This document shows, one piece after another, positions 1 to 64,000 of a stretch of 64,000 nucleotides of DNA. Source of the DNA: Bacteroidota bacterium. GTDB taxonomy: Bacteria; Bacteroidota; Ignavibacteria; Ignavibacteriales; Ignavibacteriaceae. A program made the translations under genes and the position numbers. The stretch lies in the NCBI GenBank assembly GCA_022564295.1, contig JADFLR010000004.1, positions 11,840 to 75,839 on the forward strand, read 5' to 3'. The notes beneath the pieces are model-generated. The model was not told the DNA's origin and made no database searches. It saw only the letters and a list, made by a program, of their open reading frames with translations. Each line of letters starts with the position of its first letter. Position 1 is the first letter of the stretch.

Positions 1-344
1 TCTTCCAGTTTAGTCAGAAAGTCATCCATTTCAAAGATGAGGTCTCGCTCTACCGGGAATCCAGTTAGCGGTTCCAAACATATTTTTTTGGGGTAGTATT
101 CTTTCAGAAAGACTGCACACGACAGTTTTGGTATATCGTTTATCATCATCCCACAACTACCGCATACGCCCATACGGCACGACCAGCGGTAGGAGAGTGT
201 ACCATCAATTTCATCCTTAATATAATTTATGGCATCCAGCACTACCCAATCTTCTCGAAACGGTACTTCATAACTTTGAAACATGGGTTCCTTCTCGACC
301 TCAGGACGATAACGGAAGATTTTTATCTCCATTGTTTCTGCCAT
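1..344 (-). CDS. sdhB: succinate dehydrogenase/fumarate reductase iron-sulfur subunit, N-terminal part (3-prime end runs off the left edge)
   Basis: Own translation of the minus strand from ATG at 342-344 gives MAETMEIKIFRYRPEVEKEPMFQSYEVPFREDWVVLDAINYIKDEIDGTLSYRWSCRMGVCGSCGMMINDIPKLSC. It has a CxxxxCxxC 2Fe-2S motif and starts 3 nt after the flavoprotein stop. Confidence 0.85.
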   Translation of the reverse strand, partial: MAETMEIKIFRYRPEVEKEPMFQSYEVPFREDWVVLDAINYIKDEIDGTLSYRWSCRMGVCGSCGMMINDIPKLSCAVFLKEYYPKKICLEPLTGFPVERDLIFEMDDFLTKLE

Positions 345-347
345 TAA

Positions 348-2120
348 TTACTCCTCCTTTCCATAGACTCTTTCTCCCGGTGGCCATTTCGTGATAACAA
401 CATCTTTGTAGTTAATGCGCGGTTTGTCGTCGGTGTGATAGGCGAGGGAATGTTTCAGGAATTTTCCATCATTCCGTTCCGGGAAGTCAGTGCGTTGGTG
501 CGAACCACGGCTTTCTGTCCTCGCCAATGCGCTATTGGCAATAGCTTCCGCCACGTCCAACATGAAATCAAGTTCCAGAGCTGAGGTTAGTTCCGTATTA
601 AAGGTGAGGCTACTGTCCTCAATTAAGACATTTCCAAATCTCTCGCGTAGTTCATCAATTTTGTCACAGGTTTCTTTAAGGCTTACCTCAGTTCGGTAGA
701 TACCGGCTCCCGATTCCAGGGTATCCTTCAATTCATTTCTTAGGGCAGCAATCCGTTCCTTGCCTCCTGTCTTGCGGATAAATTCCCGCGCTATACGTTC
801 CTGCTCATCAGTACATTTTTTCTCCACGGCAGCGATGTCCAGATCAGGATGTTCTGTGGCGTACGTAGCTGCTGCCTTTCCTGCACAAGCACCAAAGACC
901 AAAATTTCTGTGAGAGAATTGGAACCAAGTCGATTGGCTCCATTAATGGATACACAAGCGCATTCCCCGGCAGCAAATAATCCAGGGAGGGAAGTAGCAC
1001 CATCCTTGTCGGTATCAATACCACCCATCATGTAATGAACCACCGGTAGAACAGGGATGAGCTCATATACTGGATCAATCCCCGCATAATTCCTTGCTAG
1101 TTCTCTAACAAAGGGAAGTTTCTTGTCAATTATTTTCTTACCAAGATGTCGGATGTCTAAGTGAACTACGTGACCGTAAGGTCCAGGCACTGTCCGGCCT
1201 TTTTCCCTTTCGGCTACAAAGGCCTGGCTTAAGCGATCTCGAGGACCTAATTCCATGCTCTTTTTAACAGGGTGCATCGGATCGTCGATATCGAGAGGCT
1301 TACCCAGATCGTAATCCTGAAGATAACGGTAATTATCTTTGTTAACTAAAATACCTCCTTCGCCTCGAGTTGCTTCCGTGATTAGGATCCCTGTACCTGG
1401 AAGACCGGTAGGGTGATACTGAATAAATTCCATGTCTTTTAGAGGCACGCCAGCCCGGTAAGCCATTGCCATTCCATCCCCTGTTTTGATATTGCCGTTG
1501 GTGGTGAAGGGAAAAACCCGACCTGCTCCACCAGTACACATAATCACTGCCTTGGCGGCAATCACCCCCACTTTGCCGGAGCGGAGTTCAATAGCTGTAG
1601 CTCCCTGGCATCTTCCGTTTTCTACCAGAATTTTTGTTGTAAACCATTCATCAAAACGAGTGATGTTGTTGTATTTGAGAGAGGTTTGGAATAGAGTGTG
1701 GAGCATGTGGAATCCAGTTTTGTCTGCTGCAAACCAAGTTCTCTCAATGCTCATTCCACCGAAGGGACGGACAGCCACTTTCCCATCTGGTTCCCGGCTC
1801 CAAGGGCAACCCCAGTGTTCCATCTGGGTCAGTTCTTTAGGGGCTTCATTCACAAAAAGTTCCACGGCATCCTGATCACTCATCCAATCTCCCCCAGCAA
1901 TAGTATCCATGCAGTGATCATCAAAAGAGTCGTTTTCTTTTATGACTGCCGCCGCACCGCCCTCGGCTGCAACCGTATGGCTCCTCATTGGATAGACTTT
2001 ACTTACCACTGCCACACTAAAATTTGGATTGGTTTCCGCGATGGCAATTGCGGCACGGAGACCCGCGCCACCACCGCCAATCAATAAAACATCAAATTTA
2101 AATGTATTACTCGAAAGCAT
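348..2120 (-). CDS. sdhA: succinate dehydrogenase/fumarate reductase flavoprotein subunit
   Basis: 590-aa ORF. It has the FAD GxGxxG motif [15 protein letters not shown], the covalent-FAD His context [10 protein letters not shown], and HPTG and RLGSNSL motifs typical of SdhA/FrdA. Confidence 0.95.
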
Positions 2121-2497
2121 TAAAATATCCTAAGATTTGACCAACTTCCCATAGAGCAAAATCTAACATAAACATCCGAAATTCCAAAACGGAAAAACTT
2201 ATTCATTCAAATAACATTTGCTTATGGTTTAAGTAGCTAATTCAATTATAAACAGTTCAATTAACAAGCGAGGTTTATAATTTATTTCGAAATCCTCAAT
2301 TCTCAAATTAAACTATTAATAAATTTTTAATAATATTAGGTCAATAAGAAAAGTGATTCGTCGTTTTGCAATTACTAAATACTAAACTATAAGTTAGTTG
2401 ATTAGTGTTGTAGAGAATTTCTTTTCTTCAAAATACGAAAATTTAATTAATTATTGCAATTAGTAGATACGCTCCATTTTGATTTTTTTATAAATTC

Positions 2498-2659
2498 TTA
2501 GATGCTCTCTTCAAGCAGAAGGTTGAACTCTTCCGGGGAATCCCACATTACAAGATGCCAGACATCCGGCATGATCTTAGTTTTGAATGAAGGAACATAG
2601 TTCCAAGATGCTTTCACGTTTGTTGGATTTTGGTCAGAATTAATTGCAATAATAGATGA
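2498..2659 (-). pseudogene. C-terminal remnant of an alpha/beta-hydrolase gene (no start codon, about 53 codons)
   Basis: Own translation gives SSIIAINSDQNPTNVKASWNYVPSFKTKIMPDVWHLVMWDSPEEFNLLLEESI-stop. This resembles the last strand, catalytic-His loop and PEEF helix of alpha/beta hydrolases. An in-frame stop lies immediately upstream. Confidence 0.4.
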
Positions 2660-2817
2660 CTAGATTTTTAGTAGTAGACTCTACATAATCATCATTTACC
2701 CACCCAATAACTATTTATACCGTATATCCTATTTCGCGTGACTCACACACCTAATCTTTGTAATATCTTTTGAGTTTTAATTAACACACTCATTCACCAA
2801 CAGAAGGAGATGTTAAA

Positions 2818-3282
2818 ATGAAATACTTAATTATAAACCTAATATTCGTTTCAGTTATTTCTCTCTTACTAAACTCTGCAGCATTCGGCACCAAGCTATC
2901 TAATGTTGATGAGCCAGAAATAAATGGTTATAATAACTATGCTATTCTTAGTGACGAAGAGTATGATCGAGTTGAACAAAATCTGCTCGCTGGAATTAAG
3001 TCAGATAATATTGGTCTACAAACCAGCAGTGCATATTTTCTGGGTGAGATGAAATCGGATAAAGCCCTCATCTATTTGCTAATACTTGCACATTATGGTA
3101 ATACTGTAGAGTCCAGAATAATAGCAGGTTTATCTTTATATAAGATTGAATCTGATATTGGAATGTATCGATTAAAATTTCTTAGGCAGTCTGACGATAG
3201 TGAGAAGGTTAGAAGTACATTTGATAGAATTTACAATAAATATATCTCGGACAATCGATCATTCAAATACGAAAAGTCATAG
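2818..3282 (+). CDS. secreted hypothetical protein, HEAT-like helical repeats
   Basis: 154-aa ORF with RBS GGAGA 8 nt upstream. The signal-like N-terminus is MKYLIINLIFVSVISLLLNSAAFG. The helical-repeat flavour (LLAGIKSDNIGLQTSSAYFLGEMKSDKAL) is a weak call. Confidence 0.55.
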   Translation: MKYLIINLIFVSVISLLLNSAAFGTKLSNVDEPEINGYNNYAILSDEEYDRVEQNLLAGIKSDNIGLQTSSAYFLGEMKSDKALIYLLILAHYGNTVESRIIAGLSLYKIESDIGMYRLKFLRQSDDSEKVRSTFDRIYNKYISDNRSFKYEKS

Positions 3283-3382
3283 TCTCATCGAGATTAGATA
3301 ATTAAACCAAAGAAGAATTATTAATAATATAAATTGTGTGTTTTTCTCCTGGAGTAACCTTATGACTTATTGGATTGAATTA

Positions 3383-3410
3383 GGCGCTCTATTAGTGGAG
3401 CGCCGTTTTT
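3383..3410 (+). terminator. rho-independent terminator candidate
   Basis: Stem GGCGCTC (3383-3389) pairs with GAGCGCC (3398-3404) around an 8-nt loop, followed by a T-run at 3406-3410. It lies about 100 nt after the 2818..3282 stop. Confidence 0.6.
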
Positions 3411-3629
3411 ATATTCTAATTTATTTTATTAGTCTTACCATTAATTATTCCAAATAAATTTCCTAATTAATTAACTCAATTTGACAGTGAATACAAATAC
3501 ATTTAGCTTCTTCTAATTCTTCGATCCTATATAGCAATTCAGCTTAGACGAATTTCAAGTAACACATATTAATTGGTTCGATATATCTTTGAAATAATCT
3601 TGAATTAATTAAGAGTTACGATCTACTTT

Positions 3630-4046
3630 CTAAGAATTCTTTGATCTATAAACATAACCGATAACAATACCACCGATTCCTTGCTCAAAAATATGCCGCA
3701 GCTCATCAACAACAACAAGAGTTTTTGCTGTTCCCATAACACCGATCATAATCACATTGTAGGGAAGAATCCATAATAATCCAATTAAAACTCCAAATCG
3801 CAAACCTTCCTTTAACGGAGAACCATCTTTATATCCCAGTGGATACATATAAGCCATTAGTACTGCTAAAATTAAAACACCAAGTATGATAAATAACATA
3901 TTTGGTTCAGCTAAACCAGAATCCCCACCATACTTTTCATAAAAGTTATGCATTATTAACATATGCCACAAACCGCCGGGAATAAACATAGCAAAGAATC
4001 CACCGACTACTGCCATAGAAAATTTCTTGAGATCCATTTTACACAT
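3630..4046 (-). CDS. small integral membrane protein (about 4 TM), unknown function
   Basis: 138-aa ORF with four hydrophobic stretches (AVVGGFFAMFIPGGLW, MLFIILGVLILAVLMAYM, GVLIGLLWILPYNVIMIGV, GIGGIVIGYV). I recognise no catalytic motif. Confidence 0.6.
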   Translation of the reverse strand: MCKMDLKKFSMAVVGGFFAMFIPGGLWHMLIMHNFYEKYGGDSGLAEPNMLFIILGVLILAVLMAYMYPLGYKDGSPLKEGLRFGVLIGLLWILPYNVIMIGVMGTAKTLVVVDELRHIFEQGIGGIVIGYVYRSKNS

Positions 4047-4583
4047 CTTTGTGTTATTAATATTTAGTTTAACCAGTGCAGGAATTAAATCTTTCTTGTT
4101 AGACGACTAATAATAATGAGGAGTTTAATAAAAAATCAGAAAATATTTTTTAATAAGCAAGAATTAATTGCTTATTGAGATCCTCCCATTTCATTACATC
4201 ATGATTGCTATATAACCATTTTATTCTTATGATGAGTTATAATATATTGTTTCTTACAATTTATGAGGTGCAGATTCTAATTCCTTTGGAGTTTCATTTA
4301 TTATAAATATTCATACATTCATAAAGTTTATAAAAACAAAGAACTTGCCCGATTAGGCGTAGCTTACCCTCCTCTGGCGGGACTACGGCGGAAAAATGTT
4401 GATAAGGTAAGTTTGAAAATTGAAAGCTTTTTTTATTCTCAATTACTCTTCATTACCTTTCTATTTGAATTGATTATATCACTTTGGAATTCTTTAACTT
4501 CAAAATTATTGTAATAAATATTAGTGTACATGCAAGGTCATCAATTCATATTTTATTACTTCTTTAAAAAATTCCTATAACAA

Positions 4584-4892
4584 CTAAAATTCCCGAACAT
4601 CAACTCGATCATGTTCTCTTAAACTTACAGAGTCTGTCCTTAAATAAGTCTTATCAAATTTTGTGAGAAAAACTCCCCTGCCCTTTTTCCATTTCCCGCG
4701 TTCATCCTTAATAATTGTTAAAAAGGATTTTCCCTTAGCAATTGCTTCAAGTACTTCTTGCTTTGTCCAGGTTGAACCCTCCCCCACGGAGTCACCATTA
4801 TCAAGATGAATCTTGAAGTGTGAAATGGATTTACTATTCAAATTCTCTTCATATCTCACCGCAGAGATTAGATAATCGGCCCACTTATGCAT
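4584..4892 (-). CDS. DUF3892-like protein
   Basis: 102 aa. It contains ISAVRYE..ISHFKIH..S.WTKQEVLEAIAKGKSFLT...YLRTDSV, matching my memory of the DUF3892 pattern (I.aV.y..I..v.vh...s...vi..I..G..f.T....YLrT..D). Confidence 0.6.
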   Translation of the reverse strand: MHKWADYLISAVRYEENLNSKSISHFKIHLDNGDSVGEGSTWTKQEVLEAIAKGKSFLTIIKDERGKWKKGRGVFLTKFDKTYLRTDSVSLREHDRVDVREF

Positions 4893-4957
4893 TAGATTTA
4901 AAATGTTTAATTAATAATCATACAATACTTAGAATATTTAACAGAGATTTATTGCCT

Positions 4958-5212
4958 TCAACAATCAGATAAATTAACAAAATTATTAGCTGTAGTTCCA
5001 TCCTCCGAAGTCGTTAGATATTTACCAGTAGTATCACTTTTTACAATTACATATGCCTTTTTATTATCAGCAGGTAAATAATATGTGTGAAGATTCAAAT
5101 CAATATCAGATATTGCATCGTTCTTTTGCCTAGATGAACAAAATTCACCACCGTTACAAAGTGTTCTGATATCACCCTCATTATCACTCCCACTTACTCT
5201 TCTCTCTTCCAT
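4958..5212 (-). CDS. DUF3892-like protein (short paralogue)
   Basis: 84 aa. The C-terminal HTYYLPADNKKAYVIVKSDTTGKYLTTSEDGTTANNFVNLSDC matches the DUF3892 tail remembered as YLKT.ADG...NNLLSLPEC. Confidence 0.6.
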   Translation of the reverse strand: MEERRVSGSDNEGDIRTLCNGGEFCSSRQKNDAISDIDLNLHTYYLPADNKKAYVIVKSDTTGKYLTTSEDGTTANNFVNLSDC

Positions 5213-5364
5213 TATATAAATTTTTATTACCCTATAATATTATGTGCATAGTTTTGATAAAACATTCTGTATGTAATCATTTAATTTCAAAACTATTATA
5301 AGGCTTTAAGAGGAAAAGATCATTAGTAGTACTACCAGAAATCAACATTAATATTTTGCTTATT

Positions 5365-5382
5365 ACTAGTACAAGTACTAGT
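5365..5382. promoter_or_regulatory. 18-bp palindrome ACTAGTACAAGTACTAGT, copy 1 of 3 (putative operator)
   Basis: This is a near-perfect palindrome followed by GAAAAG, 153 nt upstream of the 4958..5212 start. A shorter-spacer variant, CATTAGTAGTACTACC, sits at 5321-5336. Confidence 0.45.
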
Positions 5383-5448
5383 GAAAAGTTAGCTGTTATA
5401 GTGGATTATATTAAAAATGAGGTGTTGTTTATCTCTTCAAACACAAAA

Positions 5449-6024
5449 TTAGGGAGAAGGCCTAAGCTTGAAATTAAGCATCGGATTCTCCTCTCTAAAT
5501 ATTGTGAAGAATATCGCAAGTAGAATCTGGAAAGCAAGTATTATATAAAAGAATGTAATACCAACACTTATTCCAGTAATCAAATCGATAAAGTTGATTA
5601 CAATAGTTATCTCGTAAAAAATTAATGCCAAATAAAATAGATTCAATTTCGAATTATTGTGTAGGTGGACAAATGCTATTTTAAGGAATTTAGCAAGAAT
5701 CATCATATGTGTAGCTAAGATAAGATATCGAAGATTAGGTAAAACAAGAAGTAAGCTTATAAAAACTAGAATTAACACTGTGTTATGAATCAAATATTTT
5801 CGAAATTCATTATTATTATAACCAACTGAATAAACCAATAATAAACCAGCAACTGAATGAACCCAGCCTTGAGTCACTCCAATGAAAGAAACACAGAATA
5901 TATTTATAGGATCTGAAAGCGCCAGAATAAGAAAATAATGGAAGTAATTCCCTTTATATTGTCTAATAGGGGGAAATAACCAAACAATACCAGATATATA
6001 AATTATGACCCAAGCGATGGACAT
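5449..6024 (-). CDS. polytopic membrane protein (about 6 TM), unknown function
   Basis: 191-aa ORF that is hydrophobic almost throughout. It lies 8 nt downstream of the 6032..6517 ORF on the same strand, so the two are probably one operon. Confidence 0.65.
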   Translation of the reverse strand: MSIAWVIIYISGIVWLFPPIRQYKGNYFHYFLILALSDPINIFCVSFIGVTQGWVHSVAGLLLVYSVGYNNNEFRKYLIHNTVLILVFISLLLVLPNLRYLILATHMMILAKFLKIAFVHLHNNSKLNLFYLALIFYEITIVINFIDLITGISVGITFFYIILAFQILLAIFFTIFREENPMLNFKLRPSP

Positions 6025-6031
6025 TCTATAA

Positions 6032-6517
6032 TTAATTACATACTGGTGGGCAAATTGATCCTACTTCCATTGTATAATTTCCATAAGTTACAGTCAAAAC
6101 ACCATTCCTTTGTTCAATATAAGCATCACTGCCACCTCCCTGGCTTAGTAAATCTTGCACAACAGATTTGCTGTACATTGTGAACACATCCCTTGAATTA
6201 ATTGACTTATTTTCCGGACGGAGAACTCTTCTAGAATCATTCAGGACAAATACTCTGTTGTTAACTATCCTAAACATAATATAATTATTACATTCATTCA
6301 ATAAATTCTCTATAGTAGTTGTGGGTATTGAGATTGACTTCAATACTGAGCCATAAATTTGGTTAGCCTCACTCATTGTAAATATCTTACCATAAGTTTG
6401 AGCAAAAGAATTTGAAAAACTAACCAGAACAATAAATGAAACGAAGAGCGGAAATATTTTAAAAATACGCATAACGTACCTCCATTTAGTTTGAAAAGAA
6501 AAATGTTTAAGGTCCAT
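6032..6517 (-). CDS. secreted hypothetical protein
   Basis: 161-aa ORF. The internal Met at codon 16 (start at 6472) yields a cleaner signal peptide, MRIFKIFPLFVSFIVLVSFSNSFAQ, so the true start may be 6472. Confidence 0.6.
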   Translation of the reverse strand: MDLKHFSFQTKWRYVMRIFKIFPLFVSFIVLVSFSNSFAQTYGKIFTMSEANQIYGSVLKSISIPTTTIENLLNECNNYIMFRIVNNRVFVLNDSRRVLRPENKSINSRDVFTMYSKSVVQDLLSQGGGSDAYIEQRNGVLTVTYGNYTMEVGSICPPVCN

Positions 6518-6559
6518 TGAAGGACATTAGAAAACTATTAAAATCTTTACAGATGATAG

Positions 6560-6575
6560 TTAGTACTTGTACTAA
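6560..6575. promoter_or_regulatory. palindrome TTAGTACTTGTACTAA, copy 2 of 3 (putative operator)
   Basis: Same half-sites as the 5365 and 8615 copies, with the central AA changed to TT. It lies between the response-regulator stop (6599) and the 6032..6517 start. Confidence 0.45.
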
Positions 6576-6598
6576 TGAAATTAAGTGATTGAAAAGTT

Positions 6599-7294
6599 TT
6601 AAGACAGTGTATCTGGAGCGCCATTCTTTCCTTCGGCATCAAAATATCTAACTGCAAATCGAATCAATTCCGTCGAAGTTTTCAGGTCAAACTTTCTCAT
6701 AAGATTGGATCTATAAAAATCAATAGTTTTTTTACTCAAGCTTAAACTTTCAGCCATATCTTTGCTGCTTAATCCTTCATTTAGAAACTTAAGTATTTGT
6801 TCCTCCCTGAAGTTAACTTCAGGTGAAGGAATAAAGTCTTTGGTCTGGTGTGATTCGAAATCTCTAATAAAATCTTCAATGCTAAGAGCAGTCCACTTAC
6901 CCCGAAAATATTTCTCGCCTTTACAAACTTGTTCTATAGCATAAGCCAGCTCACCCTCTAAAATGTTCTTATTAATTAAGCCCATTCCGCCGATTTTAAG
7001 AACTCTGTAAATGTACTCATCAGTATCATACATCGAAAGAAACAATGCTTTTACTTTCGGGTCCTTTTCTTTGATTTTGGCTACTGCTTCTAGTCCGGAC
7101 ATTTCAGGCATTGCTATATCAACCAATGCAATATCGGGTAATACTTCAAAGTATTTTTTGATTAGTTCTAAACCATTTTCTGCTTCGGCAAGAATATAAA
7201 TATCTCTGTGGTCTTTAAGCAGCTTAATGATACCGCTCCTGAATAGACTATGATCGTCTGCTACTAGGATTTTTATAGTCGAGTTCATTCTCAT
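6599..7294 (-). CDS. two-component response regulator, REC + LuxR/NarL-type HTH
   Basis: It has KILVADDHSLFR, the phospho-acceptor context VDIAMPEMSG, and the C-terminal HTH LSSKDMAESLSLSKKTIDFYRSNLMRKF. The start may be the second Met at 7288. Confidence 0.9.
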   Translation of the reverse strand: MRMNSTIKILVADDHSLFRSGIIKLLKDHRDIYILAEAENGLELIKKYFEVLPDIALVDIAMPEMSGLEAVAKIKEKDPKVKALFLSMYDTDEYIYRVLKIGGMGLINKNILEGELAYAIEQVCKGEKYFRGKWTALSIEDFIRDFESHQTKDFIPSPEVNFREEQILKFLNEGLSSKDMAESLSLSKKTIDFYRSNLMRKFDLKTSTELIRFAVRYFDAEGKNGAPDTLS

Positions 7295-8492
7295 TGTTCA
7301 TTTCGTTTATTGGAAAATCGGCTAATAGTACTGTACCATGATCGTGGGAAGAGTCAATGTGGAATGTACCGTTCAATCTCTCCACTCTCTCTTGCATATT
7401 TAATAAACCCATTCCTTCGGATACATACTTCTTATTTAATAGCACTGTTGGCTTAAATCCTATTCCATCATCTGATATAATTAGAGTAACACATTCATCA
7501 TCAATACTCAGATTAACAATAAACTCTTTGGCTCTAGAATGTTTGATTATATTGTTTAATGCTTCCTGTGCTACTCTATATATGCATATCTCCAAATCCT
7601 TTGATAATTTAACCTTAATATCCTTAAGATCTAAGTGCATCTTAATTCCACTTTCTATTGAAACATTCTTACACATCGAAGTAAGCACTGTCTTTAAACC
7701 TAACTCCTCTATGTTTAACGGTCGAATATTCCGGGCGATGTCTTTTATTTCCGCGAGAGTAGCATTTACTAATTCAAGGATTTCTGAAGATTCATCAGAT
7801 GACGACTTTTTAGAACTACTTGAATTGCCTTTCAATAAACCCAATTTTATAAATAATAGATTTTGACCTATTGAGTCGTGAAGCAGCCCGGCAAATCGGT
7901 CTCTTTCTTCTTCCAACACCTGTGTTAAACGAGCTGAGGAATCTCTTAGTAGTTTCTGATAAACGTGCATTTGTTCTTCATAATCTTTTTTCTCTGTTAA
8001 ATCATAAAAATAAAGTTGAGCCATCTTTAAAAGTGAAATACCGTGAATATTGATTTCATAAAACTTCTCATTAAGTTTTTTAGTAACAGTCATAGTCTTA
8101 TCGTCACTTATGAGTTGACCAATGTTAATATCAAATTCACTAGTTAAACTTGGTATTATTGAAACATTTGACGTATCTAACCCGAGCTTTTCTTTTGCCG
8201 AATTATTTAACCCGACAATATTGCCAAGAGGATCTATCTTCACTATTGGATTGGGGTCCAGCTCTGTAAATAATGCAAGTAACTTCTCTCTTTTCAGTTC
8301 AAGTTTTTCCTTCTCACTTCTGTGCTTGAGTAATAAGGGACTATAGACATAATTATATGAGATATAGAACAATGCCATTAGTACTATAAAGATAAAAACG
8401 GAAAGATAGATGGGATTGTAAACACTAAAGATCAGCTTCAGGTATTTTTCCAACTCACTAGGATTATTTAACAGAAATAATGAAGTAATCAT
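7248..8492 (-). CDS. sensor histidine kinase, HisKA_3 (NarX/LiaS/DegS-like)
   Basis: 414 aa with an N-terminal TM segment (YLSVFIFIVLMALFYISY). It has the H-box LHDSIGQNL, N-box EALNNIIKHS, and G-boxes DDGIGF and GMGLLNMQER. The 3-prime end overlaps the regulator ORF. Confidence 0.9.
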   Translation of the reverse strand: MITSLFLLNNPSELEKYLKLIFSVYNPIYLSVFIFIVLMALFYISYNYVYSPLLLKHRSEKEKLELKREKLLALFTELDPNPIVKIDPLGNIVGLNNSAKEKLGLDTSNVSIIPSLTSEFDINIGQLISDDKTMTVTKKLNEKFYEINIHGISLLKMAQLYFYDLTEKKDYEEQMHVYQKLLRDSSARLTQVLEEERDRFAGLLHDSIGQNLLFIKLGLLKGNSSSSKKSSSDESSEILELVNATLAEIKDIARNIRPLNIEELGLKTVLTSMCKNVSIESGIKMHLDLKDIKVKLSKDLEICIYRVAQEALNNIIKHSRAKEFIVNLSIDDECVTLIISDDGIGFKPTVLLNKKYVSEGMGLLNMQERVERLNGTFHIDSSHDHGTVLLADFPINEMNNENELDYKNPSSRRS

Positions 8493-8614
8493 ACGTCCAA
8501 GTATTATGTTAGATAAAAAAGAGAATTAGTGAATCCATCTTAAGAATTAGATCAGTTATAACATATAAACATACTTAAATTCACACACTAGTTAATTTTA
8601 AGCGTTAAAAATCA

Positions 8615-8631
8615 TTAGTACAAGTACTAGT
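8615..8631. promoter_or_regulatory. palindrome TTAGTACAAGTACTAGT, copy 3 of 3 (putative autoregulatory operator)
   Basis: The sequence CATTAGTACAAGTACTAGTGAAAAA lies 123 nt upstream of the kinase start. Its core is identical to the 5365 copy, including the GTGAAAA tail. Confidence 0.45.
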
Positions 8632-8710
8632 GAAAAATATATAGAATCGAATGGTTTTAATTAATTAATATAAACTAGCAGCAATTCACTTTGTCCGAAG
8701 TAAAATAATT

Positions 8711-8726
8711 TATATATATATATATA
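8711..8726. repeat. (TA)8 dinucleotide microsatellite
   Basis: TATATATATATATATA read directly from the sequence. It ends 35 nt upstream of the ATG at 8762. Confidence 0.9.
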
Positions 8727-8761
8727 AATATTCACTTTTTCAATAATAATAGGATGACCAA

Positions 8762-9154
8762 ATGTCGGTTGAATCCACACACGAAGTTGTTTCTAAATAT
8801 CTCGATTCAGATCACTATAATTTAAGTATGATGGCAGAGGATATAGTATTTACAAATATGGCAACCGGTGATGAAACACATGGGATGGAAAATCTAAAAG
8901 AAATACTCAACTACATTTATCATAAAGCCTTCGACGCAAGGACAGAATCCAAATTTCGTATTTATTCTGATTCGAATGCTGCATTCGAAGCAGATTTTGT
9001 TGGAAAACTCTTTGGTGAATTTGTCGGAGTTCCTACAATTAATAAAGAAGTTCGTGTGCCATCATGTGTTGTTTATGATTTAGGAGATGATAAAATTAAA
9101 CGAGCTAGAATATATTTTGAAATACCGGTCTTTTTTGATCAGGTAAAAAACTAA
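8762..9154 (+). CDS. NTF2/SnoaL-like (ester-cyclase-like) protein
   Basis: 130 aa. The pattern GKLFGEFVGVPTINKEVRVPSCVVYDLGDDKIKRARIYFE resembles the SnoaL-like h.GeF.G.pPTgK.v.v....v....dgKI...r.Yfd pattern. Confidence 0.55.
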   Translation: MSVESTHEVVSKYLDSDHYNLSMMAEDIVFTNMATGDETHGMENLKEILNYIYHKAFDARTESKFRIYSDSNAAFEADFVGKLFGEFVGVPTINKEVRVPSCVVYDLGDDKIKRARIYFEIPVFFDQVKN

Positions 9155-9190
9155 TATTTACACTCTCAAAAAAAAATCAAAGGAGCCAGG

Positions 9191-9982
9191 ATGAACACTT
9201 CACCAGAAAAAACAGCAGCTACAATTGATAAGGACGAATTAGAACGAAAGGTTAAGGATATGTATCGTGAGGTAGCATTAAATCCCAAAGGAGAATTTCA
9301 TTTTGAAATGGGTCGCGATCTTGCTGCAAGATTAGGTTATCTGCCAGAAGACCTTGATCGTATACCGAATGAATCGATTGAATCATTTGCAGGTGTGGGT
9401 TACTACTTCCATCTAGCAGATTTGAAAGAAGGTGAAAGGGTCATTGATTTTGGCAGCGGTGCGGGAATGGATACTTTTATTGCCGCACTAAAAGTTGGTG
9501 AAATTGGTGAAGTTGTTGGTATTGATATGACTGAAGAACAGCTTTCTAAAGCTGAAGATCTGAGAAAAAGGGCAGGGATAAATAATATTAAATATCTTAA
9601 AGGCTACCTGGTTGATGTTCCAGTTGAAGACGGAAGTTTTGATGTAGTTATTAGCAATGGTGTTGTAAATCTTGCTCCTGACAAAGGCAAAGTGTTTGAA
9701 GAAATTGCAAGAGTGTTGAAACCGGGTGGTCGCATGACAATATCAGATATTGTAACAGAAACACAACTTTCGGAATCAATTACATGCAATACAAATTTGT
9801 GGGCTGCTTGTATTGGTGGAGCGATGCAGGTGGATAATTACAGGACTGTAATTGAAAAATCAGGAATGCGTGTAGAAAAAGTAGAAGATAATTCACAATA
9901 TCAATTCATCTCCAAGAATGCACAGGGTGCAAGTAAAGAATATGGCGTAAAGAGTATTTCGTTGCTTGCAGTGAAGCAATGA
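9191..9982 (+). CDS. class I SAM-dependent methyltransferase, ArsM/UbiE-like
   Basis: 263 aa with RBS AGGAG. SAM motif I is VIDFGSGAGMD, followed by EVVGIDMTEEQL and VVISNGVVNL. The N-terminal region resembles arsenite methyltransferases, but substrate is not assignable. Confidence 0.65.
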   Translation: MNTSPEKTAATIDKDELERKVKDMYREVALNPKGEFHFEMGRDLAARLGYLPEDLDRIPNESIESFAGVGYYFHLADLKEGERVIDFGSGAGMDTFIAALKVGEIGEVVGIDMTEEQLSKAEDLRKRAGINNIKYLKGYLVDVPVEDGSFDVVISNGVVNLAPDKGKVFEEIARVLKPGGRMTISDIVTETQLSESITCNTNLWAACIGGAMQVDNYRTVIEKSGMRVEKVEDNSQYQFISKNAQGASKEYGVKSISLLAVKQ

Positions 9983-10647
9983 ACAAAAATTTTAATTGGC
10001 ATTAGTAATAAATAATAGAATCGAAGATTGACAGGTATTTTTATTGTGGTCTCAACTTAGTTTTCTAATTTGAAGCGAGAGTAATTCCAAATTATTAATA
10101 TTTCACTCACTCTTACTAGGAGTAATTATTTAAACTCGATGAACCTTCTTTGGGGTTTGCAACAAATCTAATAAATAATTTTTTTCCAAAAAATTTGCGG
10201 AACAAATAATAAATGAAATTTTATAAATTGCTAAAAATATATTTGCCCGGAGCAGGTAGATGTAGCATTTGGTGGGACATTGAAGGAATTGAGGGGGAAT
10301 AGGGAGAAACTGAAGGAATAATTTTTTTACTAGAACGACCATATTTTACAACCTTCAAACGCCATATGAGTTTCCGGGTTGAAGATTGGACGCACTGCAT
10401 AATTATTCTCTACTTTAGTGTCGGACTCTCCGCTCAATAATAAATTGCAATGACCTTCAATTTGCACGGGAGTACTAGATGGAACATATGTTACTTGTAT
10501 ATACTTTCTTCTTTACATTTTCACTTAAACCAATTGTCCCACTTATAAATTTTAGCACATTCATTAGAGCAGAATCTGCAATTATAGAGTTGCCCTGTAA
10601 ACCGTTAATAAAATTGTATTATCCTAACTTTTAAGTGATGATATTCC

Positions 10648-11751
10648 TTACCTAAGCAAAATCATCTTCCGTACTTTATTAAAACCACTGGATTCCAATC
10701 GATAAAAATATATTCCCGATGGCAGAAAATTTGCATCAAAAGTTACTTTGTACGAGCCCGCTGGTAGTTCTTCGTCCACTAATCTAAAAACTTCCTTGCC
10801 AAGTAAATCATATATTTTCAATACTGTTTGTCCTGATTCCTTCAATTCGAACCGAATAGTAGTTGTTGGGTTAAATGGGTTTGGATAATTTTGATAAAGA
10901 TTGAATTCTTCTGGGATGCCTGCAGTTTCATCGACTAATTCAACGCTAGTAATAGTTGTGGCAAGGTTTACTTGCCCACGGATTTCACCACCTGGATTTG
11001 CGGCATTATGAATGTTGAAGTAGATGTTGCCAGCTAGCAGTTCGGCAATCAATGCAGGTGTCAACGGTTCCGCATCAGTGCTTGTCCAGAGTCCAGAGGC
11101 AGTATTGCCTACAAAGTCATCTGTAATAGTACGAACAACCCCACCGTTAACTCCAACAGCCCCATTGTGGAAATGCGCCGCAGTAAAGGTCAATCCCTCT
11201 ACAGTTACACTGAATTCTAATCCTGCATCAGTAAGAGTGAGAGAGCTAGTTCCCATAGCGTTTGTAATGACAGGGGGATTTTCTTGATCTCCATCTAAGT
11301 TTGAATTAAAGCCTGTTCCTGCACTGAGGTTGACTTGCCCTCGTAATTCGCCGCCGGGATTTGCTGTAGTGTGGATGTTAAGATAGAGGTTGCCAGCTAG
11401 CAGATCGGCAATCAATTCAGGTGTTAATGGATCGGGATCAGTGCTTGTCCATATTCCGGAGGCAGTATTGCCTGTAAAATCATCTGTAATGGGACGAACA
11501 ACCCCACCGTCGACACCGATAGCCCCATTGTGGAAATGTGCAGCAGTGAAAGTCAATCCCTCCACAGTTACACTGAATTCTAATCCTGCATCAGAAAGCT
11601 TGAAAACACCAGTTCCTGTAGCACTTGTTGTAACACCCGGGTTTTCTTGGTCACCGGTTAATGTGGCTGTGAAGTGAGTTTGAGAAAAGATTGCAGAAGA
11701 AAATAGAAAAACAATCAACCATAGATCAACAAAAAATATCAATTTTTTCAT
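10648..11751 (-). CDS. tandem CHRD-domain protein with T9SS C-terminal sorting domain
   Basis: It has a signal peptide and two CHRD units each with GDQENP...AAHFHNG..GV.GGVV...NIH...NPGGE.RGQV. The C-terminal YQNYPNPFNPTTTIRF...GIYFYRLESSGFNKVRKMILLR is a Por/T9SS CTD. Confidence 0.85.
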   Translation of the reverse strand: MKKLIFFVDLWLIVFLFSSAIFSQTHFTATLTGDQENPGVTTSATGTGVFKLSDAGLEFSVTVEGLTFTAAHFHNGAIGVDGGVVRPITDDFTGNTASGIWTSTDPDPLTPELIADLLAGNLYLNIHTTANPGGELRGQVNLSAGTGFNSNLDGDQENPPVITNAMGTSSLTLTDAGLEFSVTVEGLTFTAAHFHNGAVGVNGGVVRTITDDFVGNTASGLWTSTDAEPLTPALIAELLAGNIYFNIHNAANPGGEIRGQVNLATTITSVELVDETAGIPEEFNLYQNYPNPFNPTTTIRFELKESGQTVLKIYDLLGKEVFRLVDEELPAGSYKVTFDANFLPSGIYFYRLESSGFNKVRKMILLR

Positions 11752-12537
11752 TTTTTGCCCTCCTTATTTATAATGAAATTTTCCTTATTATTTAAAGGAT
11801 TTTATTTTTCGATATATCTTATGAAAGTTTCAGAAAATTTTAATTATTACAGGTGTAAATGTTTTAAATATCTAATACCTTCGCTATTAAATCACCGTAA
11901 TATTCGAATTCGCCTCTACCAATAATGTTCCTTTACAAGTGAATTCCTGATAATTTATATACATTAGGTATTATATAATCAATTAAAATGAAAGTTCAAA
12001 TGCTTAAATTAATTCAGAAATGATAATCCGCTTTTGACACTACTGTCCAAAATAAATATGAAATTTGAATTGTGTTTTAAATTCGTATAGGATTAAATGT
12101 TGATGTTATTTTAAGAACAATAAAATTTTTCTTGACTTTAAATAATTATTGTTGGAAGTTAGTACAGAATTGTTTTCTATGTACTTTGGGGGGGTAAAGT
12201 GAATAATTTTTAACCGAACATTTTCCTTCTTTTTTTTATTCATACCCCCGGGATGCGGAACGAGTATTGATAATACTTGAAGTCTAAACTATCGTTTTAG
12301 ATTGATAGCTCTTTACAATTAGTTAGCATCAGTAAGGTGGATTATCAAACTTATTGAGATTGCGAATAACAATCAAATTTAAAGCAATTTAGTCTTTCAT
12401 AAGTGAATATTTGACTAAATCGATAATACTACTTTGATGTGAGTTGGCATTTACAGACCTTAACTTTTAATATGAAAGGTCATGTCATTTAGTAATGACA
12501 TTAAGATTATAATAATAAACTGAAATAGGTACACAAA

Positions 12538-13374
12538 ATGGCTGAACAGAAACGCGAATCTATTGTAAGATGGGCGCAAGTTGAAGCTACACTTTTTCTT
12601 GGTGTAGTTGGTTTAGTTTTCACTTATGTAATAAACCTACAGCAAGCGAAGAATAGAAGTAATCAAATGGCATTACAGATTATGAGCCAGCGCGAACAAT
12701 CTGAGATTGACTTCAGACAAAAAATGTTCGGAGTATTAATCAATGAATTTCTAAACTCAAAAATTGATGTGCGTGACCGAGTCATAAGATTGAAGCTCTT
12801 CCAGCAGAACTTTCATGGCATATTCAATGCAAGAGCACTATTTGACGTTCTGGAAAAAGAAGCCAGTTATATGCCTACACCACAAAGAGATGACGTCATT
12901 TATGATCTCGTTTCAATTGCAAAAGAAGTCACAGTGACGCAGGAGTTATTAGTTGGTTCAAAATCGAAAATCTTTACGATGAAAGAGGGAGATATCTTCT
13001 TTGTGAATTTGAATAAATTAGAGAAAGGCAACCATGAAAATGGTGAAAATCATACAAATAGAAATGAGAAAGGACATGTTATTGCTATAAAATTGATAAA
13101 GGTAAAAGAAATTGCTATCGAAATCGAAGTCATCATTGATAATGATAAAGCGAGAATGCTGGAATATAAGGTTTCCTTTTTTGATGCGCCGTTAACGGAT
13201 AATACTTTACTTCCTGACAAACACCGCTTCGCTGTCACTTTAAAAGAGACAAATATGGAGGCTCATCCACGCGAGGCAACTCTTAGCGTGTTTGAATTTC
13301 CAGCAGACTATATTACTACCGGTTACAGACCTTCAATAAGAGAAACAAATAAAATGTTTAAAAATATTCAATAA
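12538..13374 (+). CDS. hypothetical protein with one N-terminal TM helix
   Basis: 278-aa ORF with the TM segment ATLFLGVVGLVFTYVINL. I recognise no motif. It is the first gene of a co-directional run from 12538 to 15893. Confidence 0.55.
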   Translation: MAEQKRESIVRWAQVEATLFLGVVGLVFTYVINLQQAKNRSNQMALQIMSQREQSEIDFRQKMFGVLINEFLNSKIDVRDRVIRLKLFQQNFHGIFNARALFDVLEKEASYMPTPQRDDVIYDLVSIAKEVTVTQELLVGSKSKIFTMKEGDIFFVNLNKLEKGNHENGENHTNRNEKGHVIAIKLIKVKEIAIEIEVIIDNDKARMLEYKVSFFDAPLTDNTLLPDKHRFAVTLKETNMEAHPREATLSVFEFPADYITTGYRPSIRETNKMFKNIQ

Positions 13375-13470
13375 ATAATTTCCTCAATAGATTGTTTGAG
13401 CAATGAATTATTTCTATAAGCGATCTAACAAAGGTTATTGAGTTGACGGCGGGCTCCGATTCTGCTGATA

Positions 13471-13659
13471 GTGCTAGCTCTTGCATTCTTCATAGCACTT
13501 CAAGAAAATATTTTAAGTAAAATAACGTCAATTCTGCCAGTACTTATTGCTGCATTAGGATTAATCACAAAAGTTTCAGGAATATTTTCCAAAAGCGATG
13601 TGTTAACACCTAGAATAGTATTTGACTGTATTAGCAATTACAATTTATTAACTTTTTAA
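13471..13659 (+). CDS. small hydrophobic protein (holin-like position), GTG start
   Basis: 62-aa ORF with two hydrophobic stretches (LALAFFIAL, ITSILPVLIAALGLITKV). It ends 13 nt before the amidase start. The call is positional only. Confidence 0.3.
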   Translation: MLALAFFIALQENILSKITSILPVLIAALGLITKVSGIFSKSDVLTPRIVFDCISNYNLLTF

Positions 13660-13672
13660 AAGGAGGCGTGAG

Positions 13673-14632
13673 ATGTCGCTTATCTTGAGTAAAAATTTGA
13701 CATTACCGGATGATCAATACTTTCACAATGGAAGTAAAAAAACCGGCATAGTGCTTCACCATACTGTTGGAGGAACTGCATCCTCAACATTAAATTGGTG
13801 GAAAACAGACGGACAGATGGTTGGAACAGCTTACCTGATTGGGAGGGATGGTACAGTTTACGAGGTATTCGACCCGAAAGGATGGGCATGGCAGTTTGGC
13901 TTAAAATGGCGAAGAGACGAAAAAATAAAGTTTGAAAAACGATTTATTGGTATAGAAATAGCAAGCGAGGGCGGATTAATCGAATCTGGGGGAAGCCTGT
14001 ATTGCTTCGATCGTATAAGCGATAAAACCAGGAAAAACAAAAGTGAGGCTTTTGATTACGGGAAAGACTACCGTGGTTACAGGTACTTTGATAAATACGA
14101 GACTGCACAGATCGATTCTGTAATCGAATTGGTAAACCAATTGTGTGAGACTTTTAATATTCCTAAAAATCTGCCGAAAAATTACTTAGAGTACTACGAG
14201 AAAAAACTAATTGACTTTGAGGGTATTATAGGTCACACTATGGTAAGATCAGATAAAAGCGATCCGGCTCCGGATAATAATTTTTGGCAAAGAATAATAA
14301 CTGAATGCAGTTTAACACAATTGGAAATAAACGACAAGGAAGAAAGCGAGGTAATTAAAATTAATGAAGAAGATATTAATAAGTTATTTGAACACAATAT
14401 GAAAGAATTAAATAAAATGCATGTGCCTGCAGGAAGTATGATTAAAGGGTTGATTATGGAATTGGCAAGAGATGAAAGGAACACGTTTATAAAATTGAGA
14501 AGTGCAGAAAGCGGTGGTCACATTGTTCACTATGATTTTGTTCAGGGCGATCCTGGCCTGGTGTACAGGATTGGGTTAGCGCTGGGTTTAAAACAGGTAA
14601 CGGAAGATAAACTGGAGGTGAGAAATGCTTAA
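13673..14632 (+). CDS. N-acetylmuramoyl-L-alanine amidase (Amidase_2/PGRP fold) with unknown C-terminal domain of about 110 aa
   Basis: Strong RBS AGGAGG. Motifs are GIVLHHTVGG, IGIEIASEG and IIGHTMVRSDKSDPAPD (the Zn-ligand pattern of Amidase_2). There is no signal peptide. Confidence 0.8.
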   Translation: MSLILSKNLTLPDDQYFHNGSKKTGIVLHHTVGGTASSTLNWWKTDGQMVGTAYLIGRDGTVYEVFDPKGWAWQFGLKWRRDEKIKFEKRFIGIEIASEGGLIESGGSLYCFDRISDKTRKNKSEAFDYGKDYRGYRYFDKYETAQIDSVIELVNQLCETFNIPKNLPKNYLEYYEKKLIDFEGIIGHTMVRSDKSDPAPDNNFWQRIITECSLTQLEINDKEESEVIKINEEDINKLFEHNMKELNKMHVPAGSMIKGLIMELARDERNTFIKLRSAESGGHIVHYDFVQGDPGLVYRIGLALGLKQVTEDKLEVRNA

Positions 14633-15353
14633 GAACGCTCTGCCCTGGATATTATTAGCCGTGGTTTTAGTAGTTATTGCATATCTTCTTGGAAGCAATG
14701 CCAACAGGGAAGAAATAGCACGTGTTGAAGCACAAAGGCAGGATATGAAATCTCAAAGGGATTCGATAAAGGCATTTGTGGCGCTCAAAGATACGATGCA
14801 GCAAATTCTTCAAAATAGAATTACAGAATTAGAGACAGATGCAGATAATTTGAGGGAACAGGTTAGAATATTAGAAACGGTTAGAAAAAAAGAACAGCTG
14901 GGAGTAAGAATGCTGAAAACACCCGATGATCTAAAAAATAAATTTGCATCAACGTTTCCTGAGTTACCGGAAGAAAAAATAAAGATCTTTGAAGAATATG
15001 TTAGTGAGGTAGATATTTCTTTGCAATATTTCGGTGTTCCCCTTTGGTTTAGTGAAACTTTCATTATTGATCATAACAATTCAATTAATTATGAAAAACA
15101 AAATATTAAATTGGCTTCGTTGGATACGTTAAATCTTAGAGTTATTTCCCTTCAAGATAAAGTTCTGGTATTGGAAAAAGAAAAATCGGAAGCCTATAGG
15201 ATTGGTTATGACAGCGCTTATGTTCATTATATGGAGATTAGTAAGCTATATATGAATGAATTAGAGAAACCGAGATTCGATTTGCCGCATTGGGGTGCAA
15301 TTATTGGCGGTACTGCTGTCGGGATATTAATTGGGACACAATTGAATAAATGA
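14625..15353 (+). CDS. coiled-coil protein with N- and C-terminal TM helices (spanin-like topology)
   Basis: Its ATG overlaps the amidase stop (ATGCTTAAG). The N-terminal TM is LPWILLAVVLVVIAYLLG and the C-terminal TM is WGAIIGGTAVGILIGTQL. The centre is long, heptad-rich and charged. Confidence 0.6.
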   Translation: MLKNALPWILLAVVLVVIAYLLGSNANREEIARVEAQRQDMKSQRDSIKAFVALKDTMQQILQNRITELETDADNLREQVRILETVRKKEQLGVRMLKTPDDLKNKFASTFPELPEEKIKIFEEYVSEVDISLQYFGVPLWFSETFIIDHNNSINYEKQNIKLASLDTLNLRVISLQDKVLVLEKEKSEAYRIGYDSAYVHYMEISKLYMNELEKPRFDLPHWGAIIGGTAVGILIGTQLNK

Positions 15354-15419
15354 AAATAGAACTATCTGTAATACACTGCTGGTTAATTAACAATAGGTAA
15401 TTTTTTAGGAGATAAGAAA

Positions 15420-15893
15420 ATGCTTGAACTTCCAAAACTTCGTCCTATTCCTATAAGAACTAAAAATGTTCCGCCTATAATTGCTCTATGGCGTTGGATA
15501 ACTTCAATTCGCAATTGGGAGGTTCTTGAAGATTGGAGCTATGTCTTGCCGGATGATACTAAAATATATATTCCAGAGGGATTTGTATTCGATGGAGCTT
15601 CTATCCCAAGAATCTTTTGGGCTATTCTCTCTCCGGTGGGTCTGCTTCTCACGCCCGGATTAGTTCATGACTATGCTTACCAGCACGACAAGTTATTAAG
15701 TCTTGATTCTGAAGGTAACAGAACCATTTACAAAAATAAGGCTGGGAGAGGTTACTGGGACCGGCTTTTTCGAGACGTTGCGATAGAAGTAAATGGATTT
15801 AAAATAATAAACAATATTGCATGGATAGCATTAGTTTTGTTTGGCTGGATAGACTGGAATGTTAAGAGAAGGGACGAAGTAGAAATTAGTTAA
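15420..15893 (+). CDS. DUF1353-like protein
   Basis: 157 aa. IPEGFVFDGASIPRIFW...GLVHDYAY matches my memory of the DUF1353 signature (DGAS.P...w ... HD.ly). It has a C-terminal TM segment, IAWIALVLFGWI. Confidence 0.6.
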   Translation: MLELPKLRPIPIRTKNVPPIIALWRWITSIRNWEVLEDWSYVLPDDTKIYIPEGFVFDGASIPRIFWAILSPVGLLLTPGLVHDYAYQHDKLLSLDSEGNRTIYKNKAGRGYWDRLFRDVAIEVNGFKIINNIAWIALVLFGWIDWNVKRRDEVEIS

Positions 15894-15964
15894 ATAGATA
15901 TTATAGTTTATTTAGAAATTTCTTTTTAATACATTCGAAAGCAAGAAATTAGTTTCATAGTTAA

Positions 15965-16237
15965 TTTCCCGATCTTGGTTTTCCAAGTATTTACGATGCA
16001 ATTGAGCAGATACATCAAGTAACTGGAAGTTATGATAATATTGCATTAGGTTCCGACTTTAATGGATTTACTGATCCGCCTGATGACTTAAAAGATTGTT
16101 CGATATTTCCTGATCTCGTAAAATTTTTTCTGGACAAGGATATAACGAATGCAGACCTTAAAAATATTACTTCAGGAAATATACTGAGAGTTTTAGAAGA
16201 AGGTTGGGGGAAGATAGAGAGGATATATTTCGGTTAA
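15965..16237 (+). pseudogene. 3-prime remnant of a membrane dipeptidase (peptidase M19) gene
   Basis: Own translation gives FPDLGFPSIYDAIEQIHQVTGSYDNIALGSDFNGFTDPPDDLKDCSIFPDLVKFFLDKDITNADLKNITSGNILRVLEEGWGKIERIYFG-stop. The GSDF.G and gNilRvl motifs are the M19 C-terminus. A stop lies directly upstream and there is no start codon. Confidence 0.7.
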
Positions 16238-16300
16238 TTAAAATTTAAGAGTGACTGAATCTGTATTAAAATAATAATCTTATAAAAAAGAGTTAATATA

Positions 16301-17692
16301 ATGTTAGTAATAATTAGTGATCTTCATCTAACTGATGAATCGACCGCAAATAATGTGAAAAGAGAGGTCTTCAAAGAAATTCTGAAAAGCAGAATAATGA
16401 ATAATGCCGATGATAATAAAGCGAAAGAGTTACGGATTGTCTTACTCGGAGATATACTGGATCTTGTTAGGACTGATTATTGGTTAAGAAAGAAAATAAC
16501 AATGGAAAATAGACCATGGGGAGGTAAGCTCGATCCAGAAACAGCAATGAATAATGATTTTAATAAAATAGAAACTCAGTTTAATGAAATACTAGATGAT
16601 GTACTAAATACTAAATCCTGTCGGGCATTGATGAAAATGTTGAATGATATCGCAGAAGATACAGGTATATATACAAAGGTCTCTTACGTGGTTGGAAATC
16701 ATGATAGAGTTCTTTGGAATTTTAATTCTCTTCAGGATAAAATCAGAATGCGGTTGAAGAAAGTAACACAAAATAATGCTAATCCTGATAGAGTAGAATT
16801 TCTTCAAGGTTTGTATGCACCTGAGTATGGTGTAAAAGCCAGACATGGTCATGAATGGGATGAGATATGCCACGGCTGGGAATTTTATAATGAGGTACTT
16901 AATGAGGATAATCCTATAAAACGTTTTGATCCAAAAGTATATAAAGTAATGGCAATAGGAGAGGTGGCTACAGCTGAGCTGATGGCAGGGCTTATTCACC
17001 GGATTAAGAACAACAATGTTTGTAAGAATGATAAAGAGTTTATAAATAGAATAAAAGATCTGAACAATATAAGACCAATGATGGATGTATTCCGCTGGCT
17101 CGATTGGTATATGAAAAAAAATATCTCTGAGAAATATAAAAATGCTATATACTCTGCATTAAAAGAATCAATTAAGTCATTGTTATCTTCTTCCCTTGCA
17201 AAGAAATGGGATGATATGACTATCGATACAATTATCACAGGAGATTTGGTTGATAGATTGCAATTATTAGATAAAGTGCTGGCAGGTTCAGACTATGAGA
17301 GTATTAAGAGTGCTATGCTTAAACTGTTGCCCGTAATAGATATCTTTAAGGGCTCGGGTGATGCATTTTCAGAAGGAGCTGAAAAAGAATGGGACTGGAT
17401 GAATGAGAATGATCTGAAAGATATTCAGTATATAGTTAACGGGCATACTCACGTGCCTAAACACGAATATTTTACCGGGAATGTTAACGGCAAAGTGAGA
17501 ATGTATATCAATACCGGTACATACTTACCTTTGATTCAAAGAACCAAAAACAGGAAGGGATTTGCTGACGCTTATCAAATGACGATGGCTTTCTTCTATA
17601 GAAAAGATGAAGACAGATCGGGAAGAGGCCGCAATCCTGAAGAACCGACTATGGACCTTTGGAATGGTATAAAAAGAAAAAAATATGTATAA
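16301..17692 (+). CDS. calcineurin-like metallophosphoesterase, LpxH-like motif set, enlarged (463 aa)
   Basis: All five MPE motifs occur in order: SDLHLTD, LLGDILDL, VVGNHD, RHGHEWD and NGHTHVP. There are large insertions between motifs and no signal peptide or TM segment. Confidence 0.8.
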   Translation: MLVIISDLHLTDESTANNVKREVFKEILKSRIMNNADDNKAKELRIVLLGDILDLVRTDYWLRKKITMENRPWGGKLDPETAMNNDFNKIETQFNEILDDVLNTKSCRALMKMLNDIAEDTGIYTKVSYVVGNHDRVLWNFNSLQDKIRMRLKKVTQNNANPDRVEFLQGLYAPEYGVKARHGHEWDEICHGWEFYNEVLNEDNPIKRFDPKVYKVMAIGEVATAELMAGLIHRIKNNNVCKNDKEFINRIKDLNNIRPMMDVFRWLDWYMKKNISEKYKNAIYSALKESIKSLLSSSLAKKWDDMTIDTIITGDLVDRLQLLDKVLAGSDYESIKSAMLKLLPVIDIFKGSGDAFSEGAEKEWDWMNENDLKDIQYIVNGHTHVPKHEYFTGNVNGKVRMYINTGTYLPLIQRTKNRKGFADAYQMTMAFFYRKDEDRSGRGRNPEEPTMDLWNGIKRKKYV

Positions 17693-17812
17693 ATCAAAAG
17701 AGTTTTATCATTTAAAAATCCTTTTCCAAATGGAGTTGGCTTCTGATTTTAATGGCATTGATACTCAAATGTTACTCTCATCTGAACAATCATTTAAAGA
17801 AGGAGGGAAATT

Positions 17813-19372
17813 ATGCATATCAAGAAAAGTTTATTAATAAATCTTGGGGTTACAAATCCTCGGGCAGATCGTCATTTACCATCCTTAAACACAGCTCTTA
17901 AAAAGCATAAAGTTGATACACCATTGCGTGTAGCACATTTTCTCGCACAGCTATTGCATGAGTCTGCACTATTTAAATATGATGAGGAAAATTTAAACTA
18001 TTCTGCCAAAGGATTATTAAAAGTGTTTGGTAAATACTTCTCAAGTTTAGAAATAGCAAATAGGTACGCACGAATGCCGGAGAAGATCGCCAATATAGTT
18101 TATGGTAATCGGATGGGCAATGGAGATGAAGCGAGTGGCGAGGGCTATAAATACAGGGGTAGAGGATTAATACAACTTACGGGTAAAAATAATTATCGTA
18201 AATTTTCAAAATGGATCAATGAAGATGTGGTTAGCAGTCCCGACTTGGTCGCAAGTAAATATGCCGTACATTCAGCGGTGTACTACTGGATTGCTAACGA
18301 TCTGAACTCACTTGCAGATATTGACGATGTGAAGAAAGTAACTAAGAGAATTAATGGGGGATATAATGGTCTCGAGCATCGGATTGAACTACTGGACAAG
18401 ATTAAAAAATCTTTAAGAAAAGATCTACCATCTCCATCATTAGAGAAAATTACACACAAAGTGAATGTTTCAAAATTGAATCTCCGGAATAAACCGAGGG
18501 TTGCACCTTCAACTCTAATTGGTTCATTAAGTGAGGGAACTGCGGTTATGAAAGTAGCTGATTCGAATGGATGGGTAAAGATTCGTACGGTTCTTAATGA
18601 TCAGCTAGTTGAAGGATTTGTTGCCGGTAGATTTCTACACGAAATTAAACAAAAACGTATACTAACAAGTTTAGTAAAAACTCCAATTGATTTTAATATT
18701 CCAGTTGTTCATTTGAAAGAAAAGCGTTCTGATATTAAAAGACTTAATGATTGGGGACGGGCATTTCCATTAGGTGAAACAAATATGCCAAAAAGATTCG
18801 GTACATCACCAGAAACCAAGAGCCGGAAGCTAATTGAAATAATAAAGTACTTGGATTGTGAGAAAACTTCTCACAAACGATATGGACCTAAAACCATTGA
18901 TACATATTGTAATATCTATGCATATGATTATTGTTACCTTGCCGGCGTTTATATTCCAAGGGTTTGGTGGAAAGAACAAGCCATTCACGATATTAAAAAT
19001 AGGAAAAGGGTTTCAATCGAATATGATAGAACAGTTGAAGAATTAAGTGCTAATATGCTTAATGATTGGTTTGGGGATTATGGTGTATTATTCGGTTGGA
19101 AGCGGGTAATTAATCTTGAGGTTTTACAGGCTGCTGCAAACAATGGTGAAGTATGTTTAATTATTGCTAAGCATAAGAACTCAAACAGTTCCGGTCATAT
19201 TGCTGCTGTAGTGCCAGAGCATGATGGATATAAAGCAACTCGTAAAGTCACTGGGGAAATTGCAATTCCATTACAATCTCAGGCTGGAAGAAATAACTAT
19301 CGTTTTACTACTAAATCAAAATGGTGGCAGATGAATCAATTTCAAAACTTTAGCTTTTGGCGGTATTCCTGA
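17813..19372 (+). CDS. three-module peptidoglycan hydrolase: GH19 lysozyme/chitinase-like + SH3b + C-terminal Cys/His (papain/NlpC-like) domain
   Basis: RBS AGGAGGG. The GH19 module has VAHFLAQLLHESALFKYDEE and YRGRGLIQLTGKNNY. The SH3b module has LNLRNKPRVAPSTLIGSLSEGTAVMKVADSNGWVKIR...EGFVAGRFL. The C-terminal half has TYCNIYAYDYCY and SSGHIAAVVPE. There is no signal peptide. Confidence 0.75.
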   Translation: MHIKKSLLINLGVTNPRADRHLPSLNTALKKHKVDTPLRVAHFLAQLLHESALFKYDEENLNYSAKGLLKVFGKYFSSLEIANRYARMPEKIANIVYGNRMGNGDEASGEGYKYRGRGLIQLTGKNNYRKFSKWINEDVVSSPDLVASKYAVHSAVYYWIANDLNSLADIDDVKKVTKRINGGYNGLEHRIELLDKIKKSLRKDLPSPSLEKITHKVNVSKLNLRNKPRVAPSTLIGSLSEGTAVMKVADSNGWVKIRTVLNDQLVEGFVAGRFLHEIKQKRILTSLVKTPIDFNIPVVHLKEKRSDIKRLNDWGRAFPLGETNMPKRFGTSPETKSRKLIEIIKYLDCEKTSHKRYGPKTIDTYCNIYAYDYCYLAGVYIPRVWWKEQAIHDIKNRKRVSIEYDRTVEELSANMLNDWFGDYGVLFGWKRVINLEVLQAAANNGEVCLIIAKHKNSNSSGHIAAVVPEHDGYKATRKVTGEIAIPLQSQAGRNNYRFTTKSKWWQMNQFQNFSFWRYS

Positions 19373-19542
19373 ACTGCAAACAAATAGGAAGTTTTTGCGA
19401 AAAGAAAAATATTGGACCGGTTATTAACACTGGGGAATTTTTGCATAATAAAGGATTGAACTTGAACTGAAGGTGACTTGCTTAATATGCAAAAAAATAA
19501 CTTACAGATTTAATTCATTAATAAATTTAAGGAGGAATAATC

Positions 19543-20598
19543 ATGCTTCAATGGTTTGATACCCTTATGGGTCTTGTAGTTATTCTTTTAGCTGTAAGTT
19601 TAGTAATTATGATTCTCAACCAGATCATAGTGGCGTTACTGAATTTACGAGGAAACAATCTGAAGAAAGGCATAAAGTTATTACTTGAAAATAGTGATGT
19701 TGATCTCAAGGTTTATGCGGAAAAGATCAGCAGCAAAGTACTTAGTCACCCGTTAATCTCCGATAAATGGCGAAAGTCTGGTTATTGGAGTTTAGCAACT
19801 ACAATACGTCCAAATGAACTAATCAAGATTCTTAATGTCATAGCAGATTCAGGGGAAGATGATTGGCAGGTAAAGCTTAAGAAGTGTCTATCAGAGATTA
19901 CTGACAATATAGAAAACTGGTTTGACAACATAATGGACAGAGTGACTCAATCCTTTGTTAGACAGACCCGCTTCTGGACTATCATATTCTCATTAATTGT
20001 AGCTTTCGCACTTCATCTTGATGCCTTTAGACTTTTCGAACAAATTTCTAATGACGCAGAATTGCGTGCAAGCCTGATAGCTAGTTCTGACACGATTCTA
20101 AAACAGACAGAGGAAGTGATAGGGAAAGCAAGTTTAATTCCAATGGTATATAAAAAAGCTATCCTACAACTTAAACTACAAGATACGACAGGTACGGCGA
20201 GTGAATTAAGACCTCCTCCAGCTTTTGTGAGTCGTGAGGATGGAGAGAATTGGCTACGAGAACAATTGGCTGGTAATGAACAAATTGAATTGTTAATCAA
20301 TCAGTATGGAAAACTCATAGATTCAAACCTTACAAATTCTGTTGAAAGGCTGAGAGACAGGGCTATCTCAATTAAGAGTGAATTAGATAAAACCAAACTC
20401 CAGCTAATTCCTCAGCCTTATCCCGGATGGAATTATTCTCCAGGTGACATCCACTTTTGGGGAGTTTTAGTTATGGCTGCATTTTTGAGTTTGGGTGCAC
20501 CATTTTGGTTTAAAGCATTAAAGACAATGAGTGCTCTAAGACCTATATTGGCAGAAAAAGAAGAGAAGGAACGGAAAAATCATAAGGAAAAATTATAA
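19543..20598 (+). CDS. membrane protein (3 TM), unknown function
   Basis: RBS AGGAGG. The TM segments are LMGLVVILLAVSLVIMILNQIIVALL, FWTIIFSLIVAFALHL and FWGVLVMAAFLSLGAPFWF. It has a long helical soluble segment and a Lys/Glu-rich tail. Confidence 0.65.
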   Translation: MLQWFDTLMGLVVILLAVSLVIMILNQIIVALLNLRGNNLKKGIKLLLENSDVDLKVYAEKISSKVLSHPLISDKWRKSGYWSLATTIRPNELIKILNVIADSGEDDWQVKLKKCLSEITDNIENWFDNIMDRVTQSFVRQTRFWTIIFSLIVAFALHLDAFRLFEQISNDAELRASLIASSDTILKQTEEVIGKASLIPMVYKKAILQLKLQDTTGTASELRPPPAFVSREDGENWLREQLAGNEQIELLINQYGKLIDSNLTNSVERLRDRAISIKSELDKTKLQLIPQPYPGWNYSPGDIHFWGVLVMAAFLSLGAPFWFKALKTMSALRPILAEKEEKERKNHKEKL

Positions 20599-20875
20599 TC
20601 TAGAAGAAACTAAATTTGTTTGTTATAATTGCCTGCCGGCAATTGAACTTATAAAGTCAATTAATCAACGTGTAAAGTTAGAATAAATTATTTATTTGGT
20701 AAGAGTTCTATTAACCGTAATTTACTAAAAAACTAGTTAGGTTTTAATTACTGACATTTCTACTTTGCTAATACAGCTCCTAATTAAAATCTTATATAAA
20801 TTTAGAAAGATAAACAATCAAATAAACCCTCTGAATAATTGCAGATCCTTTTTCAATTCACAATATAATTTTCTT

Positions 20876-21239
20876 GACTATTCCAACCTTCTCCTCTTCA
20901 ACAACGGTTCAATTTCAGGATCCTGTCCGCGGAAGCGTTTGTATAGTTCCATTGAATCGTCTGTACCACCGGAAGCTAATATGTACTTGCGGTACTTTGC
21001 AGCAAAATCTTTATTATACACATCGCCGGTTTGGACAAATGCATTAAATGCATCTGCATCGAGCACTTCAGCCCAGATGTAGCTGTAATAACCTGATGAA
21101 TATCCTCCCGAATAAATATGATTGAAATATGTACTCCTGTAACGAGGTAAAATTTCAGGGATCAACCCAATCCTATCCATCGATTCATTTTCAAACTTTA
21201 TTGCATCACATTCAACCGCCTATGTTATAGTATGCCAGT
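20876..21239 (-). pseudogene. displaced, diverged 3-prime fragment of the dcp (M3 peptidase) gene
   Basis: This 364 bp is collinear with 22699..23062. The 100-aa ORF at 20878..21180 differs from the Dcp C-terminus at 8 of 100 residues. An in-frame TAG (HWHTIT-stop-AVE) lies upstream, and homology stops at 21239. Confidence 0.85.
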
Positions 21240-21375
21240 GTTATCCATTTATCATACAATCACTAAATTATGGCGCCAATAAATTCTTAGATAAAACTAC
21301 TTACTCTTTAATGCTCTGCTCTTTTAGTGCATTATATTAATCCGGTTTTTTTTGAAGTTTAACAGTTTATTCTTA

Positions 21376-21412
21376 TTTTTCACCAATTAGTGAAACACCA
21401 TTTGGTGAAAAA
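21376..21412. repeat. imperfect hairpin TTTTTCACCAATTAGTG-AAA-CACCATTTGGTGAAAAA (two CACC-N-GTG boxes)
   Basis: Read directly, with 12 of 14 stem positions pairing. A near-copy occurs at 22566..22602 on the other side of the ATPase ORF. Confidence 0.7.
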
Positions 21413-21422
21413 TAAATATGGA

Positions 21423-22565
21423 ATGAATATGGACATTAAAACAAATCCCTTTGCTTTTGGAAAAATAGTTAAAGGAAAGCAATTTTTTAACCGCAAGCAG
21501 GAAATAACAGAATTAATGGTTGAGATTAATAATCATCAAAACATAATTCTGTATGCACCAAGGCGCTATGGCAAAACCTCGTTAGTATTAAAAACATTTG
21601 AAGACCTAAGTAAAAAACAAAGGAATTTTGAATGGCTGTACATAGATTTCTTTCAGGTCAATTCCATTGATAAATTTATTTCTATTATGTCGAATGAATA
21701 TGCAGCACATTCTAAATTGTCTTTAGAGAAGTTGCTGAACTCACTCAAAAATATATTAAAAGGAATTACTCCTGCTATAACTTTAGATAAGGATGGTAAC
21801 CCCAAAATTGAGGTTTCAATTTCACCGGGCAATCGGGATAGTGTATTTGAAGATGTAATGAAGTTACCGCAAAAATTAGTTAGGGACGGAAAATTGGTCG
21901 CAGTTTTCTTCGATGAATTTCAGGAAGTGAATAATCTTAATGGATTTGAATTCCAAAAAATATTACGGTCCGTAATTCAACATCAAAATAAAGTTTGCTA
22001 TATATTTTGTGGTTCGAAGCATCATCTTTTCCAGAATATCTTTAACGACCCGAACAACCCATTATTCAAAGCCGGAAAAACGAAATACCTGAATGTTATA
22101 CCTGAAAAAGAATATTCATCTTTTATCTATAAACATTTTATTAAAATAAAAAATGATTTTACGAAAGATGATGCAAAATCTATCTATCACTTAGCTGGCT
22201 CAATACCTTATAACATTCAATTACTATGTAGTGAGATTTATAATCTCGTGTTGATTAATAAAAATCTGGTAATAAATGAAATAATAAATCAGGGTTACAA
22301 CAATGTACTAAATAGCAAGAATGAGGAATATATTATTTTATATGAAAATATGAGCAAGTCTGTGCGGCTAGCCATAGAAATGGTTATTAAAAATGATGGA
22401 AAACATCTATTTAATAATGAACTGTTATCTGATTTTAGAGTAGCTCCCTCAACTTTGAAAAAGTCATTGGATAAATTGATCCGGGATGGGATATTATTTA
22501 GAGAAAATAAAAACTATTTATTCCAGGATATATTTTTTAAGAAATGGCTTGAAATCCGGATATAA
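21423..22565 (+). CDS. orphan ATPase of the Arch_ATPase (PF01637-like) type with a C-terminal winged-helix-like region
   Basis: Walker A is APRRYGKTSL and Walker B is VAVFFDEFQE. The N-terminal NPFAFGKIVKGKQFFNRKQEITEL is typical of this family. I prefer the ATG at 21423 over the GTG at 21390, which lies inside the hairpin. Confidence 0.7.
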   Translation: MNMDIKTNPFAFGKIVKGKQFFNRKQEITELMVEINNHQNIILYAPRRYGKTSLVLKTFEDLSKKQRNFEWLYIDFFQVNSIDKFISIMSNEYAAHSKLSLEKLLNSLKNILKGITPAITLDKDGNPKIEVSISPGNRDSVFEDVMKLPQKLVRDGKLVAVFFDEFQEVNNLNGFEFQKILRSVIQHQNKVCYIFCGSKHHLFQNIFNDPNNPLFKAGKTKYLNVIPEKEYSSFIYKHFIKIKNDFTKDDAKSIYHLAGSIPYNIQLLCSEIYNLVLINKNLVINEIINQGYNNVLNSKNEEYIILYENMSKSVRLAIEMVIKNDGKHLFNNELLSDFRVAPSTLKKSLDKLIRDGILFRENKNYLFQDIFFKKWLEIRI

Positions 22566-22602
22566 TTTTTCACCATTTAGTGTTTCACCAAATAGTGAAA
22601 AA
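22566..22602. repeat. imperfect hairpin TTTTTCACCATTTAGTG-TTT-CACCAAATAGTGAAAAA (terminator-like, flanked by T and A runs)
   Basis: It starts 1 nt after the ATPase stop and has the same box architecture as 21376..21412. Confidence 0.7.
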
Positions 22603-22700
22603 TATATTATGGCGGCGTTTCAATCTCCCGTAATCCCATAATAAAAATGAGGTGATTATAATTATTTCAAAAAGGATTAAAATCTTGTTGAAGTATTTAG

Positions 22701-24800
22701 CTATTCCAACCCTCGCCTCTTCAACAACGGCTCAATGCTCGGATCCTCTCCGCGGAATCGTTTGTAGAGTTCCATTGAATCGTCTGTACCACCAGAAGCT
22801 AATATGTACTTGCGGTACTTTGCAGCAAATTCTTTATTATACACGTCGCCGGTTTGTACAAATGCATTAAATGCATCTGCATCGAGCACTTCAGCCCAGA
22901 TGTAGCTGTAATAACCTGATGAATAACTTCCTGAAAATATGTGATTGAAATAAGAACTTCGGTAACGAGGTAAAATTTCCGGGATCAACCCAATCCTACC
23001 CATCGATTCATTTTCAAATTTAATTGCATCATATTCAACCGGATCGGTTATAGTATGCCAGTCCATATCAAGATATGAAGCAGCAAGGTATTCTAAAGTT
23101 TCAAAGCCCTGGTTGAATAAGCTTGCATTTTGAATTTTATCAACCAATTCTTTTGGTATGACTTCTCCTGTTTCATAATGCTTCGCATAATATTTTAGTA
23201 CATCAGGATGCATCGACCAGTTTTCCATTACTTGCGATGGGAATTCAACAAAATCTCTTGGAGTATCTGTACCTGAAATTAATTCGTACGTGCAGTCTGA
23301 AAGTAAACCATGCACAGCATGACCAAATTCGTGGAATAAAGTATGTACTTCATCCAGGCTTAGCAATGCAGGTTTATCTCCGGTTGGTTTTGAAAAATTA
23401 CCGACGTTGTAAATAATCGGATAGATCATTTTCCCATCTTTTTTATACTGTTTCTGGAAAACATCCATCCAGGCTCCAGCACGTTTACTTTCCCTTGGGA
23501 AGTAATCGATATATAATATTCCAATATGAGAGCCGTCAGCTTCCTTCACTTCAAAGGTTTTAACATCGGGATGGTATTTTGAGATGTCATCTCTTTCTTC
23601 AAATTTAATACCCCATAAGCGTGTGGCTAACCCGAAAACGCCATCGATAACATTCTCTACCTGGAAGTATGGTCTTAATTCCTCTTCATCCATATTGTAT
23701 TTTGCTTTCTTCAATTTTTCAGCGTAATACCACCAACCCCAGGGTTGAAGTTCGAAACTGTTTCCTTCTGCATTAATGATCTCCTGCATTTCTACTCTTT
23801 CCTGAATTGATCTTTTAAGAGCTGGAGTCCACAATTTATCTAACAAGGCATAAACATTATCAGGATTGGATGCCATCTGCTCTTCAAGAACATAATGTGC
23901 ATGTGTTTCATAACCAAGAAGCCTAGCTCTCTTCAATCTGAGCATCGCCATTCTCGAAAGAATCTTTTTATTGTCGATCTCATTATTGTTATCACCTTTT
24001 AGGAAATAGGCACTGTAGATTTTTTTCCTCAAATCTCTTTTGGCTGAGTATTGCAAAAAAGGGATCATGCTTGGTTTATGAATAGTGAAAACCCACTTAC
24101 CGGTATAACCTTTGTCTATAGCGGTTTCGGCGGCACCGGAGATTACGTTTTCAGGCAAGCCTTCAAGATCATCTTTGTTATCAATAACCAATTCAAATGT
24201 GTTTGTTTCCTTTAAAACGTTTTCACCAAACTGGACTGAAAGTACAGACAATTCCTCATTTATTTTTCTGAATTCTTCTTTCGATTCATCTTTAAGATTT
24301 GCACCTCCGCGGACAAATCCTTTATAATATTTATCCAACAATATTTTCTGTTCTGTATTTAATTCCAGACTTTCTCTCTTTTCATAAATTTCTTTCACTC
24401 TATTGAATAATTCTTCATTCAGATTAATATCATCAATGTGGTTGGAAAGCATAGGTGAAACTTCTTTAGAGATAACCTTCATTTGTTCATTGCTCATGGA
24501 TTCATTCATAGCGGAAAAAACTCGTCTGACTCTTTTTAGTAAAGTGCCGCTGTAGTCCAATGCTTCAATTGTGTTAGCAAATGTAGCTTCTGCATAGTTC
24601 TTAGCAATCTTATCAATCTCCTTGTTATGTATTTTAATAGCCTTTTCGAACGCAGGCAAATAATGTTCTGTTTTAATTTTATCGAAAGGAGGGGTTTCAA
24701 AGAGAGTATCCCACTTTGCTAATAATGGATTTGTTTCTTCCGTACTGCACGAAGTAAATATTAAAGCTCCGGCAAATAGTAACATAATTAGCCTCTTCAT
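22701..24800 (-). CDS. dcp: M3-family metallopeptidase, peptidyl-dipeptidase Dcp-like lipoprotein
   Basis: 699 aa with a lipoprotein signal (MKRLIMLLFAGALIFTSC) and the zinc motif HEFGHAVH. Length and C-terminal motifs are typical of Dcp/oligopeptidase A. Confidence 0.85.
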   Translation of the reverse strand: MKRLIMLLFAGALIFTSCSTEETNPLLAKWDTLFETPPFDKIKTEHYLPAFEKAIKIHNKEIDKIAKNYAEATFANTIEALDYSGTLLKRVRRVFSAMNESMSNEQMKVISKEVSPMLSNHIDDINLNEELFNRVKEIYEKRESLELNTEQKILLDKYYKGFVRGGANLKDESKEEFRKINEELSVLSVQFGENVLKETNTFELVIDNKDDLEGLPENVISGAAETAIDKGYTGKWVFTIHKPSMIPFLQYSAKRDLRKKIYSAYFLKGDNNNEIDNKKILSRMAMLRLKRARLLGYETHAHYVLEEQMASNPDNVYALLDKLWTPALKRSIQERVEMQEIINAEGNSFELQPWGWWYYAEKLKKAKYNMDEEELRPYFQVENVIDGVFGLATRLWGIKFEERDDISKYHPDVKTFEVKEADGSHIGILYIDYFPRESKRAGAWMDVFQKQYKKDGKMIYPIIYNVGNFSKPTGDKPALLSLDEVHTLFHEFGHAVHGLLSDCTYELISGTDTPRDFVEFPSQVMENWSMHPDVLKYYAKHYETGEVIPKELVDKIQNASLFNQGFETLEYLAASYLDMDWHTITDPVEYDAIKFENESMGRIGLIPEILPRYRSSYFNHIFSGSYSSGYYSYIWAEVLDADAFNAFVQTGDVYNKEFAAKYRKYILASGGTDDSMELYKRFRGEDPSIEPLLKRRGLE

Positions 24801-25443
24801 TTCCTATCCCTGTAATTAATTAAAAAAAATTGTGACAAAAAAATTAAGCAAAATAGAATTGAAATCCGTGTCAGAAACCGGTATTAATTTGGTGCAATTC
24901 AAAATGTATTAGTGCCGGTATAAAATTAATCCTGTAATTTTTCTGCTAAATTTTCGTAAATCATTCAATTGTCACCACCCAAAACTACAGTCATTTCAAT
25001 TTGGATAAACTTCACTTTTTTTCTTTAGATGTTGGAAAAGCAATCAGATAAATTATTGTTTTTTTTTGATGCATTTCCGCGAACGCTGAAAATCAATATA
25101 TATTATACTTGCACTGTATTAAAAAGAGACTAACAGAACTAAACTTATTTTATAAAAGATAAAAAAATTATTGTTTGTTTGACAGTATTTGTGCATGTTA
25201 AATATGAGGATTTTCTGATGTCGACTTGCTTAGAGGAAGTTATTCGGGGTTTCTGGGAAAGCCACCAATTCTATTCTTCATTTAACACTATAACAATATC
25301 TAAAACGCTGAATAAGAATTATTACTACTAGGCAATTCATATCAATTAATATTTACCAACATTTCGTTTATAGAAGGAAGGAAGTCTTAGGTACATTTCT
25401 ATAAATTAATTTTTTAACTTTTACATTTTATTTGGAGGGCATA

Positions 25444-26691
25444 ATGAAATATATAATTCTAATTATTGCATTAGCTATTCTAGCTGGCTGTGATATGAAT
25501 GAATCAGTTTTAGTCCAAGAAGGTGAACAGAACTACTTACCTGAAAAACGTAACAAGGTTGAAGTTTGTCATAAAAATGATGAGGGTGGTTATAACAAAA
25601 TTGAAATTTCAGAATCAGCATTACAAGCTCACCTAAACCATGGTGATGGACAACCTGGTGATGATGTACCTGATAAAGAAGGTTTTATATTTACAGAAGA
25701 TTGTGACTGTATCCCAGCATCTGTTGATTATCTACTTATGGGTACGAATAATCCTGATAAAATACTGCGTTTCAACGAAACAACAGGAGCATTTATAGAA
25801 GACTTAGTCTCTGCAGGAAGTGGTGGACTGGATGATCCTTTTGGCCTTGCCATTGGATCTGATGGAAAATTATATGTCAGCAGTCGTCATACCGACAATG
25901 TGCTTCGATATGATAATACATCCGGTGCATTCGTTGATGAATTTGTTCCTGCCGGAACAAATGGACTTAATACACCTCATGGTTTGATTTTTGGACCAGA
26001 TGAAAATCTATATGTTGTTAACAACAACGGTCATAATGTCCTGCGCTTTAATGGGACAACCGGGGCATTTATAGACATCTTTGCTTCTGGTGGTCTGAGA
26101 GTTTTCCTACCGCTTTAATATTTGGACCTGACGGTAATCTTTACGTTAGCAGCAGCGCAAATAACAGAGTAATTCGCTATAACGGAAATACGGGAGCATT
26201 TATAGGTGTATTTGCCTCCGGTGGTGGACTTAGTAATGCCCAAGGTTTGGTCTATGGGCCAGATGGTAACCTTTACGTAGGAAGTTTCAATACTGACAAT
26301 GTGCTTCGCTATAACGGAAATACAGGAGCATTTATAGGTGTATTTACCTCCGGTGGCGGAATAGATAAGACTGTTGCAGTGGTCTTTGGGCCAGATGGAA
26401 ACCTTTATGTCAGCGGTACAGGCTCTGATAACGTAGTACGTTACAATGGGATTACTGGGGCATTTATAGATGAATTTATCCCTTCGGGTAGTGGCGGCTT
26501 AAATGGGCATCACTACCTGTTGTTTACATCCCAGTAGTGAAATTGAAGAAATAGAGGGACGTGGAGCGAAGTGCGTGCGATTTGGAATAACACTATACCG
26601 ATTGCTGGTGAACAATAGCTATGGAATTTACTTCTACAGACTACAAGCAGGAAATTTTATTGAGACTAAGAAGATGGTGTTGATGAAGTAA
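25444..26691 (+). pseudogene. NHL/beta-propeller repeat lipoprotein with degraded T9SS CTD, broken by at least two frameshifts
   Basis: The lipoprotein signal is MKYIILIIALAILAGC. Repeats of GPDGNLYVS..N.VLRYNG.TGAFI continue in another frame after about 26090-26096 (ASGG|SESFPTALIFGPDGNLYVSS). The tail GIYFYRLQAGNFIETKKMVLMK lies in a third frame with the middle of the CTD missing. Confidence 0.7.
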
Positions 26692-26695
26692 TCCG

Positions 26696-27154
26696 GTGTT
26701 ATTTGATTTTACTTTAGCCCTTATCAATGAAAGTTGGTGGGGTTTTTTGTTTAATTTTTTCATCCGGATTGATACTCCCTACATCGATTTAGCTGAGAGT
26801 GTAAACAATCAGCATATGATAGCTGCTGGTATAGTGCCTGAAGGTGATATATTGTTTAAGACTGGTGAGGGTACTAATAATATTGAGGTAACCACATATG
26901 AGTTATATAATAGTTACCCGAATCCATTTAACCCTGCTACAACAATCAAGTATCAGACACCAAATGCTGGATTCGTTACACTGAAGGTTTATGATGTACT
27001 TGGTAATGAAGTGACAACACTTGTTAATGAGAGAAAAGAAGAAGGAAGATATCAGATCACTTTCGATGCCTCTGCTTTATCAAGTGGAGTGTATATCTAC
27101 CAGATGAGAATTAATGATTTCATCGACACGAAGAAAATGATCCTGATGAAGTGA
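26696..27154 (+). CDS. T9SS C-terminal-domain fragment ORF (probable remnant of a larger cargo gene)
   Basis: It has a complete Por CTD: YPNPFNPATTIKYQTPNAGFVTLKVYDVLGNEVTTLVNE...SGVYIYQMRINDFIDTKKMILMK. However, it has a GTG start, no signal peptide and only about 70 aa before the CTD. Confidence 0.45.
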   Translation: MLFDFTLALINESWWGFLFNFFIRIDTPYIDLAESVNNQHMIAAGIVPEGDILFKTGEGTNNIEVTTYELYNSYPNPFNPATTIKYQTPNAGFVTLKVYDVLGNEVTTLVNERKEEGRYQITFDASALSSGVYIYQMRINDFIDTKKMILMK

Positions 27155-27421
27155 CAACAAGGTTGTCATCCTGGGGATTCTGATTTATTAGAATACGAAG
27201 GATCTTAGATGAAAACCATTCGAGAGCCTCGTCCGACAGCTGCCGGATTCGGGGCTTTTTTATTTTGCGTGAGGGATTGTCCGTTCCGAAGGTACGAAGG
27301 ACACCTTTGGAGAAGCTCCAGTGTTTCTTCCCTTTTTTTATCCCATGCTTTAAAAGGTGTAGCTATTAATCTTTTCCAATAAAACTTTTCAAACAAATTC
27401 TTCCGAAATAAACATTCAATT

Positions 27422-28070
27422 GAATTGCCACGACCTTTAGGTCGTGGGATTGAATAATAAAACAAGAATTAGGCTTTAGCAATAACTTGTACATACAATT
27501 TAAAATTTTTTCTATATTATCACTATAAATTTATTCTTAAAATTATATCGAAACATAAAAATGCCATACATCAAAATCTGGATTCATCTTATCTTTTCAA
27601 CCAAAAACAGAGATAATCTTATCACTAAACAACTGAAGCTACTATTGCTGGAGCATATTAAAAAAAACTCAATAAAAAAAATATTTATATAGATTTTATG
27701 AATTGTGTCAATGATCATATCCATATATTAATTTCCCTAAATTCAGAGCAGTCTATTTCAAAAGTTACTCAACTAATAAAAGGTGAGTCATCTCATTGGA
27801 TAAATAAAAATAATCTTATACCTAATAAATTCGAATGGCAGAATGAATATATTTCTGTATCAATAGGTCATTCACAGGTTAATAGAGTAAGAGATTATAT
27901 CAAAAACCAAGAGGAGCATCACAGGAAGAAGACTTATCAGGAAGAGTATGATAAGTTTATTGAGAAATATGGATTTGAGATAATACGCAAGTGAAACGAT
28001 CAAGCTAGGGTTAAAACCCGATTCTTCTTTTGTACTTTTATTTCCCACGCCATGAATGGCGTGGCAATTC
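27422..28070 (+). mobile_element. REP-RAYT-REP unit (IS200/Y1-type transposase flanked by inverted REP hairpins)
   Basis: The left end is GAATTGCCACGACCTTTAGGTCGTGGGA (27422-27449). The reverse complement of the right end (28043-28070) is GAATTGCCACGCCATTCATGGCGTGGGA. Both ends are 8-bp-stem hairpins. Confidence 0.75.
27561..27994 (+). pseudogene. REP-associated tyrosine transposase (RAYT, IS200-like Y1 HUH), frameshifted in an A8 run
   Basis: Frame 1 reads MPYIKIWIHLIFSTKNRDNLI...KKIFI-stop. Frame 2 (ORF 27698..27994) continues with NCVNDHIHILISL (HUH motif) and VRDYIKNQEEHH (catalytic Tyr region). One extra A in the run at 27674-27681 would restore SIKKNIYIDFMNCVNDHIH. Confidence 0.75.
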
Positions 28071-28537
28071 ATCAAGCTGAATATAATTTTCTTAAATAAT
28101 CAAAAAAATAATTATTCGTTTCAATTCAGTATGAATAACTCCGCATTTCTCCCGAAGGGATCACTTTGTGAAAGGTGGAGACAAAAATTAATAGAAACAG
28201 TGTATTTACTCAAACATTTTCAATTTTATTATTACAGTAATAAAAGTATTTGTATCTCCATTACATTTGTATTAGTTAAACCGGAAATATTCAAATCTTC
28301 CAGCCTATTAAAAAAATCGTACGAATCATTATTATTAAGAAGTTAGAGGCCTTTTTTTATTTTATGAAATTTTCACTTCAGTTAGTATAATTTCTGCTTA
28401 CTCATTAATTCAACAACCATCTACATCTTTATATTTTTAGTCTGCTTCTCTTGTAAAAGAATCCTTAAACCTGTAATTTTTTGCTTTAATTTTAATGATT
28501 TTCAGCATTTTTACATATAGAAATTTCAGAGGGTAAA

Positions 28538-30370
28538 ATGTCCGATATACTAATAGAATGCGTTCCAAACTTTTCCGAGGGAAGAGATAATGATGTAATT
28601 AAACAGATCACAGATGAAATTGAAAAGATTGAAGGGGTTAAGTTATTAGATGTAGATCCGGGTCCTGATATGAACCGTACTGTTGTAACTTTTATTGGTT
28701 CACAGGAAGGGGTTAAGCAAGCAGCATTCAATTCAATAAAAAAAGCAGCAGAACTTATTGATATGAGTACGCATACTGGCACTCATCCGCGAATGGGTGC
28801 GACAGATGTTTGTCCGTTCGTTCCTGTTAGCGGAATAACAACTGAAGAATGTGTCGAGCTTTCAAAGGAAGTTGCAAAACGAGTTGGTGAAGAATTAAAT
28901 ATACCTGTCTATCTTTATGAAAAATCTGCGCAAACACCGGAAAGAGAAAATCTTGCAGTAATAAGACAAGGTGAGTATGAAGCGCTTGAAGAAAAATTAA
29001 GAAAACCTGAATGGAAACCGGATTTTGGTCCCGCAGAATTTAATGCAACAGCCGGTGCAACTGTAATAGGTGTAAGGGAGTTTCTAATTGCCTATAATAT
29101 TAGTTTAAACACACGGGAAGTGCTACACGCAACCGATATCGCTTTTGAACTCAGGGAGAAAGGGAGATCGGCAAGAACAGGAAACACTAATAATCCTTTT
29201 TACTATAAGAAAACTAAAATATTAAAGTATAAAGAAGGTGAATATCCTTGCGGGCTCGATGATTTTGCTGGAAAGACAATTGATGAAACAATTAAACATT
29301 GTAAAGAGAAACACGATTTTGATCTTGTTGAATTATTAAAACTAAATGGAGTAAACCCGGAGAAACCCGAAGGGCAATCGGTAAAGATACCGGGCAAGTT
29401 TAACTATTGTAAAGCGATTGGCTGGATGGTCCCGGAATATGACCGCGCACAGATTTCAATTAATCTTACAAATTACAAAGTAACCTCAACTCATCACGTA
29501 TTAGAAGAAACAAGAAAACTTGCTGCTAAAAGAGGTTTGGTTGTTACCGGAAGTGAAATTGTTGGAATGATTCCTTTTCCTGCATTGCTTGAGACTGGTA
29601 AATTCTATTTGAAAAAACAGGGGAGATCAACAGGAATTCCTATTCACGATATTCTAAATACAGCAGTGCAATCACTTGGATTAAATGATGTATCAGAATT
29701 CAATATTGAAGAAAGAGTTTTAGGATTGCCGAAAAATCTGGATGATGCACTTGTTGAAATGAAAGTAACAGATTTCGTTGATGAGGTATCGCGCGAATCT
29801 CCTGCGCCCGGAGGCGGTTCAATTGCTGCGCTGGCAGGAGCTTTGGGTGCTTCGCTTTCATCAATGGTAAGTAATCTTTCCGCAAATAAAAGAGGGAGCG
29901 AAACTGTAGATGATATTCTGAATGATGCTGCTATTAAATGTCAGGAAATTAAAAGCGCTTTGGTAAAAGCTGTCGATGATGATACCGATGCATTTAATGC
30001 TTATATGGATGCACGGAGATTACCGAACAAAACAGATGATGATAAGAAAGCAAGAGAAGAAGCGATGCAAAAAGGATTGAAACAGGCAGTGCACGTTCCT
30101 TTAAATACTGCAATGCTTAGTTTTCAGGTAATTGAAATTGCAGAAGCAGTTGCGAAGAATGGAAACCCAAATTCAATTACAGATGTTGGTGTTGGCGCAC
30201 AAAGTGCTTACACAGGTGTACTGGGTGGAATTTACAATGTACTTATAAATCTGAAAGATATAAAAGATGATAAATTTAATGATGAGATGAGAAAAACCTG
30301 TGCCAAGTTAAAAGAAAAAGCACAGAAAAAGTTAGGGGAAGTGTTGAATTATGTCGAGAGTAAACTATGA
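28538..30370 (+). CDS. ftcD: bifunctional glutamate formimidoyltransferase / formimidoyl-THF cyclodeaminase
   Basis: The N-terminal ECVPNFSEGRD and GTHPRMGATDV are transferase motifs. The C-terminal SPAPGGGSIAALAGALGASL is the cyclodeaminase motif. The protein is 610 aa. Confidence 0.9.
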   Translation: MSDILIECVPNFSEGRDNDVIKQITDEIEKIEGVKLLDVDPGPDMNRTVVTFIGSQEGVKQAAFNSIKKAAELIDMSTHTGTHPRMGATDVCPFVPVSGITTEECVELSKEVAKRVGEELNIPVYLYEKSAQTPERENLAVIRQGEYEALEEKLRKPEWKPDFGPAEFNATAGATVIGVREFLIAYNISLNTREVLHATDIAFELREKGRSARTGNTNNPFYYKKTKILKYKEGEYPCGLDDFAGKTIDETIKHCKEKHDFDLVELLKLNGVNPEKPEGQSVKIPGKFNYCKAIGWMVPEYDRAQISINLTNYKVTSTHHVLEETRKLAAKRGLVVTGSEIVGMIPFPALLETGKFYLKKQGRSTGIPIHDILNTAVQSLGLNDVSEFNIEERVLGLPKNLDDALVEMKVTDFVDEVSRESPAPGGGSIAALAGALGASLSSMVSNLSANKRGSETVDDILNDAAIKCQEIKSALVKAVDDDTDAFNAYMDARRLPNKTDDDKKAREEAMQKGLKQAVHVPLNTAMLSFQVIEIAEAVAKNGNPNSITDVGVGAQSAYTGVLGGIYNVLINLKDIKDDKFNDEMRKTCAKLKEKAQKKLGEVLNYVESKL

Positions 30371-30481
30371 TGTCAGTCTGGATCGCTTGAGAATGACTGA
30401 TGAATTAATATCGGTATCACACTTCGATAGACTCAGTGTGACAATTTTTTTTTGTCATCCTAAGCTTGTCGAAGGATGACA
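30371..30481. repeat. hairpin repeat modules upstream of the GIY-YIG gene
   Basis: Hairpin A pairs TCACACT (30417-23) with AGTGTGA (30435-41). Hairpin B pairs GTCATCCT (30454-61) with AGGATGAC (30473-80). A degenerate B-like copy, GTCAGTCT..GAATGAC, lies at 30372-30397. Confidence 0.7.
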
Positions 30482-30491
30482 TAAGTATATT

Positions 30492-30776
30492 ATGAAAGAT
30501 TACTTCGTATATATTTTAAAATGCGCCGATGGAAGTTATTACACAGGTGTTACATCGATTTTAGAACAAAGAATTAATCAGCATAACTCAGGTTTAATAA
30601 AAGGATATACTTCATTCAGATTACCTGTAAGATTAGTTTATTCGAACAGATTTACAAATACAACAGATGCTATTACTGCTGAAAAACAGATTAAGGGGTG
30701 GAGTAGAGCTAAAAAACAGGCCCTTATAAATGGAGATTTTGATAAACTTGTACAATTAGCGAAATCAAAAAATTAA
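30492..30776 (+). CDS. GIY-YIG nuclease family protein (small, stand-alone)
   Basis: 94 aa. It contains YFVYILKCADGSYYTGVT...RINQHN...KGWSRAKK, the canonical GIY-YIG motifs. Confidence 0.85.
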   Translation: MKDYFVYILKCADGSYYTGVTSILEQRINQHNSGLIKGYTSFRLPVRLVYSNRFTNTTDAITAEKQIKGWSRAKKQALINGDFDKLVQLAKSKN

Positions 30777-30788
30777 ATTTTGCTGTGG

Positions 30789-30897
30789 TCACACTCCTAC
30801 AAACTCAGTATGTCTAATAAGCGTGTTATCCTAAACTTGTAGGAGGATGTTTGATATCTTAACATTGATGCCACATTTCGACAAGCTCAATGTGACA
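30789..30897. repeat. hairpin repeat modules downstream of the GIY-YIG gene
   Basis: Degenerate A is TCACACTCCTACAAACTCAGTATGT (30789-30813). Degenerate B is GTTATCCTAAACTTGTAGGAGGATGT (30825-30850). A second A is CACATTTCGACAAGCTCAATGTGACA (30872-30897). Confidence 0.65.
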
Positions 30898-30932
30898 ATG
30901 AACATAAAATTCAAATATATATGGAGTAAACA

Positions 30933-33900
30933 ATGAAATACCATTTCTCAATTATTTTCTTAATTGTTTTTTCAATCAATCTCATTGCCCAGGAAGAAAA
31001 TTTAACAAGACTACTTCGCTTCCCCGATATCCACACGGATAAAATTGCATTTGTTTATGCTGGTGATATCTGGATAGTTAGTTCCAGCGGTGGTACTGCG
31101 AGACGATTAACATCCCACAAAGGAATGGAACTTTTTCCTAAATTTTCTCCCGATGGAGAATGGATTGCTTTTTCAGCAGAGTATTCGGGCAGCAGGCAGG
31201 TTTATATAATGAGCATTGATGGCGGAACTCCGAAGCAATTAACCTATTACAACGATGTTGGATCAATGCCACCAAGAGGAGGTTTTGACTACCGCATACT
31301 TGATTGGACACCCGATGGTAAAAATGTTCTGTTCAGAGCAAACCGATTGCCATGGGGGGTAAGAATGGGTAAGTACTTCACCATTTCGGTTGAGGGTAGT
31401 TTTGAAAAACCATTGCAAATTCCCGATGGCGGCGGTGGAATGCTATCACCTGATGGAACGAAAATGGTTTACACTCCTATTGATAGAGAGTGGAGAACAT
31501 GGAAAAGATACCGTGGTGGAAGAGCACAAAATATTTGGATTTACGATCTCGTCAATAATACATCCGAACAAATTACTTACGATATTGGAACAGAATATCA
31601 ACCCGTTTGGGTTGAAGATAAAATTTATTTTGCTTCAGATAAAACAGGCACATTAAATCTTTACTCTTATGATCTTACTTCAAAACAAAGTGCTGCTGTT
31701 ACTAACTTTGATGATTATGATGTTCTGTGGGTAAGTGCAGGACATGAAAATATTGTGTATGAGAACAGCGGATATATTTATAAGTATAATCCTGCATCTA
31801 ATAAAAATGAAAGAGTGCCGATTAAAGTTTTCGGTGATTTCCCTTACACGCTTTCGTATCTGAAAGATGTAAAAGATTTTATTAATTGGTTTGAAATATC
31901 TCCAACAGGGCAGCGTGGGTTATTTGAAGCACGCGGTGATGTGTTCACAGTCCCGGCAGAAAACGGAGAGATAGTTAACTTAACTAAAACTTCAGGTATT
32001 AGAGAGATCGATCCGGTTTGGTCTCCCGATGGTAAATCGATTGCATACTTAAGCGATAGAACGGGTGAGTATGAAATATTTACCCGTCCTGCTGACGGAA
32101 GCGGCAATGAAAAACAAATAACAAGCAACGGAACAATCTGGCGCTTTGCACCAATTTGGTCTGCCGATAGTAAAAAGCTTGTATTCTCGGATAAGAATCA
32201 AAAACTGCTTTATGTGGATATTGAATCGGGGAAAGTTGTGGAAGCCGATCACAGCGATTATAATGATATTCAGGATTATCAATGGTCGCCCGACAATAAG
32301 TGGTTAACTTATTCAAAAGGCAGTGATTCAAGAATGAGTTCAGTGTGGGTTTACTCTTTGGATAAAAATGAAACAACACAATTAACAAGTGATTTCACGG
32401 AAGAGTTCAACCCGGTATTCGGAACAGAAGGAAAGTATATTTACTTTTTATCAAACAGAGATTTTAATCTACAGTTCAGTGCATGGGAGTTTAATTATAT
32501 TTACACCAAACCAACACGTATTTACGTTGCACCGTTAAACAGCAGTGTACCCGCTCTGTTCCAGCCGAGGAGCGATGATGAAGATTCGGAAAATAGTAAA
32601 GATAACGGCAATGATGATGAAAATGATAAAGAAGAAACACCTGATGTTTTTATAAACCTATCAGGATTTGAAAACAGGATTGCAGTCCTTCCAGGTCCCT
32701 CCGGAAATTACAATACACTCTTCCCGATTAAGGATGGAGTAACTTATTTGTTCAGAGAGGATTCCGGTACAAAACTAAAAATGTATAATGTAAAAAGCGA
32801 AGAAGAAGTTACTATTCTTGAAAGTATTGACAACTATGTGCTTTCAGCTGATGGTAAAAAATTAATGTATAGTAAAAATAGTAGTTTCGGTATTGTTGAT
32901 GCTCAAAAGAATCAGAAGAACAACGATGGCAGGTTGGCTCTTGATGGAATGATGATGAAGATAAATCCCAAAGAGGAATGGGCACAGATTTTTTTTGATG
33001 GATGGCGTTTAATTCGCGATTGGTTTTATGATCAGAATATGCACGGTAATGATTGGAACAAAATGCGGGAGAAGTATGAACCGCTTGTAGATTTCGTTTC
33101 ACACCGTGCTGATCTTGATTACATTTTTGGTGAGCTTGGCGGTGAGTTAAGTTCAGGCCACGTTTATGTTAACTGGGGCGATATCCCAAAAGTTGAAAGA
33201 ATAGATGGTGGATTATTGGGCTGTGAACTTGAAGCTGATTCTTCCGGTTATTATAAAATCACTAAAATATTTAAGGGAGAAAACTGGCATAAGAATTTTC
33301 GTTCGCCTTTGACAGAGCATGGTGTAAATATTAAAGAAGGCGATTATCTTTTAAAGATAGATGGCGAAGAAGTTACAACAAAAGATAACCCGTATAAATT
33401 TTTAGAAGGGAAAGCGAATAAGGTTATAACTCTTTTAGTAAGCAGCAAACCTGATTATAGTGGTGCGCATCAAGAAAAAGTAAAACCAATAAAAAGAGAG
33501 ACTGATCTTCGATACCTTGATTGGGTTGGATCAAGAAGGGAACTTGTGGATAAACTTTCAAACGGAAAGATCGGATATATACATCTCCCGAACACTGGCG
33601 GTCCGGGTAACAGAGAGCTGTTTAAGAATTTTTATCCGCAAACAAACAAGGAAGCATTAATAGTTGATGTGAGATACAATGGTGGTGGATTTATTCCTGA
33701 CAGAATGATTGAACTTTTAGATCGTCCATTATTAAACTATTGGGTGAGACGAGGAGTTAAACCGAATCCAACTCCGGGTTTTTCCAATCAAGGTCCGAAA
33801 GTTTGTTTGATAAACGGATACTCAAGTTCAGGTGGTGATGCTTTCCCATATTACTTCAGAGAACTTGAACTTGGTAAATTAATTGGAACAAGAACATGGG

Positions 33901-34169
33901 GTGGATTGATTGGTCTTTCCGGTAACCCCTCTTTAATGGACGGCGGTTCAATCAGCATTCCAACATTTCGCTTCTTAACAAAAGATGGGAAATGGGCTGT
34001 TGAGAATGAAGGTGTTGCTCCAGATATTGAAGTTGTTGACAAACCTGAGCTTGTAGCAAGAGGAGAAGACCCGACGATTGAAAAAGCTGTTGAGGTGTTG
34101 CTTGAGGAGTTAATGAATAATCCGCCAAAGAAATTAGTTGTACCATTACCGCCGGATGAATCTAAGTGA
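30933..34169 (+). CDS. tricorn protease homologue (S41 peptidase with beta-propellers and PDZ)
   Basis: 1078 aa with a signal peptide. The N-terminal LLRFPDIHTDKIAFVYAGDIWIVSSSGGTARRLTSH and PD40-like repeats are tricorn hallmarks. The C-terminal S41 region contains SSGGDAFPYYF. Confidence 0.9.
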   Translation: MKYHFSIIFLIVFSINLIAQEENLTRLLRFPDIHTDKIAFVYAGDIWIVSSSGGTARRLTSHKGMELFPKFSPDGEWIAFSAEYSGSRQVYIMSIDGGTPKQLTYYNDVGSMPPRGGFDYRILDWTPDGKNVLFRANRLPWGVRMGKYFTISVEGSFEKPLQIPDGGGGMLSPDGTKMVYTPIDREWRTWKRYRGGRAQNIWIYDLVNNTSEQITYDIGTEYQPVWVEDKIYFASDKTGTLNLYSYDLTSKQSAAVTNFDDYDVLWVSAGHENIVYENSGYIYKYNPASNKNERVPIKVFGDFPYTLSYLKDVKDFINWFEISPTGQRGLFEARGDVFTVPAENGEIVNLTKTSGIREIDPVWSPDGKSIAYLSDRTGEYEIFTRPADGSGNEKQITSNGTIWRFAPIWSADSKKLVFSDKNQKLLYVDIESGKVVEADHSDYNDIQDYQWSPDNKWLTYSKGSDSRMSSVWVYSLDKNETTQLTSDFTEEFNPVFGTEGKYIYFLSNRDFNLQFSAWEFNYIYTKPTRIYVAPLNSSVPALFQPRSDDEDSENSKDNGNDDENDKEETPDVFINLSGFENRIAVLPGPSGNYNTLFPIKDGVTYLFREDSGTKLKMYNVKSEEEVTILESIDNYVLSADGKKLMYSKNSSFGIVDAQKNQKNNDGRLALDGMMMKINPKEEWAQIFFDGWRLIRDWFYDQNMHGNDWNKMREKYEPLVDFVSHRADLDYIFGELGGELSSGHVYVNWGDIPKVERIDGGLLGCELEADSSGYYKITKIFKGENWHKNFRSPLTEHGVNIKEGDYLLKIDGEEVTTKDNPYKFLEGKANKVITLLVSSKPDYSGAHQEKVKPIKRETDLRYLDWVGSRRELVDKLSNGKIGYIHLPNTGGPGNRELFKNFYPQTNKEALIVDVRYNGGGFIPDRMIELLDRPLLNYWVRRGVKPNPTPGFSNQGPKVCLINGYSSSGGDAFPYYFRELELGKLIGTRTWGGLIGLSGNPSLMDGGSISIPTFRFLTKDGKWAVENEGVAPDIEVVDKPELVARGEDPTIEKAVEVLLEELMNNPPKKLVVPLPPDESK

Positions 34170-34325
34170 TTTATCATATGAAATTAACAGGAAAGTCACG
34201 GACCGTTCCGTAACCGTAGCTGGATTGGGTCAGATGCTGGGCGATGAATTTATATCTTTATAGTTTTTGGATTTTCTCGTACGTTTAAATAATTACTAAT
34301 AAATAATGAATGGTAAAAAAATAAA

Positions 34326-34706
34326 ATGAAATATATAGTAATATTCGTTGTATTGTTGATAATAATATCTTGTAATAGTACAACTGAATCAGAGCCGCAA
34401 ACATTAACTGGGTTTTGGCAGGCAAAAGAAGTAGCACAGCACTTTTGGTTAGATCATATTAGGGCTGATTCAGTCTCTGGATTTGGTCAGTTAGGAAAAG
34501 CTAATAATTTAGGAATAATTGAATGGCTGCCAATGACCGTTAAAGGTAAAATAGTAGGAAATGATATATCACTTTGGTTTACTCTCTCAGATTCTACAAC
34601 TGTTTTCAATGGGGAAATAAATACGGTTAATAATTTTCACGGTCTGTGGGAGATTCTGAACGCCACGATAGCTATTACATACAATAAGAGAATTACATAC
34701 AAATAA
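34326..34706 (+). CDS. small lipoprotein, unknown function
   Basis: 126 aa. MKYIVIFVVLLIIISC has a lipobox Cys. Confidence 0.55.
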   Translation: MKYIVIFVVLLIIISCNSTTESEPQTLTGFWQAKEVAQHFWLDHIRADSVSGFGQLGKANNLGIIEWLPMTVKGKIVGNDISLWFTLSDSTTVFNGEINTVNNFHGLWEILNATIAITYNKRITYK

Positions 34707-34907
34707 AACACAGTAAACGGAAATAGTTTTTTAATTAATTAGATAAAAAATTTAATACTGATCAAAATTAAATAATTTATTGAAGTTCAGATCGTACTAT
34801 GATTCAATAAATAATTCGACGCCAGCTAAATAATCCCTATGAAATCCTGCTTGCTGAAAAGTTCGTAAATATATAATAGTGTTGATCAGTGATAACCCAG
34901 AATGACC

Positions 34908-37112
34908 TCACTCATAAATCTCATAAAAAGTATCATCAAAATAAAATCTAACATTCCGCCCAAGTGCAAGAAACTGTGCAGTTTTCGGTTTATCATTTAG
35001 CAGCTTAAAGTATTCATCGGAATTAAATTGAATGCGTTTCTCGTTATTCGCTTTATGTTTCTGCAATTCCGAATCGACCCAAAACTTACCGCTTTGGTAA
35101 ACTGCTCTTCCCTGAATATTTTTTACTTGCTGAGTTAAATTTCTTTCATAACCATTATCATCTTTGTAATTCATTCTTCCGCTGCCTTGTTTTGTTTCAG
35201 CATAATTACTCGCCTGGTTTAAGCCCTGGAATTCTTCGCTTACAGTAATGCTTCTGTCCCCGCTTTTTTCTTTCATTGCATCATAATAAGCTTCAAACTG
35301 TTTTCTAAATATCGGTACAGGTGGAAGAGTTTGGAAGTCTTCGACAATTTCATTTCGTCTTAGACGAAGTTCTTCATCTTCCATTATTAAATAACTTGTG
35401 TATGGAGTAACTATCCCATGCTCTCTCGCAAGTTGTGTTACTTCATCAACAAGTTCTTTGTCTTCACCGTTCAATCGTATCTGGTCTAATAAAAATCCTA
35501 TTCTTCGTGAAGCCCATAATTGCGGAATGAAATCATATTCATCACTATTACTAACAAATTCAGGATTTATTGTAAATGATTTCTTTTCACCTTTAACTGT
35601 CCCCCTTAATGTGATTTTTTTACTCCCGCTGCCAGTGTATCTCCCAAATAAAGTAATACTTGAACCTTTGAAAAGATCGGGCAAGTTTTTTGGATACGAT
35701 TGGAATGTTCTTATTCCTCCCCCAAAGGTAAGCGAAAGATTTGTTAGCACCGGCGATTGGACCTTATCATAAAAGTTTGAAATTTTTATCTCAATATCTT
35801 CGTTCGGTAAAATATAGGTTCGTGTGGCTTTTGTAACTTCTGTTATTTTATCAAGCAGGTGAGTATTAATTTCGTTTCCGATCCCAAACGTAAAAATCCT
35901 TACATCATTATTGTTCATCGAAATGATTTTTTTTATTAGCTTATCATCAATCGTTTCACCAATTGTTGGTTTACCATCAGTAATGAAAATTATTAAATGA
36001 GTTCGGTTAGAACTTTTATTTTCTTTTAAGACAAGTGAGAGCGCTTCTTCAATATTTGTTCCGCCAACTGCTTTAAGTTTGTTTATATATTTTTCCGCTT
36101 TTTTAATATTGCTTTTTGTTGCCGATTCAGTTTTACCGAACAATGCATAAGCTTCTGTAGAGAAACGAATGATATCAAATCCGTCGCCGGGGTTTAAATT
36201 ATTAATGCAATACAAAAGCGCCAGCTTTGCCTGCCGCATCTTTTCGCCCGCCATACTTCCTGATACATCAATTACAAATGATATATCTTTATCATCAATC
36301 TTATCATCATCTATAATAAAAGAAGGTGAAGCGGTTAGTAAAAAATAACCATCGTCCTTACCCGTTTGATATGAAAGAAGTGATAGTCCAATATCATCAT
36401 TATTTGTATTGTAGTAGAGTTTGAAATCGATATCCGGTTTTGTGTTTTCTTCTTCAAAGGAGATAACAGCATTGTGATTATCTTTATTCACAATATCAAT
36501 TGGATGTGTAGGTGAGTATATGCTTTTTATTTCTTTGTTGGTCTTCAAATCAACTTTTAAGCTTATACTTTTAACAGGTTTTGCTGAAAACTTCTCTGTG
36601 TTAAGCGGGTAGATATATTCATACATTCCGTTATCGGAGTTCAACACTTCTCTGTAACTGATGCTTACCTTTTTATTGCTCCTCGGTTCAATCGGGAAAA
36701 TCCTTACTTTAAATAAGCCCTGGTCCGTGTATTCCAGCAATGCCGGATCACGAATTTGTCTGACTATCTCCTCATAGATATTTCTGGCTTTTGTAGCATC
36801 AAGCAATTCCGCCTGCATTTCTTTTCCGTTTATCACCATGCTAAAATCTTTTATGACTGCACCTTTGGGAATTGGAAAGATATAGTAACCTTCTAACATT
36901 ATATCGGATGGATTATAAAATTCCTGATCGATATAAGTTTCAGCAATGTTACCGTTAATAGTTACATTAACATGATGATAAACAACCTCAAGCGGAAACG
37001 GGGAAGACAGGGGAGATGGACGTGGGATTATTATCAGTCCGTCTGCAAATGCTGTCCCTACAAAAGTTATTAGAAGAATAAACAACACGAATAAATTTTT
37101 ATTTGTTTTCAT
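34908..37112 (-). CDS. secreted VIT + von Willebrand factor A domain protein
   Basis: 734 aa with a signal peptide. The N-terminal VIT-like region is VYHHVNVTINGNIAETYIDQEFYNP, and the vWA MIDAS motif is DVSGSMAG...GGTNI. Confidence 0.8.
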   Translation of the reverse strand: MKTNKNLFVLFILLITFVGTAFADGLIIIPRPSPLSSPFPLEVVYHHVNVTINGNIAETYIDQEFYNPSDIMLEGYYIFPIPKGAVIKDFSMVINGKEMQAELLDATKARNIYEEIVRQIRDPALLEYTDQGLFKVRIFPIEPRSNKKVSISYREVLNSDNGMYEYIYPLNTEKFSAKPVKSISLKVDLKTNKEIKSIYSPTHPIDIVNKDNHNAVISFEEENTKPDIDFKLYYNTNNDDIGLSLLSYQTGKDDGYFLLTASPSFIIDDDKIDDKDISFVIDVSGSMAGEKMRQAKLALLYCINNLNPGDGFDIIRFSTEAYALFGKTESATKSNIKKAEKYINKLKAVGGTNIEEALSLVLKENKSSNRTHLIIFITDGKPTIGETIDDKLIKKIISMNNNDVRIFTFGIGNEINTHLLDKITEVTKATRTYILPNEDIEIKISNFYDKVQSPVLTNLSLTFGGGIRTFQSYPKNLPDLFKGSSITLFGRYTGSGSKKITLRGTVKGEKKSFTINPEFVSNSDEYDFIPQLWASRRIGFLLDQIRLNGEDKELVDEVTQLAREHGIVTPYTSYLIMEDEELRLRRNEIVEDFQTLPPVPIFRKQFEAYYDAMKEKSGDRSITVSEEFQGLNQASNYAETKQGSGRMNYKDDNGYERNLTQQVKNIQGRAVYQSGKFWVDSELQKHKANNEKRIQFNSDEYFKLLNDKPKTAQFLALGRNVRFYFDDTFYEIYE

Positions 37113-37130
37113 TTTTTTCTCTTTTTTATT

Positions 37131-37220
37131 CCGACTGTCATTCCCACGCAGGCGGGAATCTTGTTAATATAATGTAGATTCCGGACAGTCTCGATATTGC
37201 GATTCTGCCCGGAATGACAG
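37131..37220. repeat. inverted pair of GTCATTCC-type hairpin units
   Basis: TGTCATTCCCACGCAGGCGGGAATC (37136-37160) is matched by GATTCTGCCCGGAATGACA (37201-37219). The inner pair is GACTGTC/GACAGTC. Confidence 0.65.
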
Positions 37221-37230
37221 CAACAACTAG

Positions 37231-38352
37231 TTATTCAAACTCATAATTCTTTTCTGCAGCTTGTTCTCTTATAATCTTCAGCATAGCTGCATCGAGAGTG
37301 TTATCCTGTCCTTCAGCTGATTGGTCAGTGATATAATCTCTTCTTTGCTTATCAAGTTCATTTATTTCGTTTTGAATTTGTTCACGTACTTTAGCTTTTT
37401 CCTGCACATATTCTTTTCGTTCTTCAATTGTCATATCTTTCATTTCTTCGGGAAGCTCAGCTTCTTCAAGTTCCTCAATTTTCACACTGCCTTCTTTATC
37501 TGCATCAACAAGATCCCAGGATTCATTTTTATACTGTCTGCTTCCTTTTGTAACTGTTCGTTCAACAAGCACTTCGGGAGCCAGATTACCGGCGTTCATA
37601 TCCTGTTCTACCTGTCTCTTTTTATATTCATCTCCATAGTAACCGTAAGCAATGTAAGTATCATTCAACTTTTGTCCTAAAAGAACAAGTTCATCATCAT
37701 ACGGTGTTGCGATGTGAACAATCTCCTGATTTTGATCGATATTTATGTATTTGCCGTCAGCGAGATCAGCACCGTCTTTCCAGTTTGTTTGAACACCTTC
37801 ATCATAACTACCACAGTATATGGTGTTGATAATTATTCCTTTTGAGATTGCATCTCTGCAGGCAATTTTATAATCAGTGTTTCCTTGTGTGAATGGTTCG
37901 TTACCTGCAATAAAGATTAGCTTTAATTCTTCGGTGTCTTCAGTCCATTTAAGATCTTTTACAGCTTCAGAAATAACGGTACCGCAATACTCACTTCCAC
38001 CGTTTGTTTGAAGATTAAAAAGCTCTTCGGATATTTTATCGAGATCGTTTGTGAGTGGGGTTATTAAGCGTACAAATCCTTCTTTGGCTGAAAGGTTATC
38101 GTTGCCGTATTCATAAAGTGCAACATAAAGATTGATGGATTCTCCCTCTTTTTTTGATCGTGACATCTCATTTACAATTTTCCATAGCTGGCTTTTTGCC
38201 TGATCGATCAGACCGTCCATACTGTTGGAAGTATCGAGAAGAATTGCGAGTTGTACAATGTTTGATTCTCCCCTGGCATTGGATAGTACTTTATCGCTAA
38301 GAATGGTAAAGAATAACATAAAGCTTAGCAGAATGATAGATGATTGCTTCAT
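37231..38352 (-). CDS. secreted vWA-domain protein with acidic coiled-coil C-terminal tail
   Basis: 373 aa with a signal peptide. The MIDAS motif is LLDTSNSMDG and there is a GGSEY motif. The C-terminal 90 aa are Glu/Lys-rich (EELEEAELPEEMKDMTIEERKEYVQEKAKV). Confidence 0.75.
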   Translation of the reverse strand: MKQSSIILLSFMLFFTILSDKVLSNARGESNIVQLAILLDTSNSMDGLIDQAKSQLWKIVNEMSRSKKEGESINLYVALYEYGNDNLSAKEGFVRLITPLTNDLDKISEELFNLQTNGGSEYCGTVISEAVKDLKWTEDTEELKLIFIAGNEPFTQGNTDYKIACRDAISKGIIINTIYCGSYDEGVQTNWKDGADLADGKYINIDQNQEIVHIATPYDDELVLLGQKLNDTYIAYGYYGDEYKKRQVEQDMNAGNLAPEVLVERTVTKGSRQYKNESWDLVDADKEGSVKIEELEEAELPEEMKDMTIEERKEYVQEKAKVREQIQNEINELDKQRRDYITDQSAEGQDNTLDAAMLKIIREQAAEKNYEFE

Positions 38353-38838
38353 TTTAATTTCTCCAAATTATTGGTTATTAAATATTATTGTGTTTACAAA
38401 CATGATTGTTTCACTAATGGAGAAATAAAAAAGTTCCCGGAAGGGTAAATTCATTTTGGTTAAACTAAAGTAGAAGTGGTAATTTCTATATAGTCTGTGT
38501 TGGAAAAGTCTGAAATATCATTCTGAATGGAGCAACCCGGTTGTTAGCAGACATGAGCGGAATGAAGAATCTTAACCTTACTAAATTTGAGACACTTCAT
38601 CCCGATAAACTTGCGTCAAGCAGGCAAATCGGTATTCAGTGTGACAAAAATTAGTTCTGCAACACTCTCATATAGTTGGGTGGAAAATAAAACATAAATT
38701 GATTAGCAAATAAAGTTATTTAAAATGCCTTTCTCAGTTCGGTACTTTCAGGTTAAATAATAATTCCGTAAGTAATTTTAATTCATTAATAAAAAAATAA
38801 TGAATGTTTGTTTCCCATAAAATGAAAAACAGGATTGA

Positions 38839-39900
38839 TTAAATGAATCCTTTGAAATTTAGTAGTTCGGCACATAGAATTGCTCCACCGGCAGCACCCC
38901 TAACAGTGTTATGAGATAAGACAACAAATTTGTAATCGAAGAATTTATCAGGGCGTAATCTGCCGATAGATGCAGCCATGCCGTTTTCAATATTTCTGTG
39001 AATTTTTGGTTGTGGAAAATCTTCTTCATCAAAGTAATGAACAGGATGGTTTGGTGCAGATGGTAATTTTAGTTTTTGAGGTTCGGATGAAAAATTTCTC
39101 CAGGAACTTATCATCTCATTTTTTGAAGTATCCTTCTTTAGTTTAACCTGAACCGTTTCCAAATGACCGTCGGTTACATTCACCCTGTTACATTGTGCGT
39201 TTATTTGAAAATCGGCGAAAGATATTCCATCCAAATTCAATTCACCAAAGATCTTTAACGGTTCGGTTTCCATTTTTTCTTCTTCACTTTTTACAAAGGG
39301 AATAACATTATCTTCAATATCCAGTTTAACTTTTTTAGGATTACCAGCCCCGGAAATAGCCTGCATGGTAACTACATTTACGCTTTCAACACCAAAGCTG
39401 TCAATCAAAGGTTTTAATGCAAGTGATAATCCAATAGCTGAACAATTAGGATTGGTAACAATAAATCCCTCACCGTACTCTTGTTTTTTTATCAATTCAA
39501 TATGGTCAGGATTAATTTCGGGAATAAGAAGCGGAACATCTTTATCCATCCTGTGATTTCGTGAATTTGAAATTACCACATATCCGTTTTTCGCAAATTC
39601 AGTTTCAACTTCGCCTGCAATGCTGGAATCCAAACCTGAAAAAACAATCTTACAATCTAGATTAGGGTCACATTTTTTTACTTCAATCTCCCTTATTTGT
39701 TCAGGCATCGGTGTAGGAAGAAACCAATCAACTGCATCTTTATAATTTTTCCCAGCAGATGATTCGGAAGCGGCAAGTTCTTTTATTTCAAACCATGGAT
39801 GATTAGCCAAAAGTTCTATAAATTTTTGCCCCACACTTCCAGTAGCACCGAGTATTCCAACAGATATTTTTTCGGATGATGACATATAATCTAGATTCAA
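38839..39900 (-). CDS. asd: aspartate-semialdehyde dehydrogenase
   Basis: It has the NAD motif GILGATGSVGQ, the active-site context NPNCSAIG, and a C-terminal HNTVRGAAGG. The start may be the Met at codon 6 (MSSSEK). Confidence 0.9.
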   Translation of the reverse strand: MNLDYMSSSEKISVGILGATGSVGQKFIELLANHPWFEIKELAASESSAGKNYKDAVDWFLPTPMPEQIREIEVKKCDPNLDCKIVFSGLDSSIAGEVETEFAKNGYVVISNSRNHRMDKDVPLLIPEINPDHIELIKKQEYGEGFIVTNPNCSAIGLSLALKPLIDSFGVESVNVVTMQAISGAGNPKKVKLDIEDNVIPFVKSEEEKMETEPLKIFGELNLDGISFADFQINAQCNRVNVTDGHLETVQVKLKKDTSKNEMISSWRNFSSEPQKLKLPSAPNHPVHYFDEEDFPQPKIHRNIENGMAASIGRLRPDKFFDYKFVVLSHNTVRGAAGGAILCAELLNFKGFI

Positions 39901-39953
39901 AAAAAATGTTTATTTTATCGAGCCAAAGATAATAAATAATCTATATTTAACTT

Positions 39954-40715
39954 ATGAAAATCGGTTTAGTACAATACAGCCCTATGTGGGAAGACAAGAA
40001 ATCAAACAAAGAAAAAATTTCTGTTTTACTTAATGATAAAAAAACTGAAATTGATCTTCTGATATTTCCCGAGATGACTTTAACAGGATTCACAATGCAT
40101 TCAGAAAAATTTGCTGAGGAGATTGAAGGTGAAAGTTTTATTTACTTTTCATCATTAGCAGAAAAGTTTAACTGTGATGTAATTGCCGGAATAATTGAAC
40201 ATAGTTCGGGAAAATATTTTAATTCTCTCATTCATATTGAAAATGACGGAAAACTAAAAAATTATTATCATAAAATTCATCCATTCTCGTTTTCAAATGA
40301 AGATAAACATTACAGTGCAGGTGATAAACCAATCGTTACTAAAGTTAACGGATGGAAAACAGGGCTGTCAATCTGTTACGATCTTCGGTTCCCGGAGCAT
40401 TACAGACAGTATGGAAGAAACAGAGTTCCTCTCATCATCAACATTGCGAATTGGCCGGACACAAGAATTGACCACTGGCGTACACTTTTAAAAGCAAGAG
40501 CAATTGAAAATCAATGCTATGTTGTTGGTGTAAACAGGGTAGGGGATACGCAGGGATTGCATTTCAACGGATTCTCAAGTATTTACGATCCGATGGGTAA
40601 AACTATTGTAAGTGTTGAAAATGAAGAACGGATAATTATTGCAGAGATTGATGAAAATATTGTTAATGAGACAAGAAAAAACTTACCTTTTTTAGATGAT
40701 ATACAATCAATTTAA
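39954..40715 (+). CDS. carbon-nitrogen hydrolase (nitrilase superfamily, omega-amidase-like)
   Basis: 253 aa with the Glu-Lys-Cys triad contexts FPEMTLTG, YHKIHPF and LSICYDLRFPE. Confidence 0.85.
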   Translation: MKIGLVQYSPMWEDKKSNKEKISVLLNDKKTEIDLLIFPEMTLTGFTMHSEKFAEEIEGESFIYFSSLAEKFNCDVIAGIIEHSSGKYFNSLIHIENDGKLKNYYHKIHPFSFSNEDKHYSAGDKPIVTKVNGWKTGLSICYDLRFPEHYRQYGRNRVPLIINIANWPDTRIDHWRTLLKARAIENQCYVVGVNRVGDTQGLHFNGFSSIYDPMGKTIVSVENEERIIIAEIDENIVNETRKNLPFLDDIQSI

Positions 40716-40762
40716 TTACCTTCGCTATTCTTTTATAATAACGAAGGTATTAAAAGTTAATC

Positions 40763-41377
40763 TTAATTTTTGTTCAAGTATTTATAAACTATCGCAGCTA
40801 AAATACCACCAGAAAAAGGACCAATTAAATAAAGTAGTAGATGATTATATGATGTTCCACCAGTTATTGTATCCATTAGCATTGGACCGAGATACACAGC
40901 AGGATTAAAAGCACCACCGGTTATACCTCCAACAGAAAATGCAGATGCAGTAACTGTTAATCCAATAGCAAGCCCATATATATAGTTTCCTTCCATTTTC
41001 TCACTGGTGGCAACAGCTAATACCACGGAACAGAGTGCGAAAGTGAAAATTAGTTCGAGCAGAATCGTCTTCCAAAGAGCAAACCCTTCAGCAGGAGCAG
41101 GATAAAAACTGTTAGAGTTTACTATGTAAAATATCAATGCCGCTGCAAATGCCCCAAGTATCTGAAAAATCATATATCCGGGAACAAGTTTTCTTTCGAT
41201 TTTTCCACGCATAAAAACTGCAAGAGTAACAGCAGGATTATAATGCCCGCCTGAGATGTGTCCCCCCATATAAACCATTACCATTAACATTAATCCTATC
41301 GCAAGAGGGTTCTGAGAGAAACCAATTGCCAGCACTAAGAACATTGTTCCAATAAATTCCATAAGGTATTGTCGCAT
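40763..41377 (-). CDS. MIP-family channel (aquaporin-like), short form
   Basis: 204 aa, about 6 TM, with two NPA boxes (GGHYNPAVT and GGAFNPAVY). Confidence 0.85.
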   Translation of the reverse strand: MRQYLMEFIGTMFLVLAIGFSQNPLAIGLMLMVMVYMGGHISGGHYNPAVTLAVFMRGKIERKLVPGYMIFQILGAFAAALIFYIVNSNSFYPAPAEGFALWKTILLELIFTFALCSVVLAVATSEKMEGNYIYGLAIGLTVTASAFSVGGITGGAFNPAVYLGPMLMDTITGGTSYNHLLLYLIGPFSGGILAAIVYKYLNKN

Positions 41378-41594
41378 ATATTCCTCTCCAATATATTTAT
41401 AGTTAAAAATTTTTGTTAAACATAAAGTGATAGAAGCACAATTCCAAGGATTATATCATTTTTTAAAAATGATGGAAGTTTAAACAACTTAATTATTTTT
41501 AATCTATATTAATAATTGAATAAATTTCATATTTCACTCATTATTTCCCTTAATATTTATTAAATGAATATAATTTCAGAGGAAATTATTTAAA

Positions 41595-42002
41595 ATGTTT
41601 AATTTTAAAAGAAGAATAAATTTTTTCGATTGCGATCCAGCCGGAATATTATTTTATGGAAATATTTTTTTCTTCTGCCATTCTGCTTACGAAGAATTGA
41701 TATCTTCATTTAATCTTAAAATTAATTACTGGCAAAATGATGAATTTTTCGTTCCGATAATAAAAAGTTCTGCAGATTATTTAAAACCATTAAAGTACGA
41801 TGATGAGCTTACGATTGAAGTGTGTACAACTGATTTACGTGAATCGTCGTTCGAATTAAATTATAAATGCAGTAATCAATCGGGTGATATATGTGCAAAA
41901 GTAAAAACAGTTCATGTTTTAATTGATAAAAAAACATGGCAGAAAAAAGAGCTTTCGCCTGAAATAAAAGATGGGTTAAGGTATCATTTAATCAGCAATT
42001 GA
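41595..42002 (+). CDS. hotdog-fold (4HBT) thioesterase; candidate DHNA-CoA hydrolase by context
   Basis: 135 aa. FFDCDPAGILFYGNIF carries the catalytic Asp context of 4HBT thioesterases. It is convergent with menE. Confidence 0.65.
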   Translation: MFNFKRRINFFDCDPAGILFYGNIFFFCHSAYEELISSFNLKINYWQNDEFFVPIIKSSADYLKPLKYDDELTIEVCTTDLRESSFELNYKCSNQSGDICAKVKTVHVLIDKKTWQKKELSPEIKDGLRYHLISN

Positions 42003-42015
42003 TCATTGAGAGAAT

Positions 42016-43473
42016 TTAAATCCCTTCGTACTTTTTAATCAATTTACTTCTTAAAATTTTCTCAAGTTCATTTCTCGGAAGTTCTTTCTCGACAATTAAT
42101 TTTTTAGGAATTTTGAATCCCGCCAGATCATCCTTAAGAAATTCCTGAAGGTCATTAAGCTCTATGGTGCTCTTTTCATCTTTTAGTACAATTGCAGCAG
42201 CAACAATCTCACCCCAATCATCATCCTTTAACGGAAAAACAGCAGCATCAACAATTTCAGGATGTTCAATTAATCTTTTCTCAACTTCGTTGGGGTTTAC
42301 ATTTTCACCACCCGTTACAATTAAATCGGTTCTTCTTGCTTCTATGAACAAATATCCATTGGCATCTACAAATCCTATATCACCCGTAAAATAAAAACCG
42401 TCTTCAATTTTCTTTTCCGTCTCATCCTCGTCATTATAATAACCCTTCATCACAGCAGCCGAAGAAACTGCAATCTCGCCAACTTCTCCCCACGGAATTT
42501 GAAACCTGTTTTCATTTACAATAATTATTTGATTCGGTTTAACTGCTGTACCCACTGATCTTGGTTTATCATAAATTTCCTCATCGGAAATTGAACTAAC
42601 GAAAGAAGAAGTTTCAGTCGAACCATAAACTTTTGTTATATTCCAGCCATCGCTAATCGCATCAAACACCAAACGTTGATCAATAAACCCTCCGCCTAAT
42701 AATGTAATTCTTAATTCATCATTCGGTAGTATGTCAGCTTCAAGCATTCTTTTCAATTGAGTCGGTACAAACGAACAAAGCGTCGGGTTAAAGTTTTTCA
42801 TCACTTCTGCAAGATCTTGAATTTGTAAAGATTCGGGAATAATGATTGAAGTACCAAAAAGTAGCGCCCTCGAGATTATTGAAAAACCTCCAATGTGGTA
42901 AAAAGGTAAACTTGCAAGCCATCTGTCTTCTTTGTTGTGATGAATAATTTTATCACCGATTCTTGCACTTTGCAATAAATTGTTGAATGATAATTCAACT
43001 CCTTTAGAATTGCCTGAAGCACCCGAAGTGAAAATAATTACGGCAGTATCTTCCGGATTTAATTCTTCACCAGGTTCAATATCATCCTGTTCCAGCTCTT
43101 CATCGAAAGGATAAGAAAATACTTTCGCATCAAATGATGGACCAATAGATTTTATCATTCTATTTTGCAAAACAACTTTGCAATCGGTTGTAATAATTTG
43201 TTCTTCAATTTCATTGTTAGTTAAACGTGGATTGATCAATACAGGCAGGGCTTTAATTTGCCATAATGCCAACAGGTTAATGATAAAATCAGCATCACTA
43301 TTTCCTATTATTGCAATGTTGTCTTTATCACTTAAACCCATAGCCGATAGGATACCGGCAGTTTTTAAAACTTTTTTTTGGAACTCTTCATAATTCAGTT
43401 GGTCTGAATTTGAATTGATTGCCGGATAACTCAATTCCTGAGTTTTTAAAAGGAAAGCATTTATTGAAAACAT
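42016..43473 (-). CDS. menE: o-succinylbenzoate-CoA ligase
   Basis: AMP-binding motifs FTSGASGNSKGV and YGSTE. It sits directly after menC in the men gene string. Confidence 0.85.
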   Translation of the reverse strand: MFSINAFLLKTQELSYPAINSNSDQLNYEEFQKKVLKTAGILSAMGLSDKDNIAIIGNSDADFIINLLALWQIKALPVLINPRLTNNEIEEQIITTDCKVVLQNRMIKSIGPSFDAKVFSYPFDEELEQDDIEPGEELNPEDTAVIIFTSGASGNSKGVELSFNNLLQSARIGDKIIHHNKEDRWLASLPFYHIGGFSIISRALLFGTSIIIPESLQIQDLAEVMKNFNPTLCSFVPTQLKRMLEADILPNDELRITLLGGGFIDQRLVFDAISDGWNITKVYGSTETSSFVSSISDEEIYDKPRSVGTAVKPNQIIIVNENRFQIPWGEVGEIAVSSAAVMKGYYNDEDETEKKIEDGFYFTGDIGFVDANGYLFIEARRTDLIVTGGENVNPNEVEKRLIEHPEIVDAAVFPLKDDDWGEIVAAAIVLKDEKSTIELNDLQEFLKDDLAGFKIPKKLIVEKELPRNELEKILRSKLIKKYEGI

Positions 43474-43477
43474 AATT

Positions 43478-44506
43478 TTAGCTTAAAATTATTTTACCTG
43501 ATTTAATTGGAAAAGGATCATTTGTTATCGTATTTAAAAAGAGATCTGCCACACCAAGTCCGTGAGCCACATTTTCTTCAACAGAAGCAGCGGCAATAAC
43601 AGCATTTGTTTTTCCTATGGCAGATTCAAAGGATGATGTAATTACCGGGGTAATATTTTCTGCCATTGCTAGTTTTATTATATCCAATGTTGGCAGCAGT
43701 CCCCCGATCATCATTGGTTTTAAAATTAAATAAGAAACCGCTCCACTTTTAATAAATTCCTTCGCTTCTTTTACTGAACGGATCGATTCATCCGGTGCGA
43801 GCGGGATGTTGGTTCTCTTTTTCAAGTCTATGTAATCGCTCAAATTAGTAACAGGTTGCTCGGCATATTCAATATCGAATTGTTCCAGTTCCATTAAGTT
43901 TATAATTGCTTCATCTAAATTCCAATTGCCGTTGGAATCTATTCGCAGCTTAATATTATCTCCAAAGGTTTTCCGTATTAATTTAATAACTGAAAAATCT
44001 TCTTCAAAATTACTTCTTCCTATTTTTAATTTTATTGTGGTAAATCCTTTTTCAATAAGGGTTCTTGCGGTTTTCACGGATTCATCAACATTCAAAAACC
44101 CGATTGCAGCATTTACAGTTACCCGCTTTTTTAATTTTAAGTTTAGAAGTTTATCAATTGTAGTTTTATTTTTATTGCAAATTATATTAATGATTGCCTG
44201 TTCCAATCCGTGTCTTAGAGCCGGCATTTTTTTATAATTTACGAGGCAGTTGTTTATACTTTTTTCAATCTCGGTTTCATCAATTATTACCTTAAGTTTA
44301 AAATCTGACAACACATTTTCAACATCTTCAATACTTTCCGAACCAAACTCAGGGAAAGGGCAGCAGTCTCCTATTCCTTCAAAACCATCCGGATCGTCTA
44401 ATCTTAAAATAAATCCTCTTCTCTCTTTAATTTCAGTTCGTGCTGTGAAGAACGACTTCTTCAGTTTTAATGTGTATGGTGAGTATGTTAATTGCAGGTC
44501 TTTCAT
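43478..44506 (-). CDS. menC: o-succinylbenzoate synthase (enolase superfamily)
   Basis: 342 aa with KLKIG, RIDSNGNW, EYAEQP and APDES metal/acid-base motifs in enolase-superfamily order. The men context supports the call. Confidence 0.8.
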   Translation of the reverse strand: MKDLQLTYSPYTLKLKKSFFTARTEIKERRGFILRLDDPDGFEGIGDCCPFPEFGSESIEDVENVLSDFKLKVIIDETEIEKSINNCLVNYKKMPALRHGLEQAIINIICNKNKTTIDKLLNLKLKKRVTVNAAIGFLNVDESVKTARTLIEKGFTTIKLKIGRSNFEEDFSVIKLIRKTFGDNIKLRIDSNGNWNLDEAIINLMELEQFDIEYAEQPVTNLSDYIDLKKRTNIPLAPDESIRSVKEAKEFIKSGAVSYLILKPMMIGGLLPTLDIIKLAMAENITPVITSSFESAIGKTNAVIAAASVEENVAHGLGVADLFLNTITNDPFPIKSGKIILS

Positions 44507-44519
44507 TTGTTTATAACTC

Positions 44520-44619
44520 TATTATCTGCCGTGGCAGCGTATGAATGCATGACTGCATGCCTGCCCGGCTTTTGACGGAGTTGCATGTAATTATTATGGC
44601 AGCTGCCGTATAGATAATA
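44520..44619. repeat. GC-rich inverted-repeat element in the menA-menC spacer
   Basis: TATTATCT (44520-27) pairs with AGATAATA (44612-19), and GGCAGC (44533-38) pairs with GCTGCC (44602-07). They enclose about 63 nt rich in GCATGC-type palindromes. Confidence 0.5.
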
Positions 44620-44684
44620 ATTGACAATCTTTATCAATCATTTTTCATTCAGCATTCAATCATCCAACCATTCAACCATACGTT

Positions 44685-45584
44685 TTATAATATCAAACCA
44701 AGAGAAAAGAGTAAACCGAACAGTGCCGCATACTTAGCTGATAATTCCAATGTTTTGTTCAGCCGCTCTCCTTCAAAGGATCGAAGCGTTTTAATAAGAA
44801 TAACAGCAATTGGTAACGACAATAGCGGTAAAAATATCCAGTAAGTATAATCATATTTAAAATAGATAATAAATAAAATTAAGTAAGAAATGGCAATTGA
44901 ATTAACAAACTGAAAACGTGTAAACTTTTTCCCCAGCTTAACTGCCAATGTATACTTATCGGCTTCTCTATCTTCTTCGATGTCACGGTAATTATTAACA
45001 ACTAAAATGTTCGTGGTTAAAGCACCGACAGGAACAGCGATTAAAAATGAGAGTAAGCTAAATTCGTGTAAATGAAGATAATATGTTCCCGTTGTTCCTA
45101 CAATTCCAAAAAAAGCAAAGACAAAAACATCTCCCAAACCATTATAAGCTAAAGGGTATGGTCCGGCTGTATATGCGAGTCCTGCCAGGATGGAAATTAC
45201 ACCTATGATTAATATTACAACTCCTGCAGAATAAACAAGATACAATCCCAATAAAAAAGCTAAGCCAAAAACAGTAACTATACCCATTTTCATTTCGGAT
45301 GTAGAAATTAATCCGGATACAAGAACTCTTCGTGGACCAATTCTGTCCTTCTTGTCTGTGCCTTTTAAATAATCATAAAGGTCGTTGGTAAAGTTGGTTC
45401 CCACCTGAATAAGAATTGAGCATAACAAAGCGATTAGAGAAAGGATAAGAGTGAATTTATTGTGTGAAACAGCCAACGCAGAGCCAACCATTACAGGAAC
45501 CACTGCGGCTAACAGAGTTCTTGGTCTGCTTGCAAGTAACCAGCTTTCAATCTTTGAAGGTTTTTCAACCGCGGAAGAATTCAT
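44685..45584 (-). CDS. menA: 1,4-dihydroxy-2-naphthoate polyprenyltransferase
   Basis: UbiA-family motifs NDLYDYLKGTD and NNYRDIEEDR. The protein is a polytopic membrane protein of 299 aa. Confidence 0.9.
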   Translation of the reverse strand: MNSSAVEKPSKIESWLLASRPRTLLAAVVPVMVGSALAVSHNKFTLILSLIALLCSILIQVGTNFTNDLYDYLKGTDKKDRIGPRRVLVSGLISTSEMKMGIVTVFGLAFLLGLYLVYSAGVVILIIGVISILAGLAYTAGPYPLAYNGLGDVFVFAFFGIVGTTGTYYLHLHEFSLLSFLIAVPVGALTTNILVVNNYRDIEEDREADKYTLAVKLGKKFTRFQFVNSIAISYLILFIIYFKYDYTYWIFLPLLSLPIAVILIKTLRSFEGERLNKTLELSAKYAALFGLLFSLGLIL

Positions 45585-45590
45585 TTTTGA

Positions 45591-46436
45591 TTACGGCAGT
45601 TTCGGGAATTTTTTAAAATCGGGTTTTCTTTTTTCAAGATACGCTTTTTTGCCTTCCTGTGCTTCCTCACTCATATAATAAAGAAGAGTTGCATTTCCTG
45701 CAAGTTCCTGAATACCTGCTTGTCCATCGAGTTCTGCGTTGAAGGCAGATTTTAAAACTCTTATTGCCATCGGGCTGTGCTGAAGAATTTGATTTGCCCA
45801 CTCAATTCCTTCCTGTTCAAGTTTATCAACGGGAACAACTATATTTACGAGTCCCATTGCTTCTGCCTCATTGGCATTGTACTCTTTGCAAAGATACCAG
45901 ATCTCTCGTGCCTTTTTCTGTCCGACAATTCTTGCAAGGTAGCTTGAACCGAAGCCGGCATCAAAACTTCCAACCTTAGGTCCGGTCTGTCCGAAGACAG
46001 CATTATCTGCAGCGATAGTTAAATCGCAAACAACTTGTAAAACATTACCGCCACCGATTGCATAACCGGCTACCAAAGCTATAACAACTTTAGGTATGCT
46101 TCTGATAAGTTTTTGAAGATCGAGAACGTTAAGACGCGGAACACCATCTTTACCAACATATCCTTTATCACCTCTTATTCTCTGATCGCCACCGGAACAA
46201 AAAGCATATTTCCCATCCTTCGCCGGACCATAACCAGTCAGCAAAATAACACCGATATCTTGATCTTCCCTTGCATCCGAAAAAGCATTATACATCTCTA
46301 TTATTGTTTCGGGACGAAAAGCATTTCTCACTTCCGGTCGGTTAATTGTTACCTTCGCAATACCATCCATCTTCTCGTAGATGATATCCTGATATCCGCC
46401 TGAGGCGGATTTTACTTTTTGCCAGTTAAAATTCAT
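45591..46436 (-). CDS. menB: 1,4-dihydroxy-2-naphthoyl-CoA synthase
   Basis: 281 aa of the crotonase fold. It has [19 protein letters not shown] and [10 protein letters not shown], and the characteristic C-terminal [14 protein letters not shown]. Confidence 0.95.
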
Positions 46437-46611
46437 TTGAAACCTTGCAAATTTTTAGATATTGTCAGATTAAAAATATTGAAAAAGACGGAAATTAAGA
46501 ATGAAAATAAATTTTGATTGGACGAATCAGTAAATATATTATTACTATCATTTATTGTGTAAATTTGAACAATTATTTAAGTTTACGAGAAATTTAACGT
46601 TAATATAATTC

Positions 46612-49600
46612 ATGATCAAATTAAATAATCTCACACTCAAAAAATCCATAAACAAAGCTTACCTGAAAGTAAAACCTGTAAGGGAGGATTTTGAAAAGTT
46701 TAAAGAAGAACTCAAAAAGCTTCTTACTCTAATAAATGATAAAGAATCTGAAGAACACAATAAAAACTTTGTTCGCGATTTTCTCATTAATACTTTTTAT
46801 TCAGATAAATATGTAAACACCAGTGGAAGGACAGACCTTGCAATCCACTTGGATAGAACGAGCAAAAGTTTAATAGGAGTTATAATAGAAGCAAAAAGTC
46901 CTGCTAATAAATATGATATGATCTTTGAAGATAACCTCAACTGTAAAGCGATGCACGAGGTTATTCTTTACTACCTGAGAGAAAGAATAGACAAAAGAAA
47001 CGATGAAATAAAGAATATTATTATCACCAATTCGTATAAATGGATTATCTTCAATGCTGACCAGTTTGAAAAACAATTTTATAAAAGCAAACTAAAAAAT
47101 GAATATCTAAAGTGGCGGGATGATAAAAAAGTAAGTAAGCTTAATGAGCATTTTTATAATGAGATTGTTAAAAAATTTTTAGACGAAAGCAATGCTGATA
47201 TTGAAGCAATATCTTTTGATCTAAGGGATTTAGAAAAAAACCTTAATAAAAAAGATGAAAAGCATCTCATACCGCTTTTCAAAAAATTATCACCACCAGA
47301 GCTTCTTAAAGAACCATTTGCAAACGACAGCAACACATTAAATAAGCAATTCTATTCTGAACTTCTTCATATAATTGGACTTGAAGAGTATAAAGAGGGG
47401 AGTAAAAAGAAGATTGGAAGAAAAGATGAAAACAAGAGAAATAGTGGTTCTTTACTTGAAAACACAATTAGAATGCTCAATGCGAAAAATGTTATAAAAA
47501 ATTTTGATGATATATCCGTTTATGGCAGCACGGAGGAGGAACAACTTTATAACATCGCTCTTGAGTTGAATATAGTCTGGATAAACAGAATTATGTTTCT
47601 CAAGCTTCTTGAAGCTCAGCTTGTAAATTATCATAGCGGAGATAAGAATTACAAATTTTTAGAACCAAAAGTTATCAGCCAGTACGATGATCTTTTTGAG
47701 CTTTTTCACGAAGTACTTGCCGTAAAGACTGCAGATAGAAATCCGGATTTAATTGGCAAGTTCAATAAAATACCATATCTCAACAGTTCATTATTTGAAT
47801 TAAGCGAAATAGAAAAGAAAACAATTGATATATCCAGTCTTAAAGACAAATTTAATCTTCCCTTTTATAAAAGCACAGTTTTCAGTAAGGATATAAAATC
47901 TAAAAGTGAACTGCCCGCACTTGAATATCTTCTTCTGTTCCTCGATGCTTATGATTTTGCTTCCGAAGGTGGCGAAGAAATTCTTGAAGAACGGAAAACT
48001 ATAATGAATGCTTCAGTTCTCGGTCTTATCTTTGAAAAGATCAATGGTTATAAGGAAGGATCTTTCTACACTCCAGGTTTTATAACTATGTATATGGCAC
48101 GTGAGACTTTAAGGCGTGCAGTCGTTCAGAAATTTAATGAAACAAAAAGTACTACGCATAAAGATTATGAGGAACTGAAAAAGAACATAAATACTTCTTC
48201 TTCCGGAAGGGAAGAAGCAAACAAAATTATAAATGAACTTAAGATATGCGATCCCGCAGTTGGTTCCGGACATTTCCTTGTCTCCTGCCTGAATGAAATA
48301 ATTGCGATTAAAGCCGATCTTAAAGTTTTGAATTACAGGGACGGCAGACAGGTGCAGAATTTTAGTTTTGAAATTGAGAATGATGAATTAGTAATTAACA
48401 ATGAAGAAACTGATGAACTGTTTGGTTATCATTTAAATCCTTCCGACAAACCAATACCAACTTTACATGAATTGCAGGAAGCATTATTTCATGAGAAGGA
48501 AACAGTTATTGAAAACTGTCTCTTTGGTGTCGATATAAATCCAAACTCTGTAAATATCTGCCGTTTAAGACTGTGGATTGAGCTGTTGAAGAACTCCTAC
48601 TACACCAGTGAAAGTAATTATACTGAGCTGGAAACACTTCCTAATATTGACATAAACATTAAACAGGGAAATTCGCTTATAAGCAGGTTTGATGTAAGGC
48701 AGGATATTTTTACACACGCTGACAAACAGACACTCGATGTTTATAAGATGAATGTTACTCTTTACAAAAATGTACAGGATAGAGACAAAAGAAGAGAATT
48801 AAAAAACTCAATTGATAAAACGAAAGAAAGATTTAGAGGTATTGCTGTCGATCCATTATATAAAGTGAGAGAGCAGAGGGAAAAGCTAACAGAGCAGTTG
48901 CATAAGTTGAATGTTGATAATCCTCTTTTTAAGCACGAAGATTCTGCTAAGAAAGAAGCTGAGGTTGAAAAGAAGAGAAGTAACCTGTCAGCGAAAATAA
49001 GCAAGCTCTCTAAAGAAATAGAAGATAAAGCAGAAGAGTACAGGACAATATATTCAAACTCATTTGAATGGCGGTTTGAATTTCCCGAAGTGCTTGATGA
49101 CGATGGCAACTTTGCTGGATTTGATATAGTAATAGGGAATCCGCCGTATATTCCGTTAGAGGGTTTTAGTGAAGTTTACCGGGAATTTTTCAAGAAAAAA
49201 TATTCACAGTTTAAGAGAAAATTTGAAACTTCTGTTCTTTTCATAGTTGAAGGATTTGGAATATTAAAACCACAAGGAATATTAACATATATTGCACCCG
49301 TTACTTGGCAAACAGGTGAAAACTATCAAATTTTCAGGAAGTATTTGTTTGAACAAAAAGGAATAATAAAAATAATTAATCTTCCATTTAATATCTTTGC
49401 TGATGCCTATGTTGATACAGCCATTTATATATTTTCTAATGATTTAACTGATTCTTATAGCATATTTAGTTTTAACAAAAAAGCAAAGGTTGATACTTTG
49501 GAAGGAATAAATTTTATCGAAATAGAAAAAACATTACTTTCTCTACCCAAACACAAAATTATTTTAAATCCTTTTATCTATGAAATCCTTAATAGACTTG

Positions 49601-50232
49601 ACACTTCGAAAATTATAACTATAGGTGAAATTACAATATCAACACAAGGGTTAGCAGGTAGTAATTTCGAGTCTGAATCTAAAGTTAAAACTTGGCATTT
49701 CCCATTTTTAAGTAAAGGTAATGTCTATAATTATTCCTTTCAGGTTGAAGAAATTTTTTATACGAGCTTAGAAGATAAGCCTTCTTTAAAAGTATTTTAC
49801 GAATCTAAACCTAAGTTGTTAATCAGACGTATTGTAAATAGGCAAGACAGATTATCTGTTGGCTATACTGAAGCTAGAATGGTTTTCAAAAAAGATATTA
49901 ATCCATTTATTCCTGTGAATGATGATTTCCATCCGAAATATTTACTTGCTTTAATGGCAAGCAAATTTATTTCCTTTATATATCTGAATATATCATCAAT
50001 TGCGACAAAAGATGATTTTAGACAGACAACATTAGCTGAATTACGAGAGATACCTATCCCGATTATTCCACTTAAAGAGCAAAAGTCTTTTATTCAAAAA
50101 GCAGATAAAATACTAGAGATGAAGGTTAAGGACCTGGGTGTTAATACAAGTAAAATAGAAAAAGAAATCGATGAAATGGTTTATAAGCTTTATGGATTGA
50201 CGGAGGAGGAAATTAAAATTTTTGAGGATTAA
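46612..50232 (+). CDS. single-polypeptide type IIG restriction-modification enzyme (Eco57I-like: PD-ExK nuclease + N6-adenine methyltransferase + TaqI-like TRD)
   Basis: 1206 aa. The N-terminal TDLAIH...VIIEAKS is a PD-(D/E)XK motif. SAM motif I is ICDPAVGSGHFLV. FEWRFEFPEV is followed by motif IV, VIGNPPYIP. The C-terminal roughly 350 aa is specificity-domain-like. Confidence 0.8.
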   Translation: MIKLNNLTLKKSINKAYLKVKPVREDFEKFKEELKKLLTLINDKESEEHNKNFVRDFLINTFYSDKYVNTSGRTDLAIHLDRTSKSLIGVIIEAKSPANKYDMIFEDNLNCKAMHEVILYYLRERIDKRNDEIKNIIITNSYKWIIFNADQFEKQFYKSKLKNEYLKWRDDKKVSKLNEHFYNEIVKKFLDESNADIEAISFDLRDLEKNLNKKDEKHLIPLFKKLSPPELLKEPFANDSNTLNKQFYSELLHIIGLEEYKEGSKKKIGRKDENKRNSGSLLENTIRMLNAKNVIKNFDDISVYGSTEEEQLYNIALELNIVWINRIMFLKLLEAQLVNYHSGDKNYKFLEPKVISQYDDLFELFHEVLAVKTADRNPDLIGKFNKIPYLNSSLFELSEIEKKTIDISSLKDKFNLPFYKSTVFSKDIKSKSELPALEYLLLFLDAYDFASEGGEEILEERKTIMNASVLGLIFEKINGYKEGSFYTPGFITMYMARETLRRAVVQKFNETKSTTHKDYEELKKNINTSSSGREEANKIINELKICDPAVGSGHFLVSCLNEIIAIKADLKVLNYRDGRQVQNFSFEIENDELVINNEETDELFGYHLNPSDKPIPTLHELQEALFHEKETVIENCLFGVDINPNSVNICRLRLWIELLKNSYYTSESNYTELETLPNIDINIKQGNSLISRFDVRQDIFTHADKQTLDVYKMNVTLYKNVQDRDKRRELKNSIDKTKERFRGIAVDPLYKVREQREKLTEQLHKLNVDNPLFKHEDSAKKEAEVEKKRSNLSAKISKLSKEIEDKAEEYRTIYSNSFEWRFEFPEVLDDDGNFAGFDIVIGNPPYIPLEGFSEVYREFFKKKYSQFKRKFETSVLFIVEGFGILKPQGILTYIAPVTWQTGENYQIFRKYLFEQKGIIKIINLPFNIFADAYVDTAIYIFSNDLTDSYSIFSFNKKAKVDTLEGINFIEIEKTLLSLPKHKIILNPFIYEILNRLDTSKIITIGEITISTQGLAGSNFESESKVKTWHFPFLSKGNVYNYSFQVEEIFYTSLEDKPSLKVFYESKPKLLIRRIVNRQDRLSVGYTEARMVFKKDINPFIPVNDDFHPKYLLALMASKFISFIYLNISSIATKDDFRQTTLAELREIPIPIIPLKEQKSFIQKADKILEMKVKDLGVNTSKIEKEIDEMVYKLYGLTEEEIKIFED

Positions 50233-50322
50233 ATAAATTGATTAATGAAAAAGAAATGACAGGAAATGTTACTATTGTTTATAATTTATCGCCTGAACTT
50301 AAAAGAAGGCTAATGTAGAAAA

Positions 50323-52590
50323 TTGAAAAGCTTAAACCTTAATAAAATATTAAATCCAATTCTGAATTTTTTGCTGACCTTACTGAGATTGATACTGTTA
50401 TTTTTGAAAAAACTTTTCAATGTCCTTAATATTATAATTTCGACTCTTTTTAATGTATTAATTTCATTAGTAATTATTTCTTTCTCTTTATATCTTTATT
50501 CTAATGATTTACAAGATATACTAGCAAGTTCTTCACTTTTACCAACAATCCTGATTGCTATTGGTAGCACTTTGATTACCATATTAATTCTAGCGATATC
50601 AATTACAATTATCCCTATTCAACGCGCTATTGAATCTTTTTCAAAAAGCATTTCTTACTTATACAGAAATGATAAACTCAATATTTTAATTTTCATACTA
50701 ATTTCACTTTTCGCTTTGTTTGCTTTTATTTCATCAATTGATGGAATTTTCTTTTCCATTAAAGCGTCAATTTTATTTCCAATTAATTTAGCTACGGTAG
50801 GAATTACTTTAGACCTTTTACGTTGGCATCAAAGAAGAGTCAGTAAACTTTTAGAACCAGACGAAGCTATTAAGAAACTCAAAATAAAAGTAATTAATTT
50901 TATAAAAAGGAATCAATTCATAATATCACTTTTGGCAAGGCTAAGTGTATTGATTTCTTTTAAGAAAAGAGATAAAGAAAATTATTTGTATGATGAAGAA
51001 AGAAAATTATATCTAACAAGTTCTAGTCATTATAACCATATTAATAAAAAATTAGGTGAGCTGACAGAAATCTCAACCAAAGCACTAGCCAAAAATGAAA
51101 TTGAAACTGTTGAGATTGTAGTGAATGCTGTATCATCTATTATAATCACATATATAAACTGTCGTAAAAATAATTTAATTTTTTACACATCTAAAGATGC
51201 TTTTTTGGTTACTCAAAGCGATGCAGATGAGGTTTTTAATAAGGCTTATGAGGGTCTATTCAATATTGCATTAAGGTCTCACAAAGAATCGCACGAATAT
51301 CCGAGTATTTATTGTCTCAAGGCATTAGCCAAGATAGTAGAAAATATTTGTATTCTTCCTCGTTCTTCAAAAATAAATTTGCTGTTTTCTCCCATTTACT
51401 ATTTTAACAAAATATTGAATGATGCGCAGGAAAAAAATCTTGATGAAGTTGTATTTCAGGGATGTAATGTGATTGAGGAAATATCAAAAAACATATATTC
51501 TCAAAAACATATTATTGAAGGAGAGTATACATTTAATGAATTGTTTCAAAAACTGATAACGAATTATATTATTACTAACAAACTGGAACTTGGTAATAAA
51601 GTATTGGAGCAAATGATAAATCAAATTTTTCTATTGATTCCCAATTATCCATATTCAATAACCCACTCTCTAAAAAATGTTATAAAAACAATTGAAGAAA
51701 TATTCCCCGTAGCTTTGGCAACTAATAATATTTCAAAACATAATTTAATGTATTTGCACTTCTCAATTCCCTATGATATAACAAAAGAAAAATCATTCTT
51801 CCATTTGGTACAAAAGGCAACAATATTTAATAGAGTAGAAAAAGAATTGATAAATCCATATCAGACTTTTTTAGGTATAAATCATGAAATTTGTATGCAT
51901 TACCGAAAGTTGGCTGATAACAATGATTTAGGGGAAAGCGTATTTATGTGGCATATCAGTACTTCTATTAGTTATATAGTTAAAATCCATTTCCATTTAT
52001 TATCAAAACCAATTACAGAAATAAATAGTTATACTGATAAACTTATAAATCAAATATCTTGGTATTTGTCTTTTTTTTGGTGTTCCTTTTCTCATTCATC
52101 AAAAATAAAAATGTCTTATGCCGAAAAAGCTTTTGAAGTTGTAACTCAAATTGGTTTGACTTGCTATAACACAGAATTTGTAGACAAATATCCTATTTCA
52201 AGGAATGAAATAATAGAGTCTTGTATTAGTGATTTAATTTCAATGATAAATTCATTTACAAAAGTTGGAGAAGATAATAATCAATATAACCTTTCAGACC
52301 TAATATTGTATTTGTGGTATATTCGATTAGCAGCAAAAAATAACGTGGAAGATTTTAGAATTAAGAAGATTGATAAAAAAATCAAAGAATTAGATATACT
52401 CAAAACAGAAGCTATAGAAGATATTAAGGAAGCATTAGAATTACGTTATGAACAGATGATGGAAATGCTACTAGAAGAAGATTCAAGATTTTCTTTAGAT
52501 GATGAGAAAGCTATAGGTCTATTAAGAAAATTAAATAAGGATAAAAAGTTTTATGAAGAAAATTCAATTTTAAATATATTTATAGGGTGA
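50323..52590 (+). CDS. large hypothetical protein: N-terminal polytopic membrane region (about 5 TM) + roughly 570-aa helical cytoplasmic region
   Basis: 755-aa uninterrupted ORF. The only start-like codon after the upstream stop (50311-13) is TTG at 50323. TM stretches include VLISLVIISFSLYLY, LPTILIAIGSTLITILILAISITIIP, ILIFILISLFALFAFI and ILFPINLATVGITL. I recognise no motif. Confidence 0.6.
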   Translation: MKSLNLNKILNPILNFLLTLLRLILLFLKKLFNVLNIIISTLFNVLISLVIISFSLYLYSNDLQDILASSSLLPTILIAIGSTLITILILAISITIIPIQRAIESFSKSISYLYRNDKLNILIFILISLFALFAFISSIDGIFFSIKASILFPINLATVGITLDLLRWHQRRVSKLLEPDEAIKKLKIKVINFIKRNQFIISLLARLSVLISFKKRDKENYLYDEERKLYLTSSSHYNHINKKLGELTEISTKALAKNEIETVEIVVNAVSSIIITYINCRKNNLIFYTSKDAFLVTQSDADEVFNKAYEGLFNIALRSHKESHEYPSIYCLKALAKIVENICILPRSSKINLLFSPIYYFNKILNDAQEKNLDEVVFQGCNVIEEISKNIYSQKHIIEGEYTFNELFQKLITNYIITNKLELGNKVLEQMINQIFLLIPNYPYSITHSLKNVIKTIEEIFPVALATNNISKHNLMYLHFSIPYDITKEKSFFHLVQKATIFNRVEKELINPYQTFLGINHEICMHYRKLADNNDLGESVFMWHISTSISYIVKIHFHLLSKPITEINSYTDKLINQISWYLSFFWCSFSHSSKIKMSYAEKAFEVVTQIGLTCYNTEFVDKYPISRNEIIESCISDLISMINSFTKVGEDNNQYNLSDLILYLWYIRLAAKNNVEDFRIKKIDKKIKELDILKTEAIEDIKEALELRYEQMMEMLLEEDSRFSLDDEKAIGLLRKLNKDKKFYEENSILNIFIG

Positions 52591-52697
52591 AAGTAAAAGA
52601 GAATTAATTGAAGTAGCGAAAGTTGTCTGAAGAGATTTACAAAAGAATTTTTCAAAAGCCGAAAAGAATTTCTATTACAATAAGCAAAGAAGTAAAT

Positions 52698-52806
52698 TAG
52701 TTTGTAAGTTTGCTTGGGGAACTCATCCCCCGGCCCCTTCTCCCCGCAAGCGGGATCCTCGATTTATAAAGAGAAGGGGAGTTTAGGAGTCCCTCTCTTT
52801 TTAAGA
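52698..52806. repeat. direct-repeat copy 1 (GTTTGTAAGTTTGC...GGGAACTCATCCCCCGGCCCCTTCTC...AGAGAAGGGGAG...TCCCTCTCTT)
   Basis: Collinear with 54150..54258. This copy carries an extra CCCGCAAGCGGGATCCTCGATTTA insertion. Confidence 0.75.
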
Positions 52807-53050
52807 CCTGCCTGCCATTAAGCAGGGTTAGCATTAGTGAATGGCTTTATGAATTATCCCGCGTTTTATTGTGTTATTTGAGGCAATTATTTAAGTTTGG
52901 GAAAAATGAAAGTGAGGTATTTATAAAACTACTTGCTATACGATTAGATGCCAGCCGGATTGATGGTAATTAATTACACTTTTACAATAAAAAAATAGAA
53001 AAAATGGTTATTAAGCTATTTAGATTGATGGAAGAGAAAATAAATATTTG

Positions 53051-53965
53051 ATGGATTCCTCATATATAAAAAGACTAGTTTTTATTAAGTATCTCCATAA
53101 AATTGGAGAAGAGCAAAGTAAATTGCCTGAACCCCTTTCAAGCATATCTATTTTAACCTTTCATAATGCAATTGAATTATTTCTACAATTAACTGTTGAG
53201 TATTTGAATTGTGGACAGTATTATATAGAGTTTATGGAATATTGGGATATTATTAGTAAAAAGCTTGGAAAAGAACTTGCATATAAAGATTCAATGAGAA
53301 GATTAAATAAAGCAAGGGTTGCATTTAAGCATCATGGGAATTTGCCATCAAATTTCAACATTGAAGAATTTCGAATAGCAACACAAAATTTTTTTATAGA
53401 GAGTTGTCAATTAATATTTACAATTGATTTTGAAGATGTTACTTTAATAGATCTCGTACCCTCGGAAGAAATTCAAGAATTGTTAAAAACAGCTAATAAT
53501 AAAATACATACTGATAAATATGAAGCATTGAAGAATATTTCCATTTCTTTTGCTAAAGTATTGACAGAGTATGAAGCTAAATTATATCCTAAATATGGAA
53601 ATATTAATAATGAATTTTCTAAGGATTATCATTCTTATCATTACTATTATAGTAGTATCGACGCAACACCTTTTCAGAAAATTGAAAATAAGTTAGATGC
53701 AATCACGGATTCAATTCTCATACTTAGTTTGGGTCTTAATTATAATAAATATCTTAAATTCAAAACTATTAGCTTTTATGTATTTAGAACCACTGGAGGT
53801 GGGTATCATGTAACCCCACAAAAAGAAATGGAAGATTCTATAGATGGTAGCATAAATGACAAATATTCAATTGATGATATAAAATTTTGCTTAGATTTTG
53901 TAATTGAAACAAGTATTGTCATTTATTCAATAGATTTTAATTTTTCTTCTACACATTTAGCATAA
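53051..53965 (+). CDS. hypothetical helical protein with HEPN-like Rx4H motif
   Basis: About 304 aa from the ATG at 53051. RRLNKARVAFKHHGNLPS contains R-x4-H (RVAFKH), preceded by helices such as TFHNAIELFLQLTVEYL. The HEPN assignment is pattern-level only. Confidence 0.55.
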   Translation: MDSSYIKRLVFIKYLHKIGEEQSKLPEPLSSISILTFHNAIELFLQLTVEYLNCGQYYIEFMEYWDIISKKLGKELAYKDSMRRLNKARVAFKHHGNLPSNFNIEEFRIATQNFFIESCQLIFTIDFEDVTLIDLVPSEEIQELLKTANNKIHTDKYEALKNISISFAKVLTEYEAKLYPKYGNINNEFSKDYHSYHYYYSSIDATPFQKIENKLDAITDSILILSLGLNYNKYLKFKTISFYVFRTTGGGYHVTPQKEMEDSIDGSINDKYSIDDIKFCLDFVIETSIVIYSIDFNFSSTHLA

Positions 53966-54149
53966 ATAGAAGTAGAGTAGAAATAAAATGTTTTGGAAAC
54001 AATAAAAAATAGAATCTATCCTTTTAATCAGAATCCCTTCAAAAACTGATTCATCGACTTAACAAACCTCCCCGTTTCTTCAAGGTGCGTATTGTGCCCC
54101 GTATATGGAATTATTTAATAAATTGCATAACAGCGTTATAATAAAGAAA

Positions 54150-54258
54150 TAGGTTTGTAAGTTTGCATAGGGAACTCATCCTCCGGCCCCTTCTCTTACA
54201 AAGAGAAGGGGAGTTTTAAAGTCCCTCTCTTCTTAAGAGAGGGACTCAGGGTGAGTTA
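54150..54258. repeat. direct-repeat copy 2 with two strong hairpins
   Basis: CCCCTTCTCT (54187-96) pairs with AGAGAAGGGG (54202-11). AGTCCCTCTCT (54220-30) pairs with AGAGAGGGACT (54236-46). The element is followed by CAGGGTGAGTT. Confidence 0.8.
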
Positions 54259-54292
54259 ATTTAACATTGCAACAATCAATAAATAAATACTA

Positions 54293-54679
54293 ATGAGTTT
54301 AAACCGTAAAAGAGAATTAGTTGCAGTAGCAAAAGTTGTTTGCAGGGATTTAAGAAAGAACGCCACAGAGACTGAAAAGATTTTCTGGGAGACAATTCGG
54401 AATAAGAAGCTTCTTGACAAAAAATTCTACCGGCAATATCCTTTATTTTATGATATCACGGGAAAGGAATCATTTTTTGTTGCTGATTTTTATTGTCACC
54501 AGGAAAAGTTGGTTGTTGAATTAGATGGTGTTATACATAAATATAGATTAAAAGAGGACAAAGAAAGAGAAAAAATTCTTAATTATATGGGATTGAATAT
54601 TATCCGCTTTCGGAATGATGAAGTATTGAACGATTTAGACGATGTACTATCAAAATTAAAAGAAATACTTAAACATTAA
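54293..54679 (+). CDS. DUF559 endonuclease-domain protein (Vsr/PD-ExK-like)
   Basis: 128 aa. It contains LRKNATETEKIFWETIRNKKL...FYRQYPL...VADFYCHQEKLVVELDG..H......D..R...L...G..IIRFRNDEV, the canonical DUF559 layout. Confidence 0.85.
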   Translation: MSLNRKRELVAVAKVVCRDLRKNATETEKIFWETIRNKKLLDKKFYRQYPLFYDITGKESFFVADFYCHQEKLVVELDGVIHKYRLKEDKEREKILNYMGLNIIRFRNDEVLNDLDDVLSKLKEILKH

Positions 54680-54741
54680 TCAGTTTATTAAAACGAAACA
54701 CAACTGTTCAAATTAAATTGATAATATTTTAACTTCTCATT

Positions 54742-54785
54742 CCCACTTCTCTTTGTAAGAGAAGGGGGTTAGGGGGTTGAGTTCA
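54742..54785. repeat. third hairpin copy downstream of DUF559
   Basis: CCCACTTCTCTTTGTAAGAGAAGGGGG is followed by TTAGGGGGTTGAGTT. This parallels the hairpin plus GGGTGAGTT arrangement upstream of the gene. Confidence 0.7.
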
Positions 54786-54872
54786 ATGTTTTAGTATTAA
54801 ATAATAAAGTAGTCTGGACATAAGTGAATTGAATAGAAATAGTTTTGATAATAAATCAAAAAATTAAAATTG

Positions 54873-55694
54873 TCAGTAATTCTTTAGAAATTCATTAACA
54901 ACTTTCACAAATTTCATCGGTTCTTCGATATGAGTATTGTGTCCTGCATTTTTAATTATTTTATGCTTAGCATTTGGAAATTTTTTCTTTAACATAGAGT
55001 TTATTTTTGTAAACTTTGTATCAAGCTCACCTGTTATCAGTAGTACAGGGCAATTGATTTGATTAAGTTTGTTGCCAAAATAACCCATTCTCCCTGTTCC
55101 AAATTCTCGCAATGAATTTGCCAATCCGATTTTTGAATTAAGTGCTTTCTTTTTCCGTATTTTCTTCAACTTCTCGTTCGAAAATCTTCTTTGAGTATTA
55201 AAAATTTCTTTATTCATCCATAACTCAACGAATTCTTCAATATTGTGTGATTCGATGTAATCAGCTAATTCTTCATCAATTTTAATTCTTTCACTTCGGA
55301 TTTTTTCACTTTCAATTCCTGCAGTTGTGCCTTCTAATATTAATCCTCTAATTTTATTTGGATGATTGATAGCAAAACTCAACGCTGCTCTCCCACCCAT
55401 TGAATAACCGAAAATTATTGCTTGTTTGATGGAGAGATTGTTTAAAATATCATTAATCTGTTTTGAAAGTGCTTGCGGACTGTATTTATCAATATTAACC
55501 GGAGAATCACTTTTACCGTGTCCAACCAAATCAATTCCAATATAGTTAAAATTGGGATTAAGTAAACGGTGAATTTCCCGCCAATCATCCAACGAACCTG
55601 TAAATCCGTGGAGCATTAAAATTGTGTCTCTTTTTTGCTCGAAAGAATTGAAACACTCAAAATTAATATTCACTGAATCAGAGATGATCCTCAT
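54873..55694 (-). CDS. menH: 2-succinyl-6-hydroxy-2,4-cyclohexadiene-1-carboxylate synthase (alpha/beta hydrolase)
   Basis: 273 aa with HGFTGS, the nucleophile elbow GYSMGG and a C-terminal GHNTHIEEP. It overlaps the menD stop by 4 nt. Confidence 0.8.
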   Translation of the reverse strand: MRIISDSVNINFECFNSFEQKRDTILMLHGFTGSLDDWREIHRLLNPNFNYIGIDLVGHGKSDSPVNIDKYSPQALSKQINDILNNLSIKQAIIFGYSMGGRAALSFAINHPNKIRGLILEGTTAGIESEKIRSERIKIDEELADYIESHNIEEFVELWMNKEIFNTQRRFSNEKLKKIRKKKALNSKIGLANSLREFGTGRMGYFGNKLNQINCPVLLITGELDTKFTKINSMLKKKFPNAKHKIIKNAGHNTHIEEPMKFVKVVNEFLKNY

Positions 55695-57475
55695 TTAAAT
55701 GAAAAATCCCTCTCAATATTTTTAATAACTTCAGCCCAATACTTTTTACGCATTTGTTTGGAGGAAATTGAATCGGTTAAAATTTCGAGAACTGCAAATG
55801 ATTTTTTTTGAAGAGAATTGATGAGTTTAATTTTTAATTCTTTTTCGTTTTTTATTAGATGATGTTCAAGTCCGAATGACTTAACAATTGGAGCAATATT
55901 AAGATTATGTGGTGTTTTAAAATACGTTTTAAATTTATTGTTTGAAGAAACCGGAAGCATTTCGAAAATACCTCCCCCATTATTGTTTATTAAAATTACA
56001 ACAAGAGGAATAGAATATTTTTTTGCGGGAAGGAGAGCATTTAAATCATGTATAAAAGAAAGATCGCCTGTAATTAAAATTGTTGGTTTTTCTATTGATG
56101 TAATTCCTAAAGCAGTGGTAGTTACACCGTCTATTCCACTTGCACCGCGGTTAAAAAACAGTTTCAGGTTTTTATTGGTCTTCCCAACAAAGTTATCAAA
56201 ATCGTGAATTGGCAAGCTGTTGCCTACCATTATTTTCGTGTTAGAAGGTAAGATTGAAATTAATTCAGAGAAAACTTTTGGTTCAATCTCAAGATTTGAT
56301 TTTTTTAATAATAATGTTTTTATCTCTTTGGTTAATAACTCCACTTTTTTAAAGTTCTTTAACCAATTATGACTTCTTTTAAATTTGTTTTCTATTAAAA
56401 CCCGAATGAGATTTTCACAAAAACTTATAGGATTAAATTTTAACACTTTGGATGTTTTTGATGGATCGAATAAATCTCCGTAATCATTAATGATAAATCT
56501 AAGCGGTTTCGATTGTTCAAGATATTTCTCAAGAATTGCAGAAGTAAAAGTTCTTCCGAACTGTAATACAATTTCAGGTTTGTTTTCCGTTATAAAGTTA
56601 TTCGAACGTAAAAATGCATCGTAATTAGTGCAAATAAATTCATCTGATTTTAAGTTTCTAAATCTCAAATGTGATACACCATCTGCCAAAACCGGATAGC
56701 CCGTAACCTTTGAAAGCTGCTTTATATTAGAAATAAATTTTGGATCATATTCTTTAGGACCAACAATTATCAGTCCTTTCTCCTTTCCGATTATGTTTTC
56801 TGCAATTTTATTAATTCGTTTTGTTTCTCTTTTGGATAAATTTCCATTCCCGTTAATGTTTGCTACCGGAGTGATGCAATTCTTTATTACCATCAAAATT
56901 TCATCCCCAACTTCATCTGTGAATGAATCTGGTTCAAGCGGTTTACGGAAAGGGAAATTTAAATGAACAGGACCTTTATCTCTTATAATACTTGTTTCAA
57001 ATGCTCGTACAGCAATCTTCTGTAAATTGATTATTCGTTTAACAGAAAGCTGCGGTAATCCCAAATATTTAAACCATCGTATATGATTTCTATATAAATT
57101 CCATTGGTTAATTGTTTGATTGGCTCCAGTGTTTAATAATTCAGGCGGTCTATCAGCAGTGCAAATTATTAACGGAATCCTCTGTTGATATGATTCAATA
57201 ATTGCAGGATAAAGTTCTGCCGTCGCAGTTCCAGAGGTTGTTACAATTGCAACAGGAAGACCGCTTGCCTTTGCCAATCCTATGGCGAAAAAGCCGGACA
57301 CTCTTTCATCGATATGCACAAAACATTTAATCTTTTTTTGTTCTGCAAAAGCAAGTGTAAGCGGAGTGCTTCTTGAACCGGGTGAAATGCAGGCAAAACG
57401 AACTCCTAATGTACAAAGTTGGTTTACAAATGCTTTCGCCCAAATAAAATTTTTATTAACCTTTGTTTTGTTCAT
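55691..57475 (-). CDS. menD: SEPHCHC synthase (ThDP-dependent)
   Basis: 594 aa with an N-terminal CISPGSRSTPL and the ThDP motif GDLSFIHDLN...NNGGGIF. Confidence 0.9.
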   Translation of the reverse strand: MNKTKVNKNFIWAKAFVNQLCTLGVRFACISPGSRSTPLTLAFAEQKKIKCFVHIDERVSGFFAIGLAKASGLPVAIVTTSGTATAELYPAIIESYQQRIPLIICTADRPPELLNTGANQTINQWNLYRNHIRWFKYLGLPQLSVKRIINLQKIAVRAFETSIIRDKGPVHLNFPFRKPLEPDSFTDEVGDEILMVIKNCITPVANINGNGNLSKRETKRINKIAENIIGKEKGLIIVGPKEYDPKFISNIKQLSKVTGYPVLADGVSHLRFRNLKSDEFICTNYDAFLRSNNFITENKPEIVLQFGRTFTSAILEKYLEQSKPLRFIINDYGDLFDPSKTSKVLKFNPISFCENLIRVLIENKFKRSHNWLKNFKKVELLTKEIKTLLLKKSNLEIEPKVFSELISILPSNTKIMVGNSLPIHDFDNFVGKTNKNLKLFFNRGASGIDGVTTTALGITSIEKPTILITGDLSFIHDLNALLPAKKYSIPLVVILINNNGGGIFEMLPVSSNNKFKTYFKTPHNLNIAPIVKSFGLEHHLIKNEKELKIKLINSLQKKSFAVLEILTDSISSKQMRKKYWAEVIKNIERDFSFK

Positions 57476-58859
57476 GGAATAAATTTAGGATTGTGTTGAA
57501 TTTCATTTCAGTTTCAACGTACTCTTCTTCGGGTATAGATTCTTCGACTATCCCGGCTCCGGCATAAAGATGAAGTTCACCCTTTTTGTAAAGCGCAGAT
57601 CGGATAGCAACAGCAAACTCGCAATTAAAATTAATATCTATCCAACCAATCAATCCTGAAAATAATCCTCTGTCAAATTTTTCTATTTCATTTATTGTAT
57701 CACGAGCAATTTGTTTCGGTAATCCACAAACAGCTGGAGTTGGAAACATAGAATCGATTAAACTTAAAACATTTCTATCTTCATTTAGTTTAGCGTTTAT
57801 TTTAGTATAAAGATGTTGAACATTTTTTAGCTTTTTTATCTGAGGGGATGTATCAACTCTTATATCATGAGCATACTCAGATATTGCTTCGCCTATAAAA
57901 TCTATTACATACTTATGTTCTTTAATATTTTTTTTATTGAGTAATTCTGATTCAATATCAGTACTGTCTCCTGATGCTGAACCTGCAAGTGCATCAATTT
58001 CGATATTGTTATCACGTACACTTAAAAACTTTTCAGGCGATGCACCAAAAAAAGCAGCTTCATTCGATTTGACCATGAACAGGTAACAGTTGGAAAATGT
58101 TGTTTCTAATTTGCGAAACATTTGAGACCAATCTATACCATCTTTAACTAATAATTCTATTCTGCGCGATAAGACTATCTTCTTTAAATCGCGGTCGAAT
58201 TTTTTCTTTGCTTTTGTAACTATTGTATTCCATAGTGCTTCGTTATTATTAATTTCGCCGTTGCTATCGTAAATAATATTTTTCTTAACTGTCCCTTCAT
58301 TATCTAAATTAAAAATGGCTGAAACAGATTGGGTAAAGTTAACTGCAATATTTTCATTGTTGATTTTTGAATTCGCCTGAAAATTATATATAAGAAAAGT
58401 TTCATCTTCTTTTTGAAGGATGATAATTTGCGGAACAAAGAAATGGATCGTTCTAAAATTATTCCATTCTTCGGAAGACTTTTCAGAATCAAATTTTATT
58501 CCACCCGAAATAATGGGAATATTATTAATATTATAATCCGACCAATTGCTGACTAATTGTGATTTTAATTTTGAAATATCATGTTCAAGTGAAAGGATAT
58601 CCTTTTTATTTGATGATAATTCAATCAGGCAATTAAGAGCTACGAATGAATAGCCCTCATCAAATTTTTCGAAGAAGAGAAATTCATCATAATTATCGTT
58701 TATTAAATTTAGTTTTGCAATGAGATTGATTTTATTAACAGGTAATACGAAACTCACCACCGAGCCATCTAATATATTTTGTTCATTCTTGCTTATGAAA
58801 GAATATAAATCATTAGCTGCCTGTGATGCATCGGTAAATTTTGTTTTGGCTGTATTCAA
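57456..58859 (-). CDS. menF: isochorismate synthase
   Basis: 467 aa with a chorismate-binding C-terminal region: PTPAVCG, RGLFSGLIGW, AVAIRSAL and YAGAGIVEESIPEEEYVETE. Confidence 0.9.
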   Translation of the reverse strand: MNTAKTKFTDASQAANDLYSFISKNEQNILDGSVVSFVLPVNKINLIAKLNLINDNYDEFLFFEKFDEGYSFVALNCLIELSSNKKDILSLEHDISKLKSQLVSNWSDYNINNIPIISGGIKFDSEKSSEEWNNFRTIHFFVPQIIILQKEDETFLIYNFQANSKINNENIAVNFTQSVSAIFNLDNEGTVKKNIIYDSNGEINNNEALWNTIVTKAKKKFDRDLKKIVLSRRIELLVKDGIDWSQMFRKLETTFSNCYLFMVKSNEAAFFGASPEKFLSVRDNNIEIDALAGSASGDSTDIESELLNKKNIKEHKYVIDFIGEAISEYAHDIRVDTSPQIKKLKNVQHLYTKINAKLNEDRNVLSLIDSMFPTPAVCGLPKQIARDTINEIEKFDRGLFSGLIGWIDINFNCEFAVAIRSALYKKGELHLYAGAGIVEESIPEEEYVETEMKFNTILNLFHEQNKG

Positions 58860-58896
58860 TTAATTCTTAATTAATAAATTCAAAAATAAAAAATAA

Positions 58897-59853
58897 TTAG
58901 AAATGTAAATCTTCCTCAATGGTATCCAATATTCTTAAATAACTATCATATCTTTCAAACGCAATTTCACCTTGTTCAACTGCATAAATTACACCACAGC
59001 CCGGCTCATGATAATGAATGCAGGTATTAAATTTACAATTACTTAAATACTCTTCGAAATCGGGGAAGTAATGGCTAAGGTCTTCCTTTTTTATTCCATA
59101 AGGATCAATTTCTCTTACACCCGGCGTATCTATTACAAATGTATTTTCGTCAATAGGAATCATAATGCTCGTTACAGTAGTGTGAACTCCTTTTCTCGTT
59201 GATTCGCTAATATCACCGACTTTTAAATTTAATTGCGGAAATAAAATATTAAGAAGTGTTGACTTACCTACACCCGATTGTCCCCAAAACAAAGTAATTT
59301 TATTTGGCAATATTTTTTTTAAGTCTTCTATTCCATTCTTAGTTACGGCACTTGTTACGATAACAGGATAACCAATTTCTTCATATAAATCTGCCCAGTT
59401 ATTAATTTCATCATTAGTGTTAAGATCGGATTTATTAATTACAATTACAGAATTAATATGTGCACTTTCGGAGGCAACTAAAAATCTATCTAAAGTTTTA
59501 TTATTAAACTCAGGTTGATGAACACTGCTGGTAACGATAATCTGATCAACATTTGAAGCAATAATTTGCTCAAGACGTTCACCGCGGTAACTTGCACCTT
59601 TAGTTTTCGGAGCTTTGCGTGATAGATAGTTTTTTCTTTCTTCTATTGAATGAACTACACCGCCGTTACTGTTTGCTGCCTCGAACTCAACCGTATCACC
59701 AACAGCGGCAATATCAGTTAAATATAGCTTATCTTTTTTTAGAGCAAATTCTTTTTTGAATTTTCCCCGAAGGGTACAGCGGTATGTTTTATTCTGATTG
59801 GTAAGAACATAAAAGTCCTTGCTTTCTATTTTAGTTATCAGTCCTTTGATCAA
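58897..59853 (-). CDS. rsgA: ribosome small-subunit-dependent GTPase A
   Basis: Circularly permuted GTPase with VINKSDL, then GQSGVGKSTLLN, and a C-terminal zinc knuckle CKFNTCIHYHEPGCGV. Confidence 0.95.
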   Translation of the reverse strand: MIKGLITKIESKDFYVLTNQNKTYRCTLRGKFKKEFALKKDKLYLTDIAAVGDTVEFEAANSNGGVVHSIEERKNYLSRKAPKTKGASYRGERLEQIIASNVDQIIVTSSVHQPEFNNKTLDRFLVASESAHINSVIVINKSDLNTNDEINNWADLYEEIGYPVIVTSAVTKNGIEDLKKILPNKITLFWGQSGVGKSTLLNILFPQLNLKVGDISESTRKGVHTTVTSIMIPIDENTFVIDTPGVREIDPYGIKKEDLSHYFPDFEEYLSNCKFNTCIHYHEPGCGVIYAVEQGEIAFERYDSYLRILDTIEEDLHF

Positions 59854-59978
59854 TTCCTCAAAAAATTTAAATGAAAGATAACAAAAAATATTAACGAATA
59901 AGTTTTATCGCAATATTAAAAGAGAGGCACTTCTAAAAATAAAGTGTGATCGAATGAGGGTATCTTCCTAACAATAAC

Positions 59979-61439
59979 TTAATTTAGGCTTGTAGAAATG
60001 CTCAAAACCACATTTTGAACATTTACATCATGCAGAGTTCTTGATACGTTTGAGCCGTAATTATCGCTGAAATTTTTCCACCAGCCGTAAGCATAAGCAA
60101 CGTCTATCTTAAAAACATTTCCTAACATTAATCCAATACCTGCTGTTAAATATTTTTTATCGAAGTCAGTAGGGTCTTCTGCATAAGGCGATTGAATATA
60201 CATTACACCAATACGTCCCCATATAGGTAAGGAAGGAATTTTTACTTCGGCACCTGCATTATATGTAACTGCAGTTCGAAAAAGATCAGTAATTTCCTTA
60301 TTACGTTCAATTCTGTATTGAGTTCCCAAACCTTCGGTAAATTTCATTTGAGTGTAATCGATTAGTTTTGCTTCGCCGCTTAAAGTTAACATTGATACTT
60401 TAATCGATGCACCGGCACTATATTCAAAAGGAGTTTTAATTTCATATTCAACTAAATCTATAATCGGTTCCTCCAATTCGAAACCGGTACCGTTACTAAA
60501 TTCGCTTGATACATTTACATAATAGCTTTCTTTAATAGTATAATAACTGGGAAATTTTACAGTAGCACCAAATTTGAAGAAGTTTTCCCAATCATATAAA
60601 ACACCAAGTTTAAAATCCCAGCCGCTTATATCCCAGTCTATAATATCGTTAAAATAAAATGTTTGGAAATCTTTTGTGGAAGCATCACCCGGAACGAGTT
60701 CAATATCGTTACCATAAATATCTTGTGTATCATCTTCATAATAGTCTCTGTCTCTTTTATAACTCCCACTTAAAATGTTAAAAGTCCCACCAATAAATAA
60801 TCCTTTTGCAACTTCGTTTGCAACTGCAAAAGACCAATTGCCTATGCTTCCTTCGGTTCTAATTCTTCCGCTTTGATTTAGTAAACCGTTTATTAAAGTT
60901 GTATCTCTTAAATAGCTTTCAGTATTTGAATCAATAATTTCATAAGCTAAACGGATATCGTTTGTTAGTGGTATTACATCATTAATATCGCCCGTAAGAT
61001 GTTGAACCATTGATGTATTTCCCTGATTAAAACCATCAAATTCGGTAATTGAATTGAAATCTTTTACCCTGCTGTAACCTAAGGAGAAGACAAGACTTCC
61101 CCTGACTGTGGGAACAGGAAAGACAAATCCAAATTGATTAAGATTAACCGTAGTTTTTAGTGCATTTGAATTGTTTCCTAAAAATGAAACCGTGTTATCA
61201 AAAGAATTAGTATTTAAAGTAACCGATAATCCAAACTTTTTTGCTAATCCTAATCCTGCGGGATTAAAAAGTACTGCGGAGTAATCATCACTCAAAGCTA
61301 TAAAACTATTTCCCATTCCGAGGGCCCTGGCGCCGGTATAAAGACCCGGTTCACTTAAAAGCAATGCATCATTGAAATTCTGTGCTGAAGAGAATGCTCC
61401 AAAACTTAATACTGTAATTATTATTATTCTAAAATTCAT
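59979..61439 (-). CDS. outer-membrane beta-barrel protein, FadL/TodX-like
   Basis: 486 aa with a signal peptide. The N-terminal GARALGMGNSFIALSDDYSAVLFNPAGLG resembles the FadL/OMPP1 hatch motif. The sequence has an alternating beta-strand pattern throughout, and its start overlaps the upstream gene stop (ATGA). Confidence 0.65.
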   Translation of the reverse strand: MNFRIIIITVLSFGAFSSAQNFNDALLLSEPGLYTGARALGMGNSFIALSDDYSAVLFNPAGLGLAKKFGLSVTLNTNSFDNTVSFLGNNSNALKTTVNLNQFGFVFPVPTVRGSLVFSLGYSRVKDFNSITEFDGFNQGNTSMVQHLTGDINDVIPLTNDIRLAYEIIDSNTESYLRDTTLINGLLNQSGRIRTEGSIGNWSFAVANEVAKGLFIGGTFNILSGSYKRDRDYYEDDTQDIYGNDIELVPGDASTKDFQTFYFNDIIDWDISGWDFKLGVLYDWENFFKFGATVKFPSYYTIKESYYVNVSSEFSNGTGFELEEPIIDLVEYEIKTPFEYSAGASIKVSMLTLSGEAKLIDYTQMKFTEGLGTQYRIERNKEITDLFRTAVTYNAGAEVKIPSLPIWGRIGVMYIQSPYAEDPTDFDKKYLTAGIGLMLGNVFKIDVAYAYGWWKNFSDNYGSNVSRTLHDVNVQNVVLSISTSLN

Positions 61440-61852
61440 CGTCTGTTCTTCCTTCCACCATCATTTCTTCCACCTGGGTTTCTACTATCATCTTTTATCC
61501 TATCATTGCTTGGTGGTTGAGTAACATGATTTCGTCTTTTACCGGGGTTTCTAATATCATCTCTTTGTGGTGGTGTAACAGGATCTCGTTTTTTACCTGG
61601 GTTTCTTATTCCATCTCTTCGTGGTGGTGTAATCGGTCGTGTTTTGTATTCAGGTTTTACTGGATTTGTTGGTGGATATGGGAGAGGTGCTTGTACTAAA
61701 ATGGGTTCGGGTGCAGGATAGCAAATAATAACTGGTATTGGTTCGTGATACACATAAGTATCATTATTCTCCGGCACAAGAAGTTGCGTGTAACATCCAG
61801 TTAAACTAATAGCGGCAATTCCAAACAATACTATAGATAAATGGTTTTTCAT
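61436..61852 (-). CDS. Pro/Arg-rich repeat lipoprotein
   Basis: 138 aa with the lipobox AISLTGC followed by YTQ. The tandem units are TPPRRDGIRNPGKKRDPV and TPPQRDDIRNPGKRRNHV, with the tail RNPGGRNDGGRKNRR. Confidence 0.65.
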   Translation of the reverse strand: MKNHLSIVLFGIAAISLTGCYTQLLVPENNDTYVYHEPIPVIICYPAPEPILVQAPLPYPPTNPVKPEYKTRPITPPRRDGIRNPGKKRDPVTPPQRDDIRNPGKRRNHVTQPPSNDRIKDDSRNPGGRNDGGRKNRR

Positions 61853-61874
61853 TTTTCTATCCTCCCCTTAATAA

Positions 61875-63107
61875 TTATCTGCTTCTCCTACCACCACCAT
61901 TATTCGATCCTCTTGAAGTAGTGCGTGGTGATGAAGTGGTTCTGGGTGAATTATTTCTCCTTGGCGGTGAATAAGACCTTGGCGTATTTTTCCTTGTATT
62001 CCTAGGCGGATTATAGCTTTTAGTATTTGTCTTCCGCTTTGGTGGTTTATAAGTGTTTTTTGTTGTTTTATTCCTGTTCGAAGTATTTCGTTTAATCGGC
62101 TTATACTTTTTTGTTGTTTTATTTCTGTTAGTGTTTGTATATCTCTTAGTATTATTCTTTACAGTCTTTTTGTTTTGGTTATTCTTTTTGATGTAAGGAT
62201 TTTTTGTCCGGGTATTCTTGTTTGTTTTAGTTGTAAACTTCTTTGTATTGGTCTTTCTCGTTCCTCTAATTTCGGTATTCGAATTTCTCGCGCCGGAAGT
62301 AAATTTTTTAGTTCTCTCTATGTTTTTTGTGCCGAGCGTTTTTTTAGTTTTGTTGCGATTAATCTCGGTTCTTTTACCAGTAAGTGTAGATTTTGTCTTC
62401 TTTCTTTCAGTAACAGTTTTGTTTTTATTTGATGAGTTAAGAGAATACAGATCTCTGTCCTTCACATTTTTACGATTCGCGTTCCGGATTTTTGTATCCC
62501 TTCTTACTTCTAAGGTTCTTCCTTTTGTGTTTGAGACTAAAGTTGGATTTCTCAACTGATCTCTTCTTCCATTCCGGTAACCTCTTCCGCCACTATTTCT
62601 TATTCGTGATACATATCCTGATCTTGTTTTGTAATACGGATTCTGATACCCACTATAGTAACCTGCCTGATATCCATGATAAGAATAATAGACAGGATAA
62701 TAAACCGGGTAATAATATGTTGGGTAATAGCAATAGCCGGGGTAATACGTATAGCACCATCCGGTATACCAGGGATAGTAGTAAGAATAGCCGTAGCCGA
62801 AACCAAATGAAATGTTTACAGAAGGATAATAATCATAATATGAACCGGAGTAAAAGGGATTATAGCCATAATAATTATTTATTATTACTTCATCATCATC
62901 ACCTTCAGAGTAATAATAATTCTCTAAAGTGTCAGTTTCATCAAAATAACCTCCCTCAACTGATTCCTCTCCTTCATACACAAATTCATCATAAGATTTG
63001 TCAGATGAATAAGAATCATCTTGTGTGGCTACCTGCGTGTAACATCCTGTTAAAAAAACAGGCAGAATTGCAAATGTCAATAAATTTTTGGTTATTAGCT
63101 TTTTCAT
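61875..63107 (-). CDS. lipoprotein with an acidic/Tyr-rich N-terminal half and an extremely basic Lys/Arg/Asn/Thr low-complexity tail
   Basis: 410 aa with the lipobox FLTGC followed by YTQ, the same junction as the next gene. It contains YSYYYPWYTGWCYTYYPGYCYYPTYYYPVYYPVYYSYHGYQAGYY. About 230 aa of RNKTTKK/NTRKNT-type sequence follow, ending GGGRRSR. Confidence 0.65.
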   Translation of the reverse strand: MKKLITKNLLTFAILPVFLTGCYTQVATQDDSYSSDKSYDEFVYEGEESVEGGYFDETDTLENYYYSEGDDDEVIINNYYGYNPFYSGSYYDYYPSVNISFGFGYGYSYYYPWYTGWCYTYYPGYCYYPTYYYPVYYPVYYSYHGYQAGYYSGYQNPYYKTRSGYVSRIRNSGGRGYRNGRRDQLRNPTLVSNTKGRTLEVRRDTKIRNANRKNVKDRDLYSLNSSNKNKTVTERKKTKSTLTGKRTEINRNKTKKTLGTKNIERTKKFTSGARNSNTEIRGTRKTNTKKFTTKTNKNTRTKNPYIKKNNQNKKTVKNNTKRYTNTNRNKTTKKYKPIKRNTSNRNKTTKNTYKPPKRKTNTKSYNPPRNTRKNTPRSYSPPRRNNSPRTTSSPRTTSRGSNNGGGRRSR

Positions 63108-63292
63108 TTCATCCTCTCTGATATAATTAATAGCAATTTTGCAATTATTAAGCCCACTTCAAAAAGTGTAAAAACGTTAAAAATTTAAAGAAAATATGAA
63201 AACATTATTGTGTTTTGTACAAATCCGTAAACCAAATTGTATATTAAAGTGTACAATAAATATTGAGAACAAAAGCAATTATTAACGCTTTA

Positions 63293-64000
63293 TTAGAAAA
63301 TTGCCTGGATATATTCAATCCTTAGAGCTCGATCAGCAGAAGAGGTATTAATACTGCTGTTCTGTAATAAATCACGCAAATCAAATTCAAGCGTAAAACC
63401 GCTTCCCACACTCCAGCGCAATCCAGCATTCAAATATCCTTTTCCGCCTCCAAAATCTCCGTTGTTATCATTAAGTGCAAAGTTATATTCTAAAATGAAA
63501 GAGACTTGAGATCCGACCGTCTTTTCTAAGCCAACCATCAGATTTACAAAATTATCACCGTCCTTAATTTCAAGTGAATAATTACTTGTGGCGTGCAGTG
63601 CTAAAAATCCCCAAAGTGCAAAATTTTTACTTGTTGCAACAAAAAATCCTGGTGATTTTATTGCGTACCGATTTCGGCCATCAAAATATACTCCTTTACC
63701 CTGGGAGTCGAATCCCAAAGTAAGGGCGGGAATAGTTGCTGTTTCGTTTAATATTCTTGCTCTTACATTTATACCCGGCCATTTGTACCAATCGATTGAG
63801 CCGGTGCCAATTATATTTTCGCCGCCGTAAGAAATTCCAAAGCTAAGATTTTCGAAAACACCGACATCGAAATAAGCAATAACCACACCGCTTTGCATAA
63901 TATCAGCTGTAACGTTTACAATTCCTTTCTCTAACACGCCTGCCGAAGGCATATCGATTAAATACTTATATTCATATTTAGCTTTTTCGCCTGCTGTTCC
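63293..64000 (-). CDS. outer-membrane beta-barrel protein (N-terminus beyond the right edge)
   Basis: The frame stays open upstream of the first Met to position 64000 (..GTAGEKAKYEYKYLIDMPSAGVL). The sequence has an alternating beta pattern and the terminal ...RIEYIQAIF has an aromatic last residue typical of OMPs. Confidence 0.6.
   Translation of the reverse strand, partial: GTAGEKAKYEYKYLIDMPSAGVLEKGIVNVTADIMQSGVVIAYFDVGVFENLSFGISYGGENIIGTGSIDWYKWPGINVRARILNETATIPALTLGFDSQGKGVYFDGRNRYAIKSPGFFVATSKNFALWGFLALHATSNYSLEIKDGDNFVNLMVGLEKTVGSQVSFILEYNFALNDNNGDFGGGKGYLNAGLRWSVGSGFTLEFDLRDLLQNSSINTSSADRALRIEYIQAIF

Follow-up and report, generated by a model that had tools for sequence, protein, structure and literature searches.

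A metallophosphoesterase, a murein hydrolase and a three-helix membrane protein encoded in tandem at a mosaic bacterial locus: a possible lysis module

Introduction

The composition of the gene trio analyzed here has two close precedents: the conflict systems described by Kaur et al. 2020, and lysis cassettes of the holin-endolysin kind together with type 10 secretion. Published work has recorded lysozymes and papain-like murein peptidases among the effectors of conflict systems, and calcineurin-type phosphodiesterases as neighbours of 2TM SLATT pore effectors (PMC7159879). The original prediction for this DNA, which held that no system of such composition had been described, overlooked these precedents. 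In other respects it was partly supported, because its domain assignments stand, whereas the likeness that it drew between the phosphoesterase and LpxH and the conservation of the trio do not.

Results

The trio lies in a 64-kb stretch of DNA (the window) and has the following features.

16301-17692, plus strand: gene 1, ORF of 463 aa, metallophosphoesterase
17801-17806, plus strand: ribosome-binding site of gene 2 (AGGAGG), identified by inspection of the sequence, 7 nt 5' of the ATG
17813-19372, plus strand: gene 2, ORF of 519 aa, murein hydrolase
17846-18430, plus strand: GH19 glycosidase module of gene 2 (about aa 12-206); PF00182, 35.7 bits (cut-off 25.5)
18458-18649, plus strand: SH3b wall-binding module of gene 2 (about aa 216-279); PF08239, 25.8 bits, just below the cut-off of 27
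18710-19369, plus strand: predicted papain-fold Cys/His module at the C terminus of gene 2 (about aa 300-519); Cys366, His462 and Glu469; no Pfam family
19417-19433, plus strand: weak terminator-like hairpin between genes 2 and 3, from a consensus scan (5-bp stem, T-rich tail; not functional evidence)
19530-19535, plus strand: ribosome-binding site of gene 3 (AGGAGG), identified by inspection of the sequence, 7 nt 5' of the ATG
19543-20598, plus strand: gene 3, ORF of 351 aa, 3-TM protein

The positions and lengths of the three ORFs and the two AGGAGG sites are as originally predicted; the sequence upstream of gene 1 contains no comparable site. Intergenic gaps measure 120 nt (genes 1/2) and 170 nt (genes 2/3). 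These ORFs are not chance, since they belong to large families (>1,392 homologues for gene 1, 346 for the C-terminal domain of gene 2 alone, and 284 for gene 3) and the same gene order, 99% identical in sequence, recurs on L094, an independent metagenome contig of 3.3 kb. As expected, genes 1 and 2 show no signal peptide (no N-terminal hydrophobic segment by hydropathy), so that access to the wall would need a membrane partner.

Gene 1 is predicted to encode a cytoplasmic metallophosphoesterase with intact active-site motifs. All five calcineurin-like motifs that had been proposed are present (SDLHL starting at residue 6, GDILD at 50, GNHD at 132, RHGHEWD at 181, and GHTH at 381), the Pfam profile PF00149 scores 22.0 bits (cut-off 21.5), and the metal ligands D7, H9, D51, N133, H134, H182, H382, and H384 are invariant in 30 homologues 43-62% identical to gene 1. 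The proposed resemblance to LpxH was not borne out. An NCBIfam scan returned no LpxH match and no family of any kind, the family profile did not match solved LpxH at E up to 1, and LpxH is absent from the top 50 fold matches, all of them weak, generic metallophosphoesterases (SMPDL3A, polymerase delta B subunit, and Mre11/SbcD; E around 1e-2). LpxH is also about half the size of the 463-aa protein, which contains a helical insert of ~190 residues (AF2 model, pLDDT 83.8). Automatic JGI annotation labels many homologues LpxH. The family to which gene 1 belongs is large, sporadically distributed, uncharacterized, and distinct from LpxH; paralogues sometimes occur within one genome. Its members are usually solitary, and most of their neighbours have housekeeping roles (M19, LepA, and aminotransferases, for example).

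Gene 2 appears, from its sequence and modelled fold, to encode a signal-less endolysin-type murein hydrolase, made in the cytoplasm, with two catalytic modules (GH19 and Cys/His), and it matches the endolysin family PHROG 181 with an E value of 2e-77. Its GH19 module, called correctly from the outset, scores above the Pfam cut-off, matches solved GH19 endolysins in the PDB (9eoi with E 1e-36, 9ms6, and 4ok7), and displays the catalytic-type Glu motifs HES (residue 49 onward) and EENL (residue 58 onward). The SH3b assignment, with an SH3_3 score just under the cut-off, agrees with the precomputed PF08239 match in many homologues of the C-terminal domain. That domain, with motifs TYCNIYAYD (starting at residue 364) and SGHIAAVVPE (at 460), had been thought to be a papain/NlpC-type amidase, a view made dependent beforehand on conservation of its Cys and His. 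Indeed, Cys366, His462, and Glu469 (C82, H178, and E185 of the query) are invariant across 30 members of the family (n = 346), which consists mostly of ~300-aa proteins composed of SH3 and a Tae1-like domain. The AF2 model (pLDDT 91) places the Cys at a helix N terminus and the His in a strand. All top 17 PDB matches found by Foldseek are Tse1/Tae1, the T6SS amidase (probability 0.99-1.0, target TM 0.59-0.71, E 3e-4 to 2e-2), with a sequence identity of only 14-16%. The module is therefore best described as a predicted Tse1/Tae1-like amidase or endopeptidase. GH19, SH3b, and Tae1-like modules are all present in phage contigs as well. In IMG/VR contigs the Tae1-like domain occurs as proteins of ~210-220 aa, and at L174, L177, and L183 a 3-TM ORF (~150-167 aa) and a 1-TM ORF (~200 aa) are followed by the Tae1-like protein, which is the order of a lysis cassette.

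Gene 3 is predicted to encode an inner-membrane protein with three TM segments, consistent with three hydrophobic stretches in the hydropathy profile (aa ~7-33, 144-165, and 303-326). Judging from hydropathy and charge, loop 34-143 and the K/R-rich tail would be cytoplasmic and loop 166-302 periplasmic. The family shares the motifs LRGxNL, HPLISD, WFDxxMDRxxQxF, LIPxPYP, and GAPFWF, and a conserved cytoplasmic loop of about 110 residues. None of the 284 homologues has a Pfam domain, and gene 3 itself is unmatched in Pfam, PADLOC, PHROGs, and NCBIfam; it has no relative of known structure, none among 50,697 phage genomes or 2.9 million viral contigs (IMG/VR), and none in plasmid collections. 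Same-strand neighbours of the family within three genes (123 ORFs) include TIR (5), TPR-S (5), patatin (3), SIR2 (3), Metallophos (3), DUF900 (2), and DUF6519 (9), and caspase, Amidase_2-SH3 hydrolases, and contractile-injection tail-fibre genes are also found near it elsewhere. DUF6519 is eBAP5, the protein that anchors tail fibres in contractile injection systems (PMC12923769). In up to 11 of 82 loci the gene immediately 5' on the same strand belongs to a neighbour cluster identified as DUF6519, and at several of these the 3-TM gene is the final gene of a Baseplate_J-like/DUF6519 tail-fibre operon. The family is repeatedly found beside destructive enzymes, so gene 3 may help to trigger self-lysis.

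An orthologous trio was found only in the source species, L094 being the other copy. Calling of neighbour ORFs was crude, and several of the metagenome loci are short. None of 84 other phosphoesterase loci has the GH19 gene, and the closest phosphoesterase homologues (57-62% identity) have different neighbours. The expected co-occurrence nevertheless survives as partial links. At 5 of the 84 loci, from at least three lineages, the phosphoesterase gene is followed by a member of the gene 3 family, either immediately (L003 and L053) or after one small membrane-protein ORF (L009, L061, and L067), and shorter phosphoesterases occur near the family at L130 and L172. SH3-bearing wall hydrolases are found near it in two other lineages. 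L092 reads TM350, a 450-aa ORF, then Amidase_2-SH3; L104 reads TM287, TPR-S, patatin, then Amidase_2-SH3-GH19; and the P0251 contig reads TM350, 383 aa, Metallophos (455 aa), 377 aa, caspase, 290 aa, TPR, then Amidase_2-SH3. At L063, a Kapaibacterium operon with intergenic gaps of 5-109 nt, a phosphoesterase of the gene 1 family (36% identical) is followed by a 4-TM protein, Amidase_2+SH3, a 96-aa ORF, and a Pycsar/CBASS-type 2TM effector (PADLOC Effector 2TM, E 6e-30; PycTM, E 6e-23). L063 and the P0251 contig are analogous trios built from non-homologous parts. No gene 3 relative was found near SH3 + Tae1-like proteins at L087, L090, L091, L199, and L200, or beside those of Pseudomonas, Algoriphagus, Azospirillum, and Hymenobacter.

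The DNA upstream of the trio contains the following features.

13471-15893, plus strand: phage-type lysis-cassette-like block, context outside the trio
within 13471-15893, plus strand: 62-aa ORF with two hydrophobic stretches
13673-14632, plus strand: signal-less Amidase_2, within the block
14625-15353, plus strand: coiled-coil protein with a TM segment at each end, weak Rz-spanin similarity
15420-15893, plus strand: DUF1353, within the block
15971-16213, plus strand: 3' remnant of a peptidase M19 (membrane dipeptidase) gene, last ~91 codons, by tblastn with the L004 M19 protein

Residues 365-455 of L004 M19 align with the remnant at 40% identity (E 7e-16), and the same tblastn search found the first 364 residues nowhere in the window. 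L004/L005 and a neighbour cluster covering 8 loci have an intact M19 gene directly preceding the phosphoesterase gene. The remnant is the trace of an ancestral backbone in which M19 adjoined the phosphoesterase, and it was the upstream phage-like block that cut this backbone short. Just downstream of the trio are a 362-bp duplicated peptidase M3 gene end and inverted repeats. The remnant, the block, and the duplicated gene end show that the locus is a mosaic, and the adjacency of the trio could therefore be an accident of rearrangement.

Discussion

Our tentative preference is for a lysis module of the holin-endolysin type, in which genes 2 and 3 are likely a functional pair and the phosphoesterase is an optional extra. 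Gene 3 would open or control an inner-membrane lesion, or dock the hydrolase there, the hydrolase would then reach murein and lyse the cell, and holin-endolysin logic would here be used by a chromosomal module for programmed lysis or abortive infection. Gene 1, from the older backbone, would be a facultative accessory at most; by analogy with the L063 operon and with published predictions for enzymes of the calcineurin type, the signal that it hydrolyses may be of nucleotide type and may gate the membrane protein. This reading draws on the signal-less endolysin type of gene 2, the lysis-cassette order around Tae1-like domains, the recurrent neighbours of the gene 3 family, its links to phosphoesterases and SH3 hydrolases, and L063. 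Against it, the trio is confined to the source species, phosphoesterase neighbours are mostly housekeeping genes, the locus is a mosaic with 120/170-nt gaps and a weak hairpin between genes 2 and 3, a gene 3 relative is missing from the vicinity of most SH3 + Tae1-like proteins, and the window offers neither a sensor nor an NTPase core within the same operon. Gene 3 is also far larger than typical holins and has no phage or viral relatives.

A serious rival, somewhat less probable, is a reading in which a stand-alone backbone phosphoesterase, a leftover or domesticated phage endolysin, and an unrelated 3-TM protein are chance neighbours in a rearranged region, with no joint function. The later insertion of the upstream block evident from the M19 remnant, the separate lysis-like block itself, the duplicated gene end with its inverted repeats, the lack of conservation, the different neighbours of the closest phosphoesterases, the wide gaps, and the strong ribosome-binding sites that genes 2 and 3 each possess all argue for it. 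However, phosphoesterase/3-TM adjacency in 5 of 84 loci is, by an informal estimate, far above random placement of two sporadic families, SH3-bearing hydrolases recur near the 3-TM family in two other lineages, and L063 repeats the theme with non-homologous parts. Less probable again is a role as membrane adaptor, in which gene 3 would itself make no lesion but would dock cytoplasmic machinery or enzymes at the inner membrane. Its partners could be baseplates of contractile injection systems, effectors of the TIR, patatin, or caspase type, or here the hydrolase and phosphoesterase. The DUF6519 genes directly upstream, the tail-fibre operons that the 3-TM gene ends, and the conserved cytoplasmic loop are consistent with this. 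CisA docks the Streptomyces cytoplasmic injection system at the inner membrane, but it spans the membrane once and shares no homology with gene 3, so the analogy is of position only. Moreover, the whole window is devoid of T6SS or injection-system genes, and an adaptor could not by itself carry a folded 519-aa enzyme across the membrane.

That absence also weighs against an interbacterial toxin, a very unlikely reading in which the Tae1-like hydrolase is delivered into rivals by a T6SS or an extracellular injection system while gene 3 protects the producer or aids export. Although Tse1/Tae1 is the best structural match of the C-terminal domain, the 3-TM family is tied to tail-fibre genes elsewhere, and gene 3 has a predicted periplasmic loop, identity to Tse1 is low and viral contigs carry the Tae1-like domain in lysis-cassette-like positions. 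The absence of gene 3 relatives beside the SH3 + Tae1-like proteins of the four genera named above and at L090 indicates that gene 3 is not their cognate immunity protein, and the Tai immunity proteins known so far are small and periplasmic. We give least credence to an envelope toolkit in which wall cleavage by the hydrolase would be paired with destruction of nucleotide-linked envelope precursors by an LpxH-like pyrophosphatase. The five intact motifs, the JGI naming of homologues, and the helical insert, which in LpxH forms the lid, are in keeping with it, but the profile and fold searches and the doubled size of the protein speak against LpxH, and a sporadic family, sometimes with paralogues in one genome, is a misfit for a housekeeping step of lipid A synthesis.

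Three consecutive genes encode a phosphoesterase, a murein hydrolase, and a membrane protein

Sequence analysis of the window bore out the features listed in the original prediction, i.e. three ORFs on the plus strand at unchanged positions, strong AGGAGG sites for genes 2 and 3, and three transmembrane (TM) segments in the product of gene 3.

16301-17692, plus strand, gene 1, metallophosphoesterase of 463 aa
17813-19372, plus strand, gene 2, GH19-SH3b-Tae1-like hydrolase of 519 aa
19417-19433, weak hairpin between genes 2 and 3
19543-20598, plus strand, gene 3, 3-TM membrane protein of 351 aa

The AGGAGG motif lies 7 nt ahead of the start codon in genes 2 and 3, and the sequence upstream of gene 1 contains no comparable site. 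Intergenic gaps are 120 and 170 nt. As assessed by hydropathy, gene 3 encodes three hydrophobic segments, and genes 1 and 2 encode none and lack export signals. The same gene string, at 99% identity, is present on an independent 3.3-kb metagenome contig (L094), and a 190-kb metagenome-assembled genome (MAG) contig with the label Bacteroidetes bacterium encodes a protein identical to that of gene 3. The PADLOC v2 models of defense systems match none of the three proteins.

Two catalytic modules in the endolysin-type hydrolase encoded by gene 2

The N-terminal ~200 residues of the gene-2 protein form a GH19 module (PF00182, 35.7 bits vs a cut-off of 25.5), which matches PHROG 181, annotated "endolysin," with an E value of 2e-77 and solved GH19 endolysins with E values of 1e-36 (9eoi) to ~1e-26 (4ok7, 2e-26). 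The two catalytic-type glutamates, found in HES and EENL motifs, are retained and align with those of 9eoi. A probable SH3_3 domain follows, scoring slightly below the cut-off (PF08239, 25.8 bits vs 27); many homologs of the C-terminal domain pass PF08239 in precomputed Pfam hits.

The last ~220 residues match no Pfam or NCBIfam family. Homologs of this region number 346, and most of them are ~300 aa long and consist of SH3 plus this domain; the family occurs in Pseudomonas, Algoriphagus, Methyloprofundus, Acidobacteria, and others. Cys366, His462, and Glu469 (numbering of the full-length protein) are invariant in this family. An AlphaFold model of the domain (pLDDT 91) places the catalytic-type Cys at the N terminus of a helix and the His in a strand, as in Tse1/Tae1, and model and alignment together reveal a papain-like fold with a conserved Cys-His pair. 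In a Foldseek search of the PDB, every one of the top 17 matches was to Tse1/Tae1, a murein amidase of the T6SS (probability 0.99-1.0, target-normalized TM-score ~0.6-0.7, 14-16% identity); the papain/NlpC-P60-like fold is shared with the Pseudomonas aeruginosa T6SS structures 4fge, 4eob, and 7tvh at probability 1.0 and a target TM-score of ~0.7. The original assignment of a GH19 module holds, and that of a papain/NlpC-type C terminus was right, as judged by the Tse1/Tae1 fold and the invariant Cys, His, and Glu. Membership of the Tae1 family proper was rejected on the low identity, the absence of a Pfam or NCBIfam hit, and the absence of T6SS genes from the window. Unlike Tse1/Tae1, moreover, the domain spans ~220 rather than ~150 residues, is fused to SH3b and GH19 modules, has no Tsi-like immunity gene beside it, and belongs to a family also found in viral contigs.

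Gene 2 thus encodes a hydrolase of endolysin type in which two catalytic modules are combined. Endolysins of modular build that join two catalytic domains to an SH3b domain include the CHAP-Amidase_2-SH3b type of staphylococcal phages. The gene-2 protein shares with these a design of two different bond specificities, a probable SH3b module for wall binding, and the lack of a signal peptide, but differs in its GH19, SH3b, and Tae1-like composition and in its diderm host of the Bacteroidota/Ignavibacteria type. A search of 1.84 billion representative proteins showed that this fusion is rare, not unique. One homolog (P0363, 534 aa) aligns with the gene-2 protein from end to end, two (P0361 and P0362) have the same modules with two SH3 copies, and another (P0366) has them in permuted order; a signal peptide is absent from all four. 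A split copy of the fusion occurs at another locus (L090).

The C-terminal domain is also encoded on 17 IMG/VR contigs, mostly as single-domain proteins of ~210-220 aa. On three of these contigs, its gene directly follows 3-TM and 1-TM ORFs, which is the order of a lysis cassette. The BFVD library of viral structures returned just weak CHAP and NlpC/P60 matches to the domain, and the plasmid contexts of SH3 plus Tae1-like proteins were uninformative.

A conserved cluster in Pseudomonas spp. (L087-L089, positions 3088-8903) contains a gene for a 367-aa multi-TM protein on the opposite strand, followed by genes for a 650-aa HExxH protein, a 480-aa metallo-beta-lactamase-fold protein whose N terminus resembles LmuA/Avs1a models, and a 300-aa SH3 plus Tae1-like hydrolase. 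In this cluster, too, a wall hydrolase, a membrane protein, and a metallohydrolase may form a unit.

Gene 3 defines a family of 3-TM proteins

The gene-3 family comprises at least 284 proteins, and a scan of metagenomes gave more than 538 confirmed matches. Strongly conserved motifs include LRGxNL, HPLISD, WFDxxMDRxxQxF, and GAPFWF. The protein could be assigned to no family in Pfam, PHROG, PADLOC, or NCBIfam, and none of its relatives has a solved structure. Its charge distribution suggests a topology in which the loop at residues 34-143 and the K/R-rich tail would be cytoplasmic, and the loop at residues 166-302 periplasmic.

Phage holins are usually shorter than 150 aa, have one to four TM helices, and are encoded in phage genomes beside the endolysin. 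With three TM segments and a gene that adjoins one of endolysin type, the gene-3 protein has holin-like traits and may work like a holin. It was rejected as a member of a phage holin family on account of its length (351 aa), the absence of any PHROG match, and the absence of relatives from phage genomes (INPHARED), IMG/VR, and plasmid collections.

We took a census of the 123 same-strand ORFs lying within three genes of a family member.

Commonest Pfam families among the 123 ORFs neighboring gene-3 family members
DUF6519, 9 ORFs
TPR-S, 5 ORFs
TIR, 5 ORFs
MAP3K_TRAF_bd, 3 ORFs
Patatin, 3 ORFs
SIR2, 3 ORFs
Metallophos, 3 ORFs
DUF900, 2 ORFs

DUF6519 corresponds to eBAP5, the tail-fiber anchor of extracellular contractile injection systems (PMC12923769). 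At several metagenome loci (L113, L119, L122-L124, L142, L143, and others), a gene-3 family member ends an operon of Baseplate_J-like/DUF6519 type, a placement that resembles, by analogy, the position of CisA in Streptomyces.

Gene 1 belongs to a large family of phosphoesterases

All five motifs expected of gene 1 (DxH, GD, GNH[D/E], H, and GHxH) are present and are invariant in the 30 homologs aligned, and the protein scores marginally above the cut-off for PF00149 (22.0 vs 21.5 bits). The family counts more than 1,392 proteins of ~450 aa, mainly from Gemmatimonadales, Ignavibacteria, Bacteroidota, Verrucomicrobiota, and Cloacimonadota, with distant members in Bacillaceae and Myxococcota. Its distribution is sporadic, and some MAGs have two or three copies.

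The AlphaFold (AF2) model of the protein (pLDDT 83.8) contains a helical insert of ~190 residues. As this insert dominates the model, Foldseek, used to look for the two-layer beta-sandwich fold of the superfamily, returned only weak generic matches (SMPDL3A, Mre11/SbcD, and the polymerase delta B subunit, with E values of ~1e-2 and TM-scores of 0.25-0.3). The proposal that gene 1 is LpxH-like, which is also the automatic JGI label for the family, did not hold: NCBIfam assigned no family (E ≤ 0.01), a profile of 30 members found no LpxH in the PDB (E ≤ 1), and there was no LpxH among the top 50 Foldseek matches. An LpxH-type fold, with a core of ~240 residues and a lid, was likewise rejected in view of these matches, the length of 463 aa, and the size of the insert.

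When neighbors of the phosphoesterase were clustered over 84 genome loci, none was conserved. The commonest, and the only one that recurs, is an M19 dipeptidase, which forms an upstream neighbor cluster in eight loci and accounts for three Pfam matches among 64 downstream ORFs; by the same Pfam census, the others are mostly housekeeping genes. Even the closest homologs (57-62% identity) have different neighbors. The ORF directly downstream has at least two TM segments in 13 of 59 cases, which we judged to be near the background level. The ORF after the phosphoesterase in L001 has the length of gene 3 (351 aa) and is unrelated to it, and the Metallophos-nSTAND protein encoded upstream in L003 failed to match the profile of the gene-1 family.

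Partial and analogous combinations recur at other loci

An orthologous trio was seen in this species only, so the three genes are not a conserved unit; analogous trios exist. All neighborhood figures given here are raw counts without correction for phylogeny, from ORFs called by a longest-ORF rule that is noisy in GC-rich genomes, and many of the metagenome loci are short. Of 84 loci, 5 have a gene-3 relative close behind the phosphoesterase gene. The two are adjacent in L003 and L053, and a single small membrane-protein ORF separates them in three loci from Gemmatimonadales (L009, L061, and L067). Shorter phosphoesterases occur near gene-3 family members in L130 and L172.

Gene-3 relatives with 65-67% identity to the window protein are encoded in L092 and on the contig that carries P0251 (JGI 3300075153). 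Both loci are framed by a MarR-TM350 pair, TM350 being the gene-3 family member, and an Amidase_2-SH3 hydrolase, and they look syntenic. The middle of L092 is a single ~450-aa ORF, whereas that of the P0251 contig encodes proteins of 383 aa, 455 aa (Metallophos), and 377 aa, a caspase, a 290-aa protein, and a TPR protein, which suggests a variable cargo cassette. The L092 ORF, which follows TM350 and is 448 aa long, was considered as a phosphoesterase and rejected; it has no PDB or Pfam match. At L104, the order is TM287 (a gene-3 family member), TPR-S, patatin, and Amidase_2-SH3-GH19.

A tight operon in a Candidatus Kapaibacterium MAG (L063, JAPLFL010000112.1, 7001-10864) is headed by a phosphoesterase of the gene-1 family, followed by genes for a 208-aa 4-TM protein, an Amidase_2 plus SH3 protein (275 aa), a 96-aa ORF, and a 2TM effector. 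The latter is of true Pycsar/CBASS type (PADLOC E value of 6e-30), and no cyclase is visible within the stretch examined. 

The trio lies in a mosaic locus

Two features precede gene 1.

13471-15893, plus strand, phage-type block resembling a lysis cassette
15971-16213, plus strand, 3' remnant (last 91 codons) of an M19 dipeptidase gene, directly upstream of gene 1

The remnant is homologous (E value of 7e-16) to the intact M19 gene preceding the phosphoesterase in L004 and L005. Because it sits where these loci have the intact gene, the older backbone is M19-phosphoesterase, and the block upstream of the remnant, which truncated the M19 gene, is a later insertion. Four genes make up this block: a 62-aa ORF containing two stretches of hydrophobic residues, an Amidase_2 gene whose product lacks a signal peptide (13673-14632), and genes for a coiled-coil protein and a DUF1353 protein. 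The coiled-coil protein (242 aa) has a TM segment at each end and weak similarity to Rz spanins, and its gene overlaps the Amidase_2 gene by 8 nt. The genes of the block are phage-like, and phage structural genes are absent nearby.

Downstream of the trio, a direct repeat of 362 bp with 90.9% identity (20878-21239 and 22701-23062) is a duplication of the 3'-terminal part of a dcp-like peptidase M3 gene. Between the copies lies an ATPase_2/wHTH gene (21390-22565), which has a weak PADLOC match to PDC-S01 and is bordered by inverted repeats of ~40 bp (21374-21413 and 22565-22604). The arrangement resembles that of a small inserted element that brought its own substitute for the gene end.

Possible functions of the trio

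A close parallel is with phage holin-endolysin(-spanin) cassettes and their chromosomal derivatives in type 10 secretion, such as the Tc toxin release cassette of Yersinia entomophaga (PMC10847048). As in these systems, a gene for a signal-less murein hydrolase adjoins one for a multi-TM protein on the chromosome in the absence of phage structural genes. A spanin-like coiled-coil gene (~4 kb) and a second signal-less amidase gene are found 3-6 kb upstream, in a separate block. In contrast to lysis cassettes, the gene-3 protein is long, has large soluble loops, is unrelated to any PHROG holin, and is absent from phage collections, and the string includes a phosphoesterase; unlike in type 10 secretion, no secreted cargo was identified in the window. 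Our tentative reading, the best supported of those considered although we give it slightly less than even odds, is that genes 2 and 3 form a chromosomal programmed-lysis or abortive-infection module on holin-endolysin logic. The gene-3 protein would give the signal-less hydrolase access to murein. The module could do without the phosphoesterase, whose role would be accessory and whose substrate may be a nucleotide signal. The domain identities, intact active-site motifs, lack of export signals, and recurrent neighborhoods are observations, whereas the membrane lesion, the lysis, and any contribution from the phosphoesterase are inferred. Such cooperation would amount to a non-phage lysis device whose large membrane protein has no kinship with the holins known so far. 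Of the envelope-directed toolkit originally proposed, the hydrolase stands and LpxH does not, and the three genes are no conserved trio.

It is somewhat unlikely that the three genes are adjacent by chance. The surroundings are mosaic and orthologous trios are confined to this species, and the recurrent links at other loci have to be set beside this; if chance is the explanation, the window holds a mosaic locus with a leftover endolysin. The position of gene-3 family members at the end of baseplate operons would fit a CisA-like adaptor in the membrane, as opposed to a pore (PMC12237407), an analogy that we consider distinctly unlikely to apply to gene 3, in a window free of injection-system genes. 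That gene 2 encodes an interbacterial toxin with an immunity partner, as its Tae1-like domain might suggest, is very improbable; this reading is weakened because SH3 plus Tae1-like proteins occur elsewhere without a gene-3 neighbor. Least probable of all is an LpxH-type precursor hydrolase. Like LpxH, gene 1 belongs to the metallophosphoesterase superfamily and has an inserted helical region, but it is twice as large, its family is sporadic, and no similarity in sequence or fold was detected beyond the superfamily.

Beyond the proposed lysis module of genes 2 and 3, parallels extend to conflict systems. A study of such systems in multicellular-type bacteria (Kaur, Burroughs, Iyer, Aravind 2020, PMC7159879) describes calcineurin-type phosphodiesterases beside 2TM SLATT pore proteins, and lysozyme and papain-like murein peptidase effectors; a term search of that paper found no mention of a 3-TM protein. 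Gene-3 surroundings resemble the systems described there in featuring TIR, SIR2, patatin, caspase, alpha/beta hydrolase, and calcineurin-type phosphoesterase, whereas the window lacks their NTPase, vWA-MoxR, or GTPase core and an effector-associated adaptor domain. As for Pycsar/CBASS, the 2TM effector of L063 fills the place of the window 3-TM protein in an operon with a phosphoesterase and Amidase_2-SH3, but gene 3 itself matches no PADLOC or Pfam effector model and the window has no cyclase.

In this set of genes, which resembles lysis cassettes and conflict effectors, the most interesting element is the unannotated 3-TM family. It is conceivable, though unlikely, that this family is an undescribed, widespread "death gate," the trio and L063 being two versions of one new altruistic-lysis or abortive-infection module, in each of which a membrane effector is combined with a phosphoesterase and a wall hydrolase that bears SH3. 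The inner-membrane protein would let cytoplasmic degradative effectors (signal-less murein hydrolases, phosphoesterases, TIR, SIR2, patatin, and caspases) reach the envelope or membrane, and could also end contractile-injection baseplate operons; the phosphoesterase would set a threshold by hydrolyzing a nucleotide signal. If genes 2 and 3 do cooperate, the 3-TM family would tie together contractile injection systems, lysis cassettes on chromosomes, and conflict islands rich in effectors (TIR, SIR2, patatin, and caspase), three subjects now studied separately. This would open to experiment the question of how effectors without signal peptides get to the envelope in rarely cultured diderms, and would supply a first functional hypothesis for the ~450-aa phosphoesterases and the SH3 plus Tae1-like hydrolases.

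Other features of the window

Across its 64 kb, the window contains no prophage or phage structural, injection-system, or T6SS genes, and the rest is ordinary chromosome. Among the other genes are asd, menaquinone genes, and genes for formiminotransferase, tricorn protease, vWA proteins, and a type IIG restriction-modification enzyme. The last of these (Eco57I/MmeI-like, 1,206 aa) lies in the stretch 46612-54000. Behind it come two ORFs that Pfam does not recognize (50323-52590 and 53048-53965), where GC content is 27-28% vs ~34% elsewhere. This stretch may be a small defense islet. On the minus strand, 10648-11751 encodes a 367-aa T9SS-sorted protein with an internal tandem duplication of ~329 bp (10964-11292 and 11327-11655, 81% identity).

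Follow-up and report, generated by a model that had tools for sequence, protein, structure and literature searches.

A probable composite defence island, variable between strains, that splits the men operon between menH and menB in an uncultured Ignavibacteriaceae bacterium

Background

Defence and integration hotspots in enterobacteria, Pseudomonas and Vibrio hold variable cargo between conserved core genes, and the turnover of defence hotspots generally proceeds through recombination within the flanks, which are conserved. In E. coli, e14 inserts in icd, at the 3' end of a coding gene, and supplies a replacement end. Small nuclease genes provide a third precedent: free-standing homing endonuclease genes occur between conserved genes, as in the intronless homing of T-even phages. 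Nucleases of the DUF559/Vsr-like kind are not known as an established family of homing enzymes.

Here, I describe an 8.4-kb block with four plus-strand genes of phage-defence type which separates two halves of a men (menaquinone, vitamin K2) operon in a metagenome-assembled genome of an uncultured Ignavibacteriaceae bacterium (GCA_022564295.1). The window, that is the whole stretch of DNA analysed, comprises 64,000 nt of contig JADFLR010000004.1. The block is probably a composite defence island that varies between strains and that entered an ancestrally contiguous operon between menH and menB, in two steps or more; as such, it is a variable defence hotspot of a typical kind whose location is unusual. 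It resembles the described hotspots in its conserved flanks, in a presence that is polymorphic even between near-identical strains, in cargo that varies by strain (restriction-modification (RM) gene with p755 and p305, ParE toxin, Y1 transposase, or DUF559 alone), in its AT-richness, and in the clustering of an RM gene with uncharacterised genes whose homologues occupy other defence islands. It differs from them in lying inside a biosynthetic operon, rather than adjacent to a tRNA or between unrelated core genes, and in having no mobility gene (neither integrase, transposase nor tRNA was found in the island), the site being marked by a DUF559/hairpin cassette and a duplicated gene end.

The locus

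The seven men genes (Table 1) all exceed their NCBIfam equivalog or subfamily cut-offs (7/7), the scores being 481.6 for menB (cut-off 380), 265.9 for menH (208.55), 413.3 for menD (244.2) and 334.1 for menE (330.15). Overlaps join menF to menD (20 nt) and menD to menH (4 nt), and gaps of 6, 178 and 4 nt separate menB from menA, menA from menC and menC from menE, respectively. An initial annotation of this DNA had named the same seven men genes, had placed them and four genes of the plus strand at matching coordinates, and had described most junctions as overlapping or a few nt long, with the 178-nt spacer as the exception; ORF and profile results and the measured distances agree with it throughout.

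The block had also been described as more AT-rich than the men genes, and GC and tetranucleotide composition confirm that it deviates. Its GC content is 29.5%, against 34.9% in the rest of the window, and it is the most AT-rich stretch of its size, the lowest value of any other 8.4-kb stretch being 32.05%; its tetranucleotide distance is 0.026-0.0285, against 0.0158 +/- 0.0026 outside. The GC contrast is uneven, though: p755 and p305 have 26.5%, whereas the RM gene (31.7%) equals menH-D-F (31.6%).

Table 1. Features of the men operon and of the block between its halves (positions in the window)
Feature	Position	Strand	Basis or remark
Distal operon half (menE, menC, menA, menB)	42016-46436	-	
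menE	42016-43473	-	ORF and NCBIfam, intact
menC	43478-44506	-	ORF and NCBIfam, intact
menA	44685-45584	-	ORF and NCBIfam, intact
menB	45591-46436	-	ORF and NCBIfam, intact
Native-type menB upstream spacer, candidate menBACE promoter region	46437-46505	-	upper limit approximate
Cargo left end / RM upstream region	46506-46611	+	holds 43-nt repeat copy 1 (46551-46593)
Type IIG RM gene	46612-50232	+	ORF, 1206 aa
p755 gene	50323-52590	+	ORF, 755 aa
DUF559 remnant (codons ~5-31)	52593-52673	+	abuts p755 stop codon
Element A' (degenerate second twin hairpin)	52687-52830	+	extra nested hairpins; 86-88% identical to 54140-54238
43-nt repeat copy 2	52865-52907	+	143 nt upstream of p305 start
p305 gene	53048-53965	+	ORF, 305 aa; 53051-53965 from likely ATG, 304 aa
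menH relic (degenerate duplicate of last ~95 nt)	54025-54119	-	Smith-Waterman, blastn, alignments
Twin-hairpin element A	54140-54262	+	two perfect hairpins, 11 and 12 bp, inside outer stem
DUF559 gene	54293-54679	+	ORF, 128 aa
Hairpin B	54728-54781		between convergent DUF559 and menH
Proximal operon half (menH, menD, menF)	54873-58859	-	
menH	54873-55694	-	ORF and NCBIfam, intact
menD	55691-57475	-	ORF and NCBIfam, intact
menF	57456-58859	-	ORF and NCBIfam, intact

Empty and occupied sites in relatives

The ancestral order is probably a contiguous omp-rsgA-menF-D-H-B-A-(C)-E operon. Adjacent menH-menB alleles number 21 across the order, namely in 15 more distant Ignavibacteriales genomes (L007, L009, L010, L011, L013-L022 and L027), with a gap of at most ~55 nt, and in six close relatives (L096, L097, L100, L101, L102 and L107), with a spacer of 58-70 nt. 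Among the latter, L096 shares 98.3% identity with the window along 2489 nt of menD-menH and then diverges, starting 45 nt short of the stop codon of menH; the last ~45 nt of menH differ.

Other relatives have different genes at the same site. L098 and L110 hold the DUF559 cassette and a menH relic alone, L106 the cassette together with a ParE-family toxin gene, and L099 an IS200-like Y1 transposase between hairpins, plus a menH relic. In L103, menH homology ends at residue 247, in the same breakpoint region, with unrelated genes beyond. Among more distant genomes, the junction is occupied in L006 by a gene for a patatin and the broken gene of an MFS transporter, and in L056 by an unannotated 532-aa ORF with no Pfam match; L012 likewise has genes between menH and menB. 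Because the insertions of L006 and L056 are not defence genes, the junction may simply be permissive rather than defence-specific.

The initial annotation had proposed that a defence-type island landed, as a single 8.4-kb block, inside a conserved men operon. The 15 distant and six close genomes with adjacent menH and menB bear out the insertion, and the finding of p755 and p305 homologues in defence islands elsewhere supports its defence character. The single event does not stand, given the separate DUF559 cassette, the menH relic and the alleles with the cassette only.

Alternatively, the four genes might be ancestral to the lineage and have been deleted in the relatives, a split operon thus having become whole again. 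Nothing speaks for this directly, the nearest support being that menH and menB are separated by genes in L006, L056 and L012 too; it is very improbable in view of the adjacent alleles across the order, among them the 98.3%-identical strain, of inserted genes that differ by genome, of the duplicated menH end and of the AT-rich block.

A chimeric join during assembly is very improbable too, even though the source is metagenomic. The menB-RM junction was assembled independently in five metagenome contigs (L001-L005). These same-strain contigs all end within the RM gene, L001 and L002 at nt 1884 and L003-L005 at nt 225-282; the joins between the RM 3' half, p755, p305 and the menH relic are observed in this assembly only. 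The RM frame and its domain matches, however, run uninterrupted across the break point, the right junction (DUF559-menH with relic) recurs in L098, L106 and L110, and the adjacency of p755 and DUF559 is mirrored in L086.

The DUF559 cassette and the cargo

Beside menH lies a cassette of ~0.55-0.75 kb, composed of a twin hairpin, a DUF559 nuclease gene and a further hairpin, and bracketed by the duplicated menH 3' end. The degenerate copy, the menH relic, aligns to the menH 3' ends of relatives with Smith-Waterman scores of 46-53 (shuffles 18 +/- 2.7, 0/2000 reaching them). Element A, ~30 nt upstream of the DUF559 gene, has a fold energy of -50.7 kcal/mol (z = -4.9) and is conserved in L098, L106 and L110; the same architecture precedes DUF559 in L086. 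The gene product is a Vsr-like PD-(D/E)XK endonuclease (Pfam PF04480, E 4.9e-29) with orthologues at the same site in L098 (80%), L106 (87%) and L110 (83%), the cassette being present there in these three lineages besides the window. Hairpin B (z = -4.0) nearly repeats the first of the two hairpins in element A, with 25 nt that are 96% complementary to 54187-54211. The interleaved hairpin repeats noted initially are thus real and local: the whole 64 kb has only four GC-rich hairpins whose stems are perfect and reach 8 bp or more, and two of them are at 54187-54246.

Some 7.5 kb of cargo, comprising the type IIG RM gene, p755, a DUF559 remnant and p305, fill the space between the menH relic and menB. 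The remnant is 78% identical to 54306-54386 (tblastn E 4.7e-6) and 80-84% identical to the DUF559 genes of L098, L106 and L110; the two copies of the 43-nt repeat align with a Smith-Waterman score of 49 (shuffles 21.9 +/- 3.2, 0/2000 reaching it). On sequence grounds, the DUF559 remnant and the duplicated elements point to further recombination within the cargo block.

The likely course of events begins with the entry of the twin hairpin-DUF559-hairpin cassette into the menH 3' end, leaving menH intact along with a second, decaying copy of its final ~95 nt. The cargo, consisting of the IIG RM gene, the genes of p755 and the HEPN-like p305, and a second DUF559 that is truncated and has a hairpin element of its own, would have accreted later between the menH relic and the spacer of menB. 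That some strains have the island and others do not is best attributed to recombination in the conserved men flanks; the island carries no recombinase.

It is conceivable, albeit doubtful, that the cassette is instead an active, site-specific selfish element, a homing-type endonuclease gene with the 3' end of menH or the spacer before menB as its target, which created a landing pad for cargo recruited through recombination between DUF559/hairpin copies, with 52593-52830 as a scar. Like free-standing homing genes, it is a small nuclease gene between conserved genes, present or absent at an exact site, and it occupies that one site in four lineages (window, L098, L106 and L110). Compared with L110, the cassette (54156-54690) is 83-88% identical, the segment of high identity having sharp boundaries, whereas adjacent menH is 57-82% (mean about 73%) and the men genes 70-76% identical. 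The cargo has a DUF559 remnant and a hairpin copy of its own, a DUF559 gene with a twin hairpin of the same architecture follows the p755 homologue of L086 in an unrelated context, and close DUF559 homologues number 209, mostly on short contigs. Yet the excess conservation is confined to one comparison, the L098 cassette (81.5%) being slightly below its flanks (84-88%), and functional constraint on the cassette could also produce it; viral contigs gave no match to the family. The structured hairpins also set the cassette apart from free-standing homing genes, as does the long target duplication, ~95 nt being atypical of homing.

The duplicated gene end recalls e14 in icd, since the insert has the intact end of menH on one side and a decaying copy of that end on the other. 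The island could accordingly be imagined as one or more decayed integrase-driven elements with an attachment site in the last ~95 nt of menH and a surrogate gene end, successive integrations having led to tandem accretion before the integrase genes were lost. Directly duplicated menH 3' ends flank the inserts of the window, L098, L106, L110 and L099, the loss of menH homology in L103 falls in the same breakpoint region (residue 247), a second partial spacer copy may exist at about 53985-54025, and p305 homologues elsewhere adjoin tyrosine integrases and a resolvase. I nonetheless regard such an origin as unlikely: an integrase is encoded in 0/5 occupied alleles examined, the sole recombinase being the IS200-like Y1 transposase of L099; the putative second and third copies of the repeat lack statistical support; and the duplication boundaries differ between DUF559-type and transposase-type alleles. 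The window further differs from e14 in that no defined att core was found and in that only ~0.75 kb, encoding the DUF559 nuclease, lie between the repeats.

Expression of the split operon

In the composite-island reading, menFDH would be driven by its own upstream promoter, and the antisense genes and hairpins of the 8.4-kb block would stop read-through from menFDH into menB, so that a menBACE promoter would be expected in the retained native-type spacer. According to the initial annotation, the insertion forces the use of a new promoter at 46437-46611. A sigma-70 scan remained at background (53 sites against 46.7 expected), demonstrating no promoter computationally, and TAnnTTTG showed no enrichment upstream of genes. 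The 15-mer TTTTCAATATTTTTA of the spacer (46471-46485) is matched exactly upstream of menB in L008, L009 and L056, and one of these three Ignavibacteriaceae has no insertion; the similarity of the spacer to those of close relatives is weak and not significant (p about 0.06). As the menB-proximal spacer looks native, a "new" promoter is unsupported. In the empty-site close relatives, moreover, the 58-70-nt menH-menB spacer is AT-rich, while the other men junctions overlap or measure at most 6 nt, apart from menA-menC (178 nt); it is therefore simpler to assume an internal promoter that already existed. An internal menB promoter probably predates the insertion, which would explain why the menH-menB junction tolerates insertions.

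The cargo genes

The 1206-aa RM protein matches PADLOC REase_MTase_IIG (PDLC03612) with E 6.7e-224 and contains the Pfam domains DUF7149, DUF7814, Eco57I and TaqI_C. Its architecture comprises a nuclease, a helical spacer, a gamma-class N6-adenine methyltransferase and a TaqI-like specificity domain, with the motifs D75...E93-A-K95 (PD-(D/E)XK-like, N-terminal), DPAVGSGHF and NPPY. In combining nuclease motif, gamma methyltransferase motifs and TaqI_C in one polypeptide, it is similar to the type IIG enzymes of the MmeI/Eco57I kind. BREX PglX and DISARM DrmMI are relatives of these enzymes. An identity as PglX was rejected, the score of 86 bits being far under the cut-off of 500 and other BREX genes being absent; with respect to DrmMI, no other DISARM genes are present. 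It thus appears to be a stand-alone IIG enzyme, outside BREX and DISARM, predicted to methylate host DNA and to cut unmodified incoming DNA.

The likely start of p305 is the ATG at 53051 (304 aa) rather than 53048. The protein is all-alpha, with an invariant R89-x4-H94 motif, and has 44 homologues; it matches phrog_37995 (E 1e-52), and neither Pfam or PADLOC nor the HMM of any HEPN family. The highest-probability fold matches of its AF2 model (pLDDT 87) are HEPN proteins, no fold E-value being significant; p305 is a candidate HEPN-like RNase. With the HEPN RNases of toxin-antitoxin, abortive-infection and RM-linked systems it shares the R-x4-H motif, the all-alpha N-terminal domain and matches to HEPN toxin folds; it differs in its length of 304 aa with an extra C-terminal domain and in that no MNT/antitoxin partner is present. 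As in RM-linked systems, its homologues are tied to RM operons: they precede type III res-mod genes by 1-8 nt and are operonic with them, in surroundings that include integrases, a resolvase and pAgo. p305 is also a candidate accessory or stand-alone defence protein.

In p755, ~4-5 N-terminal transmembrane helices (DUF2254-like) precede a large alpha-helical solenoid; its start codon is uncertain, the NCBI record beginning 27 codons downstream. The protein itself has no Pfam or PADLOC match, whereas PF10011 is matched by 9/14 members of its family, and its AF2 model (pLDDT 81) has repeat proteins as its only fold matches. Judged by the neighbours of its homologues, p755 is defence-island-associated and, again, a candidate accessory or stand-alone defence protein: its 14 homologues occur in defence islands, adjoining a IIG RM gene, a TIR protein and DUF559 in L086, a type III RM system and Fic in L088, and DISARM-like, Kiwa and SIR2 genes in L091.

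Conservation of the men operon and island-free alleles

The seven men genes of the window lie in two halves on the minus strand (see the table of coordinates). Gene identity was decided by a score above the cut-off of a curated NCBIfam equivalog or subfamily model, which all seven attain, and Pfam agrees. The ORF map matches the coordinates of the initial annotation exactly, and within each half neighbouring genes overlap or lie at most 6 nt apart, the 178-nt menA-menC spacer excepted; the gene identities, coordinates and junctions proposed earlier for both halves are reproduced. In relatives, tblastn of the window proteins recovers the order omp-rsgA-menF-menD-menH-menB-menA-(menC)-menE followed by a convergent thioesterase gene, and the maps show contiguous menF-D-H-B-A-(C)-E in L007, L009-L022, L027, L097, L100 and L101 (L001-L110 being the compared loci, from relatives' genomes and metagenome contigs).

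Coordinates of features in the window (men genes with NCBIfam score/cut-off, in the order listed)
Feature	Position	Strand	Remarks
Hairpins outside the island	27428-27447; 28045-28064		CCACGACCTTTAGGTCGTGG; CCACGCCATGAATGGCGTGG
Thioesterase gene	41595-42002	+	135 aa, 4HBT_2/YbgC-type, convergent to menE
menE, menC, menA, menB	42016-46436	-	334.1/330.15; 155.2/130.55; 322.2/264; 481.6/380
menA-menC spacer	44507-44684		178 nt; short GC-rich palindromes CTGCCGTGGCAG, GGCAGCTGCC
Insertion in menB	46394-46410		5' coding region; in-frame, 12 nt, GC-rich, palindromic; TCCGCCTCAGGCGG
Island	46437-54872	+	four ORFs
8-nt direct repeat	46461-46468; 54869-54876		ATTGTCAG
menB-proximal 15-mer	46471-46485		TTTTCAATATTTTTA
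Cargo block	about 46506-53985		~7.5 kb, between relic and menB
Contig ends of L003-L005	~46836-46893		nt 225-282 of RM gene
Contig ends of L001, L002	~48495		nt 1884 of RM gene
p755 gene	50323-52590	+	755 aa
DUF559 remnant	52593-52673		81 nt, 2 nt past p755 stop; 78% identical to 54306-54386
Degenerate twin hairpin	52687-52830		86-88% identical to 54140-54238
p305 gene	53051-53965	+	305 aa (304 aa from the probable start)
menH-end relic	54025-54119		degenerate copy of last ~95 nt of menH
DUF559 cassette	54120-54872		twin hairpin A, DUF559 gene, hairpin B
Perfect GC-rich hairpins	54187-54246		two
Functional menH end	54873-54967	-
menH, menD, menF	54873-58859	-	265.9/208.55; 413.3/244.2; 304/224.75 (menF, isochorismate synthase)

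That a defence-type island sits within this conserved operon, the core claim of the initial annotation, is supported by the comparison of empty sites. Uncultured Ignavibacteriaceae genomes encode MenB proteins that share 84-88% identity with that of the window, and in 15 genomes (L007, L009-L011, L013-L022, L027) the tblastn map leaves a menH-menB gap of no more than ~55 nt. Closer relatives were recovered by a metagenome scan with MenH. A case in point is L096, which matches the window at 98.3% identity along 2489 nt of menD-menH and continues through a 58-nt spacer into menB; it is a clean empty site, probably within the same species. The junction is also empty in L097, L100, L101, L102 and L107. 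Since relatives carry island-free and contiguous alleles, insertion is more parsimonious than loss in the relatives.

Composition and defence content of the island

The four plus-strand ORFs of the island encode a type IIG restriction-modification (RM) enzyme, a 755-aa protein (p755), a 305-aa protein (p305) and a DUF559 protein. The GC content of the block is 29.5%, against 34.9% in the rest of the window, and every other 8.4-kb window has at least 32.05%. Most of the low GC derives from p755 and p305 (26.5%), and the RM gene, at 31.7%, is on a par with menH-D-F (31.6%). Hairpins had been described as interleaved in the block, and indeed it holds two of the four perfect GC-rich hairpins (stem of at least 8 bp) in the window. 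The other two resemble each other and lie ~600 nt apart. Elsewhere, at the start of the window, GC drops from 42% (1-3000) to 30-31% (3000-7000), and outside the island no part of the window exceeds 1-7000 in tetranucleotide distance.

The RM enzyme matches the PADLOC model REase_MTase_IIG (PDLC03612) over residues 5-977 (E 6.7e-224) and the Pfam families DUF7149, DUF7814, Eco57I and TaqI_C (the specificity domain); D75...E93-A-K95 is of nuclease type, and DPAVGSGHF and NPPY are methyltransferase motifs. By these matches the polypeptide is a predicted type IIG enzyme, as the initial annotation had it, and combines nuclease, methyltransferase and specificity domain. A BREX (PglX) or DISARM (DrmMI) assignment was rejected: PglX models score at most 86.3 bits, far from their cut-off of 500, and the partner genes (PglZ, BrxC, BrxL; DrmA/B/C) are absent from 46.4-54.9 kb. 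Exact-sequence look-ups for MenH, the RM protein (in a gene index) and P0001 returned no record.

Neither p755 nor p305 has a Pfam or PADLOC match, and both are tied to defence only through the contexts of their homologues. For p755 only 14 homologues are detectable, nine of the 14 family members matching DUF2254; its AF2 model (pLDDT 81) has four to five N-terminal transmembrane helices and an alpha-solenoid, and its fold matches are to repeat proteins only. Its homologues reside in defence islands: L086 combines a IIG RM enzyme (47% identical), TIR, p755 (67%), a twin hairpin and DUF559; L088 has a type III RM system, p755 and Fic beside prophage genes; Rosettibacter firmus has a DISARM-like system, Kiwa, p755, M78/DUF4411 and SIR2; and in L109 p755 adjoins an HNH gene without RM.

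For p305, 44 homologues were found and phrog_37995 is matched. In three contigs just 1-8 nt separate the end of the homologue from type III res-mod genes downstream, in islands with integrase, resolvase or pAgo, and a fourth contig has a type ISP enzyme in its vicinity. As a related observation, in L092, L093 and L095 the homologue is first in an apparent three-gene unit (p305, res and mod of type III RM). Such homologues may be accessory parts, so far uncharacterised, of certain type III systems. The AF2 model is confident (pLDDT 87, pTM 0.81) and gave HEPN toxins as the highest-probability Foldseek matches (probability 0.5-0.75, target-normalised TM-score 0.43-0.59), with non-significant E-values (E > 0.6), and R89-x4-H94, with R89 and H94 invariant in a 40-sequence alignment, fits the HEPN R-x(4-6)-H motif. 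Pfam matched none of the 40 family members, and a profile search against PDB sequences yielded nothing meaningful. The block is therefore referred to here as a defence island, in which the RM enzyme is the sole component of established type and p755 and p305 are candidates; the DUF2254-like p755 and the R-x4-H, type III RM-linked p305 are flagged as such in a poorly studied phylum and, with the DUF559/twin-hairpin cassette, are the leads of greatest interest.

A cassette nested between two menH ends

Blastn and alignments identify a degenerate copy of the menH end inside the island (Smith-Waterman score 46-53 against 18 ± 2.7 in shuffles, reached by 0 of 2000), so that twin hairpin A, the DUF559 gene and hairpin B are bracketed by two menH ends. 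The DUF559 protein matches PF04480 at positions 5-108 of 109 (E 4.9e-29; 100.8 bits, cut-off 20.6) and has about 209 close homologues. The cargo block, with the RM enzyme, p755 and p305, lies between the relic and menB, the slot taken in L106 by a ParE-family toxin gene (31.2 bits, cut-off 23) that follows the cassette. In L098 and L110 the cassette is bracketed by menH ends with nothing else, and in L099 an IS200-like Y1 transposase with its own hairpins replaces it between the intact menH end and the relic. Occupancy thus differs between these four loci and the window within conserved men flanks. In L103, too, the menH homology breaks off in this region, at residue 247, and gives way to unrelated genes. 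The single island initially proposed gives way to a cassette between menH copies, found alone in L098 and L110, plus a separate block of ~7.5 kb.

More distant genera also have inserts between menH and menB, namely a patatin gene and a broken MFS transporter gene (L006), an unannotated 532-aa ORF without Pfam match (L056) and a 0.6-kb insert (L012); the junction of distant genomes holds non-defence genes. The window thus has a real, strain-variable and composite defence island, at a junction of the men operon that has been used repeatedly. One site accordingly offers a natural allele series for island growth (empty; DUF559 only; DUF559 and toxin; transposase; full RM island).

The duplicated menH end might have arisen in three ways. 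A decayed integrative element could have brought a surrogate gene end: the cassette lies between direct repeats of the target gene end, a feature expected of a 3'-end integrative element; the island contains no integrase, transposase or tRNA gene, every island ORF lacks a tyrosine or serine recombinase domain, and the sole recombinase encountered at the site is the Y1 transposase of L099. No tRNA genes were found, and Rfam has no match in the island or the window. Alternatively, illegitimate recombination facilitated by homology could have produced it. Thirdly, the DUF559 cassette might itself be site-specific. The cassette shows same-site presence/absence polymorphism among relatives, and against L110 it is 83-88% identical with sharp boundaries, versus ~73% for the menH flank and 70-76% for the men genes, a contrast that speaks in favour of mobility in this one comparison; against L098 the flanks are slightly better conserved than the cassette. 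The hairpin pattern search matched only L098 and L106, viral contigs scanned for DUF559 and p755 gave no relatives, and nothing relevant was found in the literature on DUF559 with defence or on DUF2254. I consider it rather unlikely that the ~0.55-kb twin hairpin and DUF559 gene form a mobile, site-specific cassette of a kind not recognised before, in which a 'homing' nuclease of Vsr-like type is paired with a structured DNA or RNA element. Such a cassette would target the Ignavibacteriaceae menH-menB junction and, via recombination between its copies, would be a landing pad that recruits defence genes into a housekeeping operon. The cassette is a lead on the biology of the abundant small DUF559 proteins.

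Two structures in other loci may be recorded here. In L086 a distantly related DUF559 gene (32% identical) is preceded, at 6645-6727, by a twin hairpin of two TTCCCCTCT...AGAGGGGAA hairpins within an outer stem (ACACCCCTT...AAGGGGTGTG), the architecture of window element A; it has no Rfam match. The L099 transposase (4917-5575; 187 aa, HFH motif) has near-identical flanking hairpins, TGTCACGG...CCGTGACA.

The cargo carries scars of its own. Downstream of p755 lie a DUF559 remnant and, after it, a degenerate second twin-hairpin element, and a 43-nt repeat is present twice, with one copy 19 nt ahead of the RM gene and the other 143 nt ahead of p305 (score 49 against 21.9 ± 3.2; 0 of 2000 shuffles reach it). 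From these duplicates, segments bearing DUF559 and hairpins have recombined at least once more.

Two candidate signatures were rejected. A third menH-end relic at about 46490-46540 is not significant (p 0.06 to 0.5). The 8-nt direct repeat was dismissed as a target-site duplication, because native-type sequence including the conserved 15-mer continues past it to at least 46485, and because AT-rich spacers are expected to share an 8-mer by chance.

Transcription of the two operon halves

Between menFDH and menB, a read-through transcript would encounter 8.4 kb of antisense genes as well as several stable hairpins, and menBACE therefore needs its own promoter. That this promoter is new, as first proposed, is not supported, as the menB-proximal spacer looks native. 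The 15-mer, within the menB-proximal ~70 nt, also occurs upstream of menB in L008, L009 and L056, and in L009, with menH and menB adjacent, it lies inside the 50-nt spacer. Close empty-site relatives have an AT-rich menH-menB spacer of 58-70 nt, the other men junctions being coupled except for that of menA-menC. The simplest inference is an internal promoter or regulatory element older than the insertions, which would make the junction permissive. A variable defence hotspot can occupy an essential-pathway operon without destroying it, and the operon probably survived because an internal promoter had already uncoupled its halves.

No promoter was confirmed by consensus scans. A sigma-70 consensus scan was uninformative (53 sites, 46.7 expected); the Bacteroidetes-type -7 box TAnnTTTG, which each copy of the 43-nt repeat contains and which also occurs close to menB, was dropped as promoter evidence because it is not enriched upstream of window genes (0.79 per kb versus 0.67 per kb). 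The left spacer has no significant homology to the spacers of close relatives (p 0.06 to 0.5). Separately, the L008 contig, from another Ignavibacteriaceae genome, stops 98 nt upstream of menB (1-98), just past TTTTCAATATTTTTA, an end that could reflect variable insertion there too.

Route of entry and assembly support

Identity between the window and L096 falls abruptly 45 nt before the menH stop and returns at the menB start codon, and the window spacer is closer to those of more distant genera than to that of L096. Both observations fit the import of a whole segment (menH end, island and spacer), which would have entered by recombination in the men flanks.

As for the assembly, five metagenome contigs, each independent, contain the menB-RM junction, three other lineages share the DUF559-menH junction, and neither the RM reading frame nor its domain matches are interrupted at the L001/L002 end point; support for the interior joins (48.5-54.0 kb) comes solely from the window assembly and from the analogous L086. 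The independent contigs L001-L005, which belong to the same strain, all end inside the RM gene, suggesting that strains are heterogeneous or that a repeat lies at these break points.

Other variable points of the operon

The menA-menC junction is also variable, given the palindromes in its spacer, the 4-nt menA/menC overlap of L110 and the loci without a menC match between menA and menE (L006, L007, L011, L019). Owing to the palindromic insertion, which a terminator scan flagged on the plus strand, the window MenB has 281 aa instead of 277; the insertion is present in L101 and absent from L096 and L098, and MenB has 277 aa in L006 and L110. The thioesterase gene keeps its position beside menE in L006-L012, L017-L019, L056 and L110, and its product is a plausible candidate for the 1,4-dihydroxy-2-naphthoyl-CoA thioesterase (MenI step), although its MenI_Staph match is weak (27 bits, cut-off 225).

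Follow-up and report, generated by a model that had tools for sequence, protein, structure and literature searches.

Two long genes follow a type IIG restriction-modification (RM) enzyme on the same strand in an Ignavibacteriaceae genome, and the locus raises the question of whether their products, a 755-aa polytopic membrane protein and a 305-aa helical protein with an R-x4-H motif, form one defence system or two. The window, that is, the whole stretch of 64,000 nucleotides that was analysed (contig JADFLR010000004.1, positions 11,840 to 75,839), places both genes in a segment of the plus strand, from 46.6 to 54.7 kb, that appears to be a small composite defence islet inserted in a men operon of the minus strand. 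The islet holds the RM enzyme, two candidate single-gene modules with putative functions and a DUF559 endonuclease-like gene (Table 1). Pfam matches on the window's genes showed men genes on both sides of the islet and on the opposite strand to it, with menA, menC and menE (UbiA, MR_MLE_C/OSBS_N and AMP-binding neighbours) further left of the menB-like gene and menD and menF (TPP_enzyme_N/C and Chorismate_bind neighbours) after the menH-like gene, each set on the same strand as the gene that it adjoins. The GC content at 50-54 kb is 27-28%, compared with about 30-38% over most of the window. The 1206-aa RM enzyme carries the Pfam domains DUF7149, DUF7814, Eco57I and TaqI_C, and both genes do stand in the defence context that a first-pass annotation had described.

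Table 1. Features of the islet and its flanks (positions in the window; a point marks a feature given without strand).
Feature	Position	Strand	Evidence or remark
menB-like gene (naphthoate synthase family)	45591..46436	-	left flank of islet; Pfam ECH_1, E 1.3e-75
Type IIG restriction-modification enzyme, 1206 aa	46612..50232	+	PADLOC REase_MTase_IIG, E 6.7e-224
Sigma-70-like promoter match (weak evidence)	50256..50285	+	ATGACA-18-TATAAT, 11/12 positions; best in region
Membrane module of 755-aa protein, aa 1-177	50323..50853	+	hydropathy, AlphaFold helices, conserved columns
Predicted cytoplasmic alpha-solenoid of 755-aa protein, aa 178-755	50854..52590	+	AlphaFold, all helical
DUF559 pseudogene fragment, 5' part	52593..52673	+	78% identity over 81 nt to 54306-54386; stop-interrupted
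GC-rich palindrome-containing repeat, copy 1	52687..52806	+	upstream of 305 gene; 86-88% identical to 54140-54238
304/305-aa protein, two-lobed, all-helical, soluble	53051..53965	+	AlphaFold; 44 homologues
E42 codon, invariant acidic residue, helix 2	53174..53176	+	alignment of homologues, AlphaFold
R89-V-A-F-K-H94, R-x4-H motif, end of helix 3	53315..53332	+	40/40 homologues; model position
GC-rich repeat, copy 2	54140..54238	+	downstream of 305 gene, upstream of DUF559
Intact DUF559 (Vsr/endonuclease-like) gene, 128 aa	54293..54679	+	Pfam DUF559, E 4.9e-29
Palindrome core, third copy, partial	54743..54767	.	96% complementary to 54187-54211
menH-like hydrolase	54873..55694	-	right flank of islet; Pfam Abhydrolase_1, E 2.3e-33

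Both genes are real and uncharacterised. The 755-aa ORF was found as it had been described, on the plus strand from a TTG at 50323 to 52590, with 90 nt separating it from the stop codon of the RM gene on the same strand. This spacer holds the best sigma-70-like promoter match in the region, where the total of such matches was no higher than in shuffled sequences. The first 45 codons contain no ATG; the TTG start is plausible because an in-frame stop precedes it and homologues can be aligned to roughly the same position, while the NCBI version of the protein (MCH7962991.1) starts later and has 728 aa. The second ORF was likewise present, on the plus strand from a TTG at 53048 to 53965, although its product is most likely 304 aa rather than 305 aa, since the second codon is an ATG (53051) and the homologues begin MD.SYIKRL; its NCBI counterpart, MCH7962992.1, is annotated as hypothetical. 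In agreement with the earlier statement that neither protein could be assigned to a known family, both were without a match in Pfam, NCBIfam or PADLOC (zero families of PADLOC-DB v2 at E up to 1).

The predicted architecture of the 755-aa protein also held up, with four to five hydrophobic helices that extend to about residue 177 and only helical structure beyond them (hydropathy and an AlphaFold model with pLDDT 88.6 and pTM 0.79). The membrane module consists of one or two poorly conserved N-terminal helices and three conserved transmembrane helices, and carries at its cytoplasmic end the conserved loop PIQRxxExFSxSIxxxYRxD together with a DLLRW motif; its conserved columns include P98, Q100, D117, D164 and R167, and beyond the module R281 is invariant across 44 diverse family members. 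Foldseek searches of the solenoid against the PDB returned only generic helical-repeat proteins (designed repeats, karyopherins, STAG2, LGN and NOT1; best E 1.6e-4, TM at most 0.39), and no catalytic or effector domain was recognised in the protein by this search. The protein is a member of a large unnamed family that joins a DUF2254-type membrane module to an alpha-solenoid of about 570 aa, and that numbers 610 or more clusters at 50% identity (610 representatives at E up to 1e-3 and 193 at E up to 1e-30, mostly full length). Pfam DUF2254 (PF10011) was matched by 30 of 44 family members at E up to 1, and three of ten tested members exceeded its gathering score of 28.8 bits (P0070 and P0074, 38.4 each; P0090, 30.8). 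Because the alignment covers only positions 9-217 of the 368 in the profile, and because the window's own protein has no DUF2254 match in Pfam at E up to 1, the relation is one of the membrane half and applies at the level of the family.

The 305-aa protein was modelled as all-helical, as had been claimed (pLDDT 87.1, pTM 0.81), and its highest 19-residue hydropathy average, 1.3, lies below the value of 1.6 used for hydrophobic segments. Its N-terminal lobe (aa 1-125) is a HEPN-like four-helix domain in the AlphaFold model, with helices at 3-23, 29-51, 79-95 and 101-123, an insert at 52-78 that contains a short helix, a loop before the last helix, and pLDDT above 90. The R-x4-H motif that had drawn attention to the protein lies within RRLNKARVAFKHHG (53297-53338). 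All 40 aligned homologues (28-60% identity) have R89 and H94, N86, A88, R89, K93 and H94 make up five of only 13 invariant columns in these sequences, E42 is also invariant, and R-x4-H recurs in 59 of the 60 distinct relatives taken from the fetched loci, down to about 20-28% identity; judged by this conservation, the motif of the family is not a chance match.

In the published structural definition of HEPN domains, the motif closes helix 3, a further segment separates the second and third helices, and helix 2 bears an acidic residue (PMC3710099). The 305-aa protein fits this definition, with R89-H94 closing helix 3, the insert at 52-78 and E42 in helix 2, so that the HEPN-like motif reported earlier is a conserved R-x4-H in the position that defines these domains. 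Two finer features depart from the usual pattern. The helix 2 residue typically stands in the context E-x3-[KR] (PMC3710099), whereas E42 in the window's protein stands in the context E-x3-Q, and a polar N, D or H right after the motif arginine is typical, not obligatory (PMC3710099), whereas the residue after R89 is Val in at least 90% of the aligned members, with N, I, A and S in single sequences each. The profile and structure check that had been proposed for this protein gave no significant HEPN match. The HEPN-clan models of Pfam had no match at E up to 1 in 40 family members, and a profile search of the PDB gave chance matches only. Foldseek matches of the model to HEPN toxins were below significance (E 1.3-4, probability at most 0.77). 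Even so, the domain-sized matches above 0.3 probability in two libraries were almost all HEPN proteins (7ae6/7ae8, 1wwp, 1ylm, 5yep, 6m6u, Las1 and a phage HEPN protein; TM relative to the target 0.43-0.59), the sole exception being an unnamed phage protein. Taken with the model, these data suggest that the N-terminal domain is probably a very divergent HEPN RNase-like domain.

The first-pass annotation had combined the two genes into one membrane/HEPN abortive-infection module, and had itself named a failure of their homologues to co-occur as a refutation. Homologues of the two do not co-occur: among 64 loci of the 305 family and 17 of the 755 family, the window included in both, only the window has both families. 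No 755-family gene was found in the flanks of the 63 other 305-family loci (followed to 10 kb or as far as the contig extends), and no 305-family gene at the 16 other 755-family loci (flanks up to 10 kb). This holds for the closest relatives as well, as the nearest homologues, at 72% and 67% identity to the 755-aa protein and 58-60% to the 305-aa protein, differ in their neighbours. The spacing in the window is not operon-like either. The two genes are 457 nt apart, a gap that the first-pass annotation had not remarked on, and the spacer is degraded and contains a DUF559 pseudogene fragment, whose counterpart lies within the intact DUF559 gene, and a hairpin-rich repeat. Direct repeats bracket the 305 gene; the core of the GC-rich repeat has two matches in the window and none in shuffles, and copy 2 contains a perfect palindrome, CCCCTTCTCTTACAAAGAGAAGGGG. 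We conclude that the 755 and 305 genes are independent and not a two-gene system, and that the two-gene model is largely refuted by the co-occurrence test. A two-gene abortive-infection system, in which the membrane protein would be the sensor or the effector and the HEPN-like protein the RNase, would account for the adjacency of the genes on one strand and for the recurrence of the pair in another assembly of that lineage (the two cluster members are each on a 91,708-nt contig). It also recalls two distant 755-family members (L073 and L074) with a downstream partner, overlapping or at a 4-nt spacing, that carries KLRH[AS]IVHN (R-x4-H) and matches Pfam HEPN_Apea weakly (E 0.0098), so that a HEPN-like protein can share an operon with the 755-type membrane family; however, hhalign shows no relation between that partner and the 305 family (probability 0.2%), and given the separation of the families elsewhere we consider the two-gene system very improbable for the window.

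When the contexts of each family were compared, 755-family genes were mostly found as lone genes whose defence neighbours change from locus to locus (type IIG and type III RM, BREX, Kiwa, TIR and ABC-three-component). These contexts included, in Rosettibacter, Kiwa with an SNF2/PLD gene, an Eco57I methylase, M78/DUF4411 and SIR2; elsewhere type III RM with DUF2326, RhuM and Fic; type IIG RM with TIR and HicAB; BREX PglX-PglZ-BrxL; MC6/DUF2326 with an SDH protease and SNase; and type IIG RM with DUF3800, M78/DUF4411 and MC6/DUF2326. Defence genes lie within 10 kb of the 755-family gene in the window and at L005, L009, L011, L083, L085 and L086, a raw count from a small sample, and with only about ten distinct contexts read, most of them from one phylum-level group (Ignavibacteria-like genomes), shared ancestry inflates the association with defence. 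At L011, L070 and L071, too, a DUF559 gene comes after the 755 homologue; at the last two loci the whole RM-755-DUF559 block is syntenic with the window, a TIR gene lies between RM and 755 homologue, and there is no 305 gene. The window's RM enzyme is 46% identical over 959 aa to its counterpart at L070, whose gene precedes the 67%-identical 755 homologue by two positions. The 305 family is sparse, horizontally mobile, bacterial and archaeal, and occurs on chromosomes, plasmids and prophages or viral contigs, with no conserved neighbour across 60 distinct anchors and with tightly spaced neighbours that differ in size and kind. Relatives in several lineages directly adjoin RM-type genes. At L002 and L014 a relative lies 1-7 nt upstream of a Res helicase and an N6_N4 methylase, on a Parabacteroides plasmid another follows a 1134-aa N6 methylase at a distance of 4 nt, and at L001 a type ISP enzyme is nearby; RM-type neighbours were recorded in the window and at L001, L002, L014, L035, L039 and L076. 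A census of 149 neighbours at 58 loci gave mostly unrelated and housekeeping families, and since only a minority were defence-like, a defence role for the 305 family is carried by few loci.

Gene order also bears on the possibility that the 755-aa protein is an accessory subunit, a membrane tether or regulator, of N6-adenine methyltransferase systems (type IIG RM, BREX and type III RM). A same-strand 755-family gene lies directly downstream of the type IIG RM gene in the window, of the BrxL gene that ends a BREX operon (53-nt gap) and of a type III Mod-Res pair, and homologous type IIG/Eco57I-type genes lie one to three genes upstream of it in the window, at L070/L071 and in Rosettibacter. However, the partner system varies among these cases, unrelated cassettes separate the 755 gene from the methylase gene (TIR once, KwaA-KwaB once), and other 755 genes follow ABC-three-component genes or have no methylase gene nearby; as RM systems are the commonest defence genes, adjacency to one is expected for any islet gene, and we regard the accessory role as improbable. 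One or both genes might instead have no defence role, being either mobile-DNA cargo or membrane or regulatory proteins that are specific to a lineage and collect in variable regions, with the R-x4-H of the 305 family serving binding or other chemistry and not RNA cleavage. The neighbours within two genes of 305-family genes, many of which are housekeeping (NrdD, ThiC, XseA, malic enzyme, Lon and Ddl) and among which no defence family dominates, speak for this, as do the lack of PADLOC matches, the absence of a visible catalytic domain from the 755-aa protein and the existence of HEPN-fold domains without nuclease activity (PMC3710099). Against it, most of the distinct 755 contexts read lie within clusters of recognised defence genes, the 305 family keeps exact catalytic-type residues across bacteria and archaea, and its genes abut RM genes in several unrelated lineages. 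On balance we find a lack of any defence role unlikely.

The reading that we favour, with a little better than even confidence, is a composite islet with two mutually independent single-gene modules, a putative 755-aa membrane defence protein and a probable 305-aa divergent HEPN RNase. The analysis itself shows the structure of the genes, the size and conservation of the families, the folds predicted for the proteins, the genomic contexts and the absence of co-occurrence; we infer the defence function, the RNase activity, the membrane output and the triggers. The 755-aa protein would be an autonomous membrane-anchored defence protein with a DUF2254-type polytopic anchor and its C-terminus facing the cytoplasm, in which the surface of the alpha-solenoid may serve for recognition or as a scaffold and the output may come from the conserved membrane module, by membrane permeabilisation or a block to entry. 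The 305-aa protein is predicted to be a dimeric, metal-independent RNase acting through E42, R89 and H94, kept inactive by its C-terminal helical lobe until triggered, and could serve as a stand-alone or RM-backing abortive-infection toxin. More tentatively, and with the balance of our judgement somewhat against it, the 755 family, widespread and as yet unnamed, may be a new membrane-anchored single-protein anti-phage system, in which the cytoplasmic solenoid senses infection and the DUF2254-type module executes the response, and the 305 family, separately, a new bacterial and archaeal clade of HEPN RNases backing RM. If so, the 755 family would give DUF2254-type membrane domains a first function.

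DUF2254 (PF10011) comprises predicted membrane proteins of unknown function, and none of the four papers returned by a full-text search for the name concerned defence, judging by title and abstract. Its membrane half is common to the 755 family, whereas the C-terminal half of the profile is unmatched and the alpha-solenoid stands in its place. Defence islands contain single-gene or small defence modules of membrane proteins, KwaA of Kiwa among them. KwaA and similar modules resemble the 755-aa protein in being polytopic and in lying amid defence genes, but they have no counterpart of its large cytoplasmic solenoid, and no sequence relation to it was detected (PADLOC, E up to 1). At least 16 HEPN clades are RM-linked (PMC3710099), and the 305-aa protein was compared with the RM-linked or stand-alone HEPN RNase toxins PrrC/RloC, Abi2 (AbiD/AbiF), AbiJ, AbiU2 and AbiV, with Tha of S. 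aureus prophages and with gp57r of mycobacteriophage Butters, a stand-alone defence protein whose HEPN assignment came from a weak HHpred match and the motif. Like these toxins, it consists of one soluble polypeptide of about 300 aa that carries an additional helical lobe, and it is encoded beside RM genes and on plasmids and prophages. Unlike the named HEPN families, it has its motif in the context LNKARVxxKH and a family-specific C-terminal lobe (LSLGLDYRKY..F, FCxDFVIE), and it has no ABC ATPase, nucleotidyltransferase or antitoxin partner. Three transmembrane-fused HEPN groups have been published, the fusions having one or two transmembrane helices (PMC3710099). HEPN-plus-TM modules likewise set a membrane gene beside a HEPN-like gene in a defence context, but the pair in the window is not conserved, and its membrane protein, with 755 aa and a 570-aa solenoid, is far larger than the partners in those modules and stands alone at most of its loci.

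Pfam, NCBIfam and PADLOC scans gave no match for either the 755-aa or the 305-aa protein, and cluster look-ups returned no informative names, in keeping with the first-pass annotation, which had been unable to assign either one to a known family. That annotation had placed the two long plus-strand ORFs after a restriction-modification (RM) gene; both were recovered there, and the RM enzyme was identified as type IIG by PADLOC (REase_MTase_IIG, E 6.7e-224) and Pfam (DUF7149, DUF7814, Eco57I and TaqI_C). NCBI lists both products (MCH7962991.1 and MCH7962992.1), which come from a Bacteroidota MAG, as hypothetical proteins. No ATG is present in codons 1-45 of the 755-aa ORF, and the TTG that had been proposed as its start lies immediately after an in-frame stop, with the alignments of homologues reaching back to about this codon. 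In the 305-aa ORF, codon 2 is an ATG (53051) and homologues start at the equivalent Met; hence, the product is probably 304 aa in length, starting at 53051. A scan for sigma-70 promoters and terminators, which is uninformative for this phylum, gave matches not above those in shuffled sequences, and Rfam detected no RNA family anywhere in the window. Nucleotides 1-2000 of the window have a GC fraction of 0.47 compared to ~0.33 in the remainder; since this region is without an Rfam match, it is not rRNA or another known RNA gene.

Because the menaquinone (men) genes lie on the minus strand on both sides, the plus-strand block at 46.6-54.7 kb interrupts the menaquinone operon. The GC content within this block is the lowest of the window (27-28% at 50-54 kb), and the block looks like a small inserted islet. 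The defence islet (46612-54679) separates menE/menC/menA/menB from menH/menD/menF. The 457 nt between the two ORFs, overlooked in the first-pass annotation, are not an empty spacer; they contain a DUF559 pseudogene fragment and one copy of a GC-rich element made up of two hairpins (core CCCCTTCTCTTACAAAGAGAAGGGG). Apart from the copies in the table, this element does not occur again within the window. Its two longer copies bracket the 305-aa gene as direct repeats, which suggests that the 305 cassette was gained by recombination at these repeats. In addition, since the arms of a 19-nt inverted repeat lie just after the stop codons of the RM and DUF559 genes, the 755-305-DUF559 block is itself bracketed, although this repeat may be a chance occurrence in AT-rich DNA.

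Coordinates of features in the window, in the 305-aa protein and in loci carrying homologues
Feature	Sequence	Position	Strand	Remark
menE-, menC-, menA-, menB-like genes	window	42016-46436	-	left of islet
Type IIG RM enzyme, 1206 aa	window	46612-50232	+	PADLOC and Pfam
19-nt inverted repeat	window	50229-50247 / 54674-54692		arms 89% complementary
755-aa ORF	window	50323-52590	+	TTG start
DUF559 pseudogene fragment, 81 nt	window	52593-52673		78% copy of 5' part of DUF559 gene
GC-rich palindrome-containing element, copy 1	window	52687-52806		86-88% identity between copies 1 and 2
305-aa ORF	window	53048-53965	+
Peptide RRLNKARVAFKHHG of 305-aa protein	window	53297-53338		coding positions
GC-rich palindrome-containing element, copy 2	window	54140-54238
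DUF559 gene	window	54293-54679
GC-rich element, partial copy	window	54743-54767
menH-, menD-, menF-like genes	window	54873-58859	-	right of islet
N-terminal lobe, helix 1	305-aa protein	3-23
N-terminal lobe, helix 2	305-aa protein	29-51		contains E42
N-terminal lobe, insert	305-aa protein	52-78
N-terminal lobe, helix 3	305-aa protein	79-95		ends with R89...H94
N-terminal lobe, helix 4	305-aa protein	101-123
Rosettibacter firmus defence island	L005 (JAYKGJ010000001)	1-16134
Same-strand row with 305 homologue	L014	8001-16477
Distant 755-family gene	L073	9884-12214
Partner gene, 231 aa	L073	12204-12899
Distant 755-family gene	L074	5247-7577
Partner gene, 299 aa	L074	7581-8480
Same-strand row with 305 homologue, Parabacteroides distasonis plasmid	L076 (NZ_OY725763)	306-12339
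DUF5677 protein gene	L082 (NZ_CP098809)	6445-7335
755-family gene, Ensifer adhaerens plasmid pB	L082 (NZ_CP098809)	7383-9785

The 755-aa and 305-aa proteins had been proposed to form one TM-plus-HEPN abortive-infection system, and the comparative data do not support this pairing. A word-indexed search yielded 44 homologues of the 305-aa protein and 14 of the 755-aa protein; loci were collected from genomes for the 305 family (55) and from metagenomes for the 755 family (6), together with the contigs of individual homologues and with plasmid and viral loci. When six-frame translations of all these loci were searched with HMMs of both families, the window was the only locus containing both, the partner family being absent from the 63 other 305-family loci and the 16 other 755-family loci. 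The first-pass annotation had named a lack of co-occurrence among homologues as grounds for refuting the proposed system, and none was seen at these other loci. The partner is missing from the closest relatives too: downstream of the 755 homologues at 72% and 67% identity there are either unrelated genes or just DUF559, whereas the 305 homologues at 58-60% identity immediately precede a Res helicase and an N6_N4 methylase or have a type ISP enzyme nearby. Clustering of the neighbours of 60 distinct anchors revealed no conserved partner of the 305 family, whose tightly spaced neighbours vary by locus in kind and size. The RM-755-DUF559 block is also present at the locus of the 67%-identical 755 homologue (L070/L071; RM 46% identical), where the 305 gene is missing and a TIR gene lies between the RM gene and the 755 homologue. 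Our conclusion is that in this lineage a separate cassette, the 305 gene, came to lie beside the 755 gene. The negative result matters too: adjacency in one genome pointed to a two-gene system that is unsupported by comparative data, and cloning both genes together would therefore address the wrong hypothesis.

The idea of a two-gene module in which a 755-family membrane protein works with a HEPN-like partner is still partly alive in distant branches of the family. At two loci (L073 and L074), the 755 gene is followed by a partner gene that overlaps it or is spaced by 4 nt, and the partner carries the R-x4-H motif KLRH[AS]IVHNQS as well as a weak match to Pfam HEPN_Apea (E 0.0098); a true TM-plus-HEPN pair may exist here, in another 755 branch, but the partner is not related to the 305 family. 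On Ensifer adhaerens plasmid pB, the gene of a full-length 755-family member (558 bits) lies 48 nt downstream of one for a DUF5677 protein (E 2.7e-22). The L073/L074 partner and this DUF5677 protein were tested as relatives of the 305 family and of each other, and were found to be unrelated. Some 755 branches therefore have operonic partners, though different ones, and on present evidence the 305 gene of the window is not among them. A CHAT-domain protein is encoded downstream of the Ensifer member on the opposite strand. The Ensifer member also has a sub-threshold match to DUF4145, of the HEPN clan (aa 359-403, VREFGNMAAH). This match was rejected as a feature of the 755 family, as it did not recur among the 44 members and its motif is absent from the 755-aa protein of the window.

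With an E cut-off of 1e-3, an exhaustive profile search for the 755 family returned 610 cluster representatives, of which 193 remain when the cut-off is set to 1e-30; they are mostly of 700-790 aa and match end to end, indicating that the family is large and its architecture fixed. A second word-indexed search with the 44-sequence family alignment gave the same 14 proteins and none new, a scan of viral contigs found nothing, and plasmid searches with three family queries found the Ensifer plasmid only, where the member is unannotated. The transmembrane helices and helical soluble region described previously were seen again, as hydropathy and the model place 4-5 hydrophobic helices within residues 1-177, and the confident AlphaFold model from 44 sequences (pLDDT 88.6, pTM 0.79) is all helical. 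Helix 1, or helices 1-2, are weakly conserved, and the last three carry the conserved polar residues P98, Q100, D117, D164 and R167. Positive charges in the loop 98-118 and after the last helix suggest, by the positive-inside rule, that the C-terminal region is cytoplasmic. Pfam DUF2254 matched 30 of 44 diverse family members at E up to 1, though not the 755-aa protein of the window itself, and its gathering score was exceeded by 3 of 10 tested members, whose alignments in each case cover positions 9-217 of the 368 in the profile, corresponding to its membrane half. Foldseek of the full model against the PDB returned generic helical-repeat proteins only, with low TM-scores, and no catalytic domain was recognisable in the soluble region. 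R281 is the sole invariant residue across the 44 sequences.

About 10 distinct contexts were sampled for the 755 family, most of them from related Ignavibacteria-like genomes. In Rosettibacter firmus, the homologue has an SNF2/PLD gene, an Eco57I-type methylase, KwaA and KwaB on one side and M78 with DUF4411, then SIR2, on the other; other homologues are found between DUF2326, RhuM and type III Mod and Res on one side and Fic on the other, between type IIG RM with TIR and DUF559 with HicAB, between PglX, PglZ and BrxL and a PDDEXK gene with an integrase, between MC6 with DUF2326 and an SDH protease with SNase, or after type IIG RM, DUF3800, M78 with DUF4411, and MC6 with DUF2326. The Rosettibacter locus is a large defence island in which KwaA-KwaB constitute Kiwa, and SIR2 with a 950-aa protein comes after the M78 peptidase and DUF4411. 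The 755-family genes share the strand of their neighbours, and the neighbours are never alike between loci. A same-strand gene among ever-changing defence neighbours is the usual ground for predicting new defence genes, and the pattern, though not proof, is that of a self-contained gene of defence islands. The family is unnamed in the searched libraries and combines a new architecture, a DUF2254-type anchor with a long solenoid, with a known genomic niche; it is the one large, well-defined membrane family in what is otherwise typical defence-island dark matter. If it is a defence protein, a large uncharted family would join the single-gene immune systems. Its architecture would be unusual among them, since a polytopic membrane anchor is joined to a long helical-repeat arm with no recognisable enzyme, and the DUF2254 membrane module would gain a first clue to its function.

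For the 305-aa protein, the first-pass annotation had pointed to an Rx4H motif of the HEPN type. In a 40-homologue alignment with 13 invariant columns, the motif LNKARVxxKH accounts for five (N86, A88, R89, K93 and H94) and E42 is another, and R-x4-H is kept in 59 of 60 distinct relatives from the fetched loci. The AlphaFold model (pLDDT 87, pTM 0.81) has two helical lobes, and agrees with all three points of the HEPN definition, among them that helix 2 bears an acidic residue and that an insert separates helices 2 and 3 (PMC3710099). Foldseek of the model against the PDB and BFVD gave no significant match, the HEPN matches falling below significance. Nearly all domain-sized matches with a probability above 0.3 were nonetheless HEPN proteins (the HEPN-MNT toxins 7ae6/7ae8, 5yep and 6m6u, followed by 1wwp, 1ylm, Las1 and a HEPN protein of a phage, at a target-normalised TM of 0.43-0.59), the one exception being an unnamed phage protein. 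Pfam HEPN-clan models matched none of 40 family members, and a PDB profile search with the family gave chance matches only. Counted against membership as well, the glutamate sits in E-x3-Q, and a valine follows the motif arginine where HEPN usually has a polar residue. On balance, we lean towards regarding the N-terminal lobe as a divergent HEPN domain. If so, established knowledge of HEPN enzymes, applied to the conserved residues, would predict a metal-independent RNase acting as a dimer.

Members of the 305 family are spread over many bacterial phyla and are also known from archaea, Bathyarchaeia, methanogens and Promethearchaeota among them. Plasmids of Streptomyces and Parabacteroides carry further members, as do a few contigs of viruses or prophages; the GenBank phage set gave no match. 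Its genomic context is mixed, with RM contacts in several lineages against a mostly non-defence census. At two loci (L002 and L014), the homologue lies 1-7 nt from a Res helicase and methylase, at L001 a type ISP enzyme is near, and on the Parabacteroides plasmid it lies 4 nt after a 1134-aa N6 methylase and is followed by a TIR gene. Among 149 neighbours at 58 loci, most belonged to unrelated and housekeeping families and few were of defence type (N6_N4_Mtase 3, AAA_21 3, AAA_15 2, OLD TOPRIM 2, ResIII 2, PADLOC mad3 4). At L014, the 60%-identical homologue heads a row continuing with the Res helicase, the N6_N4 methylase, a 663-aa Piwi-domain protein (prokaryotic Argonaute) and a DpnII/MboI-like protein, with an XRE-type HTH gene 16 nt upstream. 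The Parabacteroides row (SNF2-related, N6 methylase, 305 homologue, TIR, hypothetical, AAA) has the appearance of a defence cluster, either DISARM-like or composite, carried on the plasmid of a gut bacterium. The family, unnamed in the searched libraries, is most aptly viewed as a new clade within a known kind, the HEPN-type toxins, and with moderate confidence its role is most likely that of a stand-alone or RM-backing abortive-infection toxin. If it is an active HEPN RNase, the RM-plus-HEPN theme of layered defence would extend to a clade that current profiles miss and that spans both bacteria and archaea. RM-linked HEPN proteins are well described, with at least 16 clades (PMC3710099), and Butters gp57r is a precedent for a stand-alone HEPN defence protein with weak profile support.
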